The position numbers and the translations under genes were made by a program. This document shows, piece by piece, positions 1 through 64,000 of a stretch of 64,000 nt of DNA. The DNA comes from Pirellulales bacterium (GTDB taxonomy: Bacteria; Planctomycetota; Planctomycetia; Pirellulales; PALSA-1355), in assembly GCA_022844125.1 (NCBI GenBank), contig JALHMI010000004.1, forward strand, positions 226,777-290,776, given 5' to 3'. The number at the start of each line of letters is the position of its first letter. Position 1 is the first letter of the stretch. The notes below the pieces were generated by a model that worked only from the letters and a program-made list of their open reading frames with translations, did not search any database and was not told the DNA's origin.

Positions 1-258
1 GTCCGGCTCAAGCGTGTGTGGTCGGGCCTGCGACCGGGGAGCCCAGACGAGTTGCCGATTCTCGGTCCGGTGACAGGGCTAAATGGCTACTTAAATGCCT
101 GCGGGCATTTCCGGACTGGCATCCTGAACGCCCCGCTCACCGGTCTGCTTATCGCCGAGATGGCAAGTGGCGATCAGCCGTCGTTCCCCGTCGAACCCTT
201 TCTCCTAGCGCGTTTTGCTTCTGGCGCAGACGAACGCCAGATGGTAACGACGGGCTAG
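1..258 (+). CDS. FAD-dependent oxidoreductase, C-terminal fragment (glycine oxidase ThiO / D-amino-acid oxidase family); the 5-prime end lies outside the window
   Basis: Frame 1 is open from nt 1. The translation ...WSGLRPGSPDELPILGPV...LNACGHFRTGILNAPLTGLLIAEM... looks like the conserved C-terminal segment of ThiO/DAO flavoenzymes. Confidence 0.6.
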   Translation, partial: VRLKRVWSGLRPGSPDELPILGPVTGLNGYLNACGHFRTGILNAPLTGLLIAEMASGDQPSFPVEPFLLARFASGADERQMVTTG

Positions 259-491
259 GGGTGGCAATGGCGAACGACGGGCTCCTGTGCTGAGGCCATC
301 GTCACGCTTCCCATGAATTCGGACATGTCATACAGGGCCGGTTCCGATACGTCTGCCAAAAGCGAACATTTGAACCGCGGAAAGGCCAGCGTGGAAACGT
401 GGTTACGACGAATGCCGAAAAGAACTCCGGCAGCGGGCGACGCAATTTTGAACCAGATGGATGTTGCCAGAATCGCCTTAATCTCAAGTAA

Positions 492-525
492 AAAAGCCCA
501 TCGCCGGAAACGACGATGAGCTTTT
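492..525. terminator. Bidirectional intrinsic-terminator-like hairpin between convergent genes
   Basis: The arms aaaagcccatcg (492-503) and cgatgagctttt (514-525) form a 12-bp stem with one mismatch. An A-run on one side and a T-run on the other sit between the oxidase 3-prime end and the PIWI gene 3-prime end. Confidence 0.45.
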
Positions 526-694
526 CTGCAATCATGTCGGGGCGACAGGACGGCTATTGAACTTTTCTTGGCTGGCCTAAAGGCTTGGACGAAATCGCAG
601 CTTGGCTTGTTGTAACGAGTTACGGCGAGTTGTGCGTGCCTTCAAGCGAGGCTCGGCGGATTAAAAGCGGTCGAACTTGGCATCGCATGGCCTG

Positions 695-3600
695 CTAGAC
701 AAACCACGGTGTTCGCTCCAATACCGGATGCAACTGAAACGGCTCTCGCTGCCGTAGGAACGCCGCCGTAAGGTACGCGATGTTCCTAGCGTACTTTGTC
801 GTGATCGGTTCTGCGGTGAATGAATCTGTCGAAGCCCAATTCAATTTCGTGAGATTCAGCACCTGTAAGGCTAAAGTCCGCGCTTCGCACGGCAGCGGAT
901 CAGTGGCGCCAGCCCGGTAATGGTCCGCAGATACTTCTAACGGTTGCGGCGTGCCAAGAGCTTTGCGGTAAGCGTTGTACCCGGTGGTCGACAACAACAG
1001 TCGCCGACGAGAAATTGCCACGAAGCTGCCTCGCTGAACGCTGCCATCAGTCTCGGGGCGCGAATCGAACAGTCTAAAATTGTTGTGCTCGTTGATCCAG
1101 ACGAAAAACACGGAGGCATCTGGCGCAATGCTCCGAACGCCCGACAAGATCGCCATGTAGTCATCCTTCGAGATTCGCACCGCATGATGAAACACCAGAT
1201 TCGGCGCTGCGGGCAGGGAATGGTCACGCTTCAGGCGTTCCAGGGCTGATCGTGACAGCGTCGCCAGATTCTCGCTGCGTTTCGTGAAGTCAAACGCTGT
1301 TGTGTTTCCCGCGTAGAACTCCCACTTTCCGTAGCTATTGAAGACGTTCGCAAAACCGAGGATTCGTTGCCCGTCCCTGGATTGCGTATACGACAAACCC
1401 ACAAAGAAATCGGCATCAGGGATGTTCTCAGGCAGCACCCAGGGGGTTACACCGCACTTCGCGATGATGTTAAGCGACAGGTTAAGATCCTTCCAATCTG
1501 GATTGCGGAGCGTACCAGTATCGATCATTTGGCAAGGGACTCCTGCCTCCAGAAGCCGACGTTTGACGACGAAGTAAGGGGAGGAAGCGTCGTCCATCGA
1601 GTATCCCGCCTCCGGCGTGTAAGCCAGAAACAGTCTGTTCAGTTTGTCGTTCCCGCACCATTCGGGATGCTCCGCGAGGAGCCGCTCGACCTCCCTATCG
1701 ACATGCTCGACGCCCTCCGTGGTCACGATCGTCGAGTAGATGAACCGAGTAGCGAAAGTGCGTTCGGCGCCGCGGTACTTGAACTTGCCGGCCTTGAGAC
1801 GCTCGATCAGCGATTCCATCTCCTGTCGCTGATTGCTCAGGCAGATAGGAACCAGTTCGATCCTGTGCTGGGCGCTATCGTAAGAGCCATACTTGGTGAT
1901 GCCTTCTCGCACGTCAGGCAGTTTTTGATGGTCTCGAAATTCGACAGCCGGTTCGTTGAGGTGCTCGACGTGGAAGGTTGCCTCTGACCTCGCCTCGAAT
2001 TCAGATAGCGCGACGGGGGTCTTCGTCATCGTCGCCTTGTACTCGCCGAAGATTACCGGGAAGATTGTGTCCGCCAACTCGTCGGCTGTCGTCTGGATTT
2101 TCTCCGCACGCTTTCGAGCCGCCCCGGTTTCCGAGGCGAGGCTGTGCTTCTTGATCGACCCGTGAAGGTCGAATGAGATACCTTCGGCCCGCACCACCGC
2201 TTCGATTTGACCAAGGGAGAGGTTCGGGATCACCCGATTCACCTGGATCCGCTTCTCCTCCTCATTGTCGAAGAAATGGATCGTTGCCCATTCCGAATCC
2301 GAAGCGACGATCCTGCCAGCTCGCCAAGCGTCGGCCTTGGCGACACAGCTTCGCCCCACGAACTCGTCAGACGTTAGTTGACGACAGGCTTCGTTCAACC
2401 TGAGAATGCTCAATACCTGGCAAGTGTAGTCCAGCACGACGTAGGCACGCCCGAACAACTCCTGAACCTGTATGCAGTATGCCGGGAAGAGTCGGATCAG
2501 CTTTTGTGCCGCTGTGGAGATCGGCAGATCAGCGCCCTTTCGATGAGCGATGATTCGGCTGAACGAGAATCGGTCGATGTACCAACCGTGAGCAGTGAGC
2601 GAGTCCCGAAGCGCCTTCGTCAACTCACCCAGCCGTAGGTGAACTTCGTCGCCGGTCGCCCTGCCAGACGCTTTTTGGACGGTGAGCAGGTAGGCGTTCA
2701 GAAACGCCGTCTTTGGAGCCTGGATACTGGCAAGGAATGCTGCCTTGCGCCCTTCGGCCTTACTCTCCAACTTGAGGATTGTCTCGTTATCCAGCAGCAC
2801 GACTGAGGGTGGAGGCAGCCGAAGCGCCACCATCTCTCTAGTCATCCGTTTAGTCCCCTCACTGAGCGCCTGGACGAACGCATTGCCCTCCGGGTCTCTC
2901 ATAAGCCTTAGCCACTCAAGCAGCTTGCGGTTGTGTGGCATAGAGGCCAGCGGCGTCGTGCCAAGGTCGAAGCGATTGGGCAGATCGACGTTCTGCTGCC
3001 GAATTCGCCCTGGATTCTTGACGATGAACGCGTCAGTATAGTGTTCGCAGTGGACTGGGTTCTTCGTTTGATAGTCGCGGTGAGCCACGGCGTTCACGAT
3101 GGCTTCGTCGACCGCAATGGTCGGAAGCTCGGGTTCCTCGGCAAAGCCGCCATCGGGTTTCCGGTGTTGCAGCCGCTCGAAGAACGAGGTTTCTCGGAGG
3201 AAAGTGCGAGCGGCCCGAATCTGCTTCGTCACCGGCCCCCGAAAGTCCTTGTCAAACGAGGGCGTGCCACGATTCTGGTAGTGGCTCGAAGGCACGACGA
3301 ACTTCAACAACCGCAGGTAGGCGTGGGAGAGAACGCGCTGCGGGTTGGATGCGAAGAAAAGGAGCCCCGGTAGCGTAAACCACTCCTCACCATTGTTGGT
3401 GACGACCGCACCGGCTTCTCGCAAGAGCCGCTCATCTGAGAAGTCTCCCGTGGCTTCCGGGTGAAACACACGCCTGAATTCGGTAACGACTTCGGCATCG
3501 AGTGCATCGGATGAGTACGAACACCAGGGCACACTGTCAAGGTCGATTAGCCCCTTGCGTAGCCGCACTTGCTCCCGGACTTCCTGACTCATGGGCAAGG

Positions 3601-4075
3601 ACTGATGCCCGTTGCGCACCCACGCCTTCGACGTCGCATCTGGAGTCTCGCAGATTGCGTTCGGCAAATAAGCCGAGTAGATAAGGCACAGTGTCCTGTC
3701 GGCTCCGCTGGCGTCCTGGCAGTGATGGCACTTCACCTCGGCGGCGTGCGTGCGGAGGAGCGTGTTGAGGTTGGTGAACGAGTTACGCTGCTCCTCACCG
3801 AGGTGGTCAATGCCGACCACCTCCCCCGTCGAGGAGATCCCGAGGACGAGCAATCCGCCCTCGACGTTGCTGTTGGCGAACGCCGAGACGGTCTTGATGA
3901 CCAGCTCTTTGACACCATCGAGAGCGCTTCGTGTGATGGGCCCATTACTGACCGGCCGACCTGCTTCTTTGCGGTCGAAGTGTTGTCCCTCGAACTCATC
4001 GTCATTTGGCTGAGTCAAAAAGCTCCACGCCGACGGCGGATCGTCAAACACTCGGCGTGGTGAGGGTCGTGACAT
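695..4075 (-). CDS. AlbA_2 (Schlafen-type) + HATPase_c_4-like N-terminal module fused to a PAZ-less MID-PIWI (prokaryotic Argonaute-like) module, apparently catalytically inactive
   Basis: This is an 1126-aa ORF. Residues about 25-130 (FEGQHFDRKE...AFANSNVEGGLLVLGISSTGEVVGI) carry an AlbA_2-type signature. Residues about 315-400 (VDEAIVNAVAHRDYQ...IVKNPGRI) look HATPase_c_4-like. Residues about 735-860 look like a Rossmann-type MID domain (SPYFVVK, VPCQMI, NIIAKCGVTPWVL). Residues about 860-1126 look PIWI-like (FFVGLSYT, LVFHHAVRIS, FFVWINEH, PITTKYARNIAYL). It starts 43 nt downstream of the helicase gene on the same strand. Confidence 0.75.
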   Translation of the reverse strand: MSRPSPRRVFDDPPSAWSFLTQPNDDEFEGQHFDRKEAGRPVSNGPITRSALDGVKELVIKTVSAFANSNVEGGLLVLGISSTGEVVGIDHLGEEQRNSFTNLNTLLRTHAAEVKCHHCQDASGADRTLCLIYSAYLPNAICETPDATSKAWVRNGHQSLPMSQEVREQVRLRKGLIDLDSVPWCSYSSDALDAEVVTEFRRVFHPEATGDFSDERLLREAGAVVTNNGEEWFTLPGLLFFASNPQRVLSHAYLRLLKFVVPSSHYQNRGTPSFDKDFRGPVTKQIRAARTFLRETSFFERLQHRKPDGGFAEEPELPTIAVDEAIVNAVAHRDYQTKNPVHCEHYTDAFIVKNPGRIRQQNVDLPNRFDLGTTPLASMPHNRKLLEWLRLMRDPEGNAFVQALSEGTKRMTREMVALRLPPPSVVLLDNETILKLESKAEGRKAAFLASIQAPKTAFLNAYLLTVQKASGRATGDEVHLRLGELTKALRDSLTAHGWYIDRFSFSRIIAHRKGADLPISTAAQKLIRLFPAYCIQVQELFGRAYVVLDYTCQVLSILRLNEACRQLTSDEFVGRSCVAKADAWRAGRIVASDSEWATIHFFDNEEEKRIQVNRVIPNLSLGQIEAVVRAEGISFDLHGSIKKHSLASETGAARKRAEKIQTTADELADTIFPVIFGEYKATMTKTPVALSEFEARSEATFHVEHLNEPAVEFRDHQKLPDVREGITKYGSYDSAQHRIELVPICLSNQRQEMESLIERLKAGKFKYRGAERTFATRFIYSTIVTTEGVEHVDREVERLLAEHPEWCGNDKLNRLFLAYTPEAGYSMDDASSPYFVVKRRLLEAGVPCQMIDTGTLRNPDWKDLNLSLNIIAKCGVTPWVLPENIPDADFFVGLSYTQSRDGQRILGFANVFNSYGKWEFYAGNTTAFDFTKRSENLATLSRSALERLKRDHSLPAAPNLVFHHAVRISKDDYMAILSGVRSIAPDASVFFVWINEHNNFRLFDSRPETDGSVQRGSFVAISRRRLLLSTTGYNAYRKALGTPQPLEVSADHYRAGATDPLPCEARTLALQVLNLTKLNWASTDSFTAEPITTKYARNIAYLTAAFLRQREPFQLHPVLERTPWFV

Positions 4076-4118
4076 ATCTCTGCATTAGCAGCGAACTGGC
4101 TGCGTTACTATGGCACTG

Positions 4119-6674
4119 TTAGGTCGGATTGAACGGGACCAGGTACTCGTCAGCCAATGAACTTGGAATCAACCGCGTTTTCGCGAGTTGCTTTTCGCAT
4201 CGGACAACCAATTGCGTAGCTTCGAGCTGCGATCGGCACAGCTCCTCAAGCAACGCTCTCGTGTCGGCAACAAGCCGTTTCAAATTGTCAAAGGTTAAAG
4301 CTTTTGTGTCGCTTGCCACTGTGCTCCGCGTAACCGTCGCGTTTGGATGCACAGAAACGCGCACGCATTTCAATTTAGGATACGTGCTTCTAAACCATTC
4401 GGCAGCATGTAAAAGCTGGCCGTGCTCTTCGCGCGTGAGGGCATTATCGGCCTTCTTTCTGCTCTTTGCTTCAATTACTAGCCCGTAAGCATCATTCAGC
4501 AGCCACAGCACGTCGGGCCCCTTCGGGTCCGTCTGCTCGGGACGCTCTCCAATGAATCCAAGGAATCCAGCGACATCCGCGAGTGCCTGTTCGAATTGAT
4601 TGGCAGATGCTTCTGCGACAAGATGCGACGTGATTTCGTCAAACTCAGCAAGCACGCCCCGGCGGTTCGCGAACTCACAAATCCGTTGAACAATCGCTTC
4701 CGATTGGCGGCCAGGCAAGGTCAATGGTTCGTATGGCGCAACTACCTTCGGTCGAGGCAATCCACGGTTCGCTGCAAAGGCACTCTGCTGCAGTTTTAAT
4801 GCAAGATCCGACTGACCCCAATGGTGGGCCGCCGATGCCGCCATTTGCAACAGCCAGCCCTTCGTCTTGCGGTCTAAAGCTGGGCGCTCGTCACAATAAC
4901 TCTTGAGCTTTTCGATTGCCTTCTCGAAATAACCGTCACGGAGTAGATTAAAGGCCCGTCGTTCCAATGCAGCTTGCCTCAATGTGTCGTCGTCGGTAGT
5001 CGGGCCGGCGACCGTGTCGGCGAGTGTTTCTGCGTGGAACTGAGTCCACTCTCTATCTCGATCGAGACATCGCTGCATTGTCTCGGCCAGATCTTTGCGA
5101 CTGACGACACTGCGGCTGATCTCAGCCCCCATTTCCAGTTGCGCTCGCGTGCTGTTGGTCAGGAGCTTTAGGTTGCTCGACCGACTGATCCAAGCGATGA
5201 GGTCTTTGCCTGTCATTGCAACGATGCAGTAATCATTGGAGCCGCGGGCGCCTCGTCCGATGCCTTGCTCGATCCGCTGGGCAAGTTCGCTATTGAGCGA
5301 AGTCCCGCCGAGAAAGACATTCGCACGGTACAGGTCATATTCGCTAGCTCCTCGCGGCAGTCCAGACATGATGAGCAAGCGGCAAGCGTCGCCAGGGAGG
5401 TCGATGCCGTCATAGCGGTTGGCGAAAACAAATGGTCCCAGTGACTCGCCCGACTGGAGTTTCTCGACGGCCTCTGAGACTTGCTCGGTCTTGTTTGGGA
5501 ACGTGGCGATAGCCTTCCACGCTTCGGCAGCGTGTTGTGAGGGCACCAATACGACTGCTCCCTTTTTCTTTTTCTCGACTACCCACGTTGCAAGTCTCCG
5601 AACGGTATCGTCCACATCAGCTTCCAGGGTCATCAACTCGGGCGCGAGAATCATGCGTTCACTTACGCCGGCGAGGGAAGTCGAATATATAGGCTTGGCG
5701 ATAGAGTCGGGTCGCGCGTCGAAGGTGCGGACAAGCGTACTATCATCACCAATCGTGGCTGACATGTAGATGCGCCGGGGACACTCCGCGAACGTGGGAA
5801 TCGCATCGACTAGCGGGAAGACGGGCGTAATCACGAATGCCTGCCGGCTGATGAGGCATTGGCAATAGCCCAGCGCATCACGCAGAAACATCCAGGGAAA
5901 CTTGTACTGTGTTTGGGCTCCTTTTAGGTATTCCTGTACCTGCAGGAGCCTCTGTGTCCAGGCCCAGTAGGGCACTTCTAGCACCGACCAATCGCCGCCG
6001 GTTACTACATCGTCAAAGGTTCCCAGTCGGTCGATCTCTTTAAAATCGTTCCGGAACGTGTTCGTAAGGAACGCATATCCTTCGTTGTCTTTGTCCTTCC
6101 GCACGGAAAGCGTAAACTGCTCGCGCACGATAGAGAACGACGCGTGCGCATCATCGAGAATCATCGCTGCCGCATGTACAATTTCGCGCGTCCCATCCCG
6201 CGTGCCGAAACGGCTCAGACCGTTGAACAGCGCATGATAGCTGCAAATGAGGATGCTGCGTCCAGAAAGGAACTCGTCCGGAAAATCAGCATTTGACTCG
6301 TAAGGTACGGCACGAATGCCATACTCCTGCGCCTTGGCAACGGTTTGAGCTACGAGCTGATTAGTAGGGGAAAGGTAGATGACCGGCTCGTTCTTCTCAT
6401 TCAGCGTCGACTGGCCGACCAGCAGGCCGACGAGCGTCTTTCCACCTCCAGTGTGCAGCTTTACCACAAGGTCATTTTCGTCTCGGCGGGCAAACCAGTC
6501 CGACAGCACCTGCGCCTGGCTTGTGTAAAGATCGTTGATGCCTGGAGGCTTAGGCAACCTTCGGAAGATCTCTACAGGATCAATGACGGCGCTGCCGGCT
6601 TTCCGGGCGCGCAGCTTTTTGAAATCGACCATCGGAACATCTCCGCTCAATGCCAAGCCTAACCATTTGCGCAT
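4119..6674 (-). CDS. SF2 helicase (DinG/Rad3-like) with a C-terminal PD-(D/E)xK nuclease-like domain
   Basis: This is an 851-aa ORF. It has a Walker A motif HTGGGKT (aa 75-80), a DEAH variant ILDDAH (aa 172-177) and a motif VI-like RIEQGIGRGARGSNDY. The C-terminus reads GPDVLWLLNDAYGLVIEAKSRKK, giving a D721...E735-x-K737 restriction-endonuclease-fold signature. The start could instead be the internal MVDFKK at 6632. Confidence 0.75.
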   Translation of the reverse strand: MRKWLGLALSGDVPMVDFKKLRARKAGSAVIDPVEIFRRLPKPPGINDLYTSQAQVLSDWFARRDENDLVVKLHTGGGKTLVGLLVGQSTLNEKNEPVIYLSPTNQLVAQTVAKAQEYGIRAVPYESNADFPDEFLSGRSILICSYHALFNGLSRFGTRDGTREIVHAAAMILDDAHASFSIVREQFTLSVRKDKDNEGYAFLTNTFRNDFKEIDRLGTFDDVVTGGDWSVLEVPYWAWTQRLLQVQEYLKGAQTQYKFPWMFLRDALGYCQCLISRQAFVITPVFPLVDAIPTFAECPRRIYMSATIGDDSTLVRTFDARPDSIAKPIYSTSLAGVSERMILAPELMTLEADVDDTVRRLATWVVEKKKKGAVVLVPSQHAAEAWKAIATFPNKTEQVSEAVEKLQSGESLGPFVFANRYDGIDLPGDACRLLIMSGLPRGASEYDLYRANVFLGGTSLNSELAQRIEQGIGRGARGSNDYCIVAMTGKDLIAWISRSSNLKLLTNSTRAQLEMGAEISRSVVSRKDLAETMQRCLDRDREWTQFHAETLADTVAGPTTDDDTLRQAALERRAFNLLRDGYFEKAIEKLKSYCDERPALDRKTKGWLLQMAASAAHHWGQSDLALKLQQSAFAANRGLPRPKVVAPYEPLTLPGRQSEAIVQRICEFANRRGVLAEFDEITSHLVAEASANQFEQALADVAGFLGFIGERPEQTDPKGPDVLWLLNDAYGLVIEAKSRKKADNALTREEHGQLLHAAEWFRSTYPKLKCVRVSVHPNATVTRSTVASDTKALTFDNLKRLVADTRALLEELCRSQLEATQLVVRCEKQLAKTRLIPSSLADEYLVPFNPT

Positions 6675-7057
6675 TCCCTCCCGCGGCGCCGACGGTCGGC
6701 CCAGGGAACGACACAGCAGGGGGGCCGAAAGTTCGGGCGCTACGCGTGCCTTCGGTGCTGTGCGTGTGTCGATTGTCCTTATCTTAGCGTCTGACTTGCG
6801 ACACTCCAGGCGGGATCCGTGAGATCACCGTTCGTGTCAGATTGCCTCTCCGAATCGGATCAACAAAGGGAGAGCGCGTAGGGCGGAGTGGCTGCCTGCC
6901 CACGGTCGCAAGGCATAGCTTGATCGACATTTTGCTGGTAACCGTGCCTTCGTCGCCGCCCTGCCCTCCTTGACGTCGATGAAAATCATCCGGCAAGTCG
7001 TGTTCGCAGATCCATTCCTTGCGGATCAATCCAGTCAACGGCCAGGTCCACAATGAG

Positions 7058-7591
7058 TCACCCCATAGCCGCTCTAATGTTGTTCAAGAGAAAGAACAGG
7101 CAACCATTCGGAAATGGACTTCGGTAACCAGCCTCGCTGTCCAGAATGAACGCCGCGATACACGTCATCTCCCAACCCGCGATCTCATCGCCTGGCCATT
7201 TTGGATTCGTCAGCGCCGCGATATCGTGCTCATTCCCGTATTCTCTTACCCGCTCGATATCGGGTGAGCAAAAGGCATCAAACTGCGGGTTCGCCCAAGA
7301 CCACAGCCAAGTCCCTGAGGCGCCAGAAACCGAACCGACGACTATGCAGTCGGCCTCGATTTTCCGAATGCCATTGTCCGACCACCAGAATCGGCTGCTC
7401 GGAATGTCGTAATCGTAGTCCTGGAACTTGTCGAGGCCGAACTGTTCGCTCGCCGTTCTATTTCGCTCCCGCAGGAATTCAGTTGCTTCTTCGGCGAGCT
7501 TTCGAAACTCGGAGCCGTTCATAGAATAGTCCCCTGTGCATTCTCCGCGTCGAGTGATCTCCGCACCGCGCTCCAGTATCCCACCGGCCAA
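7058..7591 (-). CDS. Conserved hypothetical protein (resembles the DUF6882 family from memory)
   Basis: This is a 177-aa ORF. A more likely start is MNGSEFRKLAEE at 7522. The motif GTWLWSWANP is typical of a widespread uncharacterised family. No function is inferred. Confidence 0.5.
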   Translation of the reverse strand: MAGGILERGAEITRRGECTGDYSMNGSEFRKLAEEATEFLRERNRTASEQFGLDKFQDYDYDIPSSRFWWSDNGIRKIEADCIVVGSVSGASGTWLWSWANPQFDAFCSPDIERVREYGNEHDIAALTNPKWPGDEIAGWEMTCIAAFILDSEAGYRSPFPNGCLFFLLNNIRAAMG

Positions 7592-8097
7592 TTTGATTTC
7601 TGCTGAAGCAATCTCACGAACCGAGCTCGAAACTCAACGAACCCGATTATATCTAGCGAATAAGTATAAGAGACACGACACAACTGAGAGCACACGCTCC
7701 ATGCGACGAGCTCAGCGAGTCCGGCCAAATTACGGCCTTCCTGTCTCCGACAATGTGCGGGAGACCTAACCAGCACAACTAATTGGCCACGTACGCATCG
7801 CCCAAGACAGCGCGATCTGCTTCGCCCAACAAGGCTCACCCCATGAGACGTTGGACGGCCGCCCTGCTGATGATCCGGCAAACTGGGAAGGGCATTCCGC
7901 CCAGGATAGGCGATAATTGAGCGTTGCAGGCGGTCAAGCACGGCCGACACGCCCAAAAAGCGCCGAAATGCCCTCAAAATCTGGCTCTTGTGTCCCGGAC
8001 CAGTTAGCTTGAACGGATTGCGGCGTCAGCATGTTTTGCTGGCTACTGCCGAGGGGCAGCCTGCCGGTTTCGAGTCCTCGTGCGCGTAGATTGCGCA

Positions 8098-9546
8098 ATG
8101 CACCTTGCCGAACTGCGGACATTCTTTGAAACTTCGCCGGCAGTCAGGCTGCTCCGCTCACAGAACGCGCCATTCGTCATCGACTTTTTAGAGCAGCAGT
8201 TCAAACGCGCCGGCCGTTTGTCCGTGCCGCATTCCGATTTGCACGCCTCGCTGGCCTCCTACCGCGAAGAGCTTCACAAGACCTACCCTGACGCCCTGCG
8301 GGAACGCCCCGAGGTGTACCTAGCGGCCTGGTGTGGCGCGGATACCCGGTGGCTGCACCGCTTCTTGGAAGCTGGCCGAGATGAGCCGGTTTACGAGCTG
8401 ACGCCACACTCCGAGAACGTGTTGGCCTTCCTGGATCAGGTGATCGACAACGAACTAGGCTTTGTGGGGACTGAATCACGGTTGAGGATCGTCATCGACA
8501 CGTTGGCCGATCTGGTCGTCCATGCGTTCGATGACCCCACTCGCCGGCTAGCACACCTTCGACAAGAGAAGGCCCGCATCGAGGAGGAGATCGAACGAAT
8601 CGAGAACCAAGGACAGGTCACCCGCTACCAGCCCGCCCAGATTCGCGAACGCTTCGCCACCGCGGTCACGACTCTTAAGCAACTTCAAGGGGACTTCCGG
8701 GCGGTCGAGGAGAAGTTCCGAGCCATCACGCTCCAGGTTCAGCGGCAGCAGGCAGAAGGTCTCGACACGCGCGGTGGAATCCTGGGTTTTGCCCTCGAAG
8801 CGGAGGACGTACTGAAGCGAGAAGACCAAGGAGTGAGCTTCTACGAATTCGTACGCTTCATCTTGTCCCCTGCGCAGCAGGAAAAGCTTCAGGCAATCAT
8901 CGATGAGCTTGGACGAATCGAGGAACTTCTGGAGCAGCGAGAGGGTTTTGAAACCGTGCAGCGCATGGTCCCGCTCTTACTCGAAGAGGCCGAGAAAGTC
9001 ATGCGGACCAACCAGAGGTTATCCTCGACGCTGCGCCGGCTGTTGGATCGGCGTGCCTATCAGGATCGGCAACGCGTCTCGACGCTGCTCCGCGAGATAA
9101 AGCAGGTGGCTGCGTCTCTGTGTGACGATCCGCCAACCAAAGTCGGAGCCGAGCTCGAAACGCACCTGGCCATCGCTTCGCCGCTCTCGCGCATTCTTTG
9201 GAGCGAGCCGCAGTCATTTGCTCCTCTAACGCTGGTCGAACACGTGAGCGACGAAGCTTCGCGCGTGGATGCATTCCGCAACCTGGCAACGTTCCAGCGG
9301 CTCGACTGGCGCGGCATGCGACAGCGTATCGATCGCGTTTTGATGGAGCGTGATGCGATTTCGTTGCGCGATTTCCTCACCGAACACCCGCCAAGTGGCG
9401 TCGTCGAAGTGATCGGCTATGTGCAGATCGCACGTGATGACGGTCATTTGGTCGATCCGGACGCCCCGGACCAAATCATCGTCTCTGGCGAGCATGGAAG
9501 ATGTCTCCAACTCACGGTCCCGCAAGTTCGGTTCATTGCGTCGTAA
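8098..9546 (+). CDS. jetA: Wadjet JetA (DUF3375, MksB-like kleisin component)
   Basis: The N-terminus MHLAELRTFFETSPAVRLLRSQNAPFVIDFLEQQF is typical of DUF3375. It is the first gene of a 4-gene operon with the canonical Wadjet order and sizes. I prefer the ATG at 8098 over the GTG at 8080. Confidence 0.8.
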   Translation: MHLAELRTFFETSPAVRLLRSQNAPFVIDFLEQQFKRAGRLSVPHSDLHASLASYREELHKTYPDALRERPEVYLAAWCGADTRWLHRFLEAGRDEPVYELTPHSENVLAFLDQVIDNELGFVGTESRLRIVIDTLADLVVHAFDDPTRRLAHLRQEKARIEEEIERIENQGQVTRYQPAQIRERFATAVTTLKQLQGDFRAVEEKFRAITLQVQRQQAEGLDTRGGILGFALEAEDVLKREDQGVSFYEFVRFILSPAQQEKLQAIIDELGRIEELLEQREGFETVQRMVPLLLEEAEKVMRTNQRLSSTLRRLLDRRAYQDRQRVSTLLREIKQVAASLCDDPPTKVGAELETHLAIASPLSRILWSEPQSFAPLTLVEHVSDEASRVDAFRNLATFQRLDWRGMRQRIDRVLMERDAISLRDFLTEHPPSGVVEVIGYVQIARDDGHLVDPDAPDQIIVSGEHGRCLQLTVPQVRFIAS

Positions 9547-9557
9547 AAGGAGCCTCG

Positions 9558-10181
9558 ATGTCTCACATTGCCGTCCCGGAATTTCGTGACTGGAGCATTG
9601 CGGCGGTTCGGCTTTTGCAAGGCGTCGTGTATTCCGACGACGAGAAGGCATGGAACGCAGTCTTGAGCGCTCGCTCTCAACTGGAGTCCTATGTCGCCCG
9701 ACTAGGTCTCCTCTTGGTTGTGGACGAGGCGGAGGGACTGTCCTACGTCCGACAAGCTGAACAGGACGAGCTTCCTGAGGGCTATGAGCGCTTGCCCAAG
9801 CTGTTTCACCGATCACGACTGGGCTACTGGACCACGCTGCTATGCGTCCTGCTTCGCGAGGAACTTCGCCGCTTCGAAGAAGAGGATCTGCACAACGAAC
9901 GTTGCGTGGTCGAGGTCAGCAACTTGTTCGATCAGTGGAAAGCCTTCTTCCCCACAACCTATGACGAGGTACGTCAGCGCCGCGAGCTCGATTCGGCGAT
10001 ATCGAAACTCTCCGATTTGGGCTTCGTGCGAAGATTCGGCGAGGAGCCGGAAGCGTGGGAGATTCGGCGGATCCTGAAGGCACGGCTACCGGCCAGCGAG
10101 CTAGAGAATCTGAAATCGCAGTTGCTTGCCGCCAGTGAGCGCCGAGCCACGACCGAAAAGCAGGGGGATGACTCGGCATGA
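9558..10181 (+). CDS. jetB: Wadjet JetB (DUF4194, MksE-like)
   Basis: An ATG at 9558 is preceded by aaaaggag. The sequence AAVRLLQGVVYSDDEKAWNAVL...LGLLLVVDEAEGLSYVRQ is DUF4194-like. Its stop overlaps the jetC start (ATGA at 10178-10181). Confidence 0.8.
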   Translation: MSHIAVPEFRDWSIAAVRLLQGVVYSDDEKAWNAVLSARSQLESYVARLGLLLVVDEAEGLSYVRQAEQDELPEGYERLPKLFHRSRLGYWTTLLCVLLREELRRFEEEDLHNERCVVEVSNLFDQWKAFFPTTYDEVRQRRELDSAISKLSDLGFVRRFGEEPEAWEIRRILKARLPASELENLKSQLLAASERRATTEKQGDDSA

Positions 10182-13100
10182 GCGAGCGACTGACCAACAA
10201 CGGCAAGCCATTGCCTGGCTATCGCCTAACGCGCGTGGAGCTTCTCAATTGGGGCACTTTTGACAGCACTCGTGGGCAGGTCCATGTTCTGCCGGTCCAA
10301 GGCGAGACTGCTCTCGTCATCGGCCAGAATGGCTCTGGAAAGTCCACGCTGGTCGACGCACTGTTGACGCTCCTCGTTCGTCCCGTGGTGCGAAACTACA
10401 ACGTTGCCGCTGGCGCCCACAAGCAAGAACGAGACGAGCGAAGCTACATCAAAGGTGCATTTGGTCGCTTCAGTCGAGATGAGGACAACCGGGCTGCCGT
10501 CCAGTTTCTACGCCCCCGAGCCTCCCAGCCGTCCGTGCTCCTGGCCTGTTTCTCGAACCAGCAGTCAGGCAAAACCTTCACGGTCGCGCAACTGCTCTAT
10601 CTTGACTCAGAAGGTGGCACGAAGCGGGTTTACTGCTTCGCCAGCAACGAGCGCTCCATCGCCGGGGATTTTGGCGATTTGAAAGGCGAGGAGCGAATCC
10701 GAGAACAGCTCCGACGCCGTGGGCTGCGAACGACAACAAGCTACACAGAATACCATTCGTGGTTCGCCAAGGAAACGGGTGTCCAAGCCAAAGCTATGGA
10801 CATGTTCAACCAAACCGTGGCCGTGAAAGACATCCAGAGGCTGAATGCCTTTATCCGCGACCACATGTTGGAGTCGAAGCCTTGGGGCAAGCGAGTCGAA
10901 GATCTCTTGAACCACTTCACGCAGTTGAGCGAAGCTCACAAGAGCCTCGTGGAGGCACGCAGGCAACGTGCGCTACTCGATCCGCTGGCCGAAGCAGGCG
11001 ATGCTTATCGCGAGCACGAAATGGAACTCTCGCGGCAGCAGCGGTTTCTCGACGCGACCGATTCACTCTTTCGCACTAAAACGGTTGAACTGTTCGTACC
11101 CGAGTGCCTCGAACGCCGCGCTGAACTGGATCAAGTCAAAGACCGCATTAAGCAGGCAGATCAGGATCTCGCGAAGGTCCACGAGGAGTGCCGGCGACTC
11201 AAGAATGAGATCGAACACGCCGGCGGCGAGCGACTAAAGCAGATACCGCTCCTGATCGAGAGTCACGAAGCCCAATACCTAGTGAAGCATGCTGAACGGC
11301 AGCGGTATCACGCGACGCTTCGCGATCTGGGTGTCAATGATTCGATCACCGATCAGCAGAAGCTAGATTCTGCCCGCACCAAGCTCTCGTCGCTCCTTGG
11401 AGAGTGCGATAGCCAAATCCGCGCTGCCGACGCGCGCCGCAATGACTCGGTAATCGCACGAGCCGACTCGATCGGGCGACTGACTGACGACGAACGGGAG
11501 CTTGAGGCACTATCGAAGCGGCGCGAGAACCTTCCGGAGTCGTTCGCGGAACTCAGGCGACGCATGTGTGAAGCTCTCAGGCTTCCACCGTCCGAACTTC
11601 CCTTTGCGTCGGAGCTGATTGCAGTCAGACCCGAAGAACGAACCTGGGAGTCCTCCATCGAAATGGTGTTGCATGGATTCGCTTTGAGCCTTCTGGTCCC
11701 GGAGCGGCACTATCAAGTCATCAGTCGCTACGTGGACGCCAACAAGATCACCAGCAACGGAAAGGGACAAAAGCTCGTTTATCTTCGGGTCGGTCAACGC
11801 CAGGCTCGCTCGGCTAGCAATCCGCGCCGCGACTGCTCCTTGCTGGACAAACTGACGTTTCGCGAGGGTCACGCGCTCCTGCCGTGGGTCAAAGCGGAGA
11901 TCGCGGATCGATTCGACTACCAGTGCTGTGAGACGATCGAGGAATTCCAGGCCGCGGAAGGCAGGGCACTCACCCGAGAACGGCACCTGAAGACCGGGAC
12001 TGTGCGGCACGAAAAAGATGACCGTGACCGGTCGAGCGATCCGCGGTATTTCGTGCTCGGCTGGGATAATCGCGAAAAGCGACGACTACTGGCCGAATCG
12101 GTTACACGACTTCGCAGTGAGGTGGCTGAGTTCGAGCGTGCTGTCGAGAAGCTGGACAACACACTTGCCACGCTTCGCAGTCGACAAGCCTCGGCACGCC
12201 GGGCACTGGAAATGACCGACTTCGAGTCGATCAATGCCGCGCGGCACGAGCTCGCCATCAAGGCGTTGCGAAAGGAACGCCATGCAATTGAAGAGGGAAG
12301 CGATGCCATTCGGATCCTCAATCGACGGCTAAAGGAAGAGGAATCGCGGCAATTGTCAATCACGAGGAAGCGTGACGATGCGGTCGCACGTCAACGGGAC
12401 CTTGCCAGAGACATTGAAACCGGCGAGAAAGCTGTCGCCAACGCGAAGTCCATCCTCAAATCGCGCTCTTCGCAGGGGGTGCTTGCTAAGCATAAGGAGC
12501 ACTTCTCAAGTCTAGAGGCGGAGCTTGCGCAGGAGCCCTTGACTGTCGTCAATCTGTTTGACCGCGAACGCTCTTCACTTGAAGAGCGACGTCGACTCGT
12601 CGACCGCCTCCGTGAAGAGTCCGTGCCGTTGGTCACAACGCTGCAAAAGACCATGAGCCGCTTCTTGATTGAGTTCCCGTCGGAAAAAGCCGACCTGCAA
12701 CCAGACGCTGCCTATCTGGACAGTTTCCTTGATCTCCGCGCTCATCTGGTTCGCGAGGACCTGCCGCGGCACGAGCAGCGTTTCAAGGAACGCTTGAACG
12801 AGAAGGTTACGCACGAGATCGGGCTGTTCAACGGGGCGCTCCAGACCGAGTGCGGTGAAATCAAGAAGAAGATTGAGATCCTCAATTCTTCCCTCCGTCA
12901 ACTGGAATATCGCCAGGGCACCTACATGCGGCTTGAGCCTCGGCCGGTCCATGACCGTGAAATCGACGACTTTCAGCAAGCAATGAAGGAATGTCTGGCC
13001 GGAACTTTTGAAGGCACCCTCGAAGCGGACGAGGCACGCTATCTGCGGATCGAAAAGTTGATCGTCCGGCTGCGTGAGGAACCACGGTGGAGAGACAAAG

Positions 13101-13594
13101 TCGCCGACGTGCGGCGCTGGTTTGACTTTGCCGCGCGCGAGATCGACGCCGAAAGCGGTCAGGAGCGTGCCTACTACGAAGACAGCACGGGGCAGTCGGG
13201 AGGCGAGAAGGCGAAACTGGCGTTTACGATTCTTGTCGCGGCGATCGCCTATCAGTACGACCTCGTACCCGGCCAGCCTGCCAAGGACCGGTTTCATTTC
13301 GTCGTTGTCGATGAAATGTTCTCCAAAGTCGATGACCAGTACGCCGAGTACGCGCTGGAGCTATTTCGGAAATTCGGACTGCAACTGCTGATCGTTGCTC
13401 CACTCGACGCCAAGGCACGCGTGACGGAACCTTATGTTGGTTGCTATCTCCATATCGTCAAGGACGAAAAGACGAGTCACTCCGAGATCCTCAGCATGAC
13501 GGCACACGAGTTCAAGCAGGTCGTGGAAGGGACGAACGGGCACGCCACCGCTCCATCACGAACTCGCACGGCATCGGCCGCGGCGCCGAGCTGA
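10178..13594 (+). CDS. jetC: Wadjet JetC (SMC-like ABC ATPase, MksF-like)
   Basis: This is an 1138-aa ORF. It has an N-terminal Walker A motif GQNGSGKSTLVDAL, long coiled-coil-like Glu/Arg/Leu-rich arms, a C-terminal signature QSGGEKAKLAF and a Walker B motif FVVVDEMF. Confidence 0.85.
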   Translation: MSERLTNNGKPLPGYRLTRVELLNWGTFDSTRGQVHVLPVQGETALVIGQNGSGKSTLVDALLTLLVRPVVRNYNVAAGAHKQERDERSYIKGAFGRFSRDEDNRAAVQFLRPRASQPSVLLACFSNQQSGKTFTVAQLLYLDSEGGTKRVYCFASNERSIAGDFGDLKGEERIREQLRRRGLRTTTSYTEYHSWFAKETGVQAKAMDMFNQTVAVKDIQRLNAFIRDHMLESKPWGKRVEDLLNHFTQLSEAHKSLVEARRQRALLDPLAEAGDAYREHEMELSRQQRFLDATDSLFRTKTVELFVPECLERRAELDQVKDRIKQADQDLAKVHEECRRLKNEIEHAGGERLKQIPLLIESHEAQYLVKHAERQRYHATLRDLGVNDSITDQQKLDSARTKLSSLLGECDSQIRAADARRNDSVIARADSIGRLTDDERELEALSKRRENLPESFAELRRRMCEALRLPPSELPFASELIAVRPEERTWESSIEMVLHGFALSLLVPERHYQVISRYVDANKITSNGKGQKLVYLRVGQRQARSASNPRRDCSLLDKLTFREGHALLPWVKAEIADRFDYQCCETIEEFQAAEGRALTRERHLKTGTVRHEKDDRDRSSDPRYFVLGWDNREKRRLLAESVTRLRSEVAEFERAVEKLDNTLATLRSRQASARRALEMTDFESINAARHELAIKALRKERHAIEEGSDAIRILNRRLKEEESRQLSITRKRDDAVARQRDLARDIETGEKAVANAKSILKSRSSQGVLAKHKEHFSSLEAELAQEPLTVVNLFDRERSSLEERRRLVDRLREESVPLVTTLQKTMSRFLIEFPSEKADLQPDAAYLDSFLDLRAHLVREDLPRHEQRFKERLNEKVTHEIGLFNGALQTECGEIKKKIEILNSSLRQLEYRQGTYMRLEPRPVHDREIDDFQQAMKECLAGTFEGTLEADEARYLRIEKLIVRLREEPRWRDKVADVRRWFDFAAREIDAESGQERAYYEDSTGQSGGEKAKLAFTILVAAIAYQYDLVPGQPAKDRFHFVVVDEMFSKVDDQYAEYALELFRKFGLQLLIVAPLDAKARVTEPYVGCYLHIVKDEKTSHSEILSMTAHEFKQVVEGTNGHATAPSRTRTASAAAPS

Positions 13595-13639
13595 CCGGCA
13601 AGAGACAGACTGCCAAGCATTTGCCGAAGGCCATCAGCC

Positions 13640-14833
13640 ATGATTGATCCGGTGGAGATTCGCCGCAAAGCCGAGTCCCTCTATCGCGAGTACGTGCAGG
13701 CGTGGCTTGCTGCCGAGGACGAGAGTTTTTTCCCGCGAGAAATCCGCTGTCGAAAGAAGCCGGCTTCCAACGATCTGGCTGAGGCGAGCCGCGCGGTTCG
13801 TGTGCTACGCGCCGGATCGAAAGAGTCTACGGGCTTCGGCTATTCGGTCCAGTGGCGAGAAGTCCGCAGCCGCACATTCGGCCGAAACGAGTTTCCGGAA
13901 CGTGTCTTGTTTCACACGGCAGAGGATCTTTTGCGCTTCTTGGAGCGCTGCGACGAATTTGCCACGCTTGTCGCTGCTGCCACGAAACTGCGAAGTCGCC
14001 TACCTGTTCTAGAGCAATGGTTGCGGGCCAACCCGGAAACTCTTCTCGCACTCGCACCAGATCTGGATGGTCTCTTGGAAGTCGTGTCGTGGTTCGTGCA
14101 GCACCCGCGACCGGGGATCTTCGCTCGCGAGCTACCACTCGCCGTCGACACGAAGTTCATCGAGCGCCACGAGCGAATTCTTCGCAAGTGGCTGGATATC
14201 GTGCTCCCTCCCCATACGATTCGTTCCGACGAGGAATACTTTGAACGGCGCTTCGGGCTGCGTTATGCCGAACCGCATTTGATGTTGCGGTTTCTGGATG
14301 CTGGATTACAGGCCGCCGCCGGCATTCCCTTCGATGAGCTCTCATTGCCGCTTCGAACTCTCGATCAGCTATCCTGCCCGGTAACGACGGTCTTCATCGT
14401 CGAGAATAAGGTGAATCTGCTGACACTGCCGCCTATCGAGGGGGCGATTGCCTTGGGCGGGCTCGGGAATGGAGTGTCGCTCCTCCGATATGTCGCATGG
14501 CTGCAAACTGTCCAAATCACGTATTGGGGGGACATCGACGTTGAGGGACTCGCGATTCTTTCGATGCTGCGAGCTTCGTTTCCCCACGTCCAAAGCGTCA
14601 TGATGGACCAATCCACCATCGACCGCTACGAACGGCTCCTGGTGCCTGGGACCGCGCGCATTCTGGACGTGCCACCGTATCTCAATGCGGCGGAACACGA
14701 GCTCTTCCTTGCATGCCGAAGCAGGAATATTCGCCTGGAGCAGGAGCGTATTCCGCAGGCGGATGTTGTGGCGAAATTGTCGGAAAGCGCCCGGCCCCCT
14801 TCGACTCCATCCCCCGTGCCATCAGCTTCCTAA
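13640..14833 (+). CDS. jetD: Wadjet JetD (DUF3322/DUF2220, Toprim-like nuclease subunit)
   Basis: This is a 397-aa ORF. The motifs FIVENKVNLLTLPP and YWGDIDVEGLAIL match the Toprim-like core of JetD. Confidence 0.8.
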   Translation: MIDPVEIRRKAESLYREYVQAWLAAEDESFFPREIRCRKKPASNDLAEASRAVRVLRAGSKESTGFGYSVQWREVRSRTFGRNEFPERVLFHTAEDLLRFLERCDEFATLVAAATKLRSRLPVLEQWLRANPETLLALAPDLDGLLEVVSWFVQHPRPGIFARELPLAVDTKFIERHERILRKWLDIVLPPHTIRSDEEYFERRFGLRYAEPHLMLRFLDAGLQAAAGIPFDELSLPLRTLDQLSCPVTTVFIVENKVNLLTLPPIEGAIALGGLGNGVSLLRYVAWLQTVQITYWGDIDVEGLAILSMLRASFPHVQSVMMDQSTIDRYERLLVPGTARILDVPPYLNAAEHELFLACRSRNIRLEQERIPQADVVAKLSESARPPSTPSPVPSAS

Positions 14834-15497
14834 GCTATCGCGACACACGAGTCCGCGATGCGCGGATGTCTTCAGCAAACATGGATTCGTAGCGGCTCGT
14901 TGCCCGCCGTGATCCAGATTTTGCGACCTCACCGCAATCCGGAACTCTGAGGCGATCGCGCACGCGTTGAAATCTCGACAATACGTCTCATCACGCCATG
15001 AACAGCTGGAAATAACTTCGGCTTGAAACGTCGCTCTGAGCCCTGCACTTGCGACGAGCCCCTCGGAGTCGGACCAACAAAGGCTTGGCGGGCTGGCGCG
15101 ATTGCTTGTCTGAATTGAGCAGCGACTATGGGAGTCGACGACCTCGCCTTCGTCGCCCCATCATCGCCGGGGCCAAGGGCCTGGCGGCCTCGGCGGGGCG
15201 AGCCCCGACGATGACAGGCCGACGAAGGCAGGCGATATGCAGCTTCGCAGTTGTCGTGACGAACGACCGTTCTGCACACGTCACCTTTGTACGGGAAACC
15301 CGTATATCACTTGGTAAGTGATTGATGTTTGACAGCTTTGGTGTGGGTAGATGAACGGCAACCGGGCTCTCGCTGGGAAGTTGGTCCTTTCCTTCCGAGC
15401 GAGAGGTCGGTGGTGCAAAAGGTTGAATCCATGTGGTTTTTACTCAGTGCCGATGGTCGGCCTGGCCATGGGTTCCAAACAGAAAGGACTTTAGATC

Positions 15498-16526
15498 GTG
15501 CAGAATCTAACGCGTGCGAGTGCGGAGCTCTTCCGCAGGACAGAAGACGAGTGTTTCGAGTCGCTCTCGGCACTCTCTGTCCATCTGCGGGCAAAAAAGG
15601 AGCGGTCCGAGGATCGTTGGCAGCCGCCAACGCAGTTGGAGGCCTCGCCGATTGACGGCGGGCTACTTCTCAACGCCGGAAGCGACGGTGCGTTCCTAAT
15701 GAACGACTGGAGCTTTGGCCAGCTATGCAAGCTGGCCGGGGTGGGGAAGGAGACCGTCAATCGACTGTCTCCCGAGACGGCATCGCAAGTCTTCGCGGAA
15801 ACGCTTCCACGCGGCCAGAAGCCGCTTCAGCTTTTTACCGAGGGAGAGGATCTACGTTCCATCCACGGGACGAGCTACACGCGGCTCTACGATGCAGATC
15901 TTGTCGCCATGCTCCAGGAGTTCGCGGTGGACTTTGAGCCGCCGCAAAAGGGCTTTAACGGAGCGACCGGGCTTTATGCGGGAGAGCAGGACTTGTTCTG
16001 CTTTCTCATCGACCCGGCCGGCTGGACCGAAATCGGCGGAGAAGCTTTCGCTCCCGGATTCTTTATCTGGAATTCGGAAGTGGGGCGCCGCTCGCTGGGC
16101 ATCCAAACATTCTGGTTTCAGGCCGTATGCCAGAACCATATTGTCTGGGATGCTGTGGATGTCTTCGAGTTCACTCGAAAACACACAGCGAATGTCCATG
16201 AGTCACTCCGCGAGATCCGCCGGATCATTGAGGCATTGGTCGCCAAACGCGACGAACGTCGAGACGGCTTTGCGAAGGTGATCCAACGGGCGATGGAAGA
16301 GAAGCTTGGCGACGACGCCGAGGAAGTGATGAAGGTTCTTCAAAAGAACGGCATCACCCGAAGCGCCGCGAAGCAAGCCTTGGAAATCGCCGCGCGGCAG
16401 GGGAGGTTCACCATCTTTACGCTGGTGGACTCCCTGACTCGCATCGCTCGCGAAACCAATAACGCGGGCGATCGCACGGATGCGGACGAGAAAGCTTCAA
16501 AGCTTCTCTCGCTCGCGGCAGCGTAG
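15498..16526 (+). CDS. DUF932-family protein (typical plasmid/ICE/phage cargo)
   Basis: This is a 342-aa ORF. The motif FIWNSEVGRRSLGIQTFWFQAVCQNHIVW matches the NS..G / VC.N core I associate with DUF932. Confidence 0.65.
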   Translation: MQNLTRASAELFRRTEDECFESLSALSVHLRAKKERSEDRWQPPTQLEASPIDGGLLLNAGSDGAFLMNDWSFGQLCKLAGVGKETVNRLSPETASQVFAETLPRGQKPLQLFTEGEDLRSIHGTSYTRLYDADLVAMLQEFAVDFEPPQKGFNGATGLYAGEQDLFCFLIDPAGWTEIGGEAFAPGFFIWNSEVGRRSLGIQTFWFQAVCQNHIVWDAVDVFEFTRKHTANVHESLREIRRIIEALVAKRDERRDGFAKVIQRAMEEKLGDDAEEVMKVLQKNGITRSAAKQALEIAARQGRFTIFTLVDSLTRIARETNNAGDRTDADEKASKLLSLAAA

Positions 16527-16541
16527 GGGAGGCAATCTGCT

Positions 16542-16730
16542 ATGTCATGGAAGATTCCCTCTCATGTCGCCTTCTCGCTAGTCTGCGAGAGTTGCGACGC
16601 AGGTATGGAGATCGAGACCTATGAGGACGCGCTGAATTTCGGCTGGTCGGCGATCAGCTATGAGCCTGATTGTCCGATGGCAAATTTCATCGGCCTCTGT
16701 CCCGATTGTCGCCAGCGGGAAGAAGCCTAG
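16542..16730 (+). CDS. Small zinc-ribbon protein (CxxC...CxxC)
   Basis: This is a 62-aa ORF with CESCDAG...CPDCRQ. It starts 15 nt after the DUF932 gene. Confidence 0.4.
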   Translation: MSWKIPSHVAFSLVCESCDAGMEIETYEDALNFGWSAISYEPDCPMANFIGLCPDCRQREEA

Positions 16731-16810
16731 CTTCTTTCCGAGGCGATTGCTTTGTGCGTCTGGCCATGTTGGTCAGCGCGATTCGTAATGTCCTTTATGG
16801 AGAACTTGTA

Positions 16811-17068
16811 ATGGCAGCCAACAGACCAGTCCACGAAGTCCGCTTTGGACACGTAAAGGCCGCGATCTGGGCCAACGAGGTTGACGGCTTCGTTCGTCAC
16901 AACGTCACCCTACAGCGGCTTTACAAGGACGGCGACGATTGGAAGACCACGCAGAGCTTCGGACGCGACGACCTGGCCCTCGTAGCCAAGGTCGCGGATG
17001 AGGCCCACACGTGGATCTTCCAGCATGGACAGGAAGGGAACGGCAGTGATCGGAACGAGAAGTTCTGA
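16811..17068 (+). CDS. Small hypothetical protein, possibly a PC4/YdbC-like ssDNA-binding fold
   Basis: An ATG at 16811 lies 8 nt after ggaga. The 85-aa sequence ...VTLQRLYKDGDDWKTTQSFGRDDLALVAKVADEAHTWI resembles the pattern of bacterial PC4-like proteins. This is a weak, by-eye call. Confidence 0.4.
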   Translation: MAANRPVHEVRFGHVKAAIWANEVDGFVRHNVTLQRLYKDGDDWKTTQSFGRDDLALVAKVADEAHTWIFQHGQEGNGSDRNEKF

Positions 17069-17086
17069 GCCTGCCGTTCGCAAGCA

Positions 17087-17118
17087 AGAGAGGTTCAAAC
17101 GCACCACCGAACCTCTCT
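17087..17118. terminator. Hairpin between convergent genes
   Basis: The arms agagaggttc (17087-17096) and gaacctctct (17109-17118) form a 10-bp perfect stem with a 12-nt loop. There is no clear U-run. Confidence 0.35.
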
Positions 17119-17132
17119 CCTTCGTTAGTGTC

Positions 17133-18551
17133 TCAACGGTCTCGCTTAAGCAACACGGTCTGCCCGGATTCCATGTATATCGGAAGAAACTCCTCGCCGA
17201 GCGGAGTAGCAAGGAACTGAGTCAATGCCACACGGGCTCCAATCAAGGCGGGCGTATGGCCGCAGTCCTCGACGATGATCACGCCCCCTGGCACGATCCT
17301 CGGGCCGAGCTTGCCGAGTCCCGCAGCCACGGCTTCGTACATGTCGACGTCGAGATTCGCGATCGCAATCTGTTGAATCGTGTCAGGGAGCGGCTCGCTG
17401 ATGATGTTGGCCTTGACGACATGTACCGTCGACGGATCTGCGCTGCGGCTCTGCAAATGACGCTCGACAAATTCGCGGCCCGGCGTCGCGTGGCTGCCAA
17501 CCCACATTTGATCCGCACTCGCATGTGCCTCGGGATAGTTGAATCCGTCAAATACGTCAAAGTAGAAGCCTCGTCTCTGCATACCACTGTTCCGCATATA
17601 GCTGATTGCTACGGCCGCACTGCTGCCGTAGTAGGTGCCAACTTCGACATAGTCGCCGGGCAGATGCGCAGTCAAGTCGATCCACTGGACAATGTTCAGG
17701 AAGTCGGCCTCGTCCCACTTGCAGATTCCTTCCGCACTTTGCCGGAAGAACTCCTCGCGCAGCACCTCCCAAACCGTAGGCGTTACGTGCCAGTACTTGG
17801 CGCGTCGCTCGGTCGATGACACCGAGACAAACTCGCCACCGTTGGCAATGACGTGCGCGATGTACCGTTCGCCAATGTGGTCCATTTCACAGGCGTAAAA
17901 GAAAACGCAGTGCTTCAGGTCAAAGCCTTGGAACGCTTCCTCGATATTCCGGCCATCGCACAATATCCCCTCACCGATCGCATCGAGATGCTCGCTACGA
18001 TCGGATAGAAGCACGACTTGCTTGTCCGTTTTGCGGGCTTGCAGCAGGACAAATCCATCACGCACTTCGGTGCTGTCGCATCGTGGCCGAAAGAAGGCAG
18101 TGGCGGTGGCCAGGTAGCCATTCAGTTCGCGAAGATGGTAGTCAGTCAACGCCTTTCTGCCAGAGTCGAGAAACGCCGCGATCTCAAACGCATATCGAGA
18201 GGCCTGAGTCGCGCAAGACGCTTTCGAATGTGCATCCATAGCAAGTGGCTGTTGCACATGGAATTCCACCCTGGCTTGCGCAAAAAGGCGAATTCCCAAA
18301 TTATCGTACAGTTCCGCACCCGCCCACGCGGAGCCAACGTGATCAGCGATGGAACGTGCAATCGACTCCCAATTATCGCAGGGGTAGACGGCCAGCGACC
18401 ACGCGAGACGCTGTTTTGCATCTGTTGGCAGGCAAGAGAACGCCGTCACCGACTGACTGGCGTCAATGCGTTGCAGCAGGTTGAGGAGTTCGTCGAGGTA
18501 GACTTGCGGAGCCATAGAATGTTCTTGAACGACGTCGTCTTTTGTAGGCAT
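17133..18551 (-). CDS. Class I SAM-dependent methyltransferase (TylF/macrocin-O-MT-like C-terminal domain) with an uncharacterised N-terminal domain of about 230 aa
   Basis: This is a 472-aa ORF. The C-terminal half reads VEVGTYYGSSAAVAISYM...IANLDVDMYEAVAAGLGKLGPRIVPGGVIIVEDCGHTP, which is TylF-like. Confidence 0.6.
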   Translation of the reverse strand: MPTKDDVVQEHSMAPQVYLDELLNLLQRIDASQSVTAFSCLPTDAKQRLAWSLAVYPCDNWESIARSIADHVGSAWAGAELYDNLGIRLFAQARVEFHVQQPLAMDAHSKASCATQASRYAFEIAAFLDSGRKALTDYHLRELNGYLATATAFFRPRCDSTEVRDGFVLLQARKTDKQVVLLSDRSEHLDAIGEGILCDGRNIEEAFQGFDLKHCVFFYACEMDHIGERYIAHVIANGGEFVSVSSTERRAKYWHVTPTVWEVLREEFFRQSAEGICKWDEADFLNIVQWIDLTAHLPGDYVEVGTYYGSSAAVAISYMRNSGMQRRGFYFDVFDGFNYPEAHASADQMWVGSHATPGREFVERHLQSRSADPSTVHVVKANIISEPLPDTIQQIAIANLDVDMYEAVAAGLGKLGPRIVPGGVIIVEDCGHTPALIGARVALTQFLATPLGEEFLPIYMESGQTVLLKRDR

Positions 18552-18620
18552 ACTACTGCCACTTTGTCGTTGTCTACTGTTTTAGTGACGTCTAACAACT
18601 ATTTATTCAGGAGATGATTT

Positions 18621-19139
18621 ATGAAACTACTGTATGGGTATCTCATGGCTGTCACCGTCTTTCTAGCCGGTGGAGGCACTGCAAGTGCCCAGTCGACCTA
18701 CGGAGACATGTGGACGCAACAGGCCGAGAAGTCAGGTTTGTTTTCTCCGCACGTCAACAACTGCGACAGCAGCACGGAGGTATTTATTGCAGTCGACGCT
18801 GGATCGACTTTGGGTTACTGCATCGAGAAGAATGAACGGAGTGCTGCAATCTGGGTCAACGCGAAGGCAACCTGTGCCTCGGTAGGGAAGCGACTTCCCG
18901 AGCCGGCAGAGTTCTCGTACGCGTGCAAGAATCCTCCAGGAGGCCTGAGCAATATGACTGGCAATGGTGAATGGGTATCCAACAATGCCATTCCACTGTA
19001 CGGGGCGTCCGCCGCAGACTACATCGCTGTCCCTCACATGGGCTACGACGGCTGCGCGCGAGGTGGCTATGGCGCAGTAGCAACTAACTTTCACCCCAAC
19101 GGCTCTGAGGATTCTCTGGCGTTTCGGTGTGTGAGATAG
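18621..19139 (+). CDS. Secreted Cys-containing hypothetical protein
   Basis: It has an N-terminal signal peptide MKLLYGYLMAVTVFLAGGGTASAQS and six Cys in the mature part. No family is recognised. Confidence 0.55.
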   Translation: MKLLYGYLMAVTVFLAGGGTASAQSTYGDMWTQQAEKSGLFSPHVNNCDSSTEVFIAVDAGSTLGYCIEKNERSAAIWVNAKATCASVGKRLPEPAEFSYACKNPPGGLSNMTGNGEWVSNNAIPLYGASAADYIAVPHMGYDGCARGGYGAVATNFHPNGSEDSLAFRCVR

Positions 19140-19159
19140 AGCATCACGACACTCGTCAA

Positions 19160-19186
19160 GGGAAGGGCAAATAAATTGCCCTTCCC
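19160..19186 (+). terminator. Strong hairpin downstream of 18621..19139
   Basis: The arms gggaagggcaa and ttgcccttccc form an 11-bp perfect stem with a 5-nt loop (ataaa), 20 nt after the stop codon. No U-run follows. Confidence 0.45.
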
Positions 19187-19568
19187 ACAATGCCGCAAAT
19201 GAGCCAGATGAGCATTGCAGTGTGACGACGGAAGTCTGAGGTGGCTCCCAGCACCTGTTCAGTGATTGGAGTCACCAAAGTCGGTCGAGCCTGCCTCAAG
19301 CGAGACGTTGTGAGACATCGCCCCCTACTTCCCGAGAATTAGAATTCTCAGGCCGCAACATACCGGAATCATTGAGCGTTTTAGTACATAGTTTGGATTG
19401 GCGCTGTCGCGCAGGCCATCGGCGCGACTGAACTCGGAACCGTTCCGAGGTTGCGGCACTCGCACGTAGACCCAGATTCCCGAAAAGACCGGTTACGAGG
19501 CAGCCTGTCGGACGTAAGGTAGCCCGCACTCGGCGTTCGACCAACTATGCATCGGTGCTCAGAATCGC

Positions 19569-19880
19569 TTACCAGCTCTGCCTCGCATTGAGGATGCGGA
19601 GCACCTCAATGCGCTCAGAAGACACGCGGTAGAAAACAAGCACCGCCGGAAAGCCGCTGACGAGTCGCCGGAGCCATCATTCAGTCAGGTTGGTCGCGTC
19701 CTAGGAATTGTTTGCTGGGCGGGGCTAGGGCTTCATCCGCCATGCATGGCCGCACGCAGGATGATGTCATCCAGCAGGTCAAAATAGCCGTGCTTCCTTG
19801 CGACGTCGTCGCAGAAATCGCTTCTTGCAATCGGCCTACTCCCGACTGGTATAATCCGAGCAATTTGGCGTCACAGCGAC
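19569..19880 (-). pseudogene. Decayed ParE/RelE-family toxin gene
   Basis: An in-frame 35-codon C-terminal piece with no start codon (19569-19676) reads WLRRLVSGFPAVLVFYRVSSERIEVLRILNARQSW. This is the typical ParE/RelE C-terminus. Upstream pieces that plausibly belong to it (ARSDFCDDVARKHGYFDLLDDII, ALAPPSKQFLGRD) lie in two other frames. Confidence 0.4.
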
Positions 19881-19939
19881 GGCCAGGGCGAGGGAGGCTG
19901 GTCGGACGATTCCCCAACGATTAGATCACGGGGGCGACA

Positions 19940-21508
19940 ATGCACGCGACGAACGGTGCTATCACGGTTGTTGGCGGCGGTATCGCTGGACTCTACTGCT
20001 GCTACCGGCTCGCGCAGCAGGGCCGAAGGGTCGCGCTCTATGAGCATTTGGACCGTCTCGGAGGACGCATCGAGTCCTGGAAGATCGACCACGAACTCTA
20101 CGCAGATTTCGGCCCGATGAGGATCGAGCCCGACTGCCAGCCTCTCTTGGGTCGACTATTGCATGATCTCGAATTCCAGTACAAGCCTTTGGCGGAGGCG
20201 CAGAATGGCGATGTTATCGATTTCAGTGAGTACAGGGCCGCCGAATCGGTTGGAACAACGCCGCGTTTAAGGGAACTCGATGCACAATATACCAATGCGC
20301 TTGCTACCCTGCGCGATGGACTGCTCGCCGTGTGCATGTCAACGAAACGCTCCCTCTGGGGTTCCGCTGCTCGGCGCGAGCTACGACTGATGGCGGATGC
20401 ACATCCGGATATCAGTCGAAAGCCCCAACGATTCGAAGATTTCCTGGCTACGCTAACCACCGACGATTTCGACAGCCTTCGACGACACGGAGAGTTCCGC
20501 GGCACCCCCCTGTGGGACATGGGCTTCTGGAACCTGCTGAGTGATGTCCTGCCCCATGAGGCAATCACGCGAATGCGCGACTACGGTACCTTCTATCACT
20601 TGCTCGGTGATAATCCAAATGCCGTCGAGTGGACCATCTTTTGGCTACGAGCACTCGCCACGAGTCCGCATTTGCGCGGCTTGAAGGGCGGTATGGCGCA
20701 GATCGTAGACCGCTTGGCGCACCGCTTGCAGACGCCGCCGCTAAGCAAGTATGTCAGTATCAAGTCGCGCATGAAGCTCGTGCATGTTGCTCCGGCGCCT
20801 CGTCATCGGCTCCGACTCCGATTTGAAGACGCTGACAAGAAGATCGTCAACGTCACAACAGACCGAGTGATTCTCGCCCTGCCGAAACGCCCGCTTGAAC
20901 ATCTTAGCCAATGCCTGCATGCAATTGAGGGGGACATCGACGCCGTCTTCGGATTCCCGCTGATCAAGTGCTTTTTTGTTATTGACGACCCGTGGTGGAC
21001 CGAGAATCGAGAAGCGAATGAATTCGCCACTGTTGCACCAACCCGCGAATTGCATTGGTGGCTACGCAGCGACGGCAAGAGAGGCGTCGTCATGATCTAC
21101 GCCGATCGACCTGCGGCCCACTTCTGGGCCGATTACTTGCCACGGAACCGTGAGCAGCTGAAGCCGCTGTTTTGGCGCGGTGCTAAGAGCAACAAGCGCC
21201 TCGCGCAGAAGTTCAAGCAATATGTGCTCGCTAACCTCGTGCAGCCCGATGAGTATTCTGATCGGAACCTGCGCGAATGTGGAATTCGCGATTGGAGTCG
21301 CGAGCCCTTTGGCGGAGGTGCCCACGCGTGGCGGCCAGGCAGGAAGTCCTGGGAGGTAATGAGACGACTGGAACAGTTCGCGCTCGTTCCGGGTGGTCCC
21401 CGCAATGTTCATGTTTGTGGCGAGGCCTATTCCGACTACCAAGGCTTTATCGAGGGGGCGCTTCGTTCTGCGGCATCGGTACTCCGCCGGATCGGCGTGA
21501 AGCCCTAG
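19940..21508 (+). CDS. Flavin-dependent amine oxidase family protein
   Basis: It has an N-terminal dinucleotide-binding motif VVGGGIAGLYCCYRLAQQGRRVALYEHLDRLGGRI and a C-terminal VHVCGEAYSDYQGFIEGALRSA. Confidence 0.75.
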   Translation: MHATNGAITVVGGGIAGLYCCYRLAQQGRRVALYEHLDRLGGRIESWKIDHELYADFGPMRIEPDCQPLLGRLLHDLEFQYKPLAEAQNGDVIDFSEYRAAESVGTTPRLRELDAQYTNALATLRDGLLAVCMSTKRSLWGSAARRELRLMADAHPDISRKPQRFEDFLATLTTDDFDSLRRHGEFRGTPLWDMGFWNLLSDVLPHEAITRMRDYGTFYHLLGDNPNAVEWTIFWLRALATSPHLRGLKGGMAQIVDRLAHRLQTPPLSKYVSIKSRMKLVHVAPAPRHRLRLRFEDADKKIVNVTTDRVILALPKRPLEHLSQCLHAIEGDIDAVFGFPLIKCFFVIDDPWWTENREANEFATVAPTRELHWWLRSDGKRGVVMIYADRPAAHFWADYLPRNREQLKPLFWRGAKSNKRLAQKFKQYVLANLVQPDEYSDRNLRECGIRDWSREPFGGGAHAWRPGRKSWEVMRRLEQFALVPGGPRNVHVCGEAYSDYQGFIEGALRSAASVLRRIGVKP

Positions 21509-21532
21509 CATGACTGCGAAACGTAGTGGGGG

Positions 21533-21838
21533 CTAACGGCGCTTACTCCTCGGCACGGCGAGCTGACCCAAATCGCTTGGGCACTCAATGCAAATCATCT
21601 GACCTCGGTACCCAAATACACTCAAGCCTCGCTGGCCGTCCTCCCGCGCTCCTGCAGCAAGAAGCGCACTTCTTGCCGCGTCAAAGTCCTGCGAATCGCG
21701 AAGGTGAAACAGAACAATTTGATATCCATTCTGCTTGCGGTAGATCTGCCCTTCACCAAGGTGGCCTGCCGCATCCGTAACAATTTGGAGAACGTGAACG
21801 ATCGGTTCGGGCGTAAACCCGTATTGACTCAAGTGCAT
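21533..21838 (-). CDS. Hypothetical protein (weak call)
   Basis: About 101 aa counted from MHLSQYG. No motif is recognised, and it overlaps the region of integrase decay. Confidence 0.25.
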   Translation of the reverse strand: MHLSQYGFTPEPIVHVLQIVTDAAGHLGEGQIYRKQNGYQIVLFHLRDSQDFDAARSALLAAGAREDGQRGLSVFGYRGQMICIECPSDLGQLAVPRSKRR

Positions 21839-21849
21839 AGGCCTCCGTG

Positions 21850-22455
21850 AAAGCAAACATAGACGACGCAGATCCATATATCACAGAGGATGCTGGCATT
21901 GCAACCGGAACACGGCGCATGATCACATGTGGCCGCCGCGTCGTGGCGATCCCGGCCGCGGGCTCGCGGCGGCGAGCCGGTCGGTCGAGCGCATCTTTGG
22001 TGGCTGCGATAGCTCGCCGCCTCCGCATACGCAGGGACAAACGCCCGCATCGATAACGAGCTTCTCCATCTCGCCGCTGCAGTCATCTTTCACCGAAACT
22101 ACTGATTCGGGTTTTGTCCGTAGGCTCTTACCTTGACGGCGCCATCCAAGCCACGCGGATCGGAGACGCGAATGAGTCTTCCCTATTCCGCACGATCAGC
22201 AACCAAGGGCGAATTACCGAGTTACTGACCGCAGTATGACCAGGAGTGATGCCATTCGCATCGTGAAGCGTCGGGCGCAGCCCGAAGGTCTCCCCAGGTC
22301 AATCTGCTGCCACACCTTTCGAGCTACGGGATCACTGATTACCTGCAGTAAGGCGGAATGATTGAAAACGCCCAGTTAAGCGTCGCTCGCGAGTCACCGC
22401 AGACGACCGAGCGAATGACAAGATCACATGGATGAGGTCTAGCGGATTCTTATTT
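21850..22455 (+). pseudogene. Decayed tyrosine recombinase (phage-type integrase), C-terminal catalytic region broken by stops and frameshifts
   Basis: Pieces lie in three frames. They read ...SYLDGAIQATRIGDANESSLFRTISNQGRITELLTAV*, then MTRSDAIRIVKRRAQPEGLPRSICCHTFRATG, then ITDYLQ*GGMIENAQ...ESPQTTE, then DKIT..DEV*RI. Together they follow the LFRTI...CHTFRATGIT.YL.NGG.LE.AQ...H.S.RTT.LYDR...DEVERI pattern of a widespread integrase family. Confidence 0.55.
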
Positions 22456-22457
22456 GG

Positions 22458-25313
22458 CTACTGGGTTGTCGGGCAACGACGCCGTTGTCGCCAGAATACG
22501 ATCGCTACGATCGCTCCCCCACAGGCGGCCAGCAGCCATGTCGAGGGCTCAGGCACCTGAGTAACGAACACACCCTGATAACCGTCTGTGAACAGCGCAT
22601 AGTACGCGACTTGACCGGCGTCGTTGAAGCCGCTGCGTCTGCCGTCGCCACCGCCGGCATTCCCCAGGAAGTCGAGCGCGGCGACCGTTCGGAATACTCC
22701 ATCGGAGGTCTCCAGAACATCGCCTTCGGCAACGACGAGGTTGAGTTGATTCGGAGTGGTTGCCACCCACAGGCTGTCACGATAGTCGTCGCCGCTCGAC
22801 AGATCCGCCATGAATGCCACGTGCCCAAGTGCATTAAGTGCTGGAAAACGAGATGGAAAAAGAAACCCCTCTGGGTCTGCATGGCCACCGAATCCCCCGA
22901 AGTTAGAGTCCGTTCCCGGCGCGGCCATGCCCTCGAATGCAATAACCTCTAGTCCGCCGAGCGAATCGGCGATCCATAGTCCGCTCAGCGATTCCGATGG
23001 GCTCGAACCGACTTCTCCAACAAATGCATTGTGCCCACCATCACCAAGAAGTGGGCCGTTCACACCGAATCCGATAAATGGCAGGTCACCTGCCAATCCA
23101 GGTGCTGCCATGCCGGCCGCGGCGATTAGCTGCAACTGGCCACTGCTGTCGGACCAGATGCCTTGCTTGAGTTCCAATTCGCCAGGGCTTTCCACGAGAG
23201 ATTGGAACGACACCTGCCCTTGACCATTGATGACTGAGTCTCTCGAAAACCCTTGATAGGACGCGCCCTCAGGAAATCCAGTTGCTTGCTCCCCCGCTCG
23301 CGCGACAACCCGCAGCAACCCTCCAGCGTTCGTCAGAACTGATGCAACATCGTCAACAGACGCAGTGAACGCGATTTCGCCTCCACTGTTGACGCTTGGT
23401 CGTAAGAGTCGACTGATCAACCCGTCACCGGGATCATTCGGCACGTGATCGTCTGGGCTGACAATACTATGCAAGCCGCCGGCATCGGTTCGGATCGCTC
23501 CCCCACCGGTGTTATTGAAGTAAAGGTGTCCTGCACCATCAAGGACAGGATAGAGAGGCAGCCTCGACACAGGGTCAGGTAGGTTGCCAGTGGGTAATGC
23601 AAGGCTCGATACGACCATCGACAAATCTTGGCCACCGTGATCGGACCAGATTGCGCTGAATCCGGACGACAAACGCGCAAACAGGGCCGTGGTGCCCGCA
23701 TCGCTAATCAGAGGCTCGGAGTCATAGCTGACGCTCGTGGGATTGAGAAGAAAGGGGCCGAAATTCGACGTAGTTCCCGGTGCCGGTGTATTTTGGCGCG
23801 CGAGCAACCTGAGGCCAGTTCCGCCGCCTTCGGTGATGATCCCTACATTCGAGCCAAGAACATCGCTCCAACCAGCCGACGCACGAAATGCGGTTTGACC
23901 TAGCTCGTTGATTACCGGTGCTCCCCACTCGTAGCTGCGAAATGACCCGCCATTCTGGAACAACGCATTCCCTAGCTCACCTGACGCATCAAGAGGCGCC
24001 TGCTGACCAGTGATTGCCACGACGCGAAGATTGCCCCGCTCCGCGAGCGAAGGAACTTCGCTTGCATAAGACTGGTTGGATATGCACGCGGCGAACAGCA
24101 AGGCGGACGCCGTCGCGCGCCCTCGGCGGATCGACCGCATTCGACGCCATAGAAGGACCGCGGGGGCTCCGAGGATCGCCAAAAAGAGGCTTGAAGGTTC
24201 CGGCACAGTGGCCACCCACGCTTCGGTTTGACCAGCAGGATTGAAGCCCCATCCAACGATCGTTCTACCGTCGGCCGAAATGTCTGTCGCCTCGCTGATA
24301 GTCCAGCCATCCAAACCCGGCACGTGATGGTTGATCAATAGCTCATGCAGACCGACCATGCCGGTAGTCTCTGTCCAATAGTAAGGCTGAAAGCCAGACG
24401 GTGAGTCGGTTTGGCCGATCACCGTCATTCCGTTTGCTGACATAGCCGCGACACCACTTTGCATCGTGCCGCCCAGCGCGCCGAGCAGCACCAGGTCGCC
24501 TTCGGAAGTGACAAGAAATGCCTCATCGGGGCCGTTGGTGAGGTCTTGCCGGCCCAAACCGCCGATGATTGACCCGTCAGCGGACATTGCTGTTGCAAAT
24601 CGTGGGACGAAACCATCGGAACTTGAGTTGATGAGCTGCTGAATTCCCGATGCACTTTCCCACAGGAAGGCGCGAAGTCCCCCACCGTTGCTGGCCCCGA
24701 CGATAACATCTCCATTGGCGGAGATCGCATAAGCGTCGCTGTACACACCTCCGCCGGGCAGGTCGCCAAGTGCGACGAATCCGTTCGTCTCGTCCCAACG
24801 AAATGCCATGGGGAAGTACTGGCTGGGAGGCCATCCACCACCAAAAGTTGCAGTCCCCGCAATCACCGACCCGTCTGCCGACACGTCCCGGACTTGAAAT
24901 CCATTGCTTCCCGGAATGAATCCGAGATCGACCATCCCTTCTTCTATGGACCATCGAAACGGTCTTGTGCCCGAGACCCCAACGACAACCGCGCCATCCT
25001 GCGAAACTCCGTTCGCACCGCTTGCGCCATCCGAGCCGGACAGAACTCCCAGGCCAACCATACCCTCGTCGGCAGACCAGCGAAACGCTTCAAAGCCGCC
25101 GACTTCTGACCAACTCTCTCCTACGATCACCTTCCCGTCCGCGGAAATACGCTGGGCAAGGCTTGCAAACCCGCCACCGGGCAGGTCTCCCAATGGAGTG
25201 AATGAGAATGTTGCGGCGTGCAGCGGAGTTGTTATCAACAACATTGCGACGATGAGGAGCCAGGTCGACCTGGATAATCCGCAGGTGCTTATCGTGTTCC
25301 GAGTGGAGTTCAT
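22458..25313 (-). CDS. Surface protein made of two in-frame PEP-CTERM modules (HAF-repeat module + NxxGxxAF-repeat module)
   Basis: The likely start MNSTRNTISTCGLSRSTWLLIVAMLLITTPLHA at 25313 is a signal peptide. HAF-like repeats follow (GDLPGGGFASLAQRISADGKVIVG and others). An internal PEP-CTERM signal VPEPSSLFLAILGAPAVLLWRRMR sits at aa 467-490 of the track ORF. It is followed directly by a second signal-peptide-like segment MRSIRRGRATASALLFAACISNQSYA, whose Met codon is at 24138-24140. Six N-x2-G-x2-AF-type repeats come next, and a terminal PEP-CTERM signal VPEPSTWLLAACGGAIVAIVFWRQRRR ends the ORF. Confidence 0.7.
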   Translation of the reverse strand: MNSTRNTISTCGLSRSTWLLIVAMLLITTPLHAATFSFTPLGDLPGGGFASLAQRISADGKVIVGESWSEVGGFEAFRWSADEGMVGLGVLSGSDGASGANGVSQDGAVVVGVSGTRPFRWSIEEGMVDLGFIPGSNGFQVRDVSADGSVIAGTATFGGGWPPSQYFPMAFRWDETNGFVALGDLPGGGVYSDAYAISANGDVIVGASNGGGLRAFLWESASGIQQLINSSSDGFVPRFATAMSADGSIIGGLGRQDLTNGPDEAFLVTSEGDLVLLGALGGTMQSGVAAMSANGMTVIGQTDSPSGFQPYYWTETTGMVGLHELLINHHVPGLDGWTISEATDISADGRTIVGWGFNPAGQTEAWVATVPEPSSLFLAILGAPAVLLWRRMRSIRRGRATASALLFAACISNQSYASEVPSLAERGNLRVVAITGQQAPLDASGELGNALFQNGGSFRSYEWGAPVINELGQTAFRASAGWSDVLGSNVGIITEGGGTGLRLLARQNTPAPGTTSNFGPFLLNPTSVSYDSEPLISDAGTTALFARLSSGFSAIWSDHGGQDLSMVVSSLALPTGNLPDPVSRLPLYPVLDGAGHLYFNNTGGGAIRTDAGGLHSIVSPDDHVPNDPGDGLISRLLRPSVNSGGEIAFTASVDDVASVLTNAGGLLRVVARAGEQATGFPEGASYQGFSRDSVINGQGQVSFQSLVESPGELELKQGIWSDSSGQLQLIAAAGMAAPGLAGDLPFIGFGVNGPLLGDGGHNAFVGEVGSSPSESLSGLWIADSLGGLEVIAFEGMAAPGTDSNFGGFGGHADPEGFLFPSRFPALNALGHVAFMADLSSGDDYRDSLWVATTPNQLNLVVAEGDVLETSDGVFRTVAALDFLGNAGGGDGRRSGFNDAGQVAYYALFTDGYQGVFVTQVPEPSTWLLAACGGAIVAIVFWRQRRRCPTTQ

Positions 25314-25554
25314 TTGTGGAGGTTCCCAAAAAAGGAATTGGCGGCGGTCAGAGTGCACCGCTCCGGTGGAAAGAGGGCGCGGAATCGAGTCGGGGCCAGC
25401 GAAACTGGATCTACCCTGCGCACCAAAAGGGCACAGGTGCGCTACGAATGCGGGGTCGCTCAGTTGACAAGTCGCGGCAATCGGTCCCTTGGCCGCGGTG
25501 GCGCGACAGAGAGAAGGGACACGGAGGTCACTAGCGACTCCAGAAGGAACCAGT

Positions 25555-26664
25555 TCAGCGCGATTGGATGCGCCGTGTGCCTCGCACTCGGCGGGAAACG
25601 ACAATGACGCCTAGGGCGCCGGCTATTGCCAACGCCCAGGAAGTCGGCTCTGGCACGACAGTGGCCACGCGAAATCCGATCCGACCATCCTCTGCAATCG
25701 CGAAATCTGCGTTGCGAGCAGACGCTTGGAGAACTACGTGGGTTCCATCGCCCCACGATCCTCCTCGAATGCCACGGAAATCCGACCCAGAGAAATTGAT
25801 CAGCGCTTCATTCCACTCCCAAACATTCCCGCCCTGGTCGAACGTGCCATAAGGGCTCTGGGAAAGACTGTATGCACCCACCTCTGTAAGGTAATTCTGG
25901 CTCGCGGATGAACTGGGAATACCGGACGCAGCGAACCCATCATCGTATCCGTTTGCGATGCTGTCGTTCTTGAAGAAGTTTCCCGTGTTCGACTGGGAAG
26001 GTGCATCTGCGCCAGGGGGCTGGTCGCTATATGGAGTTGCGTCGGTCGAAGTTGGATAGTCCCAGTAGTTTGCCGTCACGCCGTCATTTTTGTGATAGGC
26101 GGCCTTATACCACTCGTCTTCGGTCGGCAGGAACCACTGAGCTCCAACGCTTCGCGTTACAGCATTCAGCCCTGTGTTCGTGACTGCACCGTTAAGCGAG
26201 TACGCACCTTGTTCTGTGGTACTGGCGTCTTGAGCGCCGGTCGGCTGGCCATTGTGAAGCCAATTTGCAAACCGGGCGGAGTCGCCCCAGCTCACGTAAG
26301 TGACAGGCTTGGACGTGGATCCGATAACGCTATACGAGTAACTGCCCGCTGTGCCACTCCGTGTGATACCGGCCACATTTAGATTGGTCGCCATGGACTC
26401 GTTGTAGAGGCCGTGCGGATCACTGGCGGCAATTGCGTTGAGAAACGCCGTATACTGACCCACCGTTACCTCGTAAGTCCCGATGCGGTACTCGTATGTC
26501 ACACCGCCGGACATGACAACGGGCAGGAAACCTCCTGACAGTTCGCCACCATTCCCGGCGTTCCCGATGACCACCGTATCGATGCTGATAGGTGCAGCAC
26601 TCGCCGCCGTTGGCAAAAGCGCGATCACTCCCAACAACAGGCATTTGGCGTAGCTGCGTTGCAT
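25555..26664 (-). CDS. FGE-sulfatase (SUMF1) domain protein with signal peptide and PEP-CTERM anchor
   Basis: Motifs YRIGTYEVTVGQYTAFLNA, VTYVSWGDSARFANWL and FRGIRGGSW support the domain call. The C-terminus is VPEPTSWALAIAGALGVIVVSRRVRGTRR. Confidence 0.75.
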   Translation of the reverse strand: MQRSYAKCLLLGVIALLPTAASAAPISIDTVVIGNAGNGGELSGGFLPVVMSGGVTYEYRIGTYEVTVGQYTAFLNAIAASDPHGLYNESMATNLNVAGITRSGTAGSYSYSVIGSTSKPVTYVSWGDSARFANWLHNGQPTGAQDASTTEQGAYSLNGAVTNTGLNAVTRSVGAQWFLPTEDEWYKAAYHKNDGVTANYWDYPTSTDATPYSDQPPGADAPSQSNTGNFFKNDSIANGYDDGFAASGIPSSSASQNYLTEVGAYSLSQSPYGTFDQGGNVWEWNEALINFSGSDFRGIRGGSWGDGTHVVLQASARNADFAIAEDGRIGFRVATVVPEPTSWALAIAGALGVIVVSRRVRGTRRIQSR

Positions 26665-26851
26665 TGGCGCGTTCCTGTGTGCGACTTCGAATTAGGGAAT
26701 CTGGGAGAAATACGCCAATTCCCGCTATACCCAGGAAGCGACGTCCATTCCGGAACCGAACAAAGAATTCCAGGAATTGATCCCCGTCGTGCAGGTGGCT
26801 ATTCTTGCTCCTGCCTAACCCACAAGCGTCCAAGAGGTTCGGACAACGGCC

Positions 26852-27520
26852 GTGATGGGAGCGGGGGGCACTATGCGAAAACCCGGCCAGCTCCAATCGA
26901 CCCGAGTGGGGCGGTTTCCGATCCTCTTGCAGGCAGCGCGTAAAGGGTCAGAGGAGGCGCTCGGCCAGTTGCTCGATGCCTATCGATCCTTTCTGCTGTC
27001 CGTCGCCACGTCTCATTTTGACTCCGATCTCAAGGCGAAAGCAGGGCCTTCGGATGTTGTGCAAGAGACGTTCCTGGACGCTTACAAGGACTTCGCCCGC
27101 TTCAAGTCGAACACAGACGAAGAGCTTCGGATATGGCTTCACACGCTCTTGATGAACAACCTGGCCGACCTTCGAAAACGGTACCTGAAGTCAGCCAGCC
27201 GTCAGGTCAAGCGCGAGCGCCCCATCGCCACAAGTGAGTCCAAAGAGTTTGCACGACAGATTATCGACCGCGACGGACACACCCCCAATACCGAAGCTGT
27301 TTCGAAGGAGATGGCCGCGCGCGTCGAAGCGGCACTTCAAGAGTTATCGCCTGCATACCGTATGGTCATTGTGATGCGAAATCACGATCGGCGGTCCTTC
27401 GCCGATATCGGTAAGGCGATGAACAAATCAGCGGATGCCGCCCGGATGCTTTGGAAACGTGCTGTATTGAGGCTCAGACAGCAATTGGGGGAAATCGATG
27501 ACAACCGCAGAGCCACATGA
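26852..27520 (+). CDS. ECF-type RNA polymerase sigma-70 family factor
   Basis: It has a region 2 (DVVQETFLDAYKDFARF) and a region 4 HTH (SFADIGKAMNKSADAARMLWKRAVLRLRQ). The exact start is uncertain. Confidence 0.8.
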   Translation: MMGAGGTMRKPGQLQSTRVGRFPILLQAARKGSEEALGQLLDAYRSFLLSVATSHFDSDLKAKAGPSDVVQETFLDAYKDFARFKSNTDEELRIWLHTLLMNNLADLRKRYLKSASRQVKRERPIATSESKEFARQIIDRDGHTPNTEAVSKEMAARVEAALQELSPAYRMVIVMRNHDRRSFADIGKAMNKSADAARMLWKRAVLRLRQQLGEIDDNRRAT

Positions 27521-30170
27521 CCGCCGGGTCGATGGCGTGGCAACTACCGATGTCGCGTCGTGGCTTGCGACAGAAATGCGGGCCGCTTGCGAGGAGCCCT
27601 TGGACTCAAGCCTCTCCAATGATTCCGCGGTCAAGGCAATCAAGGAATGTGCCCAATTGCTAAGCCGCGTTTGGCCTCTTGGCGGTGCTTCAGGCGAGCA
27701 ACTTCGCTCCGACCGCCCCGCGGAAGGCGTCGATTCTCAGACGATATCGCCCAACTTGTGCGCTGATCTCAGAGGCGATGAGCGCCTCGGACGTTTTGAG
27801 ATTCGCAAACAACTCGGGTATGGCGGCTTCGGCGTTGTGTTTCTCGCCTTCGATCCGCACCTTGGCCGCGAGGCCGCGCTGAAGATTCCAAGGCCCGAAA
27901 TACTCGTGTCATCGCAGTTGCGTCAACGGTTCCTTCGCGAAGCGCACGCCGCCGCACTGCTTGATCACCCAGGCATCGTGCCGATTTATGAGACAGGTGA
28001 GATTGGTCCCATCACCTATATCCTCAGCGCCTACTGCAAAGGACCGACGCTGGCCGCGTGGCTAAAGGAGCGTACCGACCCTGCTACCGCCTTGATCGCC
28101 GCAAGAGTCACTGCGTGTTTGGCCGACGCTGTGCAACATGCACACGACCGAGGTGTCTTGCACCGTGACCTCAAGCCGGCAAATGTCCTTTTGGAGCCGG
28201 GTGAAGGCCTGACTGCGGACTTTCCTTTCTATCCGCGCTTGAGTGACTTTGGGCTGGCGAAGCGCATTGAGTCGACCAACGACTTAACACAGGCGGGTGC
28301 ACTTCTGGGCACGCCTCGGTACATGGCCCCAGAGCAGGCGAGAGGAGATGAACGAAGCGTCGGTGTCCAGACGGACGTCTACTCGCTGGGGATCATCCTC
28401 TATGAGCTTCTGGCCGGAGCGCCGCCAATCATCGGAGGAACAGACCTAGAGACTCTTCGAAAGATTGAGGAAGAGGGGCCATCGGTAGGCCCTCTAAGGA
28501 ACCGATCAGTTCCCGCTGACTTGGAAACGATCTGCCTCAAGTGCCTGGAGAAGCAACCAGCCGGCCGCTATCAGTCCGCTCGCGAATTGGCAGACGATCT
28601 ACGCCGTTTTCTGGCCGGCGATCCCGTACATGCAAGACCGATTGGAGTTCGGGAGCGTCTTGTGCGGTGGTGTTACCGAAAACCTGTGGTAGCGGCCCTT
28701 ACGGTAGGGCTAGCAGCAGCGATCACTGCCGGCGGCATTGCAGCGTCAACACAGTGGCTGCGGGCCGAGCGTAATCTGGTAGCCGCCCGAGAGTCTGAAC
28801 AGCAAGAACAACTTCACCTCGACCAAGCTGAAAAGGCGCTTTTCGAGTTTGCCTGGATCATTGAGGAAAGCTCGCTGTGGAGTGACACGTCCACGTCGGT
28901 TCGAGCCGAGATCGAGGGGCGCCTCAACAAGTACTACAACAGCCACATAGAAACAACTGAAGCTACTCCCCTTTCCGCAGCTATTGAATCATTCTCTGCC
29001 CGATCCGGAGCGCTCAGTGGACAGAATCCCACGCTTGTTGCCGACCAATTTGAGCGCGCCCTGAAGGCATGGTCCGTGGTGTTGTCCGCAAATCCCACGT
29101 CGGCTGAATACCCCCGTGCATATGGCTTGTGCATTTTCAATTACGCACAGTTTCTTTCGCGCGAGGCCGAAAAGGCTGGCGAGGCAGATACGATGACGCC
29201 AATACGTCAACTCATTGCGAGAACCGCAAAAGAGTCTGCACAGGGCGGCCGCGTCCTCTCCACTTTAGCAACTGTGTTGCTGGAGCGAGGAGATATGCAT
29301 TACAACGACCGCGAAGAGCGTCAAGCCCGACAGGCACACGCCGTCGGACTGCTGGCTGCCGAGGAGCTTATACGTCTCTCTTCTAGTCCCGAATACTCGC
29401 TTCTCGCCGCGCGGCTCTATCGAGCCGTGGGCAGCGATCTACGCCGAGCTAATGACGTGCCCGGAGCTTTGCAGTCGGTGCATCGGTCGCGCGAGTTGTT
29501 AGAGCAACTGCCTGCTGAGGATCCGCCCAATCAACATCGGATGGAGGAGCAAGCTGAAGTATATCGACTAATTGGCTTTATGGAGCGAGGTCAAAAGCGC
29601 TACCCGATCGCCCTGGACTGGCTAGGCCAAGCAGTGCGCCTGAACGAGCAACTCGTTGCCGCCAATCGGAACCAATCGTCTTTAATGCGTCTCGCTTCAT
29701 CCCTCGACAACATCGCATCGGTTCATGCTGCCCTCGGACGGAACGACGATGAGTTCAAGGCATTGCGCCAATGCAGGGAAACCATGCGCGAAGCCCTCGC
29801 AATGGGCGACTCTCTGAATCCGCAGGCAAAACGATTCGGCCAGGTTTGTCATCGGCTTGGCAAGCTGGCGAACGAGTTGGGAGATAGTGAGACAGCACGT
29901 TCGGCCTTTGAAGAAGGTGCAGCAGCTTTCGAGAAACTCGCGACTGAGAGAGATCTAACCGCGGACGGGACGCTCAATCGGGCAGAGTGCCACGCGTTTC
30001 TCGCGGCGCACTTGGCAGCGGCTGGCGAAAGGGAGGCAGCAATCGCCTCATATGAGTTAGCCGTGAATTTGCTTAAGCGGACCGGAACCCCTTCTGATGC
30101 CGATCCGAGGCACAAAGATCGATATCGCAAGACGTTGGCATCATTGAATGCGCTGAAGGCGCAGCCCTGA
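27498..30170 (+). CDS. Ser/Thr protein kinase with a TM segment and a TPR-like C-terminal region
   Basis: Kinase motifs are LGYGGFGVVFLA, ALKIPR, HRDLKPANVLL, DFGLAK and GTPRYMAPE. A hydrophobic segment VVAALTVGLAAAITAGGIAA follows, and then long helical repeats. It overlaps the sigma factor gene by 23 nt. Confidence 0.85.
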   Translation: MTTAEPHDRRVDGVATTDVASWLATEMRAACEEPLDSSLSNDSAVKAIKECAQLLSRVWPLGGASGEQLRSDRPAEGVDSQTISPNLCADLRGDERLGRFEIRKQLGYGGFGVVFLAFDPHLGREAALKIPRPEILVSSQLRQRFLREAHAAALLDHPGIVPIYETGEIGPITYILSAYCKGPTLAAWLKERTDPATALIAARVTACLADAVQHAHDRGVLHRDLKPANVLLEPGEGLTADFPFYPRLSDFGLAKRIESTNDLTQAGALLGTPRYMAPEQARGDERSVGVQTDVYSLGIILYELLAGAPPIIGGTDLETLRKIEEEGPSVGPLRNRSVPADLETICLKCLEKQPAGRYQSARELADDLRRFLAGDPVHARPIGVRERLVRWCYRKPVVAALTVGLAAAITAGGIAASTQWLRAERNLVAARESEQQEQLHLDQAEKALFEFAWIIEESSLWSDTSTSVRAEIEGRLNKYYNSHIETTEATPLSAAIESFSARSGALSGQNPTLVADQFERALKAWSVVLSANPTSAEYPRAYGLCIFNYAQFLSREAEKAGEADTMTPIRQLIARTAKESAQGGRVLSTLATVLLERGDMHYNDREERQARQAHAVGLLAAEELIRLSSSPEYSLLAARLYRAVGSDLRRANDVPGALQSVHRSRELLEQLPAEDPPNQHRMEEQAEVYRLIGFMERGQKRYPIALDWLGQAVRLNEQLVAANRNQSSLMRLASSLDNIASVHAALGRNDDEFKALRQCRETMREALAMGDSLNPQAKRFGQVCHRLGKLANELGDSETARSAFEEGAAAFEKLATERDLTADGTLNRAECHAFLAAHLAAAGEREAAIASYELAVNLLKRTGTPSDADPRHKDRYRKTLASLNALKAQP

Positions 30171-30505
30171 CCATGTTACTTTGAGTGCGGATCAGCCCAC
30201 CGCCGTTCCAGTCAACCAACCCGCAGCGAAGTGTTGTAACCTAGGCAGCGCCCGGCCCGCGGCGAACCTTGGGACTATCGCCTGATCTCGTCTCCCCAAG
30301 ACGCCACCTCGTCCAAGGCGCATCCGCACCCCGTTGTCCACGTTAGGTACTTTAGCGACTACCGAGCTTGCGGCCGAGAGGTCTTCCTTGCCGGCCACCT
30401 CAGCATCCGGTCGTCGGAGTTGGGAGTCCACGTCTTCAGCAAATACTAGTCTAGCCCTTTGGGCCGTCGCCCTACCGGCCGCAACAAGGCTCGCGACAGC
30501 CCCCT

Positions 30506-33500
30506 CTACGAACTCGCGACTACCGAGAATCCCACTTTGAATGTCTCCATCAGGTAGTTTTCGGTGACTGCCAGCAGTTGCAGCTGTTCTGATGAGATGG
30601 CCGCCTTGGACACACCTGGTTGAACGATGACGATGCCAAGAGTAACGGGGCAAAGGCGGCTTTTTTCGATGATTCGGTCGAGATCGTCTTCAGTGCCGAC
30701 CTCGAAGCGTGACTGCTTACGGGCTTTTTCTCTGCGCATCAGATGCAAGAAGAGTTCCGTCGGTTGCTGCATCCAACGTACGCTTCGCTGTGCTTGTCCG
30801 CAGAGTTCGTAAAGGTCCTTGACCCTTGCACCCGCCTGCGGACCACCAGAGAACTTGCAATGCCAGAACTCAACATCAATGGATGACTCTGTTTCCCGGA
30901 TCCCGACGACATCGGCGGCCTCGCCGCTTCCATCGTCGTCCAAGATTGCTGTAAAGTCTCTGGCCTTTAGCTCTTCGATCACTCGAAACTGGATTGTGCC
31001 CGATTTTCGCGTTGGGCCTTGCGACTCCCGCCGAATGTCGACGCCCGTCCAATTCCACACTTCGATGCGGCTTTTGGGAAACGGTGGAGGCAGATGGCGC
31101 AACTCGACCAGCTCGTTTCCGCGCAGCGATGAGCCATCAGCAAACCAGATTGCAGGCGGCGTCGCCGTTAGAAACTCAGCGAGCGTCGTCTCATGTCCAC
31201 CATGCGTAATCTTTGCATCGCCTGCGCTTCGCTGCGTGAACACAAAATCGACTTCCTCCCCGCTCCCAGTGAGCTCAAGTTCGAAAACGGCACGATGCTT
31301 GTCACCTGCAATGGCAACGCGTAACGGCCCCTCCTCTGAAGGATCCTCTATCTCAATGTCCACTTCGTGGAGATAGAATGACTCTGCGCCCAACTGGAAC
31401 TGGACTGCGGTTTCGCTCTCGGTGTAGAACGCTTCTGGCCATTCCGCCGCGATGGGCATGCCTGCCGGGCGCGTGGAAACCATTCTAGGTTGCAGTGTCC
31501 CACGAAGGACCTGTTCGGGATCAAGCGACTCGTCTAAAAGCTTGGTTCCTATAGACCTGCACCATCGAGTGAATTCACGAAGGTTGGTGGTTTGGCGCGA
31601 CCAGATACGACCCTTGTAGGAGCAGCCGATGCTCGTTCGGTGTCCGTCTTCAAAACCCGTTCCGAAGAGATTCGATTTGATCGCCTTGCGTTTCTGTGCC
31701 TCAGAGAGGCCTCCTTCCACGTCGGAGCCGGCCCGCATCGTAAAACGTATGAGCCGACCGAGCGTTTCTATCAGCCCAACATTCTGAAGTCTTAGGCGGT
31801 TCACAGTGGCAAGGCAGCGAAAGATCTCGGCGCCGCGAATAGGGGTCGCCTTTCCTGCAACCGCCTTCGCCAGATCGCGAAAAAACCCCTTGTTGCTCGA
31901 ATTGTGGATAAAGAGGAGCTGTCGTTCCTGATGCCAGAACAGAATGTAGAGCTGCCAGTCCCACGAATAGATCTCGTCAACTCGTGCCCATTCAATCGGC
32001 GCGCGCCTGGCAGTTAAGATGACCAGCGTATTCTCCGCTGGATTCACGTCATGATAGACGCGATCCAGTGTGTCGAACCCGGGAATGCCCTTTGAGAACT
32101 CCTCCGGATTCCAGTTTTCGCATTCGGTTCTGTAGGCGACCGTGCTCATCGCTGGGCGAACGTTATGAAGCGACACATCGTCAGGGAAGCTCTTGAATCC
32201 CGCGATGAATTCGCCAAGCTCGATCTCGCCCTTAATCGCCTTATCGCTGAAGTGCGGAAGCAGTGCATTCCAATCGCCATCACGCCTGTAGAGTTTGCGT
32301 AGTTCGTCCCCTACTTCTACGTCGGCAATATTTGCGATAACTGTCGCGTTACCCAGGCCAGGCTTTGCTCGCGTGAATCGGCCTGCAAGCTGCAATGTCA
32401 CTGGCAAGCTGCGTCGAACGTCGTGAAACGCTGCGATCTTGAGTTCAGGAAGGTCGAACCCTTCGCCAAGCATGTCAACGCATATGACGATCCTCGACTT
32501 ACCGGACAAAATCTGCTCCCGTATCCGAGCCCGCTCGTGCATTGACTTGATGCCGGTGTGGATCTGGACCGGCTTGAATTCTGTGTGCTTGCTATAAAGT
32601 CTGAATACCTCTTCGGCTCGCCGGACGCCACTAACTCGGGCCATTAGAATGTGCCCTTTCGAGAGATCGGCACGCAACTGCGCAACCGCCGCCTCAGCGA
32701 TAGCTGCATCACGTTTTTTTGGATCGAACTCTCGAACTGGCTTGAAATCGATCGGACGAAAATAGCCATCCTGTTGGGCCTGCCGCAGTGAATAGACGAA
32801 GATCACTTGCTCCCCAACCGGCCGCTCATCATTGCGGTAAGGAGTTGCGGTGAATTGTAGGATGCGTGTCTCGCTGAAGCATTTCTTGAAGGCCTCCCAG
32901 GTAGGCGCCCCAACGTGATGCGCTTCGTCGATGAAGAGGTGCGAGCAGTGCGCCGCCATCGCCTCCTGGAGATCCTCGGAACACTGACCGATACCGGCCA
33001 TTGTCGCGACGATCACGTTGCAACTTTCAAATAGTGCGTCAACGTCGCTCTTTGTTTTCGGCCGTCGTTTCAATATGCCGACAATCGGATTACGCGCCCC
33101 TGCCGCAATAACGCCGCATTGACGAAGAATGCCGAGCGATAAGAATTTGTCGGCGATCTGACTCCGCAGTGCATCGGTGGGAACCACGACTAGCAGCCGC
33201 TCGCATTGCGCCGCAACAAGAATCGCAAGCATCGCCTCCGTTTTTCCCGTTCCGGTTGGCATTACGATCGTTGCAGGGTTTTTATGAACCGAGAAATGTC
33301 CCAGGGCGGCATGAACTGCGCCAATTTGTGGAGGTCGCAGCCCAGGAATGTCCGCAGCCTGATCTTCCTTCTGGTACTCAAACCTCCCCGGCCAGGACTT
33401 GCGCGCTTCTGCCACCAACTCCTCCAACGACGGAGTCGCGGCCGGCAGGGATTCCAGAGCAGGATGCCGAACCCATGTGGCCGCGGAAAGTTCAATGCGG

Positions 33501-33775
33501 CGGTCTTGACTGCCGACATTAAAGCCACGGAGCTTTAGGAGATACCTGTCGCTGTATGGTTCACGTGCCGCATTGGTCATGACAACTACAGGATCGCCAA
33601 TCCCATCGCCGTCCAAGAGATATCCCTTGAGACGCCCATTCTCGTACTCGGCAATTCCGACACCACCTGTCCACTGAGGGACCAGCAACTGCTGAACGCC
33701 ATTCCCATCGCGGGAATCGTCGAGGGAGTAGAGCGCCGGAAGCGATGCCGTAATAGTGCTTGGTGCCTTGTTCAT
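30506..33775 (-). CDS. SF2 helicase (ResIII/DEAH-type) with a large C-terminal extension ending in a PD-(D/E)xK-like motif; a putative helicase-nuclease defence protein
   Basis: This is a 1089-aa ORF. Helicase motifs are VMPTGTGKTE (aa 171-180), LFIDEAHHVG, FTATPYRND, DMLGEGFDLPELK and QLAGRFTR. The C-terminal motif is GEAADVVGIRETESSIDVEFWHCKFS (D955, E969, K974 by my count), followed by LCGQAQRS. Confidence 0.75.
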   Translation of the reverse strand: MNKAPSTITASLPALYSLDDSRDGNGVQQLLVPQWTGGVGIAEYENGRLKGYLLDGDGIGDPVVVMTNAAREPYSDRYLLKLRGFNVGSQDRRIELSAATWVRHPALESLPAATPSLEELVAEARKSWPGRFEYQKEDQAADIPGLRPPQIGAVHAALGHFSVHKNPATIVMPTGTGKTEAMLAILVAAQCERLLVVVPTDALRSQIADKFLSLGILRQCGVIAAGARNPIVGILKRRPKTKSDVDALFESCNVIVATMAGIGQCSEDLQEAMAAHCSHLFIDEAHHVGAPTWEAFKKCFSETRILQFTATPYRNDERPVGEQVIFVYSLRQAQQDGYFRPIDFKPVREFDPKKRDAAIAEAAVAQLRADLSKGHILMARVSGVRRAEEVFRLYSKHTEFKPVQIHTGIKSMHERARIREQILSGKSRIVICVDMLGEGFDLPELKIAAFHDVRRSLPVTLQLAGRFTRAKPGLGNATVIANIADVEVGDELRKLYRRDGDWNALLPHFSDKAIKGEIELGEFIAGFKSFPDDVSLHNVRPAMSTVAYRTECENWNPEEFSKGIPGFDTLDRVYHDVNPAENTLVILTARRAPIEWARVDEIYSWDWQLYILFWHQERQLLFIHNSSNKGFFRDLAKAVAGKATPIRGAEIFRCLATVNRLRLQNVGLIETLGRLIRFTMRAGSDVEGGLSEAQKRKAIKSNLFGTGFEDGHRTSIGCSYKGRIWSRQTTNLREFTRWCRSIGTKLLDESLDPEQVLRGTLQPRMVSTRPAGMPIAAEWPEAFYTESETAVQFQLGAESFYLHEVDIEIEDPSEEGPLRVAIAGDKHRAVFELELTGSGEEVDFVFTQRSAGDAKITHGGHETTLAEFLTATPPAIWFADGSSLRGNELVELRHLPPPFPKSRIEVWNWTGVDIRRESQGPTRKSGTIQFRVIEELKARDFTAILDDDGSGEAADVVGIRETESSIDVEFWHCKFSGGPQAGARVKDLYELCGQAQRSVRWMQQPTELFLHLMRREKARKQSRFEVGTEDDLDRIIEKSRLCPVTLGIVIVQPGVSKAAISSEQLQLLAVTENYLMETFKVGFSVVASS

Positions 33776-33849
33776 GTCATGGCGTTCCCGACCGCTTGCA
33801 TAAGAAAAACCGCCCCCGTGATCATGAAACCGCGATGGAGCCCAACCGG

Positions 33850-34365
33850 TTATGGGTGCCGAGAAGTGCTCATTGCTAGCGGCACGAACTTCTCGCCGAC
33901 GCGGTGGAGCACCGCGCCTTCAGGCGGCCATGAATCGCAACAAGCCCTATCAAACGGCGAAGAAGCAGCCGGGCCCCAAAGGGAGGCGCAGTCGCCGCGG
34001 TCATTGTTCCAGACATAGTTGTCGTGGCCAGTGAAGAGATGGAAGTCCGCCCCTTGCAAGTCTTCCGCGCGGAGCACTGACGCCGGCCCCTTCCCGGTGT
34101 GGATTCGCATCGTTTGCGCCGCGCCAAGAGTTCCGCGAAAGCTCATCACCACCTGCCATGTACTTGATCGCCCATCGGCAGCATAGGCAATATGGCAGAG
34201 GCGAACTCCTTCCAGGTCTACCGGTCCTGTGCCCATGTTCTTGATATCTGCCCATTCGGCACCCAACTGTGTTTCGCTCGCACCATTGCGCGATCGATCT
34301 TTTCCGGCTGGGTTGGGCTTCATTCTGACCGTCTGCAGCGTCTTCATCCTTAGATCTCCCTGCAT
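33850..34365 (-). CDS. Small cytoplasmic lamin-tail-domain (LTD)-like protein
   Basis: The sequence VRMKPNPAGKDRSRNG...AEWADIKNMGTGPVDLEGVRLCH...VWNNDRGDCASLWGP fits the LTD pattern (NP.G.D ... EW+.+.N.G...VDL.G..L ... N..GD...L). No signal peptide is seen. It ends 74 nt upstream of the helicase gene on the same strand. The start could be MKTLQTV. Confidence 0.6.
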   Translation of the reverse strand: MQGDLRMKTLQTVRMKPNPAGKDRSRNGASETQLGAEWADIKNMGTGPVDLEGVRLCHIAYAADGRSSTWQVVMSFRGTLGAAQTMRIHTGKGPASVLRAEDLQGADFHLFTGHDNYVWNNDRGDCASLWGPAASSPFDRACCDSWPPEGAVLHRVGEKFVPLAMSTSRHP

Positions 34366-34470
34366 TGGGGTTGGGCCGGTGGACCACCATGGCCTCGGGC
34401 CAAGTGCCCGAATTATCGCGATTCAGATGTCCATGTCAAGTAAACGGTAAACATGCGGTCCAAAAAAATC

Positions 34471-35235
34471 TCAGGAGAAAAGGCTGCGCTCCCGCTTCGG
34501 CAGAATGAGCTTCAATTGCTGCAAACGTATCTGCATCGATACGGCCGAAACCTGAAAACGTTCCGCCAATGGCCGAGCCGCATGCTCCATGAGTCGGTCG
34601 TCCATAGCGGCATCGCCAAGGTTGATCCCGCCTCGACGGGCAAGTTCTTTGGCAAGGAATTCGTCTTGTCGAGTTCGCAACTCTTCTAGGTACATCGGCT
34701 CCATGCCGCCATGCTGCTCGTGCCACTCGCGTTTCACCATCTCACGTGGCATGAGGAGGCAGGCCGCGAAGCGATTGGCTTGGACCTCCTTTGGATCCGA
34801 CTGGCTCGACCGTAGAACGTGGTCTGGAACGGGATCTCCTGATGGCAGCAGTGGACGCTGGCCCCGACGACCAAGATAAAGGTGCCGGTGCAGCTGCCAA
34901 TGACCGAGCTCATGCGCAAGTGTGAAATGATACCGCCCGCGCATGGTGGGGAAATCTTCTGGTACAAGAGTGACGTCAACTGCGATTCGTTTTTCGTCAA
35001 ACCAGATCGCGCCGAGTACATCCCCTTCCGGGTATTCCGCTCGAAGATCTCGGTATTCCACCACGAGCTTGAAATGCTCCTGAACAATGTCATCGATCGG
35101 GACCGGCGGCACCGTTACCGGTTCGCGTGATTGGCCGTACTCAGCCAAGACGAGAGAGGCTTCGTCCTCGAACTCCTGATCGTGCATGAATCGTGGGCCG
35201 GATTTGTCGGCCGGCGAACGCCAGGTGGGCATCAT
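34471..35235 (-). CDS. ImmA/IrrE-family (COG2856) zinc metallopeptidase
   Basis: It has an HExxH motif in FTLAHELGHWQLH and the overall ImmA/IrrE layout. It overlaps the XRE gene by 4 nt. Confidence 0.8.
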   Translation of the reverse strand: MMPTWRSPADKSGPRFMHDQEFEDEASLVLAEYGQSREPVTVPPVPIDDIVQEHFKLVVEYRDLRAEYPEGDVLGAIWFDEKRIAVDVTLVPEDFPTMRGRYHFTLAHELGHWQLHRHLYLGRRGQRPLLPSGDPVPDHVLRSSQSDPKEVQANRFAACLLMPREMVKREWHEQHGGMEPMYLEELRTRQDEFLAKELARRGGINLGDAAMDDRLMEHAARPLAERFQVSAVSMQIRLQQLKLILPKRERSLFS

Positions 35236-35591
35236 GTCCCCTTTCGCTTCATTTGTTCCGCGTCTTCGCGCAATTTGCGAATCTGATCAGCGGTTAGGTT
35301 CTTCAGGGCGCGCAGAAGGTCCGGAACGTCTTTCTTCGATTGAATGATCTCTGGCAAATCCTCCGGCACACGTCCCGCTAGCGCGATCCATTCGTCTGGA
35401 TTCACGTCTAATAGCTCCGCCATCCGTTTCACCCGATCCGCAGTTGGTGGATCAACATTCATCTGCTCAACTTGTGACAAATACGTAGGACTGACCCCAA
35501 CCAACTCTGCAAACTTCCGAAGGCTGACTTCCTTTTCCATCCGTCTTGCACGGAGAGCCTCGCCAAACTTCATGCCACGATGCCTTGTCAT
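35232..35591 (-). CDS. XRE-family helix-turn-helix transcriptional regulator
   Basis: The sequence MKFGEALRARRMEKEVSLRKFAELVGVSPTYLSQVEQ is a classic XRE HTH. The track ORF starts at a GTG at 35651, which overlaps the upstream stop. The ATGs at 35591 or 35573 are more plausible starts. Confidence 0.8.
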   Translation of the reverse strand: MTRHRGMKFGEALRARRMEKEVSLRKFAELVGVSPTYLSQVEQMNVDPPTADRVKRMAELLDVNPDEWIALAGRVPEDLPEIIQSKKDVPDLLRALKNLTADQIRKLREDAEQMKRKGT

Positions 35592-35647
35592 TTTGTTCCG
35601 CAATCTACTTCGCTTGTTGCAATTCGAGTAAATCTCACGACTCACGA

Positions 35648-36682
35648 TCACCCGTCAGGCGAGTCGCCTTTTCGTGCGGACGACGCGAGGCCCTCGGCAA
35701 GCTTTCTGACCAGCTCGGCAAGTCGCACGACCGCGTTTTCTTTCACCACGAGTCGCTGTCCAATGCTGTACGTCCGGTCGGAGCACCGGTCCAAATAATC
35801 TTGGTCCACGATGCCTTCGCAATGGCTCAAAAGATGTCGTTGCTGGAAAAAGATAGTCAACTCGTCCAACTCTGACGGCGACAGGAAATCTTCGTACCTC
35901 TTGCCCGTCGCGGACCTCCAGACAGTCGTGGACTCTCCCAGATTCTGAAACAGATTGCGCCTTACCTTGACTGCCGACCTAGCCGCGAGCGGCTGAAACG
36001 TCGCTTCTGCAAATCGCTGGAAGGACGCAACAAGCTTAACCAACCCGTTCTCAAGAATCTGTCGGGCGGTGTCCGCGGCCGTATCCTTATCGGCGGCTGA
36101 TTCGACGGCGTTTTTTATCGCGGATAGATTTGCAACCGATGCTCGCACCGAATCGACGGCAGCAGCAAAGTTCGTAGGAGCGCTATTGTGGCCACAAGCT
36201 GGACAAAAGAAGGCGGCACCAACTGAACTATAGCGGCAAGCGCACGATTCGCACACGAATCGTTGCCGCATCTCTTCGGCGGCCTTCGGCGGAATTAGTA
36301 GCGTTGGACTTCCGGGCTTGACCGACATCGACATGGAAATCAGCCCACCTCGGGACTGTCGAGTATTGAATGATCGAGCATCCTCCTTCATGGCTCGATT
36401 GACGACGTTCTTCAGGTGCGCCATTGCCGTTTGCTGGATGTGCTCTTGCTGTGCCTCCGTGTTCCATTCGGTGGACACGGCCTCGTTACGACAAATCGGA
36501 CAATAGACAACTTCGTCTCGGACCTTGTCTTTCCAGTCATCAAAGACAACCTTGAATTCTGCCTGGCAGTCTTCTGACGGGCAGCGACGATCCATTTCGC
36601 CGTTCGAATCCAATGGAATCTGAATCGGCACCTTGACGCCCTTTTCAAGCTTTTTCAGTTCCTTGAGAAGCTTGTCGAACAT
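35648..36682 (-). CDS. Zinc-ribbon protein with a C-terminal HEPN-like domain (Rx4H), possibly DUF4145-like
   Basis: The N-terminal half contains Cys pairs (CPSEDC...CPICRNE; CESCAC...CPACGH). The C-terminal part contains FFQQRHLLSHCEGIVDQ, an R-x4-H motif. It sits 3 nt after hsdS and overlaps the XRE ORF. Confidence 0.5.
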   Translation of the reverse strand: MFDKLLKELKKLEKGVKVPIQIPLDSNGEMDRRCPSEDCQAEFKVVFDDWKDKVRDEVVYCPICRNEAVSTEWNTEAQQEHIQQTAMAHLKNVVNRAMKEDARSFNTRQSRGGLISMSMSVKPGSPTLLIPPKAAEEMRQRFVCESCACRYSSVGAAFFCPACGHNSAPTNFAAAVDSVRASVANLSAIKNAVESAADKDTAADTARQILENGLVKLVASFQRFAEATFQPLAARSAVKVRRNLFQNLGESTTVWRSATGKRYEDFLSPSELDELTIFFQQRHLLSHCEGIVDQDYLDRCSDRTYSIGQRLVVKENAVVRLAELVRKLAEGLASSARKGDSPDG

Positions 36683-36685
36683 GAG

Positions 36686-37840
36686 TTAGAGATCTCCTTT
36701 GAAAGCGCGATCTAGGATCGAGGGAAGCAAAGCCTCCTGAGATTTGGCGACTTTTGCCCGTATGTCCCGTGCCGAAGCTACTTTCAATATCAGATCGTCA
36801 AATCGCCGTTGTTCCTCAATTGGCGGCACAGGCACGTTGATATCCAGCATCTTTTTTGAGCTCAAGGTTCGATTCCGATCCGCGCTGCCCGGCGATGCCT
36901 CGCCAATGTGGTAGAGGCCCTCAGGGCTGAGCAAGTAAAAGCAAACGAAATGAGCCGTCGTCAAGCCGTCCACCGGCACAAAGGTTAGGTACCTGTGCGA
37001 ACCATAGCGGCCGTCGTCGTCCGAACCTGCAACGGCGATTGCACCCTCCCATGCTTTGATGTTGCTTACAAGAACGTCGCCGGATTTGACCAGATGTGGT
37101 TTCTGCCAAGTAATCTCACTGCCCCGCAATGGCGGATTATGAAAGGTACCCTTGCCGAATGAACGAACGGAGACTTGCGGGTACTCACGCGCCGGATCGA
37201 TTTCGGCTGGTCGCCGAATAAGCGGAGCAATATCGCCTAAGGGTCGACGTGGTGCCCCTTCTACGATCTTTCTAAATTGAGACATCAAGAGACTCTCGGA
37301 GATGATGTCGCATTCTCTACCCAAGCTTTGAGCGTCATAGACCTTGGCCACGAGGCGGTCGATTCGAGTCAAAATCCGTTGCTGTACGTTCACTGGTGGT
37401 AGAGAGATCGTCAATCGGAGAAATCGATCCTCTTTGAGGCGAACGCGATTTGTCGTGCCCTCGCTTGCACCTCGGCAGCCCTCCACAAATCCGGGGGTCT
37501 TACTGAGCCAGCCGAGAAACGCAGGTAGTAGCCGCGAACGATTCGCATCGAACGTGGGAAAGTCGCTCGTGACCACCGCCCCATCAAGTTCACTCGGAAC
37601 GATCCCCATCGCGCCGTTACGCGCATCGATACGGGATAAGATGAACTGATCGGCTGACACTTTGAAGCGGCGTCCAGATAGTCCAGCGCCAGTCACCTCT
37701 CGACGGAGCACAACCCCGTTTCCCCAAAGGCGGACCGTGACTTCGCGATACGTTTCCGCAGGAGACACACTCGCAACTTGCTCGTTGCGAGTTAGCAATT
37801 CGCCCAGAGGCACCAAGGGCCACCCGTTGTGGTTCGTCAT
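36686..37840 (-). CDS. hsdS: Type I restriction-modification specificity subunit HsdS
   Basis: This is a 384-aa ORF with two TRD-like halves and conserved spacer helices (N-terminal WPLVPLGELL...). It overlaps hsdM by 4 nt. Confidence 0.85.
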   Translation of the reverse strand: MTNHNGWPLVPLGELLTRNEQVASVSPAETYREVTVRLWGNGVVLRREVTGAGLSGRRFKVSADQFILSRIDARNGAMGIVPSELDGAVVTSDFPTFDANRSRLLPAFLGWLSKTPGFVEGCRGASEGTTNRVRLKEDRFLRLTISLPPVNVQQRILTRIDRLVAKVYDAQSLGRECDIISESLLMSQFRKIVEGAPRRPLGDIAPLIRRPAEIDPAREYPQVSVRSFGKGTFHNPPLRGSEITWQKPHLVKSGDVLVSNIKAWEGAIAVAGSDDDGRYGSHRYLTFVPVDGLTTAHFVCFYLLSPEGLYHIGEASPGSADRNRTLSSKKMLDINVPVPPIEEQRRFDDLILKVASARDIRAKVAKSQEALLPSILDRAFKGDL

Positions 37841-39444
37841 CGGCTTGCCCCGGCGAGTTCGGCCTTGATTTCCTCCATGATCTCCATGATGCGCCGTTCT
37901 TTAGCGAGTATGTCATTGGCCAGTTGCAGAGGCGGCAGGTGCTCCAGCGCCTCGGCGCTGTGTGGATTCTTGAGATCGAGATTGCAGGAGATGAGCGTTC
38001 CTGTTTCGTCATACTCAAGTACGTCATCGACTGACACGCGCCATGCATGATCAGACTCGCGTCGGCGCTTGAGCTGAAACCACTTTATGCAGTGGGTGAA
38101 TTCCTCGAATTGAAGTGGCTTCGTCTTCGTATAGCTTCGGCGACCCTCGGGGAGCGGCAGCTCGTAGTACCAAACGTCTTTGGTCGGCCCAGATCGATCA
38201 AAAAACAGAAGATTCGTGGGGATCGCGGTGTAGGGCGAGAACACGCCGTTCGGCAACCGCACGATTGTGTGCAAGTTGAACTCTTTTAAGAGTTCCTCCT
38301 TGATGCGGGCGCACACGCCATCGCCAAATAGCGTGCCGTTCGGTACGACTATCGCTGCTCGACCGCCATGCGGACCACCAGCACCCGGCCGCCTAAGCTT
38401 TCGCATGATGAGTTGAAGGAATAAGAGCGCCGTCTCGCTGGTTTGCTTATCGGCTGGGAAATTGTTTCGGATGCCGGCCTCTTCCTCACCACCGAATGGC
38501 GGGTTGGTGAGGATCACATCCACCCGATCTCGGTCACCGAGCTCTGTAAGCTTCACCGCGAGGCTGTTTCCGTACTCAATTGCGGGAGCATCGAGGCCGT
38601 GAAGCAAGAGGTTCAATTGCGAAAGCATATACGGCAGCGGCTTTGCCTCGCCGCCGCGAATCGATTTGTCTTGCAGGAGTTTTCGGTCTTGCACCGTCGT
38701 ACATTGCTTTTCCAGATGAGTGAAGGCCTCGGCGAGAAAGCCACCTGTCCCGCAGGCTGGGTCAAGAACGACCTCGCCAAGCTGTGGGTTCGTCACAGCA
38801 ACCATAAACTGGATTACCGGCCGCGGCGTGTAGAACTCACCGGAATCACCGGCGGCATCTCGCATTTCACGGAGCATCGACTCGTAAAGCCGGGCTAGAA
38901 CATGAATTTCCTCGGTCGAGTCGAAATGGATGCCGTTGATCAGATTAACGACATCACGCATCAGATACCCAGAAATCATCCGATTAGTAATGCCATCGAA
39001 CGCCGTCGCAATTACTTCGCGGCGACGGTCTCGACCCATCGCCCGGAGGCCGCGAAGGTATGCGAGAAGCCCGGCTCCGCGTTTTCCATTTGGCAGTGTC
39101 GCTTCCTCCTGATTCACGAATGCGATCAGTGCGTCGCCAGTGATGCCGTCTTTCTCCGCGGCCCAATCCCGCCAACGGTACGGAGCTTCGATCGCGGCCT
39201 TGTACTTCGTGCCGCCAATCCCCGCCCGAGCTTCGTCGAGCTTCTCGCGGTCATCCAGGAATTTCAGGAACATGATCCACGTAAGCAAGGGAAGGCGATC
39301 CAAGTCGCCGTTAAGGCCCTTGTCCTTCCGCATAATGTCCCTGGCGGATTTGATGAGCGCTGCCAATTGCTGTGCCGTTGTCTTAGGTTGATCGACCTTG
39401 TGGGGCTTTTTGTTCGCAGCCGTTGTGGCTTTCTTTTTGGCCAT
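37837..39444 (-). CDS. hsdM: Type I restriction-modification N6-adenine DNA methyltransferase HsdM
   Basis: It has an HsdM_N-like N-terminus, a SAM-binding motif VLDPACGTGGFL and a catalytic motif ILTNPPFGG. Confidence 0.9.
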   Translation of the reverse strand: MAKKKATTAANKKPHKVDQPKTTAQQLAALIKSARDIMRKDKGLNGDLDRLPLLTWIMFLKFLDDREKLDEARAGIGGTKYKAAIEAPYRWRDWAAEKDGITGDALIAFVNQEEATLPNGKRGAGLLAYLRGLRAMGRDRRREVIATAFDGITNRMISGYLMRDVVNLINGIHFDSTEEIHVLARLYESMLREMRDAAGDSGEFYTPRPVIQFMVAVTNPQLGEVVLDPACGTGGFLAEAFTHLEKQCTTVQDRKLLQDKSIRGGEAKPLPYMLSQLNLLLHGLDAPAIEYGNSLAVKLTELGDRDRVDVILTNPPFGGEEEAGIRNNFPADKQTSETALLFLQLIMRKLRRPGAGGPHGGRAAIVVPNGTLFGDGVCARIKEELLKEFNLHTIVRLPNGVFSPYTAIPTNLLFFDRSGPTKDVWYYELPLPEGRRSYTKTKPLQFEEFTHCIKWFQLKRRRESDHAWRVSVDDVLEYDETGTLISCNLDLKNPHSAEALEHLPPLQLANDILAKERRIMEIMEEIKAELAGASR

Positions 39445-39448
39445 GTAT

Positions 39449-40198
39449 TCAGTTCACCTTGCTATTCCAATAGGTCCAGAGCCCGTCATCGGGCTGTCCC
39501 GTTGACTTCTTGGGGCGGCGGCCGGCCCAAATCGCCTCAGCGAGTTTCTTGACCTCATTCGCGTCCTTCGGATCCCAACCCATACGAATCAACTGCTGAC
39601 ACATCGAATCGGGACTAGCGGGAGCGTGCTTGTGATACAGCGTCTCTAACGTGCGAATTGCACGCTCGCGATCGCTGGGATGAGTGATCCCTGTGTTGAG
39701 GTTTACTCCATGAGTCAGTGACTCAAGGGCGATAAATGTTGCGCCTGATGTCGGCTCAGACTGTTGGTGCGAGGCCGGTTGGCCAAGCTCGGTTGCTCCC
39801 CACGTTTGAAGCCATTGGTCGCAGTCGCCATCACCCCAAGGAATATAGAGAACGGAGGCACTACCCGAGATCCCGTCGATGGCATCAAGCAACTCTTGCC
39901 CACCGTAGATCGCAAGGATTGGACCGTCGAAGCTATAGATCTGCGTCCCCTTCAAGGTCATCAGCCTCAGCTGCACCCCTTGAACGGTCGCGGTTCCGTT
40001 TTGACGCAATTGGTTGAACAAACCCGCGAGCTGGCTCCAATTCGCAATGTTCTCCAGATTGCTCTTCGTCGAAACAGCAACAATGCCCGCGTTCCCTGAT
40101 TTCTTTGCCTCGGCCAAGAGCCATTGGACGCCTTGCACAATCGCTTGGTCCTGAGGACCGGTGGATGAGACAAAATGTGAAATCCCCTTGCGAGTCAT
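39449..40198 (-). CDS. Hypothetical protein embedded between hsdR and hsdM
   Basis: This is a 249-aa ORF. It lies 13 nt after hsdR and ends 4 nt before hsdM. I recognise no motif. It shows an alternating beta-alpha-like pattern (GIVAVSTKS, PILAIYGG, VLYIPWGDGD). Confidence 0.5.
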   Translation of the reverse strand: MTRKGISHFVSSTGPQDQAIVQGVQWLLAEAKKSGNAGIVAVSTKSNLENIANWSQLAGLFNQLRQNGTATVQGVQLRLMTLKGTQIYSFDGPILAIYGGQELLDAIDGISGSASVLYIPWGDGDCDQWLQTWGATELGQPASHQQSEPTSGATFIALESLTHGVNLNTGITHPSDRERAIRTLETLYHKHAPASPDSMCQQLIRMGWDPKDANEVKKLAEAIWAGRRPKKSTGQPDDGLWTYWNSKVN

Positions 40199-40211
40199 GC
40201 GAGCCTCCGAG

Positions 40212-42569
40212 CTATGCCGCCATGTACAAAAGCGTTTGAAGCTGGATCACTGCGTTTCGCAATTGCTCGACCCCGCCAAAGCGACTGGCGATCTCAATGA
40301 CATTGCCGTGGGCATTGATAGGCGGCACCTCGAGCACATCGGGAATTACGAATTGCGCAGTTCCGTGCTCCGTGTACTTGTCAAGCAACTCGTCGAGAAT
40401 CGCCTTGGCCTCAGGGCCGTACTGATCGAAGAAATCCTGTCGCTCAGAGCGGAGCCGCTGCGCTCGCTCCCGCCTGGTCCTGAGCGGCGCATTGAAGGCC
40501 AGGTGGCAAATGAGATCGAGTGGATCAGCGTCAGGCTGGTTCGCAGCCTCGGCTAAGTCATCGAAGTCGATCCCACGCTCAGCAAGGCGTTCGATAATAT
40601 CTCGGCGACGCTCGGGATCTGCCCATTCTCCTCGAAGCTCGGCTGCGTTCCGGAAGAGGCTCCGCACCTTGTCTGCCGTATAGTCCGTGAACTGCACAAC
40701 ACGAAGCTGATTCCCGTCTGGATCGAGTTCATATACGAGGTGCGCGGCGATTTCGACCTGTCCCTCGTCGAAGTAGTACTTTTGCCTTGGCTGGTCATGA
40801 TCGTCGTGCGGCAATTCGACCGCCTCGCCTCCACCTAGCTCCGGCTCTGGCACGACAACTTCTTCAGCACCAACTGGTTCACCTTCCTCGTCGATTGCCT
40901 GTTCGGTCTCGATAGAGGGATCCCCGTCAAACTCAGGATCGGCGAACATCCGAGTAGCCGTGCCGGTGTAGTCCAGGATGCTGAAAAAGAGCTTTCCGTA
41001 TTCGTCTCGCACCCGAGTGCCGCGCCCAATAATCTGCTTGAATTCGGTCATTGAGCCGATGACCCGAAGAAGCACGATGTTCTTCACAGTCGGGGCATCA
41101 ACGCCTGTCGTTAGAAGTTGCGATGTGGTCAAAATGACCGGCGTCCGACGCTCCACGTCTTGGAAGTGACTTAGATGGCCGCGGCCTACTTCGCCTTCGT
41201 CGGCCGTAACGCGACAAACGTAGTCTGGGTTCTCCTGAACGAAGTCGCTGTTTAGGTTGTTGAGCGCTTGCCGCATCTCCGATGCATGCTCTTGGTCAAC
41301 GCAAAAGATGATGGTCTTTGCGAACGGATCTGTACGGCGTAGATAGTCGGTCAAGTGACGGGCCACCGCTTCCGTTCTAGCCCTAAGCGAGACGACGCGC
41401 TCAAAGTCGTTGGTGTGGTATTCCTCGTCCGGGATTTCTCGTCCGAAGCGATCCAGATCACCTTGATTAGGGCGCCATCCGGCTGCATCCCAGGTAGTCA
41501 CGATGCGATGCACTCGATACGGAGCGAGAAAGCCGTCGTCGATTCCTTGACGAAGGCTATAGGTATAGATTGGGTCCCCGAAATAATCGTAGCTGTCGGC
41601 ATTCTCTTGCCGCCGCGGCGTAGCCGTCATTCCGATTTGAAAGGCCGGACGAAAGTATTCGAGGATCTCTCGCCAATTGCTATCATCGCGGGCACTGCCC
41701 CGGTGGCACTCATCTACAATGATGAGATCAAAGAAGTCTGGGGCGTATTCGCGATACAGGCCCGGGCGCCGTTCATCGCGCGCAATCGCCTGGTACGTGG
41801 CGAAATACATCTCGCGTCCGTGTACCGCCTGCCCGCTAATCCGATGACGGGCATCGCCAAGCGGCGCGAAGGTTTTCGACATCGGATCTTCCACGAGGAT
41901 GTTCCGGTCCGCCAGGTAGAGAATCCGCGGTTTTCGATTCTGACCGATTCGGTTCCAGCCGGATGACCAGAGCTTCCAGCAAATTTGGAAGGCGACTTCT
42001 GTCTTTCCCGTCCCTGTTGCCATCGTGATCAAGACACGAGGCACGCGTTGGGCGATGGCCTGCACCGCTCGGCTAATCGCGATTTCTTGGTAGTACCGAG
42101 GGATCCTTCCGAGTTGGTGGTATGCCGGAGCGAGCACGAGCTCGGTCGCGCGTTCGCTGAGTTGCTCCCTTTGATTGAGCCGAGACCAGAGTTCATCCGG
42201 AGTCGGGAACGCTCCGATGTTTCGCTCCAGACCGGTCAGGTAATCGAACTCGACGATCCCCTCACCGTTCGTCGCGTACGCGAATTTCAGTCCCAGAATC
42301 TCGGCATAGTCCTTAGCCTGCTGGAGACCGTCTGCTGGTGTCGCATACGTGGGCTTCGCTTCAACAACGGCGATCGGAAAGTCCGCTCGGTAGCGAAGAA
42401 CATAATCCGCCCGCTTTCCAGGGCGCCTATGGCCTCGACGACCAGCTACGATGATTCGCCCATCCGTGAATGTGACCTGCTCATTGATGCGGTACGGATC
42501 GTTTTCCCAACCGGCGACTTGGAGCCGTGGAACTACGTACCGGCGACAGGTATCTGCTTCGTTGGGCAT
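40212..42569 (-). CDS. hsdR: Type I restriction endonuclease subunit HsdR
   Basis: It has an HSDR_N-type N-terminus MPNEADTCRRYVVPRLQVAGW, plus helicase motifs MATGTGKTEVAF, IIVDECHRGS and QIIGRGTR. Confidence 0.9.
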   Translation of the reverse strand: MPNEADTCRRYVVPRLQVAGWENDPYRINEQVTFTDGRIIVAGRRGHRRPGKRADYVLRYRADFPIAVVEAKPTYATPADGLQQAKDYAEILGLKFAYATNGEGIVEFDYLTGLERNIGAFPTPDELWSRLNQREQLSERATELVLAPAYHQLGRIPRYYQEIAISRAVQAIAQRVPRVLITMATGTGKTEVAFQICWKLWSSGWNRIGQNRKPRILYLADRNILVEDPMSKTFAPLGDARHRISGQAVHGREMYFATYQAIARDERRPGLYREYAPDFFDLIIVDECHRGSARDDSNWREILEYFRPAFQIGMTATPRRQENADSYDYFGDPIYTYSLRQGIDDGFLAPYRVHRIVTTWDAAGWRPNQGDLDRFGREIPDEEYHTNDFERVVSLRARTEAVARHLTDYLRRTDPFAKTIIFCVDQEHASEMRQALNNLNSDFVQENPDYVCRVTADEGEVGRGHLSHFQDVERRTPVILTTSQLLTTGVDAPTVKNIVLLRVIGSMTEFKQIIGRGTRVRDEYGKLFFSILDYTGTATRMFADPEFDGDPSIETEQAIDEEGEPVGAEEVVVPEPELGGGEAVELPHDDHDQPRQKYYFDEGQVEIAAHLVYELDPDGNQLRVVQFTDYTADKVRSLFRNAAELRGEWADPERRRDIIERLAERGIDFDDLAEAANQPDADPLDLICHLAFNAPLRTRRERAQRLRSERQDFFDQYGPEAKAILDELLDKYTEHGTAQFVIPDVLEVPPINAHGNVIEIASRFGGVEQLRNAVIQLQTLLYMAA

Positions 42570-42833
42570 CGGGGAGTGGCTATACGGCGCGCCAGGGAGG
42601 CCACCTTGCTTCCGTGCTGCGGGATTGTTCGGTGTTTACTAAACACCCGATTGTACAGGACGAGCCAAAGCGCGCCCATCTATTGACTTCAGGCTTTCGC
42701 GGTTTCTGAGTCGGAGGTTTGCGTGTCGCCTGTAAAGTATTATAAATAAAGTAGTTACGTCGAGTGGATGACCCAAGGCGACTTGCCAGTCGCCTAATCG
42801 TGCTGCATAATACTTCAAATAGTTTTAAGGTTT
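42570..42833. promoter_or_regulatory. Divergent intergenic region (hsdR operon / abiE) containing the most AT-rich patches of the window
   Basis: The patches are tgtaaagtattataaataaagtagtta (42731-42757) and tgcataatacttcaaatagttttaaggtttatg just upstream of abiEi. No specific -35/-10 pair is assigned. Confidence 0.35.
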
Positions 42834-43445
42834 ATGCAAATGACCTATCGCTCCACTAAAGCCGCTCGTCGTGAGCTTTCCGCTCTTGCCCAGGGCCAGG
42901 GCGGCTACTTTACCGCGAAGCAAGCAGCGGAGATTGGCTACGACTATCCGCATCTGGACTACCACGTCCAGGCCGGCAATTTCGAGCGAGCCGGCCACGG
43001 CCTCTATCGGCTGCCGGAGATTCCTCAGTCCGAGCACGACGATCTTGTGCGTCTCGCTTTTTGGAGCCGCAACCGCAGCGACCAACCACAGGCTGTCGTC
43101 TCCCATGCGACGGCACTTGCCCTGCATGGCCTTTCGGACCTTCTACCCAACAGGGTCCACATCACGGTTCCGCCGGGCTTCCGCAAACCCGCCCCGAAAG
43201 GCGCAGTAATTCGACGGGCTCGGCTGGCTCCTTCTGATATCCAAGAACGTGAAGGGTTCCTAGTCACCACGCCCCTTCGCAGCATCCACGATGCAGCGAG
43301 TGATCCCTCTATCTCCGAAGAGCACCTAGAGCGAGCAGTGGTCGATGCAATTCAACGAGGACTCGTGCGGCGCTCTAAGCTCGTCGCCCTGGCAAAGACA
43401 CAGTCCGAGAAAAGGCTTTCGCGAGCTCTTGATGCTGCGCGATAA
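42834..43445 (+). CDS. abiEi: AbiEi-family antitoxin/transcriptional regulator
   Basis: The N-terminus LSALAQGQGGYFTAKQAAEIGYDYPHLDYHVQAGNFERAGHGLYRL is AbiEi_4-like. It ends 8 nt upstream of an AbiEii gene. Confidence 0.75.
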   Translation: MQMTYRSTKAARRELSALAQGQGGYFTAKQAAEIGYDYPHLDYHVQAGNFERAGHGLYRLPEIPQSEHDDLVRLAFWSRNRSDQPQAVVSHATALALHGLSDLLPNRVHITVPPGFRKPAPKGAVIRRARLAPSDIQEREGFLVTTPLRSIHDAASDPSISEEHLERAVVDAIQRGLVRRSKLVALAKTQSEKRLSRALDAAR

Positions 43446-43453
43446 TCGGCTCA

Positions 43454-44317
43454 ATGGCAAAGTCATTCAATTCCGCAGCCGCGTTCCGGATGTCGCTCGA
43501 AGAGCGGCTACGACAAGCAGCCTCCCAGCGCGGCATGCCGATCAATTCGCTTCGGCTCAAAGTAGTCATGGAGCGACTCCTTGCACGTCTTTTCGCCGAC
43601 GATACATCGCCTTGGCTCCTCAAGGGCGGCTATGCAATGGAGCTCAGGTATCGCCCGAGAGCCCGCACGACAAGGGACATTGACCTCGCCATAAGGTCCG
43701 GTGAGTTTAAGGCTACTTCCCAAATTGAAGCAATTCGCGAAGAAATCCAACAGGCCGCCGACCAAGACCTTAGCGACTTTCTCGTGTTTCAGATCGGCAG
43801 TGCCAGCACGGAACTACAGGGTGCACCTGACGGTGGCGCTCGGTATCCGGTCATCGCGCTCCTCGCTGGAAAGCCATTTGCCAGATTTCACCTTGACGTG
43901 GGGATTGGAGATCCCGTACTCCCTTCCCCCGAAGCGTTGGTCGGCGAGGATTTTCTCGGCTTCGCAGGCCTTCCGCCGGCACGCGTACTTGCCATTTCAA
44001 GGGCTCAGCAGTTTGCCGAGAAGCTCCACGCCTACACATTCCCCTGGAATGACCGAGCCAATACGAGAACAAAGGACCTGGTCGACCTGGTTCTGCTCAT
44101 AACAAGCGGATCGCTTGATTCTGCAGCGGTCAGTTCAGCAATCGAGGCCACGTTCAAGGCACGTGATACGCACTCGCTCCCGACCAATCTTCCCGAACCG
44201 CCAATTTCTTGGTCCCCGTCGTTCCGCGAGATGGCGATAGAAGTTCAGCTTCCTTCTGTCGATCTAGGAGATGCGTTCGCAATAGTCGACGCTTATTGGC
44301 AGCAAAAATTGACGTGA
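43454..44317 (+). CDS. abiEii: AbiEii/AbiGii nucleotidyltransferase toxin (DUF1814)
   Basis: The sequence FRMSLEERLRQAA...RLKVVMERLLARLF...WLLKGGYAMELRY...RTTRDIDL is the characteristic DUF1814 N-terminal NTase motif. Confidence 0.8.
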   Translation: MAKSFNSAAAFRMSLEERLRQAASQRGMPINSLRLKVVMERLLARLFADDTSPWLLKGGYAMELRYRPRARTTRDIDLAIRSGEFKATSQIEAIREEIQQAADQDLSDFLVFQIGSASTELQGAPDGGARYPVIALLAGKPFARFHLDVGIGDPVLPSPEALVGEDFLGFAGLPPARVLAISRAQQFAEKLHAYTFPWNDRANTRTKDLVDLVLLITSGSLDSAAVSSAIEATFKARDTHSLPTNLPEPPISWSPSFREMAIEVQLPSVDLGDAFAIVDAYWQQKLT

Positions 44318-44391
44318 CCGCCCAAGTCGCGGCCGGTTTGCGGCGCCAACTAGCACCAGTACCACGACGAACGGAAGCACGAATCGAGTGA

Positions 44392-47300
44392 TCAATCTTT
44401 GCGGCCAGCATCGGTCAACTCGTTGATGGCCTTGCGACGAGCGAGCAGCGAATGCACGATCTCTCTCGCGTTATCCATCACGACGAACCAACGGCGCTTG
44501 TAGTGGACGATCTCTTCACTGAGTCCGTAGCCGAGAAGTTCTTCTCGGTTCGCCGGAATGCCATTTAAGACGAGTTCCACAACCTCGTCGCCGGCTATGC
44601 GGGCAGTCGTCAAACGCCACCCGTTGTCGAGCTCGATCAGCGAGCCGCCATTCAAGAGGCCGAGAATATCATCCGGCGAAGAATCTGCAAGCGGCGTTCC
44701 GATTCCAAGCCGCTGCTTGACGTTTGGGACATCGGTGGGACTCAAACTAAGACCAACCAGCGCCGTGCCATCGGAAAGAATAGCTCGCGCGATCTTGACG
44801 CTCTGAATCCCCGACGACCCCATCACCTTGTCGTAGATGGGAAAAATCGCACCACTCAGGATGTGGAACCGGCGAGGTTCCGTGGCTGGAGTTCTTGCAT
44901 ACTCGGCATCCCACCAGGCTCGAGCCTCCTCCACTTCGACTCTCTCGTACTTCTTTGCCAGTTCATGCAGTTCAAGCGATCGCCTCGCACCCTTGACCGC
45001 AGTCAAATGAAGCTCACTTCGTTCTGCATCCCAGTGTTCCGAAGCAGCATAGATGCGATGGCTCTGCCGGTTCCGATAAAACCCATGTTTTGCCCAACCC
45101 GTGACTGACTCGAAGGTGCGCCTGATAACATCGACCTCCCCTTCCAAGTCATGGAGCATCGTCTTTGCACCCGAGGGCGGATCGACAAAAAGCGTTTCCG
45201 GCTCAGCGATTCTTCTCAGGTTCTTGGCCCGAATCTCCTCCACGCCGAAATCGAAGGCACTTTGACGTTTAGCTGCTTCAACCATTTCCAGATACCGCTC
45301 GTAGAAGAGATCGAAGATTTGATTCTGGGTTTCGACGTGAAGAACCATGATGCGGTTCAAGAACTGCTCAACGTTGCTCACATAATTATCACGGACGGCA
45401 GTTCGCTCTTTATTCAAGACTCCCATCCGCTCCAGAGTTCGCATTCCAAGCCCGTCGTCACTGTGGCGTCCTGACTGAATCTCCCGGTAGAGCCTGGCAA
45501 GTGCTGCTTTGCCGTATTCGTCGGTGACGTCTTCCGGGCGAAAGAGATCACTTGAGAGCGAGTGCCGCTCGCCTTTTGTCAGAGCACCAAGCGCTGCCAG
45601 GCGCTTCGAGACTGCGTTGACGAGGCGCTTCTGGCCCGCCAAGTCGAGGAGCACGAGACGAATGACTGGAGCGGAGCTTTGGTTCGAGCGGTGAACTCGG
45701 CCAAAGGCTTGCATCTGCTGGTCCGCCGACCAGGATAACTGAAATGCATAGAAAACACGCCGGTCTTGATTCTTTACGGCGACGTCGGCATGAACGCTGA
45801 TTCCCGTGGAGCCTGCACCCGAGATGACGGCGAGGCGTTTTCGGCCTTGCTGAAACTGGCGAGTCTCGTATTCGTTCAGCTCTCGGCGCGAGATACCTTC
45901 AATCTTTCGACGGACGTACTTCCCGTTCTCAAAGCGGTGCATGCGTCCACTGATCTCAGCGACGTTTCCGGCACCGAATCGAGCAACGAGCGCATCGAGC
46001 GGATTCTGCGGAAAATCAAGGTCCGCGACCTTGCCTAGCAGTTCTTGTTGCCGTCTCTGGTTCTCGCGATTGATCTCTGGGTTTCCCGCGGCGTCTTCAA
46101 CGCGGACCCGAACCACGTTGCCGGTTACTGGGTCCGTCTGCTCTTGGTATTGAAAGAGCGGAAACTGTTTCTCGATTAGCTGGACAATCATCTCGCGCGG
46201 TGTTGCGTCAAGCTCGGACAACTCCAGCCCCTCAGCGCGAGCGTCGCGAACCTTTCGCTCAGTTTGGGCTTCGCCCGTATTAAAGAGACTCAAGACTACG
46301 GAACGCCCTTGATTGAGATCACTCTCAATTGCCGGAACAAGTTCCGGGAGGGTGTAGGCCATCATGAGCTGGAGAAAGAACCGCTGTTGGGCCGAATAGA
46401 ATTGAGCATAACGGTTCGCATTTCGCCCCTGGCAGACGTTTTGCTCCGCCGACTCAAAGGCAACCAGTAGATCTGACCAGAGATCGGCAATCTGGTCGTA
46501 TTGCCGCCTCTCGTCGGTAGTCAACCGATGAAGAAGAGGCTCGTATTCGACGGCACTATTTGGAACGATGCCGCCATCCGGTAGTCGAGTTGGGCCGTAG
46601 CTTATCGTGCGCGAAAGGTACGTGCCGACACTTTTGAGATCGCGGCAGAGCATCTCCATTGCAGCCACCCCTCCCCGCTCCATCGCCACCAAGAATGCTG
46701 GAAAATCTGCGAATGGGGCGCCGGCTCCCCAAAGCCCAAGCCGCTCGTAGGGGGCCATGTGCCTTGCTTCCGTGGCTCCGGTCGCACTGAAGTATCGCAC
46801 CCGAGCCTCTGGAAAAAGGCGTTGAAGTGCGATGCCCATATTTCCACGAAGAGTTCCGTGATCCACGGTGGCCCTTCCGCCGTGCGGGGTTGCGGCGGCA
46901 TTCTTCATAAGATGCGCCTCATCGAATGCTATTACGCCATCGAACGCCTCACCCAACCACTCCGTCAATTGTTTGAAGCGGGCACGGTTACCGGCGAAGT
47001 CCGTAGCGAGCATGGTGTAGGTCGTGAAGAGCACTCCTGAGCTACCTGCGATTGACTCATTGGGCTTAAATCTCGCCTGATGAAGGATGGGAAGCGGCAA
47101 GCCCACTGCGTCGCGGTCCCTTTCTGCATCGGCACAGAGTTGGTGTGACGCCGAGATGTGGACATGCTTCCTTCGGCCCTGCGAAAGCTCGTTATAGATG
47201 AATGCATAGATCTCGCGACCCTTCCCAATTCCTGTTCCGTCTCCGTTCCAGTGTCCCTTCCTGGCCCCATCGGGAAGCAGAGTGCTTGTGGCTTGCCCGG

Positions 47301-48915
47301 CGTAGATCACGTCCTCCAGTTGGAGGTTCGAGACTCGCCCTTCTGCGATTAGGTCGGATGGAAGACGATGACGGTAGGTCACGTCCGGCGGCTCGACGCA
47401 CGCCATCGCGGTCGACTCAACGACATTTGCCGGATGCGGCTGGGCGCCGCGGACGATTGCCTTTTGCACACGGTAAGCGGCAAAAACGGTCCCCTCTTCG
47501 ATATCAACCGCCTTTGGCATGGCAGCGGATTCTAGGTCGCCTACTCCATCTCCATCTGATCGAGCGTGGCCAGTAAGAGAGACGCTGCCCAAGTGCGCAT
47601 CGCATCCGCTGCCAAGGGGATATCTGTCTTCTCGCTTTCGAGGATCATCGTGATCGTCCGAACAAGCTCCGCCTTCCGCTCGATTACAAGTTCGTTCCAC
47701 GTCAGCCACTCGTCGATCGTCACCGGAACTTCCATCGGAGACCGAACTCCCCCGGCTCCGTCCTCCAGGAGACAACCGATCAGTTCCAGGATCGAATCCA
47801 TTCCCGCTGGCGGGTCCTGTTGGAACGCTTCGCGCAGCACCGTGCTGGCCCGCTCTTTCATCTTGTTTGCAAATTCGCCCATAAACGTCCTCCTTTGATA
47901 CGTCATGCAGTAAATCGAGTGCCGCGCGAACGGACAGCCCGTCTCCGCTTACGACGGATGCCCAGTCTCTTGTCGGCCCAGTGTTGTCGATCACGATGAT
48001 TTGGTTGTCGAAGGTCGTGCCGAACTTGGCGTACTCGCGACCATCCATCCCAACATTCGCCCGCACGTGGTAACGCTGACCAATCGATGTCCACCACTCA
48101 CGAAAGGCAGGCCTATCGAGCGCCATGCCGCGTCCCACGATGGCGACAAGCCTTCCGCCTGGTTGGAGTCTTAGAAGTGCCTGCTCAATGTGCCTTGCTC
48201 CAAACGCCGTCCGGTGTCCCGTCACTCTCCCGCCAGTTGCCGAAAACGGCGGGTTCATCACCACTGCGTCGTAGACCTTCTCGGCTGGGAGAAGATTGTT
48301 CAGTCGCTCCGCGTCGAATGAAGTCGGAGTGAATCCCAACAGCGTGAGAAGGCCTCGCCGTCGCTCGTCGATCTCGTTGGTATCGACCTCGGCCCCAAAC
48401 AGTCGTGCCAGAGTCGCGATATTCCCGGTGCCTGCACTTGGTTCGAGCACCTTCATCCCGGCACAAAGGGAGGCCGCCAGGGCGACGACCAAACCCTCAG
48501 CCGGCGGCGTACTGAACTGCTGGAACTCAATTTGCGTATGATCGCGTCTCGTCTGAAGCGGGAGCCGCTTTTGTTCCGTAAGGAGCTTTTCGACCGCGGC
48601 TTCCGGACTCATGAGGTCGAGTCCGTTTCTCTTCAAGTAGAGATTGAAGCCAGCCTCAGCCGCGTCGTACATATCGCGGGCGAATCCAGCCGAGCTTCCA
48701 AAAATATCGCGTGCCAATTGCGAGACTGCCGCATTGTCAAATCGGGCGGCGGAATCCGCTTCAAGCAGCGCAGCGAAGCGAAGGGCAAAACGACCTTGAG
48801 GTGTGTCCGTCGCGGACACGGCTGCGGTCGCGGAGGGCGTGGAGAGGTCCTCGAAATCAAATCGAAGTTGGACCGAGGAGTCCTGTGGAGGTGGCCGTCC
48901 ACGGACCTTCACCAT
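44392..48915 (-). CDS. Giant N6-DNA-methyltransferase + strawberry-notch-like SF2 helicase fusion protein (typical of conjugative elements)
   Basis: This is a 1507-aa ORF. The MTase motifs are VLEPSAGTGNIA and VVMNPPFS. A low-complexity Gly/Ser/Asp/Arg insert follows. The Sbno-type motifs are GDGTGIGKGREI and FDEAHLMKNA, with a C-terminal helicase lobe. Confidence 0.8.
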   Translation of the reverse strand: MVKVRGRPPPQDSSVQLRFDFEDLSTPSATAAVSATDTPQGRFALRFAALLEADSAARFDNAAVSQLARDIFGSSAGFARDMYDAAEAGFNLYLKRNGLDLMSPEAAVEKLLTEQKRLPLQTRRDHTQIEFQQFSTPPAEGLVVALAASLCAGMKVLEPSAGTGNIATLARLFGAEVDTNEIDERRRGLLTLLGFTPTSFDAERLNNLLPAEKVYDAVVMNPPFSATGGRVTGHRTAFGARHIEQALLRLQPGGRLVAIVGRGMALDRPAFREWWTSIGQRYHVRANVGMDGREYAKFGTTFDNQIIVIDNTGPTRDWASVVSGDGLSVRAALDLLHDVSKEDVYGRICKQDERAGQHGAARSVPTGPASGNGFDPGTDRLSPGGRSRGSSVSDGSSGDDRRVADVERTCNRAEGGACSDDHDDPRKREDRYPLGSGCDAHLGSVSLTGHARSDGDGVGDLESAAMPKAVDIEEGTVFAAYRVQKAIVRGAQPHPANVVESTAMACVEPPDVTYRHRLPSDLIAEGRVSNLQLEDVIYAGQATSTLLPDGARKGHWNGDGTGIGKGREIYAFIYNELSQGRRKHVHISASHQLCADAERDRDAVGLPLPILHQARFKPNESIAGSSGVLFTTYTMLATDFAGNRARFKQLTEWLGEAFDGVIAFDEAHLMKNAAATPHGGRATVDHGTLRGNMGIALQRLFPEARVRYFSATGATEARHMAPYERLGLWGAGAPFADFPAFLVAMERGGVAAMEMLCRDLKSVGTYLSRTISYGPTRLPDGGIVPNSAVEYEPLLHRLTTDERRQYDQIADLWSDLLVAFESAEQNVCQGRNANRYAQFYSAQQRFFLQLMMAYTLPELVPAIESDLNQGRSVVLSLFNTGEAQTERKVRDARAEGLELSELDATPREMIVQLIEKQFPLFQYQEQTDPVTGNVVRVRVEDAAGNPEINRENQRRQQELLGKVADLDFPQNPLDALVARFGAGNVAEISGRMHRFENGKYVRRKIEGISRRELNEYETRQFQQGRKRLAVISGAGSTGISVHADVAVKNQDRRVFYAFQLSWSADQQMQAFGRVHRSNQSSAPVIRLVLLDLAGQKRLVNAVSKRLAALGALTKGERHSLSSDLFRPEDVTDEYGKAALARLYREIQSGRHSDDGLGMRTLERMGVLNKERTAVRDNYVSNVEQFLNRIMVLHVETQNQIFDLFYERYLEMVEAAKRQSAFDFGVEEIRAKNLRRIAEPETLFVDPPSGAKTMLHDLEGEVDVIRRTFESVTGWAKHGFYRNRQSHRIYAASEHWDAERSELHLTAVKGARRSLELHELAKKYERVEVEEARAWWDAEYARTPATEPRRFHILSGAIFPIYDKVMGSSGIQSVKIARAILSDGTALVGLSLSPTDVPNVKQRLGIGTPLADSSPDDILGLLNGGSLIELDNGWRLTTARIAGDEVVELVLNGIPANREELLGYGLSEEIVHYKRRWFVVMDNAREIVHSLLARRKAINELTDAGRKD

Positions 48916-49580
48916 TTGGCCACCTTCCTCGGCTCTGGCCGATAGTTCAATTGCCCCAGCCCTTTCTCCGCGGCAGGTGTGTGTGTTGCCGCGTCCCGCG
49001 ACGGTTTACCGCGATGGCTGTGCGAGTGTGTGATTGCCTTCCGGCGATCACGCGATAGAGTCACCTCCTCAGTCCCAAGGAGATCAGTGACTCGTGCGTA
49101 ATGAGTTTTTAGCGTCCCTCGGGACACTCCAAGAAAAACCGCTTCCAAGACAAGGCAACCGACGATGGTGGGCCAGTCTTTCCACTCGCCTTGGGCAAGG
49201 CTTCGAGCGGCAACGGACGCCGGCAGTGCAATGCTCATGTGGGCGTAGAACTGGTAGAGGCAATAGTGGCTCTCGACCAATTGATTGAACGCCCAAAACT
49301 TGGCTTGAAACTCAGAGAAGTCCCACTCCGGCTTGGGGACCCCTGTGTGATGATGGAGCACATCAATTGTTACGGTGCGAATGGCGCCTAAGGTCAGGCC
49401 CGCCGTGAAGGCGGCCAGAGTCACGTAGAGAAAACCGGCTACGGTCGGCGACACCTCCTCGCGCGTCGTAAGCCACATACGAACCGTATCGGAGAAAAAG
49501 CTCACGCCCCAGAGCACGACGAGGCCAGGGAGCAGGTACGCGATCACGAGACCGAAGTTTTGCTTCGAGACTTCCTTCAT
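48909..49580 (-). CDS. Integral membrane protein, unknown function
   Basis: This is a 223-aa ORF with about 5 hydrophobic segments. It overlaps the upstream gene by 4 nt and the downstream gene by 7 nt. Confidence 0.5.
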   Translation of the reverse strand: MKEVSKQNFGLVIAYLLPGLVVLWGVSFFSDTVRMWLTTREEVSPTVAGFLYVTLAAFTAGLTLGAIRTVTIDVLHHHTGVPKPEWDFSEFQAKFWAFNQLVESHYCLYQFYAHMSIALPASVAARSLAQGEWKDWPTIVGCLVLEAVFLGVSRGTLKTHYARVTDLLGTEEVTLSRDRRKAITHSHSHRGKPSRDAATHTPAAEKGLGQLNYRPEPRKVAKW

Positions 49581-50398
49581 CCCGCCCCCTCTTCGCTCCG
49601 CTCATCGCCGACGGCGTCTTCCGCCGCCGACACTTTGACTTGCATGGCATTGAGGCGACGATCGACAGCAATGAGCCTTCTTGGCACCTCGGTTTCAAAG
49701 GGCTTCACGATTCGTCTTCTGTACCGAAGGACTTTGGGGGAGAGACTTGCAAGGCCGGCCGCCTTGCGTGCACGGTTCACAAGCCGGAGGATATTGAGCA
49801 TCTGCTGGCGGACCGGTGCATAAGGCTCAAAGGGGACCTTGTAGAGTTCGCGTCCCAACGCTTCCGCCGAGCGCCTGGTTGCCAATTCAAGGAACCAGGC
49901 CTTTAGCTCCCTGTAGACTTCCCGCCCAATTTGAACCCGGACTCTTAGCCTTGAATCTGAGACCGCTGGAAACCTGCGATCTTGTTTCCGAAGGTACCCG
50001 CCACGCTTCACGCTGATTGAGTAGTCGCGGAACTGAATCGGGATCTTCCTTGCGTCCCGGACGTTATTCCGCTCCCGCTCGAAGAACTCATGCGTTCCGT
50101 GGGTGGCAAGGAGCACCCAGTACCGGCCAAAGCGAAGATAGTGGAGGTTGGCGAGACCTGCTTGCTTCCTCCGCACGCGGCCCTGCCTGGAGATGGCGAC
50201 ACCGTATCTCTCGATCAACTTTTGATCGACGACTTCGGGATTCTTCCCCTCCGGCACGACGCCCGAGACGTAGAACCAGTAGCCGTGTGGCAGATAGTTG
50301 CAGGCTAGTACCTGCAAGAACCCCTCGACCGAAGCTGCCTGGCAGCGGTAGTAACTGCGGAACCTACTCATGCCCTCTTGTCCGGGAAACCCGTACAA
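49577..50398 (-). CDS. Hypothetical basic protein, first gene of the methyltransferase-Sbno operon
   Basis: This is a 273-aa ORF (HGYWFYVSGVVPEGKNPEVVDQKLIERYGVAISRQGRVRRKQAGLANLHYLRF...). I recognise no family. Confidence 0.5.
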   Translation of the reverse strand: MYGFPGQEGMSRFRSYYRCQAASVEGFLQVLACNYLPHGYWFYVSGVVPEGKNPEVVDQKLIERYGVAISRQGRVRRKQAGLANLHYLRFGRYWVLLATHGTHEFFERERNNVRDARKIPIQFRDYSISVKRGGYLRKQDRRFPAVSDSRLRVRVQIGREVYRELKAWFLELATRRSAEALGRELYKVPFEPYAPVRQQMLNILRLVNRARKAAGLASLSPKVLRYRRRIVKPFETEVPRRLIAVDRRLNAMQVKVSAAEDAVGDERSEEGAG

Positions 50399-50698
50399 GT
50401 GCTTCCACCAAAGGCGAAGAGCGAGTGTGTGTGTAGCGATTCTGCCGTGATTGCTCGACGCATCAAGCAGTTATGGGTCACACGGCTCACAGAGCGCTAA
50501 CGAAGAAGGGGTTATTTTGGTACGGCCAACCCCACGCCGTTCGATTGGGTCCCCGCAAACGTGGTTCTTCCGAGTGGGCTTGAATTTGGCATCGTGCCGC
50601 ATTCTCGCCATTCCTCGAGAGAACCGCGGAGGGACAAAAACCTCGTCCAAAAACCGCGGAACCTTCGTTGCGAACCTCGCTAGAAGTACGCCCCATCC

Positions 50699-51870
50699 GG
50701 CGGCGTGCGAACTACATTCCTAGTTCGCTGCCGCCAAATTTATAGGCGTCACACTTCAAAGAACCCCGTCGATAAAAACCGCCGTGTCGAAAGACACGAC
50801 ATTCGCGTACCGTCAATCCACTGCCCAAGAAGACCTGTCCGCCAGGACGGCTCTTCTCGGACCGCTTCAAGTCCAACCAAGGAAACCGGCAGCCCCCTGA
50901 GACCCTTCGTCCATGAAGGGGCTCTCGGGCTACCTTTCGAACTTCCAACCGGCTAAGAATGCCGGTCAACCCTTTCGTCGTGGCATATGTGTCCGGCACC
51001 ACCCGTTGACACGCCAGCGGGGCGCGACTGCCTTGCCGCGCGCACCGTCCGAAGGATCCTTGTGGAACATTCGTTCCACGGAGTCATTCGGCTCTCTACT
51101 TGGGCCACACTCCCAGACTCCAGTATTTCAAGCACTTAGCTGACAAAGCTAAGCACCGGGTAACCAACCCGGCTGCTAGAGTCCTTCCTGCGTTAGTCAT
51201 GACCTCCGCTCTCCGAGTCACGTGACTATCGGGTGTTATCCCGAGGGCTTACTGGTCCTATGTCCGCGATCCCTCCACGGCATAGTTTCCAAACGCTTGC
51301 CAAATGGCCTACGTTTGATTTCAGGGGGCAGAACGTAGAAGCTCCTCCCTTACCCATGGACCAGTGCTTTTCGCCGTCGCCCAAGGCCATATAGGCCGTT
51401 GGACCACCTTTTCGGCATCGTCTCTCGGAGAACTCACCGGCAAGCCCTTTCGGGCCTTTCGTAGTTGAGCTATTCGCGTCCCCGTTTTTTCGAGGTACCC
51501 GGACGAGTCATCGTCCGGCAGCCGTTGTCACCAACTAGCTGGCTCCCTACGCCGGCCTACGTTGAACGAACCCTTTCAGGTCCGAACCCCGTGGGTGGAT
51601 TACTGGCCACAGCGTGGCCATTCACCAACTTTGAGCCATGACGGCCCCGGCCTTACGGCCGAGGTTTTTCCGCATCGCCCTGTTCCGACAGGGGAATTAC
51701 CCCCATTGGATAGAACGCCAGGATTACTTCACTCCGAAACAAAGGGAGTGAGATTACTCTGACGAGCCTCCATCGAGCTGTGCGAGCGTATCTCTACGCA
51801 CACAGCTCTACCGACGCAGCACATGATGGTGGTTAAACCATCCCCTTAGCCTGGTTGGTAGCCAGGTTTA
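50699..51870 (-). ncRNA. Candidate large structured RNA or structured leader (hypothesis only); strand assigned from a GNRA-loop bias
   Basis: The gap is ORF-poor and packed with short perfect hairpins (listed in the findings). I recognise no known RNA family. Confidence 0.3.
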
Positions 51871-52005
51871 CCGGGCGTGCTGCCCTGTTGGAAGATCAAC
51901 ATCAAAGCGTTTGAAGCTTGACGACGACAGGACCTATCCACGCCCTGCTACCAACTGATATGGATACTGTGACGGCCTCCCGCCTCCCTTTGGCGAATCG
52001 CCGCT

Positions 52006-53262
52006 CTACCCAACCAACCGAAAGCGATCGGCGTTATCCGCTCGGTACCTTACGAGCGCACTTCGCGCCCGGTCCTCCTGGTGTTGCGTAATGTGCTGCC
52101 ACAGAGAGCGACGCACGATGCCCATAAAAATCTTGGCCGCATCGCCGTTGGCCTCCCGCGCTCTCACGGCAGCCGCCAAAAAACTCAATGCTGACGACTC
52201 AGTCGCTTTAATCAAACCCTTCCGACAAGCCTGAAAGTAAAGCTCCTCGACCCGCGAAAAGCATTGAAGGTCTTCGGCACGCACCTGCCGGATCGACGGT
52301 GGATGTCCCGGCTTCTCAATCGGTCGTCTCCAGACACCAGCATCCAGGGCGGCAGGCGCCGCAGTTGTCTGGTCTTTACTTCCGTAGGAAGTTAAATCTG
52401 TTTTATATGGAGGTGCATTCTCGGTGCGCTTTTGGGGCGCCGGGCCTGCATTCTCGGAGTCAGCCCTTGCGGCCCGCCAGGCGAAATTGAACTCGAAATA
52501 GGCGCCGTCGCGATTCAGCTTCCACTGCTGCGATCCGACATCTTTCGAGATGAGCCCGCCTGCGACAAGCGCCAGCCTCGCGTAGCGCGTCGCCCGCTCG
52601 CTCACACCGAACCACTTCGATATCCAGGTTGCCTTGACGGTCCCCTTCCCCCGCATCGTGTGCCTCTTCTTGTCGAGCGAGAGCCCACGGGCCGCGTAGC
52701 CGATCACCGTCAGGAACAGGGCCGGCCGATCGGTTCTGGCCAGGAACAACAACACCCTTCTGGGCATGGGAATCGGCCGCGCCGGACTTCGATGGCAGGC
52801 CAGGGCTTCTCGCAACTCCCCGCTTCCCTCGATCCCGGTCTCGGTGAATGCGATACGCCCCGAGTCGAAGCGGAGCACCCCCGCCCGCTTGAGTCGCCCT
52901 AGCTCCCTGGCCACGATTCGCCGCGAGAGGCCGGTCAGCTTCGCCAGTTCTATCTTGCTGAAATGAGGCAGCACCGCTCGCGCGCCGTTTTTCTTCGCGC
53001 GGCCGGCCGCCTCGCGGATCGCCGCCATTTCCGCCGCTCCGCAAAACACCCTCAGCCCCGCGAAGCCGATTTGCCCCGCACGATAAGCCCAAACGATGTT
53101 CGCCAACTGAATTGGCGTCAGAACTTTATACCCGCATGGTTGATGCACGCTCACTGTTCCCCCGTCGATGGAAGGGCACTGTCGAGGCCAAAAAAATCCG
53201 CTCCACTCGCTAAGAGTGACAGGTTGACAGAGTCGTTTGGGTAGGCGTACTCTCGAAGACAT
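52006..53262 (-). CDS. Winged-helix DNA-binding protein, putative plasmid-type replication initiator
   Basis: This is a 418-aa ORF with at least two wHTH-like segments (FSKIELAKLTGLSRRIVARELGRLKRAGVL; ATWISKWFGVSERATRYARLALVAGGLI). It faces away from parA across an iteron field. The function is inferred from context only. Confidence 0.4.
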   Translation of the reverse strand: MSSRVRLPKRLCQPVTLSEWSGFFWPRQCPSIDGGTVSVHQPCGYKVLTPIQLANIVWAYRAGQIGFAGLRVFCGAAEMAAIREAAGRAKKNGARAVLPHFSKIELAKLTGLSRRIVARELGRLKRAGVLRFDSGRIAFTETGIEGSGELREALACHRSPARPIPMPRRVLLFLARTDRPALFLTVIGYAARGLSLDKKRHTMRGKGTVKATWISKWFGVSERATRYARLALVAGGLISKDVGSQQWKLNRDGAYFEFNFAWRAARADSENAGPAPQKRTENAPPYKTDLTSYGSKDQTTAAPAALDAGVWRRPIEKPGHPPSIRQVRAEDLQCFSRVEELYFQACRKGLIKATESSALSFLAAAVRAREANGDAAKIFMGIVRRSLWQHITQHQEDRARSALVRYRADNADRFRLVG

Positions 53263-53439
53263 CTGACCTTCCTCGAGAAGACCCGCCGGCAGCCGCTCTG
53301 TCGCGCGGGCTTTCTTTTTTTGGGCTATTGGATCGTTACTCGATAGCAGTCCCCTTCCGGTTTCTAAACGTAATACTGCTCACTCAATCCCATATCGCGC
53401 ATGAATTGCTGGCGCAAGCCATTAATTTGACAGCGCTTT

Positions 53440-53790
53440 TGCAACACGTATCTACGCACCAACGTTGCAACGCTGCTGCGTTGGCAGCCACCCAAACTGC
53501 TCCGGATACGTAACAACGTAGCGACGCACTAACGCACATTTAGCCGAGCAACGTATCTACGTTCGTACGTCACTGCGTTCGTACGCCCGATTTGCCCTAA
53601 CGGCGCCACAGGACTGCAGTTGACGAACTTTGACCGACTGCGTCAGTACGTTCCAACATTTCTGCGTTACTGCGTTGGAACGTCGCTGCCTGCGGGCGGC
53701 CCAGTGGGCCGCCGATACGCACGAACGTTGGAACGCACCTACGTACAACAGCAACGACGTAGCGACGCAAGAAAGTATCTTGCGGCGATA
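53440..53790. repeat. Iteron / centromere-like field of short ACGT- and CGTTG-centred repeats
   Basis: The repeat acgtatctacg occurs at 53446-53456 and 53551-53561. The repeat acgtagcgacgca occurs at 53516-53528 and 53757-53769. The repeat cgttggaacg occurs at 53673-53682 and 53726-53735, with an inverted copy at 53649-53657. The repeat gttcgtacg occurs at 53561-53569 and 53577-53585. Confidence 0.55.
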
Positions 53791-53832
53791 CGGATCTTGC
53801 GCTATTGCTGTTCTCAGAGGGAGGGGTCAATC

Positions 53833-54693
53833 ATGAACACCAAGGTCATTGTCGTTGCAAACCAGAAAGGCGGAGTAGGGAAGACCACCAACACCATCCA
53901 TGTGGCACGGGCGCTTGCCGAACGTGGTAAGAAGTGTCTGATTGTCGATCTCGATTCGTCGGCCGGCGCGACGACCACGCTGGGCGTGCCAACCGTCGGC
54001 TGGCAAACCATCTTCGAGGTCATCTCGGGCGAGGTCGACGCCGAGGAAGCCATCATTACCGATCAAGATGTCGAAGTATCCCTTCCGCAAAACATCCATC
54101 TCATTCCCTCCTCGCCGCGGCTGAATGAACTCGACAGCTTTCTCAACCGCGACGAGAACCTCGGGATCGTCGCTCAGGACCTGCTGATGGCTCCCATCGC
54201 CGGGGTCCGCGGGCGCTATGACTACGTGCTGCTCGATTCGGCGCCACTGGTCACCAAGACCACGTTTCCGGCGTACAAGGTGGCCGACTATGCCATCCTG
54301 TCCACGCAGCTCGAAAAACTGAGCTTCGAACGTTTGGAGAGTGCGATGAAGCTCATCTCCAGCGCCCAGCGAAACGGGAACAATCGCCTGGCTCTTTTGG
54401 GCATCGTGGTCACGATGGCCCCGCAGCCCACGACGCGGCTGGCCATGCATTACCTGAACCTGATTGACAGCACCTATCTGTCGGAGGAGGGGACACCGGT
54501 CCGCTTCGAGGCACTCATTCATCGGAACGTTGCCATTCAGGAAGCCGCGACGGCCAAGCAGACGCTTTTTGAGTACCAGCCCGGTCATCGCGTCGTGAAT
54601 AGCTACCGGCACCTAGCCGGCGAGATGGAAGACCGAATCAAGCGGCGTGACCTGCGGTCGGCTGCGCAAACGCCGCAGGTGGCCAATGGGTAA
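53833..54693 (+). CDS. parA: ParA/Soj-family partition ATPase
   Basis: An ATG at 53833 follows gagggagggg. It has the deviant Walker A motif VANQKGGVGKTT. The track ORF start at 53620 is an upstream read-through of the iteron region. Confidence 0.9.
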   Translation: MNTKVIVVANQKGGVGKTTNTIHVARALAERGKKCLIVDLDSSAGATTTLGVPTVGWQTIFEVISGEVDAEEAIITDQDVEVSLPQNIHLIPSSPRLNELDSFLNRDENLGIVAQDLLMAPIAGVRGRYDYVLLDSAPLVTKTTFPAYKVADYAILSTQLEKLSFERLESAMKLISSAQRNGNNRLALLGIVVTMAPQPTTRLAMHYLNLIDSTYLSEEGTPVRFEALIHRNVAIQEAATAKQTLFEYQPGHRVVNSYRHLAGEMEDRIKRRDLRSAAQTPQVANG

Positions 54694-55216
54694 GAAGAAG
54701 TTCGAAGAAGTCGAATACGATCCCTTCGAGCAAGAGAGCCGTCGCAACCTGGCTCGGCGGCTCACCGCCCCCGCCGTGGAAGCTACCGGACGCTCCGAGG
54801 CACGGCCAGCCGACGTCTCGGGGAGTACTCATAACCAAGCCGCATCGCTGACAGACCCGCGGAGAGAAGTCAGTCGATCATTTCGTGACGTAGCGCCGAT
54901 CGCTCCTTCGCGCGGCCGGCCCATGCCCTTGAAGAGTCGCACTTTCAAGTGCGCAAGTGCGACCCAAGACAAGGAGCTCGATTCCTTTCTGCTCCGGCTC
55001 GCCGAAGCCTCCGGTACTAGCGTCCCCTTTCAGGTCGTCACGCGGGCCGCAATTGCGGCAACGATGCGGTCCGAAGAACAAATCCTGGAGCTCATCCGAC
55101 GCCGACCTCCCATGCGGCGACCGGCGAATGTCTCGGCCACGGAGTACGCCCAGTTCGAACAATACTGGATGGAGGTAGTCGCCGAGGCCCTAAGAAAGCT
55201 GCGACCTCATCAATAG
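54686..55216 (+). CDS. Putative centromere-binding partition adaptor (ParB/ParG-analogue by position)
   Basis: An ATG at 54686 overlaps the parA stop. The 176-aa protein has a charged, disordered-looking N-terminal half. The call rests on position only. Confidence 0.4.
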   Translation: MGKKKFEEVEYDPFEQESRRNLARRLTAPAVEATGRSEARPADVSGSTHNQAASLTDPRREVSRSFRDVAPIAPSRGRPMPLKSRTFKCASATQDKELDSFLLRLAEASGTSVPFQVVTRAAIAATMRSEEQILELIRRRPPMRRPANVSATEYAQFEQYWMEVVAEALRKLRPHQ

Positions 55217-55262
55217 TTTTTTAGGATGCGTCGTCTCTCTGCGAGCGGCCCATAACAGGAGT

Positions 55263-55727
55263 ATGGGCAGAATCAAACTGGCACGCTCGTTTCGACGCCC
55301 GTCCCACAAAAGGCGGCTAGCCCGTACGCTCCCCTATAAGCCCCGGCCCACCCTGTTGAGCCCCGGAGAGGCTGCATTTTACTTCGCCCTTTGCGCAGCG
55401 GTGAATGGGCGTTACCTCATCGCGTTCAAAGTCAGGCTGGCGGACCTCATCACCTGTAGCGAGGCCGCATGGAAGGCCGGGTTTGGCCACATGATCGCAC
55501 GACATCACCTGGATTTCGTGCTTTGCGATTGGCGAACCACGAGCATCTGCCTGGCCATCGAACTCGACGACCGCTCCCACGATTCGGCCGGCCGCAAGCG
55601 GCGCGACACCTTTGTGAACGAGGCTTTGGCCGCCGCCGAGATTCCGCTCCTACGAGTTCGAGCCGCCTCACGATACGACGCCAGGCAAATAAAAGAAGCG
55701 ATTGCCTTCGCCGTCGGCCGCCGCTGA
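55263..55727 (+). CDS. DUF2726-domain protein (nuclease-fold family)
   Basis: The sequence LLSPGEAAFYFAL...FKVRLADLI...HLDFVLCDWRTTSICLAIELDDRSHD...RRDTFVNEALAAAEIPLLRV fits the DUF2726 pattern. Confidence 0.65.
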   Translation: MGRIKLARSFRRPSHKRRLARTLPYKPRPTLLSPGEAAFYFALCAAVNGRYLIAFKVRLADLITCSEAAWKAGFGHMIARHHLDFVLCDWRTTSICLAIELDDRSHDSAGRKRRDTFVNEALAAAEIPLLRVRAASRYDARQIKEAIAFAVGRR

Positions 55728-55829
55728 AATGGTCGACGCAACACTGCCCATGTCAGCCGTCCGCTACATTCGCGACGACACGGAGACGCAGCAGTTCCAA
55801 ACAAATTCTTCAACGGGCGATCTTTTCTG

Positions 55830-55859
55830 TTGACACTATAGGGCAATTGCCCTATAGTG
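55830..55859 (+). promoter_or_regulatory. Near-consensus sigma-70-type promoter overlapped by a 26-bp perfect palindrome, upstream of ardA
   Basis: TTGACA (55830-55835) and TATAGT (55853-55858) are separated by a 17-nt spacer. The palindrome cactatagggcaattgccctatagtg spans 55834-55859. The ardA ATG is at 55914. Confidence 0.5.
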
Positions 55860-55913
55860 AATTCATCAGATGGGCTCGATTGGCGAGCCCTGCTAGGAAT
55901 CATCCAGAGGAAC

Positions 55914-56435
55914 ATGACCGAGACACTCAAACCCATGATCTACATCGCTTGTCTTGCCGCCTACAACGCCGGCAAGCTCCATGGCAAATGGATTTCTGCC
56001 GCTCAAGACGTGGAATCGATTCAAGACGAAGTGCGAGAGCTGCTTAAATTGTCGCCGGAGCCCTTTGCGGAAGAATGGGCAATCCATGACTTCGAGGGCT
56101 TCGGTAGAATCCGTCTCGGAGAGTACGAGTCACTCGAAGAGATATCGCGGCTCGGCCTCTTGATCGAACGCCACGGCGAGGCTTTTGCGGCCTACGCGGC
56201 ATATGTCGACACGGAGTCGGCCACGGAGGAGCGCTTCCTCGATACCTACCTCGGCCATTGGGATTCCGAGTTGGCCTTTGCTGCGAATGTTTTTGATGAG
56301 CTCTATGCCCATGAGGTGCCTGAGCACATTCGCGGCTATATCAATTATGATGCCTTCTGCTGCGACCTGTTTCTTGACGGTCATATTGGCGTTGAATCGT
56401 CGACTTTCGGGCTTCATGTCTTCTACGACATTTAG
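55914..56435 (+). CDS. ardA: Antirestriction protein ArdA
   Basis: The sequence MTETLKPMIYIACLAAYNAGKLHGKWISA...EEWAIHDFEGF...FLDTYLGHWDSELAFA is the typical acidic ArdA sequence. Confidence 0.8.
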   Translation: MTETLKPMIYIACLAAYNAGKLHGKWISAAQDVESIQDEVRELLKLSPEPFAEEWAIHDFEGFGRIRLGEYESLEEISRLGLLIERHGEAFAAYAAYVDTESATEERFLDTYLGHWDSELAFAANVFDELYAHEVPEHIRGYINYDAFCCDLFLDGHIGVESSTFGLHVFYDI

Positions 56436-56447
56436 CTCGCCGTCATT

Positions 56448-56477
56448 CCTCCGCCCTCAAGACTAAGGGGGCGGAGG
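56448..56477 (+). terminator. Hairpin downstream of ardA
   Basis: The arms cctccgccc (56448-56456) and gggcggagg (56469-56477) form a 9-bp GC-rich stem, 12 nt after the ardA stop. Confidence 0.4.
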
Positions 56478-56598
56478 CTTCCTCACCCAAGTCCGCGCCG
56501 ACATTCGCACGATTTGCTTGTGACGCCAAAGAGTGCTATTCCCCAAAGAGGGCGTCCACGTGACAGGTATCACACACGCCGGATAGGCAAAAGGCAAT

Positions 56599-56850
56599 AT
56601 GGGACCTTCCACGAAGCAAGAGGCCAATACACCGACCCTCGCCGCCATCCTGCGAGACGCAGTCCGCCGCAGCGGCCTTAGCGTCTACAAGATCGCCAAG
56701 GATTCGGGCGTTGATCAATCGACGCTTAACAAGTTCCTCAATGGCGGACGCGACAACTTACGACTCGATATTGCCGACCGCCTGTTTCGCTATTTTGGCC
56801 TCCGAGTCGTTACCGCTGCCAAATCGAAGTCCACTTCCCGCGATGCCTAA
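56599..56850 (+). CDS. Small helix-turn-helix (XRE-like) DNA-binding protein
   Basis: This is an 83-aa ORF. The sequence LAAILRDAVRRSGLSVYKIAKDSGVDQSTLNKFLNG is HTH-like. Confidence 0.6.
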   Translation: MGPSTKQEANTPTLAAILRDAVRRSGLSVYKIAKDSGVDQSTLNKFLNGGRDNLRLDIADRLFRYFGLRVVTAAKSKSTSRDA

Positions 56851-56950
56851 ACGGGCGTGCTGCGGGTGCCAGAGCCTGCATTGACCGTTGACGTGCTGCG
56901 ACCGGCGCGAGCACACCCTCACGCGAGTTGCTGTGCAGACTCCCGACATA

Positions 56951-57076
56951 CCCTCTCCCCAGCCCTCTCCCTTCCAGGGAGAGGGGGATGTTCCGTGCCA
57001 AGAGGCGACTTGTCCACAGGGACCCCCCAAGCTCAAGGGGGCGTTTTGAAGCCCCACCGCTTGGGTCCCCCCTGTG
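56951..57076. repeat. C-tract/G-tract hairpin element (REP-like)
   Basis: The sequence ccctctcccc occurs at 56951-56960, followed by a perfect 9-bp hairpin ccctctccc/gggagaggg (56963-56985). Next come ccacag...ccaagc (57014-57032) and gcttgg...ctgtgg (57058-57076), which flank a ggggc/gcccc hairpin. Confidence 0.4.
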
Positions 57077-57254
57077 GATAAGTCTCGTGGTCGGGGTATC
57101 AAGTCGCATCCGGCAGGCCGAGATGACGGTTAGCAGGTAGTCGCGAGTTGCGACGAGCGTCGTTGCCGGCTTCGTGTTTTTGGCTGCAGTGGCCGCTCAA
57201 CGGACGAGCTACCGTGCCGCTCCCCTCCAAAAGGCACCTGACTTGCACCCGCGG

Positions 57255-57350
57255 GCAAACAGGTGCAAACAGCCGTGGCAGGTGCTTTGAAAACAGAATG
57301 CAAACAGCCAGATCCTGCCTCAGGACGTGGCTGTGTTTGCGTGCAAACAC
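57255..57350. repeat. Cluster of five GCAAACA-core repeats, including an 8-bp inverted pair
   Basis: The copies are gcaaaca at 57255-57261, tgcaaacagcc at 57264-57274 and 57299-57309, an inverted ggctgtgtttgc at 57329-57340, and tgcaaacac at 57342-57350. The arms gtgtttgc and gcaaacac form a perfect inverted repeat with a 2-nt spacer. Confidence 0.45.
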
Positions 57351-57527
57351 TCGTTCGCCCAGCAAGGCACCCCGTGGCTTATGCTGTCTTTCGCACCGTT
57401 GGCCCTTGCTATGCTATGGCGATTGTGGACGCAAGGCCGTCCACGTTGCGCGCCCGATCCAGTCAGTCGACCGCACGTAGTCTGATCCTACTTTTGTCGA
57501 ACATATAGAACTGCCTTCCTTGGATCC

Positions 57528-58349
57528 ATGCCGCCAGCGAAGCGAGAAATCAGCCGAGTCGCACTTGCGCCGCTCTGGACGGAATGTCCCCGTTGCGGCC
57601 GAAGTATGCGCCGCGATTACAAGAATCGACGCACAGTTTTTTGGCCGAACCGCACGATTTCTTTGAGTCTTCAGGTCCTTCGTTGTCATACCGCCGATTG
57701 CCCCAGGCGAATGCGGCCCTACCGACCAGAACTTGAGTGGCACTTTGCCTTGCCGGGTAACAAGTTTGGATTGCCAACCTCCGGTGCAATATTCAGCGCG
57801 TACCTCCAAGGCAGAGCCAACCTGCAAATTCACGAGGAGATATCCCGACTTGGAGTCTCAATAGCCACCCGCAGCATTTCTAACGTCATTCTCTATTACG
57901 AACGCCTACGCAAGGAAGTAGCCGCGCCATGGCCCGCGGGCCTAGTCCGACAACTGAAGGAGCAAGGCTCGGCAGTTTTGAATCTCTTGGTTCTCTATGA
58001 GCGACCTCTTTACGTGTTAGTCCACGAGTGCGTTTCGAATTTCACTCTTATAGGAGGCGACGGAGAGTTGATCGAATTGTTCGGCTCGCTCATGAACCGA
58101 TTGCCCGTTCCCGTGGCGGAAATCTATTGTTCTCCGCATACCGCAGTTAGTGAGGCGGCGCGGCACATATGGCGGAGTGTGCCGGTTCTGCATGTGACCC
58201 CGAACGGTCGACTTCACGACCCGCGTCAGTACCTCCAGCACCTTCGAGTTAGCAATACCTCACTCCCTCAGCCGTCCTTTGAGGCAATCAAGCTAATTTT
58301 GCCTGATTCGTCGTCTGGTCGTCTTCGCTCTGAGAAGCGACGCAAGTAG
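57528..58349 (+). CDS. Degenerate transposase-like protein (N-terminal Zn-finger region; catalytic acidic residues not recognisable)
   Basis: The sequences CPRCGRSM...LRCHTADCPRRMRPYRPELEWHFALPGNKFG and later LPVPVAEIYCSPHTAVSEAARHIW follow the outline of a DDE transposase family known from Planctomycetes and cyanobacteria. The positions expected to hold D/D are L/C here. This is a by-eye call only. Confidence 0.3.
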   Translation: MPPAKREISRVALAPLWTECPRCGRSMRRDYKNRRTVFWPNRTISLSLQVLRCHTADCPRRMRPYRPELEWHFALPGNKFGLPTSGAIFSAYLQGRANLQIHEEISRLGVSIATRSISNVILYYERLRKEVAAPWPAGLVRQLKEQGSAVLNLLVLYERPLYVLVHECVSNFTLIGGDGELIELFGSLMNRLPVPVAEIYCSPHTAVSEAARHIWRSVPVLHVTPNGRLHDPRQYLQHLRVSNTSLPQPSFEAIKLILPDSSSGRLRSEKRRK

Positions 58350-58546
58350 CTAGTTCTCAGGTACTTGCACACTTTTGTTCGGCCCTGTTCCCCGGGCCTT
58401 CGTTGGAACTTGGTTCTCGCGCCTCTGAACCTTGAGGTGAGGGGGCAATCGATCGGCCTGGCCAGATTCCGTGCGCGGCGACCCGGTCATTTGCCATTCC
58501 TAAGCTGCTGCGGCTGTGTGTCAAGGCGTCAGCGAGAACAGCGCAA

Positions 58547-59053
58547 ATGCCAGTCAATCGCGGAATGCTATCGAGCCTCACTGATCAATGGGCAACTCCC
58601 CAGGAGGTGTTCGACCGCCTCGATGCTGAGTTCCACTTCGAGCTCGATGTTTGCGCGCTTCCGAACAATGCCAAATGCCGCCGCTTCTTCACGCCCAAGA
58701 CTAATGGTCTTACGCAACAGTGGTCGGGCGTCTGCTGGATGAATCCGCCCTACGGACGTGAGATTGGCAAGTGGATGAAGAAGGCGTACGAGTCGTCGCT
58801 TGAGGGGGCGACTGTCGTCTGTCTAGTTCCCGCACGCACCGACACTGCCTGGTGGCACGACTTCGCCGCCAAGGGCGAGATTCGCTTCGTCCGCGGGCGA
58901 CTCTACTTTGGCTCTGCCACATGTGCGGCGCCGTTCCCGTCAGCGATTGTCGTCTTCCGCGAACGCTGGTGGGAAAGATCTCATCAAGCCACGAAGCGAA
59001 GCGCAGAGCAGAACCGAAACGCCAATCGCTCTCGCAAGAGCAATGCAGCGTAG
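58547..59053 (+). CDS. Phage/plasmid-type N6-adenine DNA methyltransferase (Dam_MT family), orphan
   Basis: The motifs are DQWATPQEVFDRLDAEFHFELDVCA, NAKC, WMNPPYGREIGKWMKKA, LVPARTDTAWWH and RFVRGRLYF. Confidence 0.8.
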   Translation: MPVNRGMLSSLTDQWATPQEVFDRLDAEFHFELDVCALPNNAKCRRFFTPKTNGLTQQWSGVCWMNPPYGREIGKWMKKAYESSLEGATVVCLVPARTDTAWWHDFAAKGEIRFVRGRLYFGSATCAAPFPSAIVVFRERWWERSHQATKRSAEQNRNANRSRKSNAA

Positions 59054-59083
59054 CGGCACGCACAAGCGCAGGATGGAATACGA

Positions 59084-59569
59084 ATGTCCGAACCAACCCA
59101 AACGATTGCAGTCAGGGTCACGCAAGAAATCAAGGAAGAGATTAGCCAAATCGCTAAGGCCAAAGGTCAAACCAACAGCGACTGGATCCGCGATCAAATA
59201 ATGGCTGCACTCGTTGGCTCCACCGGCGAGGAGTCCAACGATGCGACTCCAGCCGCCACCACCGAGTCCATTCTTTCCGCGCTTAACGACCTCCAGGCAA
59301 GGCTTCAAGCAGTTGAGTCGATCGTTCAGCAGAACGTCGCAGTGATCAAGACGGCTATCGAAACAGCGACGGCACGACACCACCGGGAACTTTGCACGCT
59401 GGGGCGGTTGCTGCTCGAACTCGACGAGTTGAAGGATGAGGAGATCAGGGACAGTCGCAACGCCTTGCTAGACGCACTTGAACGCATCAAAGCGTCCCAA
59501 CGATCGCACAAAGAAACACTGCTTCAGGCAATCGCTCAAATGCGGGTGCCAGCGCCTCGGCGGTATTAG
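59084..59569 (+). CDS. Ribbon-helix-helix protein, putative relaxosome accessory factor
   Basis: The N-terminus TIAVRVTQEIKEEISQIAKAKGQTNSDWIRDQI is RHH-like. A coiled-coil tail follows. The gene ends 13 nt before the relaxase ATG. Confidence 0.5.
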   Translation: MSEPTQTIAVRVTQEIKEEISQIAKAKGQTNSDWIRDQIMAALVGSTGEESNDATPAATTESILSALNDLQARLQAVESIVQQNVAVIKTAIETATARHHRELCTLGRLLLELDELKDEEIRDSRNALLDALERIKASQRSHKETLLQAIAQMRVPAPRRY

Positions 59570-59582
59570 TCCAGGGATAGCC

Positions 59583-62500
59583 ATGCTCTCGATCAAGTGG
59601 GTCACGCTCATCGAATACTACTTGAGGAAGTGCCGTGGCCCAATCGGCGGCGTCTGGTGGGGACCTGGAACTAGCCCCCTCGGACTTCGTGGAACCATAA
59701 AGGAGCATCATCTTGAAGGTCTCTCTCGTGGATATGGCCCTAGTGGTAGGGCCCTAATTCAGAACGCGGGAGCCTGCGACCATCAGATCGGCTGGGACGG
59801 CACCTATGCGGCTGATAAGTCCGTAGCCGTCTTGGCCACTTGGCTGCCTTCGATCTTGGGACTGCACGCCCAGGCAGTCGACACTGCAAATTCCTACCTG
59901 ACGGAGGTAGCCGTCTTCACGCGTCGTGGTAAGGGAGGCAAGATCCTTGAGCACGCTCTCCCGATCGTTGCGAATTTTCAGGAGCTAGCGAGCAATGCAC
60001 TTGAGCCATTGCTCCACACTCATTCTGTGTTTCTCAATGTCGCGGGCCGCGCGGACGGAACGTTTGGCACAATTCTGTCGAAGCCGCTGTACGAGCATAA
60101 ACTCACCGCTGGTGATCTCTACAAAGCCGAACTTGCCTATTTTTTGAAGCACGGACTTGGCCTTGAAATTGAGGCGACCAAGCATGGATTTCGCATAGCC
60201 GGAGTGCCCCACGATTTGATTGCCCGTTATTCGACGCGACGCAAGCAAATCCTGGAACAGCTACAAGCAAAGGGGCTCTACACTCCCAAGGCAGCCGCGA
60301 TCGCTGCTCAAGGCACCCGAACAGAATCTGAGGAGCTACCGCCAATCGAAGAGCTTCTAAAACTGTGGCTGCCGTTAAACACCGACTTCGGCTTTACGGA
60401 AAAGGTAGCCCAGAGACTTCTTGGTAAAGCCCAAGTTTCAACGCAAACGCCGAACCTCTCGGCCAATATTGCTCAGGCGATTGAGGCTCTGCTGACAATT
60501 GAGAGCCACTTCTCGGAGCAGCAGCTACTTCGCCAAGTAGCAAAGGCCGTAGTTGCCGAAGGCGTTCGAGCGAAGGAGATTGTCGAACAGGTCAGAGCCG
60601 ATCTCGCGAACAACACCGAGATGGTCCCCCTCAAGCCGAAAGGCGTCGAGCCGCGGTACACGAGCCGGGAGATGCTGGCCCTAGAGAGCGAGCTCCTCTC
60701 AATCATCAAGAAAGGCAAGACAGACACTCATCACGTTGTAAAAGATCACATTGCCAAGCGCGAGCTTGATAAGCATCTCCCACTAGATCCGGGACTCACT
60801 GAGGACGAGCGCTTTCGAAATGAAGACCAGCGAAATGCCGGACTTCAGATAACGACTCAACCCGGGCAGTTCAAGGTCTTGAAGGGCGTGGCTGGCGCAG
60901 GAAAGTCCTACCTGTTAGGCGTAGCCAACAAGATCTGGTCACAAGCGGGCCTTCGCGTGACCGGCATGGCGATCTCTGGCGTGGTTGCCGCAAGGCTTCA
61001 GAGAGATACCGGGATCGAATGCGAGACGATTGCGATGCGTCTTAAGCAGCTCGACAGCAAGGACGATTTCGTCTTCCACCACAAACGCCAGTTAAAGCGG
61101 TTGCTGAAGGGCAAGAGGACTTATGCCTACGAGGGCCGCTCCTTTTCCCTCGGGAAAAAAGATGTGGTGGTTATTGATGAAGCCGGCATGGTTCCCACGA
61201 GGCAACTACTTCAAATCGTAAGAGCGTGCAAGAAGGCAGGAGCCAAGCTCGTCTTAGTCGGAGACTGGCAGCAGCTTCCGCCCATCGAGGCAGGTGGCCC
61301 ACTTCGCGTAGTAGCGTCGAGCACAGGCGAAGCCACGCTCGACCATGTCATCCGCCAGAAGCTTGAGCCCGATGACCCAGTGCCTGACTGGCACAGAAAT
61401 GCGGGCCAACTCATTGCGGCGGGTCACATTGCCGAAGCAGTCAAGCTTTTTCAAGAGCGTGGCCGAGTAAGCGTCCTTTCCAACCGCGAGGATGCGATGC
61501 ACTCCTTAGTGCAAGACTGGTCAGTACAAGGAATCGCAGATCCATCCAATCATATCATTTTGGCGAGCAGGAGAGACGAAGTCGAGGCTCTGAATAGCGC
61601 CTGTCAAGCAGCAAGGCTCTCTGCCGACGCGGTCCGGAGCGAACACGTCACTATCGCGCAGAAGAAATTCCACGTGGGTGACGTTGTGATGTTTACCAAG
61701 ATCTCACGGGTCTTTGGAGTCACCAACGGTGATCGAGGAGTCGTCACTGGCTTTAATCGGCTGCGGAAAACAGTCACTGTGATTCTGGAACGTACCCAGA
61801 AGCCAGTCCACCTCTCCTATCGAAGCTACACAGACATCGATCTCGCCTATGCGATGACGGTGCATAAGGCCCAGGGAATTTCGGTCTTGAGCGTCTATGT
61901 GCTGCTTGGCGGTTCTATGCAGGATCGCCACTTGAGCTACGTCCAGACGACGAGAGCTTCTGAGAGCACCCGTCTCTATGTTGATCGACAATCCGCTGGG
62001 TATGGACTAGGGCACCTCTTTAGAGACATGGCAAGGGAACGACCCAAGCTCCTCGCCCACGAGCTACTGGACACTCCTTCCTCCGTCGAGTCGTCTCCTC
62101 CGCCAACACCTGCATCAACCGACCCAGTCTCCACTCCAAGTGAGTCCTCAAGCGGGACGCTTGGCGGAACGCCGGGCCAAAACACCAAGAAACTTGTCGG
62201 CGAATTAAAGCTCACCAACAAGGAGACGTCCAGCAACCGGCAAGCAACTGTCCCGTCGGAAGGAGCAATTGCACCGATTCCGAACGTTGTGCCGAAAACC
62301 CTTCCTCCCAATCGCTCGTCGACTTCTAAGAAACCAGCACCCGCGTCGCCGTTTCCCGGCGTGGCCAACGTTACGATAACTCCATCCAAAAACGCATTAA
62401 GCCCCGTCGATGACCGTCGCGAGCGTCCGCAGCCGGCAAGCTCTCAATACCTCCCGATCGTCTCCTCGCAATCTGCGCCGCGCACTTCACCGCCACCTGA

Positions 62501-64000
62501 AACTGGCAACGCTAACTTCTCGCCAAACAAATTGGATCCGCCCTCGCGCCCGGTCCAGCTAGAGCTACCTGGCCTTCTAAGCGCTACGGCACTTCCTCCC
62601 ACCGTTGTACCACGGCCTTCGACGCCTATTCCTTCGATCGCGAGTACTAGCGGCTCAAGTGACCGCCAGTCGACGATAGTCGTTCCGACTACACAGCCCC
62701 ACTGGGATAGCGTGACACCAAAAGTGTCCTTTGCTCAGACCATCCGGTTCGGCAACACACACAACGTCGAAGCCGCCACATCGGCAATCAGCCGTTACGG
62801 CAAACTGCCAGGCGGCATTGTGGTGGAAGGAGAGGCCATCTGCGATCTCTCGTTCAAATCCATCGAGTTCGACCCGAAGAGGCCAGACCGGTTGCTGATC
62901 AACGGCTGCATTGCGTTCGACACGGGACTTGAACCAGAAGAGATCGCGTTACTTTGGCATGCGGTCTTGGAGACTGGACAGGCTGCAACCGACTTCGGAG
63001 TTCTCCTCCAACAGACCGTTGTCGGCATCGAAAGCGATTCACTTGTCGCCGCTGCGATGATGCGTGCGGATAACGCCCTCGGGGCCGTCGTCTATGGATA
63101 CGATACGCAGTTCCGGCTTGCACATCCCTCCTTACCTTCGTATCGAAATCCATTCCTCCAAGAAGCAGTGCACGCTTCGGACCCAAAGGTATTGCACCGT
63201 CGGTTCATCAACTATCTCTACGAGTTCTCTCCGAAGTTCTTTCTTGCGATCGGAGGTGTGAAGTGTGCCGTCACGGCGAATTCGGCGCTCGTCGTCACCT
63301 CGATGAACGTCAAAGGTACGCTCAGCGCCATTGACTCCAATGGAGTTGTTATGACGAGCCCCGGAGGCGGTTCTCTCGGTGCTCTGCAGTTTCCTTTCAT
63401 GCACGACGCCCTTCAGTTGCTTGCCTCGCACGTAGCGGACTATGCCAGTGCCGAACCCTACCTCGCTCGGACTCTCGCTTATGCGGCGGTGGTGACGCTT
63501 CTGAGACGGGCTAGATCAGAACGCGCCGCACGCCATGGCCGTGAGCACGTCTTTGCCCTGCTCAAGGACCGACAGCACATTCCACTTCCGCGCTTCGACT
63601 ACAGCCTTCGCTCGGACGATTACGCCAAGGTCGCCAGAGAAGCCGCTCAACGGCTCTCAGCCACAAACTCAAGTTGGTTCGATGGCCTCATGTCCCTTGT
63701 CGTTGGCCTCGACTACGCGGTGTTAGCAGGCGATCTCAGCTCATTCTTGGTTTGCAAGGAAAAGGCCCTCAGCTGCATCGCTGCACTGCGACGCGAACGG
63801 CACCTTACTCCGTTGCAGCAGGAATTGGCTTCCTCACTCCCCGACCTCGCGCGAAGAGTGAGGAATTCCTGCCACGACAAGGCAATTGACCGATGCCTCC
63901 AAGCAGCACAGCAACGCGGCCGGACCAAAGACGAGCGAGTTCTGTACTTGAGCGAAGCTTTGAGACGTTCGGACCTGGCAGGATCGACCAAGCCCGATTG
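59583..64000 (+). CDS. MobF-family conjugative relaxase-helicase (TrwC/TraI-type) with a Pro/Ser/Thr-rich linker and an extra C-terminal domain; the 3-prime end lies outside the window
   Basis: By hand translation, the frame starting at ATG 59583 has no stop to the window end, which explains its absence from the ORF track. The motifs are MLSIKWVTLIEYYL, LEPLLHTHSVFLNVA (His-triad region), P-loop LKGVAGAGKSYLL, VVVIDEAGMV, LVGDWQQLPPIEAGGP and YAMTVHKAQG. About 210 aa of P/S/T-rich sequence (about 62060-62700) follows, and then a domain of more than 430 aa of unknown function. Confidence 0.85.
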   Translation, partial: MLSIKWVTLIEYYLRKCRGPIGGVWWGPGTSPLGLRGTIKEHHLEGLSRGYGPSGRALIQNAGACDHQIGWDGTYAADKSVAVLATWLPSILGLHAQAVDTANSYLTEVAVFTRRGKGGKILEHALPIVANFQELASNALEPLLHTHSVFLNVAGRADGTFGTILSKPLYEHKLTAGDLYKAELAYFLKHGLGLEIEATKHGFRIAGVPHDLIARYSTRRKQILEQLQAKGLYTPKAAAIAAQGTRTESEELPPIEELLKLWLPLNTDFGFTEKVAQRLLGKAQVSTQTPNLSANIAQAIEALLTIESHFSEQQLLRQVAKAVVAEGVRAKEIVEQVRADLANNTEMVPLKPKGVEPRYTSREMLALESELLSIIKKGKTDTHHVVKDHIAKRELDKHLPLDPGLTEDERFRNEDQRNAGLQITTQPGQFKVLKGVAGAGKSYLLGVANKIWSQAGLRVTGMAISGVVAARLQRDTGIECETIAMRLKQLDSKDDFVFHHKRQLKRLLKGKRTYAYEGRSFSLGKKDVVVIDEAGMVPTRQLLQIVRACKKAGAKLVLVGDWQQLPPIEAGGPLRVVASSTGEATLDHVIRQKLEPDDPVPDWHRNAGQLIAAGHIAEAVKLFQERGRVSVLSNREDAMHSLVQDWSVQGIADPSNHIILASRRDEVEALNSACQAARLSADAVRSEHVTIAQKKFHVGDVVMFTKISRVFGVTNGDRGVVTGFNRLRKTVTVILERTQKPVHLSYRSYTDIDLAYAMTVHKAQGISVLSVYVLLGGSMQDRHLSYVQTTRASESTRLYVDRQSAGYGLGHLFRDMARERPKLLAHELLDTPSSVESSPPPTPASTDPVSTPSESSSGTLGGTPGQNTKKLVGELKLTNKETSSNRQATVPSEGAIAPIPNVVPKTLPPNRSSTSKKPAPASPFPGVANVTITPSKNALSPVDDRRERPQPASSQYLPIVSSQSAPRTSPPPETGNANFSPNKLDPPSRPVQLELPGLLSATALPPTVVPRPSTPIPSIASTSGSSDRQSTIVVPTTQPHWDSVTPKVSFAQTIRFGNTHNVEAATSAISRYGKLPGGIVVEGEAICDLSFKSIEFDPKRPDRLLINGCIAFDTGLEPEEIALLWHAVLETGQAATDFGVLLQQTVVGIESDSLVAAAMMRADNALGAVVYGYDTQFRLAHPSLPSYRNPFLQEAVHASDPKVLHRRFINYLYEFSPKFFLAIGGVKCAVTANSALVVTSMNVKGTLSAIDSNGVVMTSPGGGSLGALQFPFMHDALQLLASHVADYASAEPYLARTLAYAAVVTLLRRARSERAARHGREHVFALLKDRQHIPLPRFDYSLRSDDYAKVAREAAQRLSATNSSWFDGLMSLVVGLDYAVLAGDLSSFLVCKEKALSCIAALRRERHLTPLQQELASSLPDLARRVRNSCHDKAIDRCLQAAQQRGRTKDERVLYLSEALRRSDLAGSTKPD

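Follow-up and report, generated by a model that had tools for sequence, protein, structure and literature searches.

A probable circularly permuted group II ribozyme upstream of an acpG homologue in a Pirellulales bacterium

Circularly permuted (CP) group II ribozymes, which count among the few large classes of natural ribozyme, were described by Roth, Weinberg, Vanderschuren, Murdock and Breaker (iScience 2021; PMC8637638). Roth et al. assayed these RNAs in vitro, where they yield RNA circles; for the CP RNA of C. testosteroni, an 86-nt circle was shown experimentally (PMC8637638). A loop-loop pseudoknot between P2 and D2 is the most widely conserved CP-specific interaction (PMC8637638). The locus described here has in common with the class the domain order P1-P2-D5-D6-linker-D1-D2-D3(-D4), adjacent splice sites in reversed order (NU ... 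GGGCG), a UN bulge in D5, a bulged A in D6, a stem-loop in the linker, the P2-D2 pseudoknot, pairing between the 5' and 3' ends and the lack of an internal ORF. Members of the class are usually plasmid-borne near a replication gene and associated with the protein AcpG, and this holds here too. The ribozyme core is homologous to that of canonical bacterial group II introns (for a review, PMC8637638 cites Zimmerly and Semper 2015), which share with this locus the D5 hairpin, a branch site in D6 that lies 7 nt from the 3' splice site, the G-rich 5' end of D1, a D1 scaffold with a candidate exon-binding loop, J2/3 and D3. They differ from it in that here D1-D3 follow D6, both splice sites are internal, D4 holds no reverse-transcriptase (RT) ORF, and there are no flanking exons or host gene.

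The window, that is, the whole stretch of 64,000 nt that was analysed, contains a gene-free gap between an acpG homologue downstream and an ORF at 52006-53262 upstream, a protein gene with winged-helix domains. Since the downstream gene probably starts at ATG 50371 rather than at TTG 50398, the gap spans 50372-52005. An initial annotation had noted that no ORF of at least 60 aa crosses 51143-51562 or 51762-52006, which agrees with the ORF list, and had proposed a large structured RNA or giant leader. Short ORFs occur elsewhere in the gap, for example at 50712-51002 (minus) and 50913-51143 (plus), and those inside the RNA lack coding-type conservation. The region very likely encodes a minus-strand CP group II ribozyme of ~1.15-1.2 kb (~51950 to ~50775), followed on the same strand by its partner gene acpG. 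The features are listed below in the 5' to 3' order of the RNA, followed by the downstream gene and the gap.

51927-51948, minus strand: P1 hairpin, stem 51948-51943/51932-51927, with a conserved GGAU in the loop
51920-51924, minus strand: 5' strand (UCGUC) of the 5'-3' clamp, pairing with 50814-50810
51816-51883, minus strand: P2 domain, outer stem 51883-51877/51822-51816 enclosing P2a (51866-51850) and P2b (51842-51825)
51810-51815, minus strand: 5' strand (GUCGGU) of the D4-like basal stem, directly 5' of D5, pairing with ACCGGC 3' of D3
51775-51808, minus strand: domain V (catalytic), GAGCUGUGU-GCGUA-GAGA-UACGC-UC-GCACAGCUC
51707-51772, minus strand: domain VI, with a covarying inserted hairpin and, from the Rfam alignment, a bulged branch-point A at 51711
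between 51705 and 51704, minus strand: 3' splice site, after ...UCCAAU
51681-51704, minus strand: 24-nt linker, the internal "exon", GGGGGUAAUUCCCCUGUCGGAACA, a small hairpin and then an IBS1-like GGAAC(A)
51680-51676, minus strand: GGGCG of the 5' splice site, the start of D1
51189-51680, minus strand: domain I, closing stem 51674-51671/51192-51189
51115-51184, minus strand: domain II, a 10-bp stem and two hairpins, with loop UGGUU at 51166-51162
51114-51107, minus strand: J2/3, GGGAGUG, preceding D3
51106-50968, minus strand: domain III, base motif AGUAGA and 3' GAAAG
50966-50961, minus strand: 3' strand (ACCGGC) of the D4-like stem, immediately 3' of D3
50810-50960, minus strand: 3' extension, poorly conserved at 50960-50866, with a conserved hairpin at 50865-50820 and GACGG at 50814-50810
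50775-50801, minus strand: intrinsic-terminator-like hairpin and U tract from a terminator scan, GUCGUGUC UUUC GACACGGCGG UUUUU
50372-50774, minus strand: acpG upstream region, with TATAAAT, a bipartite hairpin and a 5' UTR that is less conserved in the conservation profile
49577-50371, minus strand: acpG homologue, 264 aa from ATG 50371; the ORF is open from TTG 50398 (273 aa)
50372-52005: gene-free gap

The initial annotation, judging by eye, had found no match to group II domain V, but 51808-51775 is a textbook domain V, with an AGC triad, a 2-nt UC bulge (UY in homologues), a GAGA tetraloop and five base pairs between triad and bulge. Compensatory changes are seen in 10 of its 14 pairs; the GAGA loop is invariant, as are the G and the second G of UAGAGC, the other triad bases being nearly so. 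The Rfam model RF00029 (group II D5-D6) matches 51705-51810(-) with 44.8 bits against a gathering threshold of 40 (E 1.5e-5 over the whole window), and is the only above-threshold match in the window. In D6, A51711 is bulged between A51769-U51710 and G51768-U51712, 7 nt upstream of the 3' splice site. This A is invariant in 50 sequences, the surrounding motif UUCUAUCCRAU is nearly invariant, and both the D6 basal helix and the insert covary. The upstream part of the RNA is likewise supported: P1 has the pair types GC/GU, CG/UG, AU/GC, GC/AU, GC/AU and AU/GC across 49 homologues, and in the RNAalifold consensus all 7 outer pairs of P2 and both of its hairpins have compensatory changes. Over the 5' part of the RNA as a whole, 36 of 45 pairs are compensatory.

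A match to the canonical D5-D6 model would also be expected of a conventional, non-permuted group II intron, ORF-less or decayed, with 51810-51705 as its 3' end, D1-D4 upstream, inside the 52006-53262 ORF or overlapping its end, and the downstream 1.3 kb unrelated. ORF-less group II introns exist. However, only ~140 nt of conserved RNA (P1 and P2) precede D5, and beyond them lies the winged-helix gene, which is not conserved between loci. No RT ORF is present, and the flanking ORFs match neither RVT_1 nor any other RT family. D3, J2/3, the closing stem of D1 and the motif of the 5' splice site are all found 3' of D6, each with compensatory support, and the position just 5' of D5 is connected to that just 3' of D3 by a covarying stem. 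A conventional intron is therefore very improbable.

The observed order is P1, P2, D5, D6, 3' splice site, 24-nt linker, 5' splice site, D1, D2, D3 and 3' extension, with compensatory changes supporting D1 (51680-51189), D2 (51184-51115) and D3 (51106-50968), all downstream of D6. RNAalifold with 51 homologues places 105 pairs of D1 in 19 helices, nearly all compensatory and 91-100% canonical. In the D2 stem 9/10 pairs are compensatory, and all seven helices of D3 are compensatory except one of 2 bp. A candidate pairing between the D3 loop and D1 (51645-51640/51003-50998) is conserved, without covariation. All the catalytic elements are conserved: in D5 the AGC triad and the 2-nt bulge, in D6 the bulged A51711, and in addition GGGCGA and J2/3.

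Three long-range contacts lock the permuted domains: the D4-like stem, the 5'-3' clamp and the P2b-D2 kissing loop. The D4-like stem is 99% canonical, with 5/6 pairs compensatory and a covariation score of 0.54 against 0.11 for shuffles (0/300 reach the observed value); slid controls give 13-50% canonical pairs. This stem encloses the entire D5-D6-D1-D2-D3 core and shows where the permutation falls. The initial annotation had drawn its 3' arm into a local stem at 50948-50966, which is disfavoured: the local stem has 65% canonical pairs, and the arm 50966-50961 pairs with 51815-51810 instead. In the clamp (51924-51920/50814-50810), 96% of pairs are canonical and 5/5 are compensatory, and 0/300 shuffles match the observed covariation. 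RNAalifold instead paired 51923-51920 with the 5' splice site, a pairing that was rejected for want of covariation. The kissing loop joins loop AACCA of P2b (51834-51830) to loop UGGUU of D2 (51166-51162); it is 87% canonical, 4/5 pairs are compensatory, 0/300 shuffles reach its score, and slid controls give 5-44%. The P2a loop was considered as the D2 partner and is unsupported, P2b being preferred.

The splice-junction motifs ...UCCRAU and GGGCGA are invariant among homologues. Here the junction reads ...UCCAAU, 24 nt, then GGGCGAUGCGG. The linker is bounded by the invariant ...AU and GGGCGA, ranges from 16 to 65 nt across 49 homologues, and is variable in sequence save for GAA near its 3' end; its hairpin is present here as GGGGGUAAUUCCCC. 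The D1 loop 51336-51331 is the leading candidate for EBS1: of 1251 columns compared for pairing with the final 6 nt of the linker, it scored highest. Pairing of this candidate with the linker is 61-100% canonical, with 4-5 pair types at positions -1 to -3, and examples of compensation include AUAUUC/GAAUGU, UGUCCUG/CGGGAUG and ACGUUU/AAGCGU. A conserved second site, 51569-51564, scores nearly as well with less covariation, and several clades misfit.

By analogy with the described class, the 2'-OH of A51711 would attack the downstream 5' splice site (51681/51680). The linker, its 3'-OH now free, would in turn attack the upstream 3' splice site (51705/51704), releasing its 24 nt as a covalently closed RNA circle and leaving a T-shaped branched RNA, with a 2'-5' bond between P1-D6 and the part made up of D1-D3 and the 3' tail. 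With the domains in permuted order the "exon" lies inside the RNA, and a circle plus a branched RNA are predicted where a canonical intron gives ligated linear exons and a lariat. AcpG may bind the RNA as a dedicated, maturase-like cofactor. The predicted circles of 16-65 nt raise the question of whether the functional output is the circle, the branched RNA or cleavage itself.

The small size of these circles (24 nt here, 16-65 nt in homologues), which is below anything shown experimentally, would also suit a catalytically dead CP relic that forms no circle and persists only as a structured 5' leader or as an RNA scaffold controlling or binding AcpG. In-cell processing is unproven for every published CP member, and many homologues have no clear terminator before acpG, making co-transcription possible. 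Nevertheless, the positions that matter solely for catalysis (in D5 the AGC triad and the bulge, then the bulged A, GGGCGA, the terminal AU and J2/3) vary little or not at all among homologues with 54-78% overall identity, and covariation of the exon-binding loop with the end of the linker is hard to explain without selection on the splice sites. A dead relic is thus improbable, and an active CP ribozyme is preferred.

The 5' end of the CP RNA probably lies a few nucleotides upstream of P1, at ~51950-51960. Homology to other loci found by nhmmer starts around P1; upstream of P1 it ends and the protein gene begins. In some homologues, TTGxxx-N17/18-TAxxxT promoter-like spacing can be read from the alignment upstream of P1. 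At the other end, the conserved hairpin of the 3' extension (50865-50820) has 17 pairs, 16 of them with compensatory changes, and the terminator-like hairpin 50801-50775 is probably the 3' end of the RNA. By strict criteria, a covarying hairpin followed by UUUU occurs at the same offset in ~18/52 homologues. Downstream of it, a -10-like TATAAAT lies at 50744-50738, with TATA-like hexamers at the matching offset in the closest homologues, and the bipartite hairpin 50735-50699, with its GGAAU loop, is conserved. We infer that 50774-50372 holds the acpG promoter and 5' UTR, in a phylum for which no promoter model exists. The RNA occupies only part of the gap, from ~51950 to ~50775, and the last ~400 nt (50775-50372) belong to the acpG upstream region. 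It precedes acpG on the same strand, as a giant leader would, but that description is at most partly right because in this copy the RNA stops short of acpG with its own terminator.

The minus strand is also favoured by folding energy. The minimum free energy of 51955-50960 is -448.6 kcal/mol for the minus strand (z = -8.28 against shuffles) and -384.3 kcal/mol for the plus strand of the same region (z = -4.02). Together with covariation among ~50 homologues and the Rfam match, this strand asymmetry upholds the earlier proposal of a large structured minus-strand RNA that is not a repeat family, a pseudogene or an origin. The hairpins listed in the initial annotation are all present in the sequence, and most correspond to real helices backed by covariation, with compensatory changes in nearly every helix across those homologues. 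Thus 51848-51868 is P2a, 51825-51842 is P2b, and 51786-51799, with the GAGA loop, is the distal stem of domain V. The hairpin inserted in D6 is 51729-51751; D1 contributes 51648-51661, 51499-51518 and 51444-51455, D2 its two hairpins 51135-51153 and 51156-51172, and D3 the hairpin 51062-51079. Near the 3' end, 50783-50798 is the terminator stem, and 50699-50735 falls within the acpG 5' UTR. The three minus-strand GNRA loops that had been pointed out are present. The palindrome at 51217-51226 is present as well and forms one strand of a long-range D1 helix (51427-51419/51222-51214).

Homologues of the RNA were collected via the neighbouring protein instead of by DNA search; a distant DNA search of the gap against PLSDB plasmids gave no match. 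The protein search yielded 246 confirmed relatives in species-representative genomes, 80 of which were inspected; related protein clusters number 1469. At 76 of these 80 genomic loci, a homologous RNA lies directly upstream of acpG on the same strand, and 51 of the 76 carry a full-length RNA, 54-78% identical; such a number of diverged sequences enables structure modelling. The module lies directly downstream of repA-type genes at 44/80 loci. Its hosts are mostly Planctomycetota, with cyanobacterial and Bacillus plasmids in addition, and the published supplementary lists of CP RNAs contain none of the host names of this branch (Planctomycetota, Cyanobacteriota, Bacillus, Acidobacteriota and others). 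The locus represents a large branch of the class that is apparently undescribed, in phyla whose names those lists lack. The closest plasmid relative is on the Planctomycetes plasmid pK2D_1, where the same D5-D6 (49.4 bits) and, after it, a 1.26-kb non-coding stretch precede the gene of a protein with 48% identity. The module, we infer, is carried in the replication/partition region of plasmid-like elements in the rigid gene order repA, CP RNA, acpG, and this fixed synteny makes formation of an AcpG-RNA complex testable. The RNA-then-acpG module explains the recurrent 1.3-1.9-kb "empty" gap beside replication genes in planctomycete and cyanobacterial plasmids.

A position directly downstream of repA-type genes raises the alternative of a DNA element, an oriV or other plasmid protein-binding region between the repA-like gene and the next operon, and Roth et al. 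noted one CP RNA near a plasmid origin (PMC8637638). This alternative is very unlikely. No direct repeats or iterons were found in 50300-52100; iteron-like repeats with an 8-nt period instead lie at 53445-53694, between repA and parA. Hundreds of compensatory changes and a strand asymmetry that depends on G-U pairs indicate selection on a single-stranded RNA fold. Furthermore, deletion of most of the CP RNA from pTT8 left replication unaffected, according to Aoki and Itoh 2007 as cited in PMC8637638.

Several ORFs of 60-96 aa in the gap, with tblastn matches in related loci, are what a decayed protein gene might leave, its hairpins having arisen by chance. The matches, however, are short, fragmentary and frame-breaking, are equally common for overlapping ORFs on both strands, and track the most conserved RNA blocks, which indicates conservation of nucleotides rather than coding conservation. 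The substitution pattern is pairwise-compensatory, and the distant DNA search against plasmids, as stated, found nothing. On these tblastn, substitution and plasmid-search results a pseudogene is very improbable, and the CP ribozyme remains the preferred reading. Among other large RNAs, GOLLD, ROOL, OLE, HEARO and raiA are likewise highly structured and often on mobile elements; here, in contrast, there is a recognisable ribozyme core and no Rfam match to them at E up to 10. Over 49500-54500 at that threshold, Rfam gave RF00029 alone: there was no D1-D4 model, no GOLLD, ROOL, OLE or HEARO, and, in line with the initial annotation, no RNase P, tmRNA or 6S identity.

The partner protein provides a link to the published CP RNAs. 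An hhalign comparison of this protein family with eight published AcpG sequences gave a probability of 98.2% (E 3.3e-14, 179 aligned columns), and BLASTP matched a Thermus AcpG with E 8e-6, while BLASTP against TTHC007 itself found nothing. With the TTHC007 family the homologue shares ~180 aligned columns, a length of ~230-270 aa, the lack of a Pfam family and an adjoining CP RNA; it differs in having ~20% identity to Thermus and proteobacterial members and in its fixed downstream, co-oriented gene. Searches of Pfam, NCBIfam, PADLOC and PDB sequences returned no meaningful family or match.

The AlphaFold model of the homologue (pLDDT 89) gives a weak, unconfirmed hint of a reverse-transcriptase-like fold. 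Its best sub-threshold Foldseek matches in the PDB are a group II intron RT, retron RTs, GsI-IIC RT, DRT2, NS5B and telomerase, and in BFVD viral RNA-dependent RNA polymerases; all have E >=5e-3, none reaching 1e-3, with TM 0.25-0.37. For a Thermus AcpG model, the longest alignment is to GsI-IIC RT (rank 5, E 1.5). Profile searches of AcpG against Pfam, PADLOC, NCBIfam and the PDB gave no RT signal, and comparing AcpG profiles by hhalign with one RT of a group II intron (pO157p35) was likewise negative. YxDD is absent, the candidate hairpin being HYLRF-GR-YWVLLAT, and no acidic residue is invariant across AcpG superfamily alignments, making polymerase activity unlikely.

Since the flanks of D5 (on its 5' side) and D3 (on its 3' side) are paired in the covarying D4-like stem, acpG, which sits 3' of D3, occupies the topological equivalent of the D4 loop, where the ORF of a group II intron RT lies; AcpG is about half the size of such an RT. 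It is conceivable, though rather doubtful, that AcpG is a shrunken, catalytically dead descendant of a group II intron RT/maturase, reduced to palm and thumb, within an "inside-out" intron with the CP ribozyme. One possible origin of such an arrangement is a tandem or circular copy of an intron that was opened 3' of its ORF. The intron would form a ribonucleoprotein with AcpG in the maturase role, and plasmids and ICEs would have domesticated it at a site directly after repA.

Compared with published CP members, this branch has several traits of its own. The 5' strand of the end pairing is 51924-51920, just 3' of P1, whereas in published members it is the P1 loop. D5 has a GNRA tetraloop here and a hexaloop there, and D5-D6 are more canonical: they pass RF00029, while the pTT8 member gives no match even at E up to 1. 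The linker is 24 nt (16-65 nt in homologues), against the 86-nt circle of C. testosteroni. The covarying D4-like stem between the D5 and D3 flanks is a trait of this clade, as is a longer 3' extension with a conserved 17-bp hairpin. Finally, acpG is almost always immediately downstream and co-oriented, whereas its orientation and distance vary in the published set. The more canonical D5-D6 and the D4-like stem may place the branch close to the ancestral permutation event.

Searches at the sequence level do not connect this clade with the published CP RNAs, and its membership in the class therefore rests on architecture, short motifs and the AcpG link. With nhmmer, two published CP sequences and the clade gave no match to each other at E up to 10, whichever side served as the query. 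Motifs common to the clade and the published CP alignment are GGGCGAxGCGGAAA, UAxAGCUCAA, CCCUGAAA, CUAACGCxGGAA and the UN bulge in D5, and in the D3 region the published sequences also have GGGAG...AGUAGxA and GAAAG...GACCGG. A covariance model of the clade spanning P2 to the 5' splice site (R1) gave a single weak match, at T. thermophilus pTT8 5774-5934(-) (13 bits, rough E 0.04), and this match falls inside the published CP RNA coordinates 6026-4860.

The gap between the stop of the ORF at 52006-53262(-) and the start of the ORF at 49577-50398(-) had been singled out in the initial annotation as ORF-free and hairpin-dense, a candidate large structured RNA or giant leader. The ORF list holds no ORF of at least 60 aa across 51143-51562 and 51762-52006, and the hairpins described there are present in the sequence. 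When 51955-50960 was folded as RNA, the minus strand reached −448.6 kcal/mol (z = −8.28 versus dinucleotide shuffles) and the plus strand −384.3 kcal/mol (z = −4.02), so the density of structure is far above chance and strand-specific. An Rfam scan, one of the checks proposed with that annotation, was run on the whole window and gave a sole above-threshold match, RF00029 (group II domains V and VI), at 51705-51810(-), with 44.8 bits against a gathering score of 40. In the RF00029 alignment, domain V is textbook: it has the AGC triad (51807-51805), a bulge of 2 nt and a GAGA tetraloop. Domain VI contains a large insertion as well as a bulged A. The hairpin at 51786-51799, in a region where no match to group II domain V had been recognized by eye, is the tip of domain V in this alignment. 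The reading as a large structured minus-strand RNA was thus right, given the strand-specific folding, the Rfam match and the covariation described below.

A canonical arrangement, with domains D1-D4 upstream of D5, has no room here, as only ~200 nt separate D5 from the next gene upstream. That gene encodes two winged-helix-like regions and is not a reverse transcriptase; a divergent ParA gene lies beyond it. Circularly permuted (CP) group II ribozymes, as described by Roth et al. 2021 (PMC8637638), have the order P1-P2-D5-D6-linker-D1-D2-D3-D4, and their short linker lies between the 3′ splice site, NU, and the 5′ splice site, GGGCG. These RNAs have a UN bulge in D5 and class-specific pseudoknots, lack an internal ORF, and are often associated with a protein of ~260 aa, AcpG (PMC8637638). 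On the minus strand of the window, D6 ends ...UUCUAUCCAAU, followed by a small hairpin and then GGGCGAUGCGGAAA. Short motifs are common to the window and the published CP Stockholm alignment, in the same order: GGGCGAxGCGGAAA, UAxAGCUCAA, CCCUGAAA, CUAACGCxGGAA, GGGAG...AGUAGxA and GAAAG...GACCGG. We identify the gap as encoding a circularly permuted group II ribozyme that is accompanied by its acpG gene. The CP kind itself has been known since 2021, and the window RNA belongs to a large, apparently undescribed clade of it.

Alignments of homologous RNAs show a conserved, covarying, permuted group II core in which the predicted catalytic and splice-site elements are all intact.

Predicted elements of the CP RNA and the acpG upstream region (minus strand)
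51948-51927: P1, covaries
P1 to the 5′ splice site: 50 sequences, 45 pairs, 36 compensatory
P2 outer stem: 7/7 pairs compensatory
P2a and P2b hairpins: both covary
D5: 14 pairs, 10 compensatory
D6: basal helix and inserted hairpin covary
51680-51189: D1; 19 helices with 105 pairs (51 sequences, L-INS-i alignment), 91-100% canonical, almost all compensatory
51674-51671/51192-51189: D1 closing stem, UGCG/CGCA
51184-51115: D2, 10-bp stem, 9 pairs compensatory
51106-50968: D3, seven helices, compensatory except one of 2 bp
50865-50820: 3′ hairpin, 17 pairs, 16 compensatory
50801-50775: terminator-like hairpin and U tract
50744-50738: −10-like TATAAAT, downstream of the terminator-like hairpin
50735-50699: conserved bipartite hairpin, downstream of the −10-like element

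To find long-range contacts, every pair of alignment columns was scanned, and shuffle and slide controls were then applied. Beyond the nested structure, this gave three contacts, and in each case 0/300 shuffles reached the score. The first, a D4-like stem (51815-51810/50966-50961; 99% canonical, 5/6 pairs compensatory), links the nucleotides just 5′ of D5 with those just 3′ of D3, and therefore closes the ribozyme core and marks the permutation point. The second is a 5′-3′ clamp, 51924-51920/50814-50810 (5/5 pairs compensatory), which shows that the predicted functional RNA spans at least 51948 to 50810. The third is a kissing loop between AACCA in P2b (51834-51830) and UGGUU in D2 (51166-51162), with 4/5 pairs compensatory; it is the counterpart of the P2-D2 pseudoknot of published CP RNAs. 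Runs of at least five pairs with at least four compensatory were confined to known helices, the D4-like stem and the clamp, with no noise runs of this kind in the all-column-pair scan.

About 18 of 52 homologues, under strict criteria, have a covarying hairpin followed by UUUU at the same offset as the terminator-like hairpin. Sequence from 50699 to the ATG at 50371 is less conserved. Based on the alignment of protein homologues, this ATG is most likely the acpG start, which would place the gap at 50372-52005. Given the terminator-like hairpin and the elements downstream of it, the notion of an RNA filling the 1.6-kb gap holds for an RNA gene of 1.15-1.2 kb, and the remaining ~400 nt are the acpG upstream region.

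The predicted 3′ splice site follows U51705 and the predicted 5′ splice site precedes G51680, leaving a 24-nt linker, 51704-51681 (GGGGGUAAUUCCCCUGUCGGAACA); linkers in 49 homologues are 16-65 nt long. For the last six linker nucleotides (consensus GAANNN), the best partner among 1251 aligned columns is the terminal loop at 51336-51331 (NNNUUC). The three variable positions show 4-5 pair types, and individual sequences contain clear compensations; a further site, with a conserved GUUC, has almost as good a score. Pairing of 51336-51331 with the linker end is a probable EBS1-IBS1 interaction. By analogy with the five CP ribozymes covered by in vitro work (PMC8637638), the branch-point A51711 would attack the 5′ splice site, and the 3′-OH of the freed linker would then attack the 3′ splice site, yielding a 24-nt circle and a T-shaped branched RNA. 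Since the circle sequence is unconserved except for its exon-binding part, we speculate that the circle may be less important than the branched ribozyme or the cleavage event. Synteny suggests that AcpG would work on or with the CP RNA.

A distant blastn search of PLSDB with the gap DNA gave no match. Plasmid pK2D_1 of Planctomycetes bacterium K2D encodes a homologue with 48% identity to the acpG product, and an unannotated 1.7-kb gap upstream of the homologue has an RF00029 match of 49.4 bits. Alignment of this gap with that of the window extends from D5 to ~900 nt downstream; single-stranded blocks are conserved and stems vary. The acpG product has 1469 relatives in a large protein collection; 246 relatives were confirmed by scanning a single genome for each species, and 80 loci were fetched. 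In 76 of these 80, nhmmer with the window RNA identified a homologous RNA immediately upstream and on the same strand, and 51 of the 76 RNAs are full-length, with 54-78% identity. Hosts are mainly Planctomycetota (Pirellulales, Gemmataceae, Planctomycetaceae, Thermoguttaceae, Kuenenia and Phycisphaerae), with a few Acidobacteriota, Polyangiales, Alcaligenaceae and Thiocystis. Cultivated carriers include Planctomycetes bacterium K2D (pK2D_1), Pirellulaceae SH449, Aeoliella straminimaris, Leptolyngbya boryana and Calothrix NIES-4101. Some genomes have two or three diverged RNA-acpG copies on different contigs, some of them megabase-sized: fetched loci L036, L038 and L039 come from one Planctomycetaceae MAG, L005 and L007 from one Gemmataceae MAG, and L002 and L003 from one Pirellulales MAG. 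The module is multicopy, either on several replicons or through chromosomal integration.

Nhmmer found no connection between the window-type clade and two published CP sequences. A covariance model of window-type RNAs from P2 to the 5′ splice site gave a single weak match on T. thermophilus pTT8, 5774-5934(-) (13 bits, rough E 0.04), which falls within 6026-4860, the published coordinates of the CP RNA. Strong matches to this model also precede acpG-like genes, in the same orientation, on three other plasmids: Calothrix NIES-4101 plasmid5, with copies of 112 and 98 bits; Leptolyngbya boryana pLBX, with 88 bits; and Bacillus cereus p30090_4, with 56 bits. In the Calothrix plasmid, the 5′ parts of the RNAs lie at 42-270 and 2196-2412, ~2 kb apart, and within the examined stretch an acpG-like gene follows only the second. 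The names Planctomycetes, Cyanobacteria, Bacillus and Acidobacteria are absent from the supplementary lists of PMC8637638. RF00029 does not match the pTT8 CP RNA even at E up to 1, so D5-D6 of the window clade are more canonical than those of the published Thermus type. No family in Rfam release 15 recognizes the published CP RNA at pTT8 4860-6026, where the unrelated Actinomyces-1 model gives the sole weak match; the class is therefore missed by standard annotation pipelines.

The acpG ORF matched no family in Pfam, NCBIfam or PADLOC. BLASTP of its product against a Thermus AcpG from Data S3 of PMC8637638 gave a match over the N-terminus (E 8e-6), and found nothing against TTHC007 itself. Profile-profile comparison of 15 family members with eight published AcpG proteins gave 98.2% probability (E 3.3e-14, 179 columns), which identifies the product as an AcpG homologue. 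AlphaFold models were obtained for the window AcpG (pLDDT 89.3, pTM 0.79) and the Thermus AcpG (pLDDT 92.2, pTM 0.90). Foldseek with the window model gave no PDB match below E 1e-3. The best matches comprised a reverse transcriptase from a group II intron (8h2h_D, E 5e-3), that of retron Ec86 (7v9x_A, probability 0.96, TM 0.37), retron Eco8 and GsI-IIC RT; others included DRT2, HCV NS5B, telomerase, AbiA, Abi-P2 and Prp8. Against viral models, RNA-dependent RNA polymerases came out on top. The likeness was only weakly reproduced with the Thermus model, for which GsI-IIC RT ranked fifth among PDB matches (E 1.5), yet with the longest alignment. These matches, together with the D4-like stem, which places acpG at the topological position of an intron ORF, suggest that AcpG could be a vestigial reverse transcriptase/maturase, an origin that we consider rather unlikely. 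Sequence and profile tests of AcpG, among them hhalign against a single group II intron reverse transcriptase, were negative, and no acidic residues are conserved across the AcpG superfamily.

The window forms the backbone of an ICE or conjugative plasmid and encodes a TrwC relaxase, Dam, ArdA, ParA, AbiEi/AbiEii, a Strawberry-notch-type helicase-methylase and a type I restriction-modification system. Immediately upstream of the RNA, and on its strand, three other inspected loci have a 480-aa replication-initiator-type gene; two of the three match Pfam RPA (PF10134). By tblastn, such a gene occupies this position in 44 of the 80 loci; pK2D_1 has a RepA nearby as well. The 418-aa protein of 52006-53262(-), which sits where related loci have RPA-family (PF10134) initiators, has weak winged-helix matches (HTH_Crp_2, 96-137; LexA_DNA_bind, 312-355) and no BLASTP similarity to those initiators. 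It probably represents a different replication-initiator family.

The gap itself could be read as the origin (oriV), and one CP RNA does lie near a plasmid origin (Roth et al., PMC8637638). However, the iteron-like repeats, of 8-nt period, fall between repA and parA (53445-53694) and none were found in the RNA region, which argues against the oriV reading. On pTT8, deletion of most of the CP RNA left replication unimpaired (PMC8637638). The repeats at 53445-53694 resemble iterons or a parS site, and so are the likely origin or partition site of the element. They comprise six overlapping copies of a 32-nt unit with the motifs TACGxxxx and TGCGTTxx, in the region between the repA-like start at 53262(-) and the parA start at 53620(+).

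Homologues of the 52006-53262 protein (38% identity) precede acpG-like genes in two fetched loci. In L065, the repA-like match spans 2685-3848 and the acpG-like gene follows almost at once, at 4001; in L072, the corresponding positions are 384-1634 and 1763. Nhmmer finds no CP RNA in either locus, so acpG can occur without an adjacent RNA in the window-type clade too. Downstream of acpG, a 223-aa ORF without a family (48909-49580(-)) overlaps the acpG stop by 4 nt. An ORF at this position is absent in loci L085 and L087 and encodes 172 aa in L086; in L083 (223 aa) and L084 (100 aa, contig end) the proteins are the same. In the window, the 223-aa ORF is followed by a 1507-aa methylase/Strawberry-notch helicase (44392-48915). 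An AbiEi/AbiEii toxin-antitoxin-type pair (42834-44317(+)) and a type I restriction enzyme R subunit (40212-42569(-)) adjoin the replication module, and ArdA, Dam and TrwC lie on its other side, typical plasmid or ICE defence and anti-defence cargo, as seen through locus L082.
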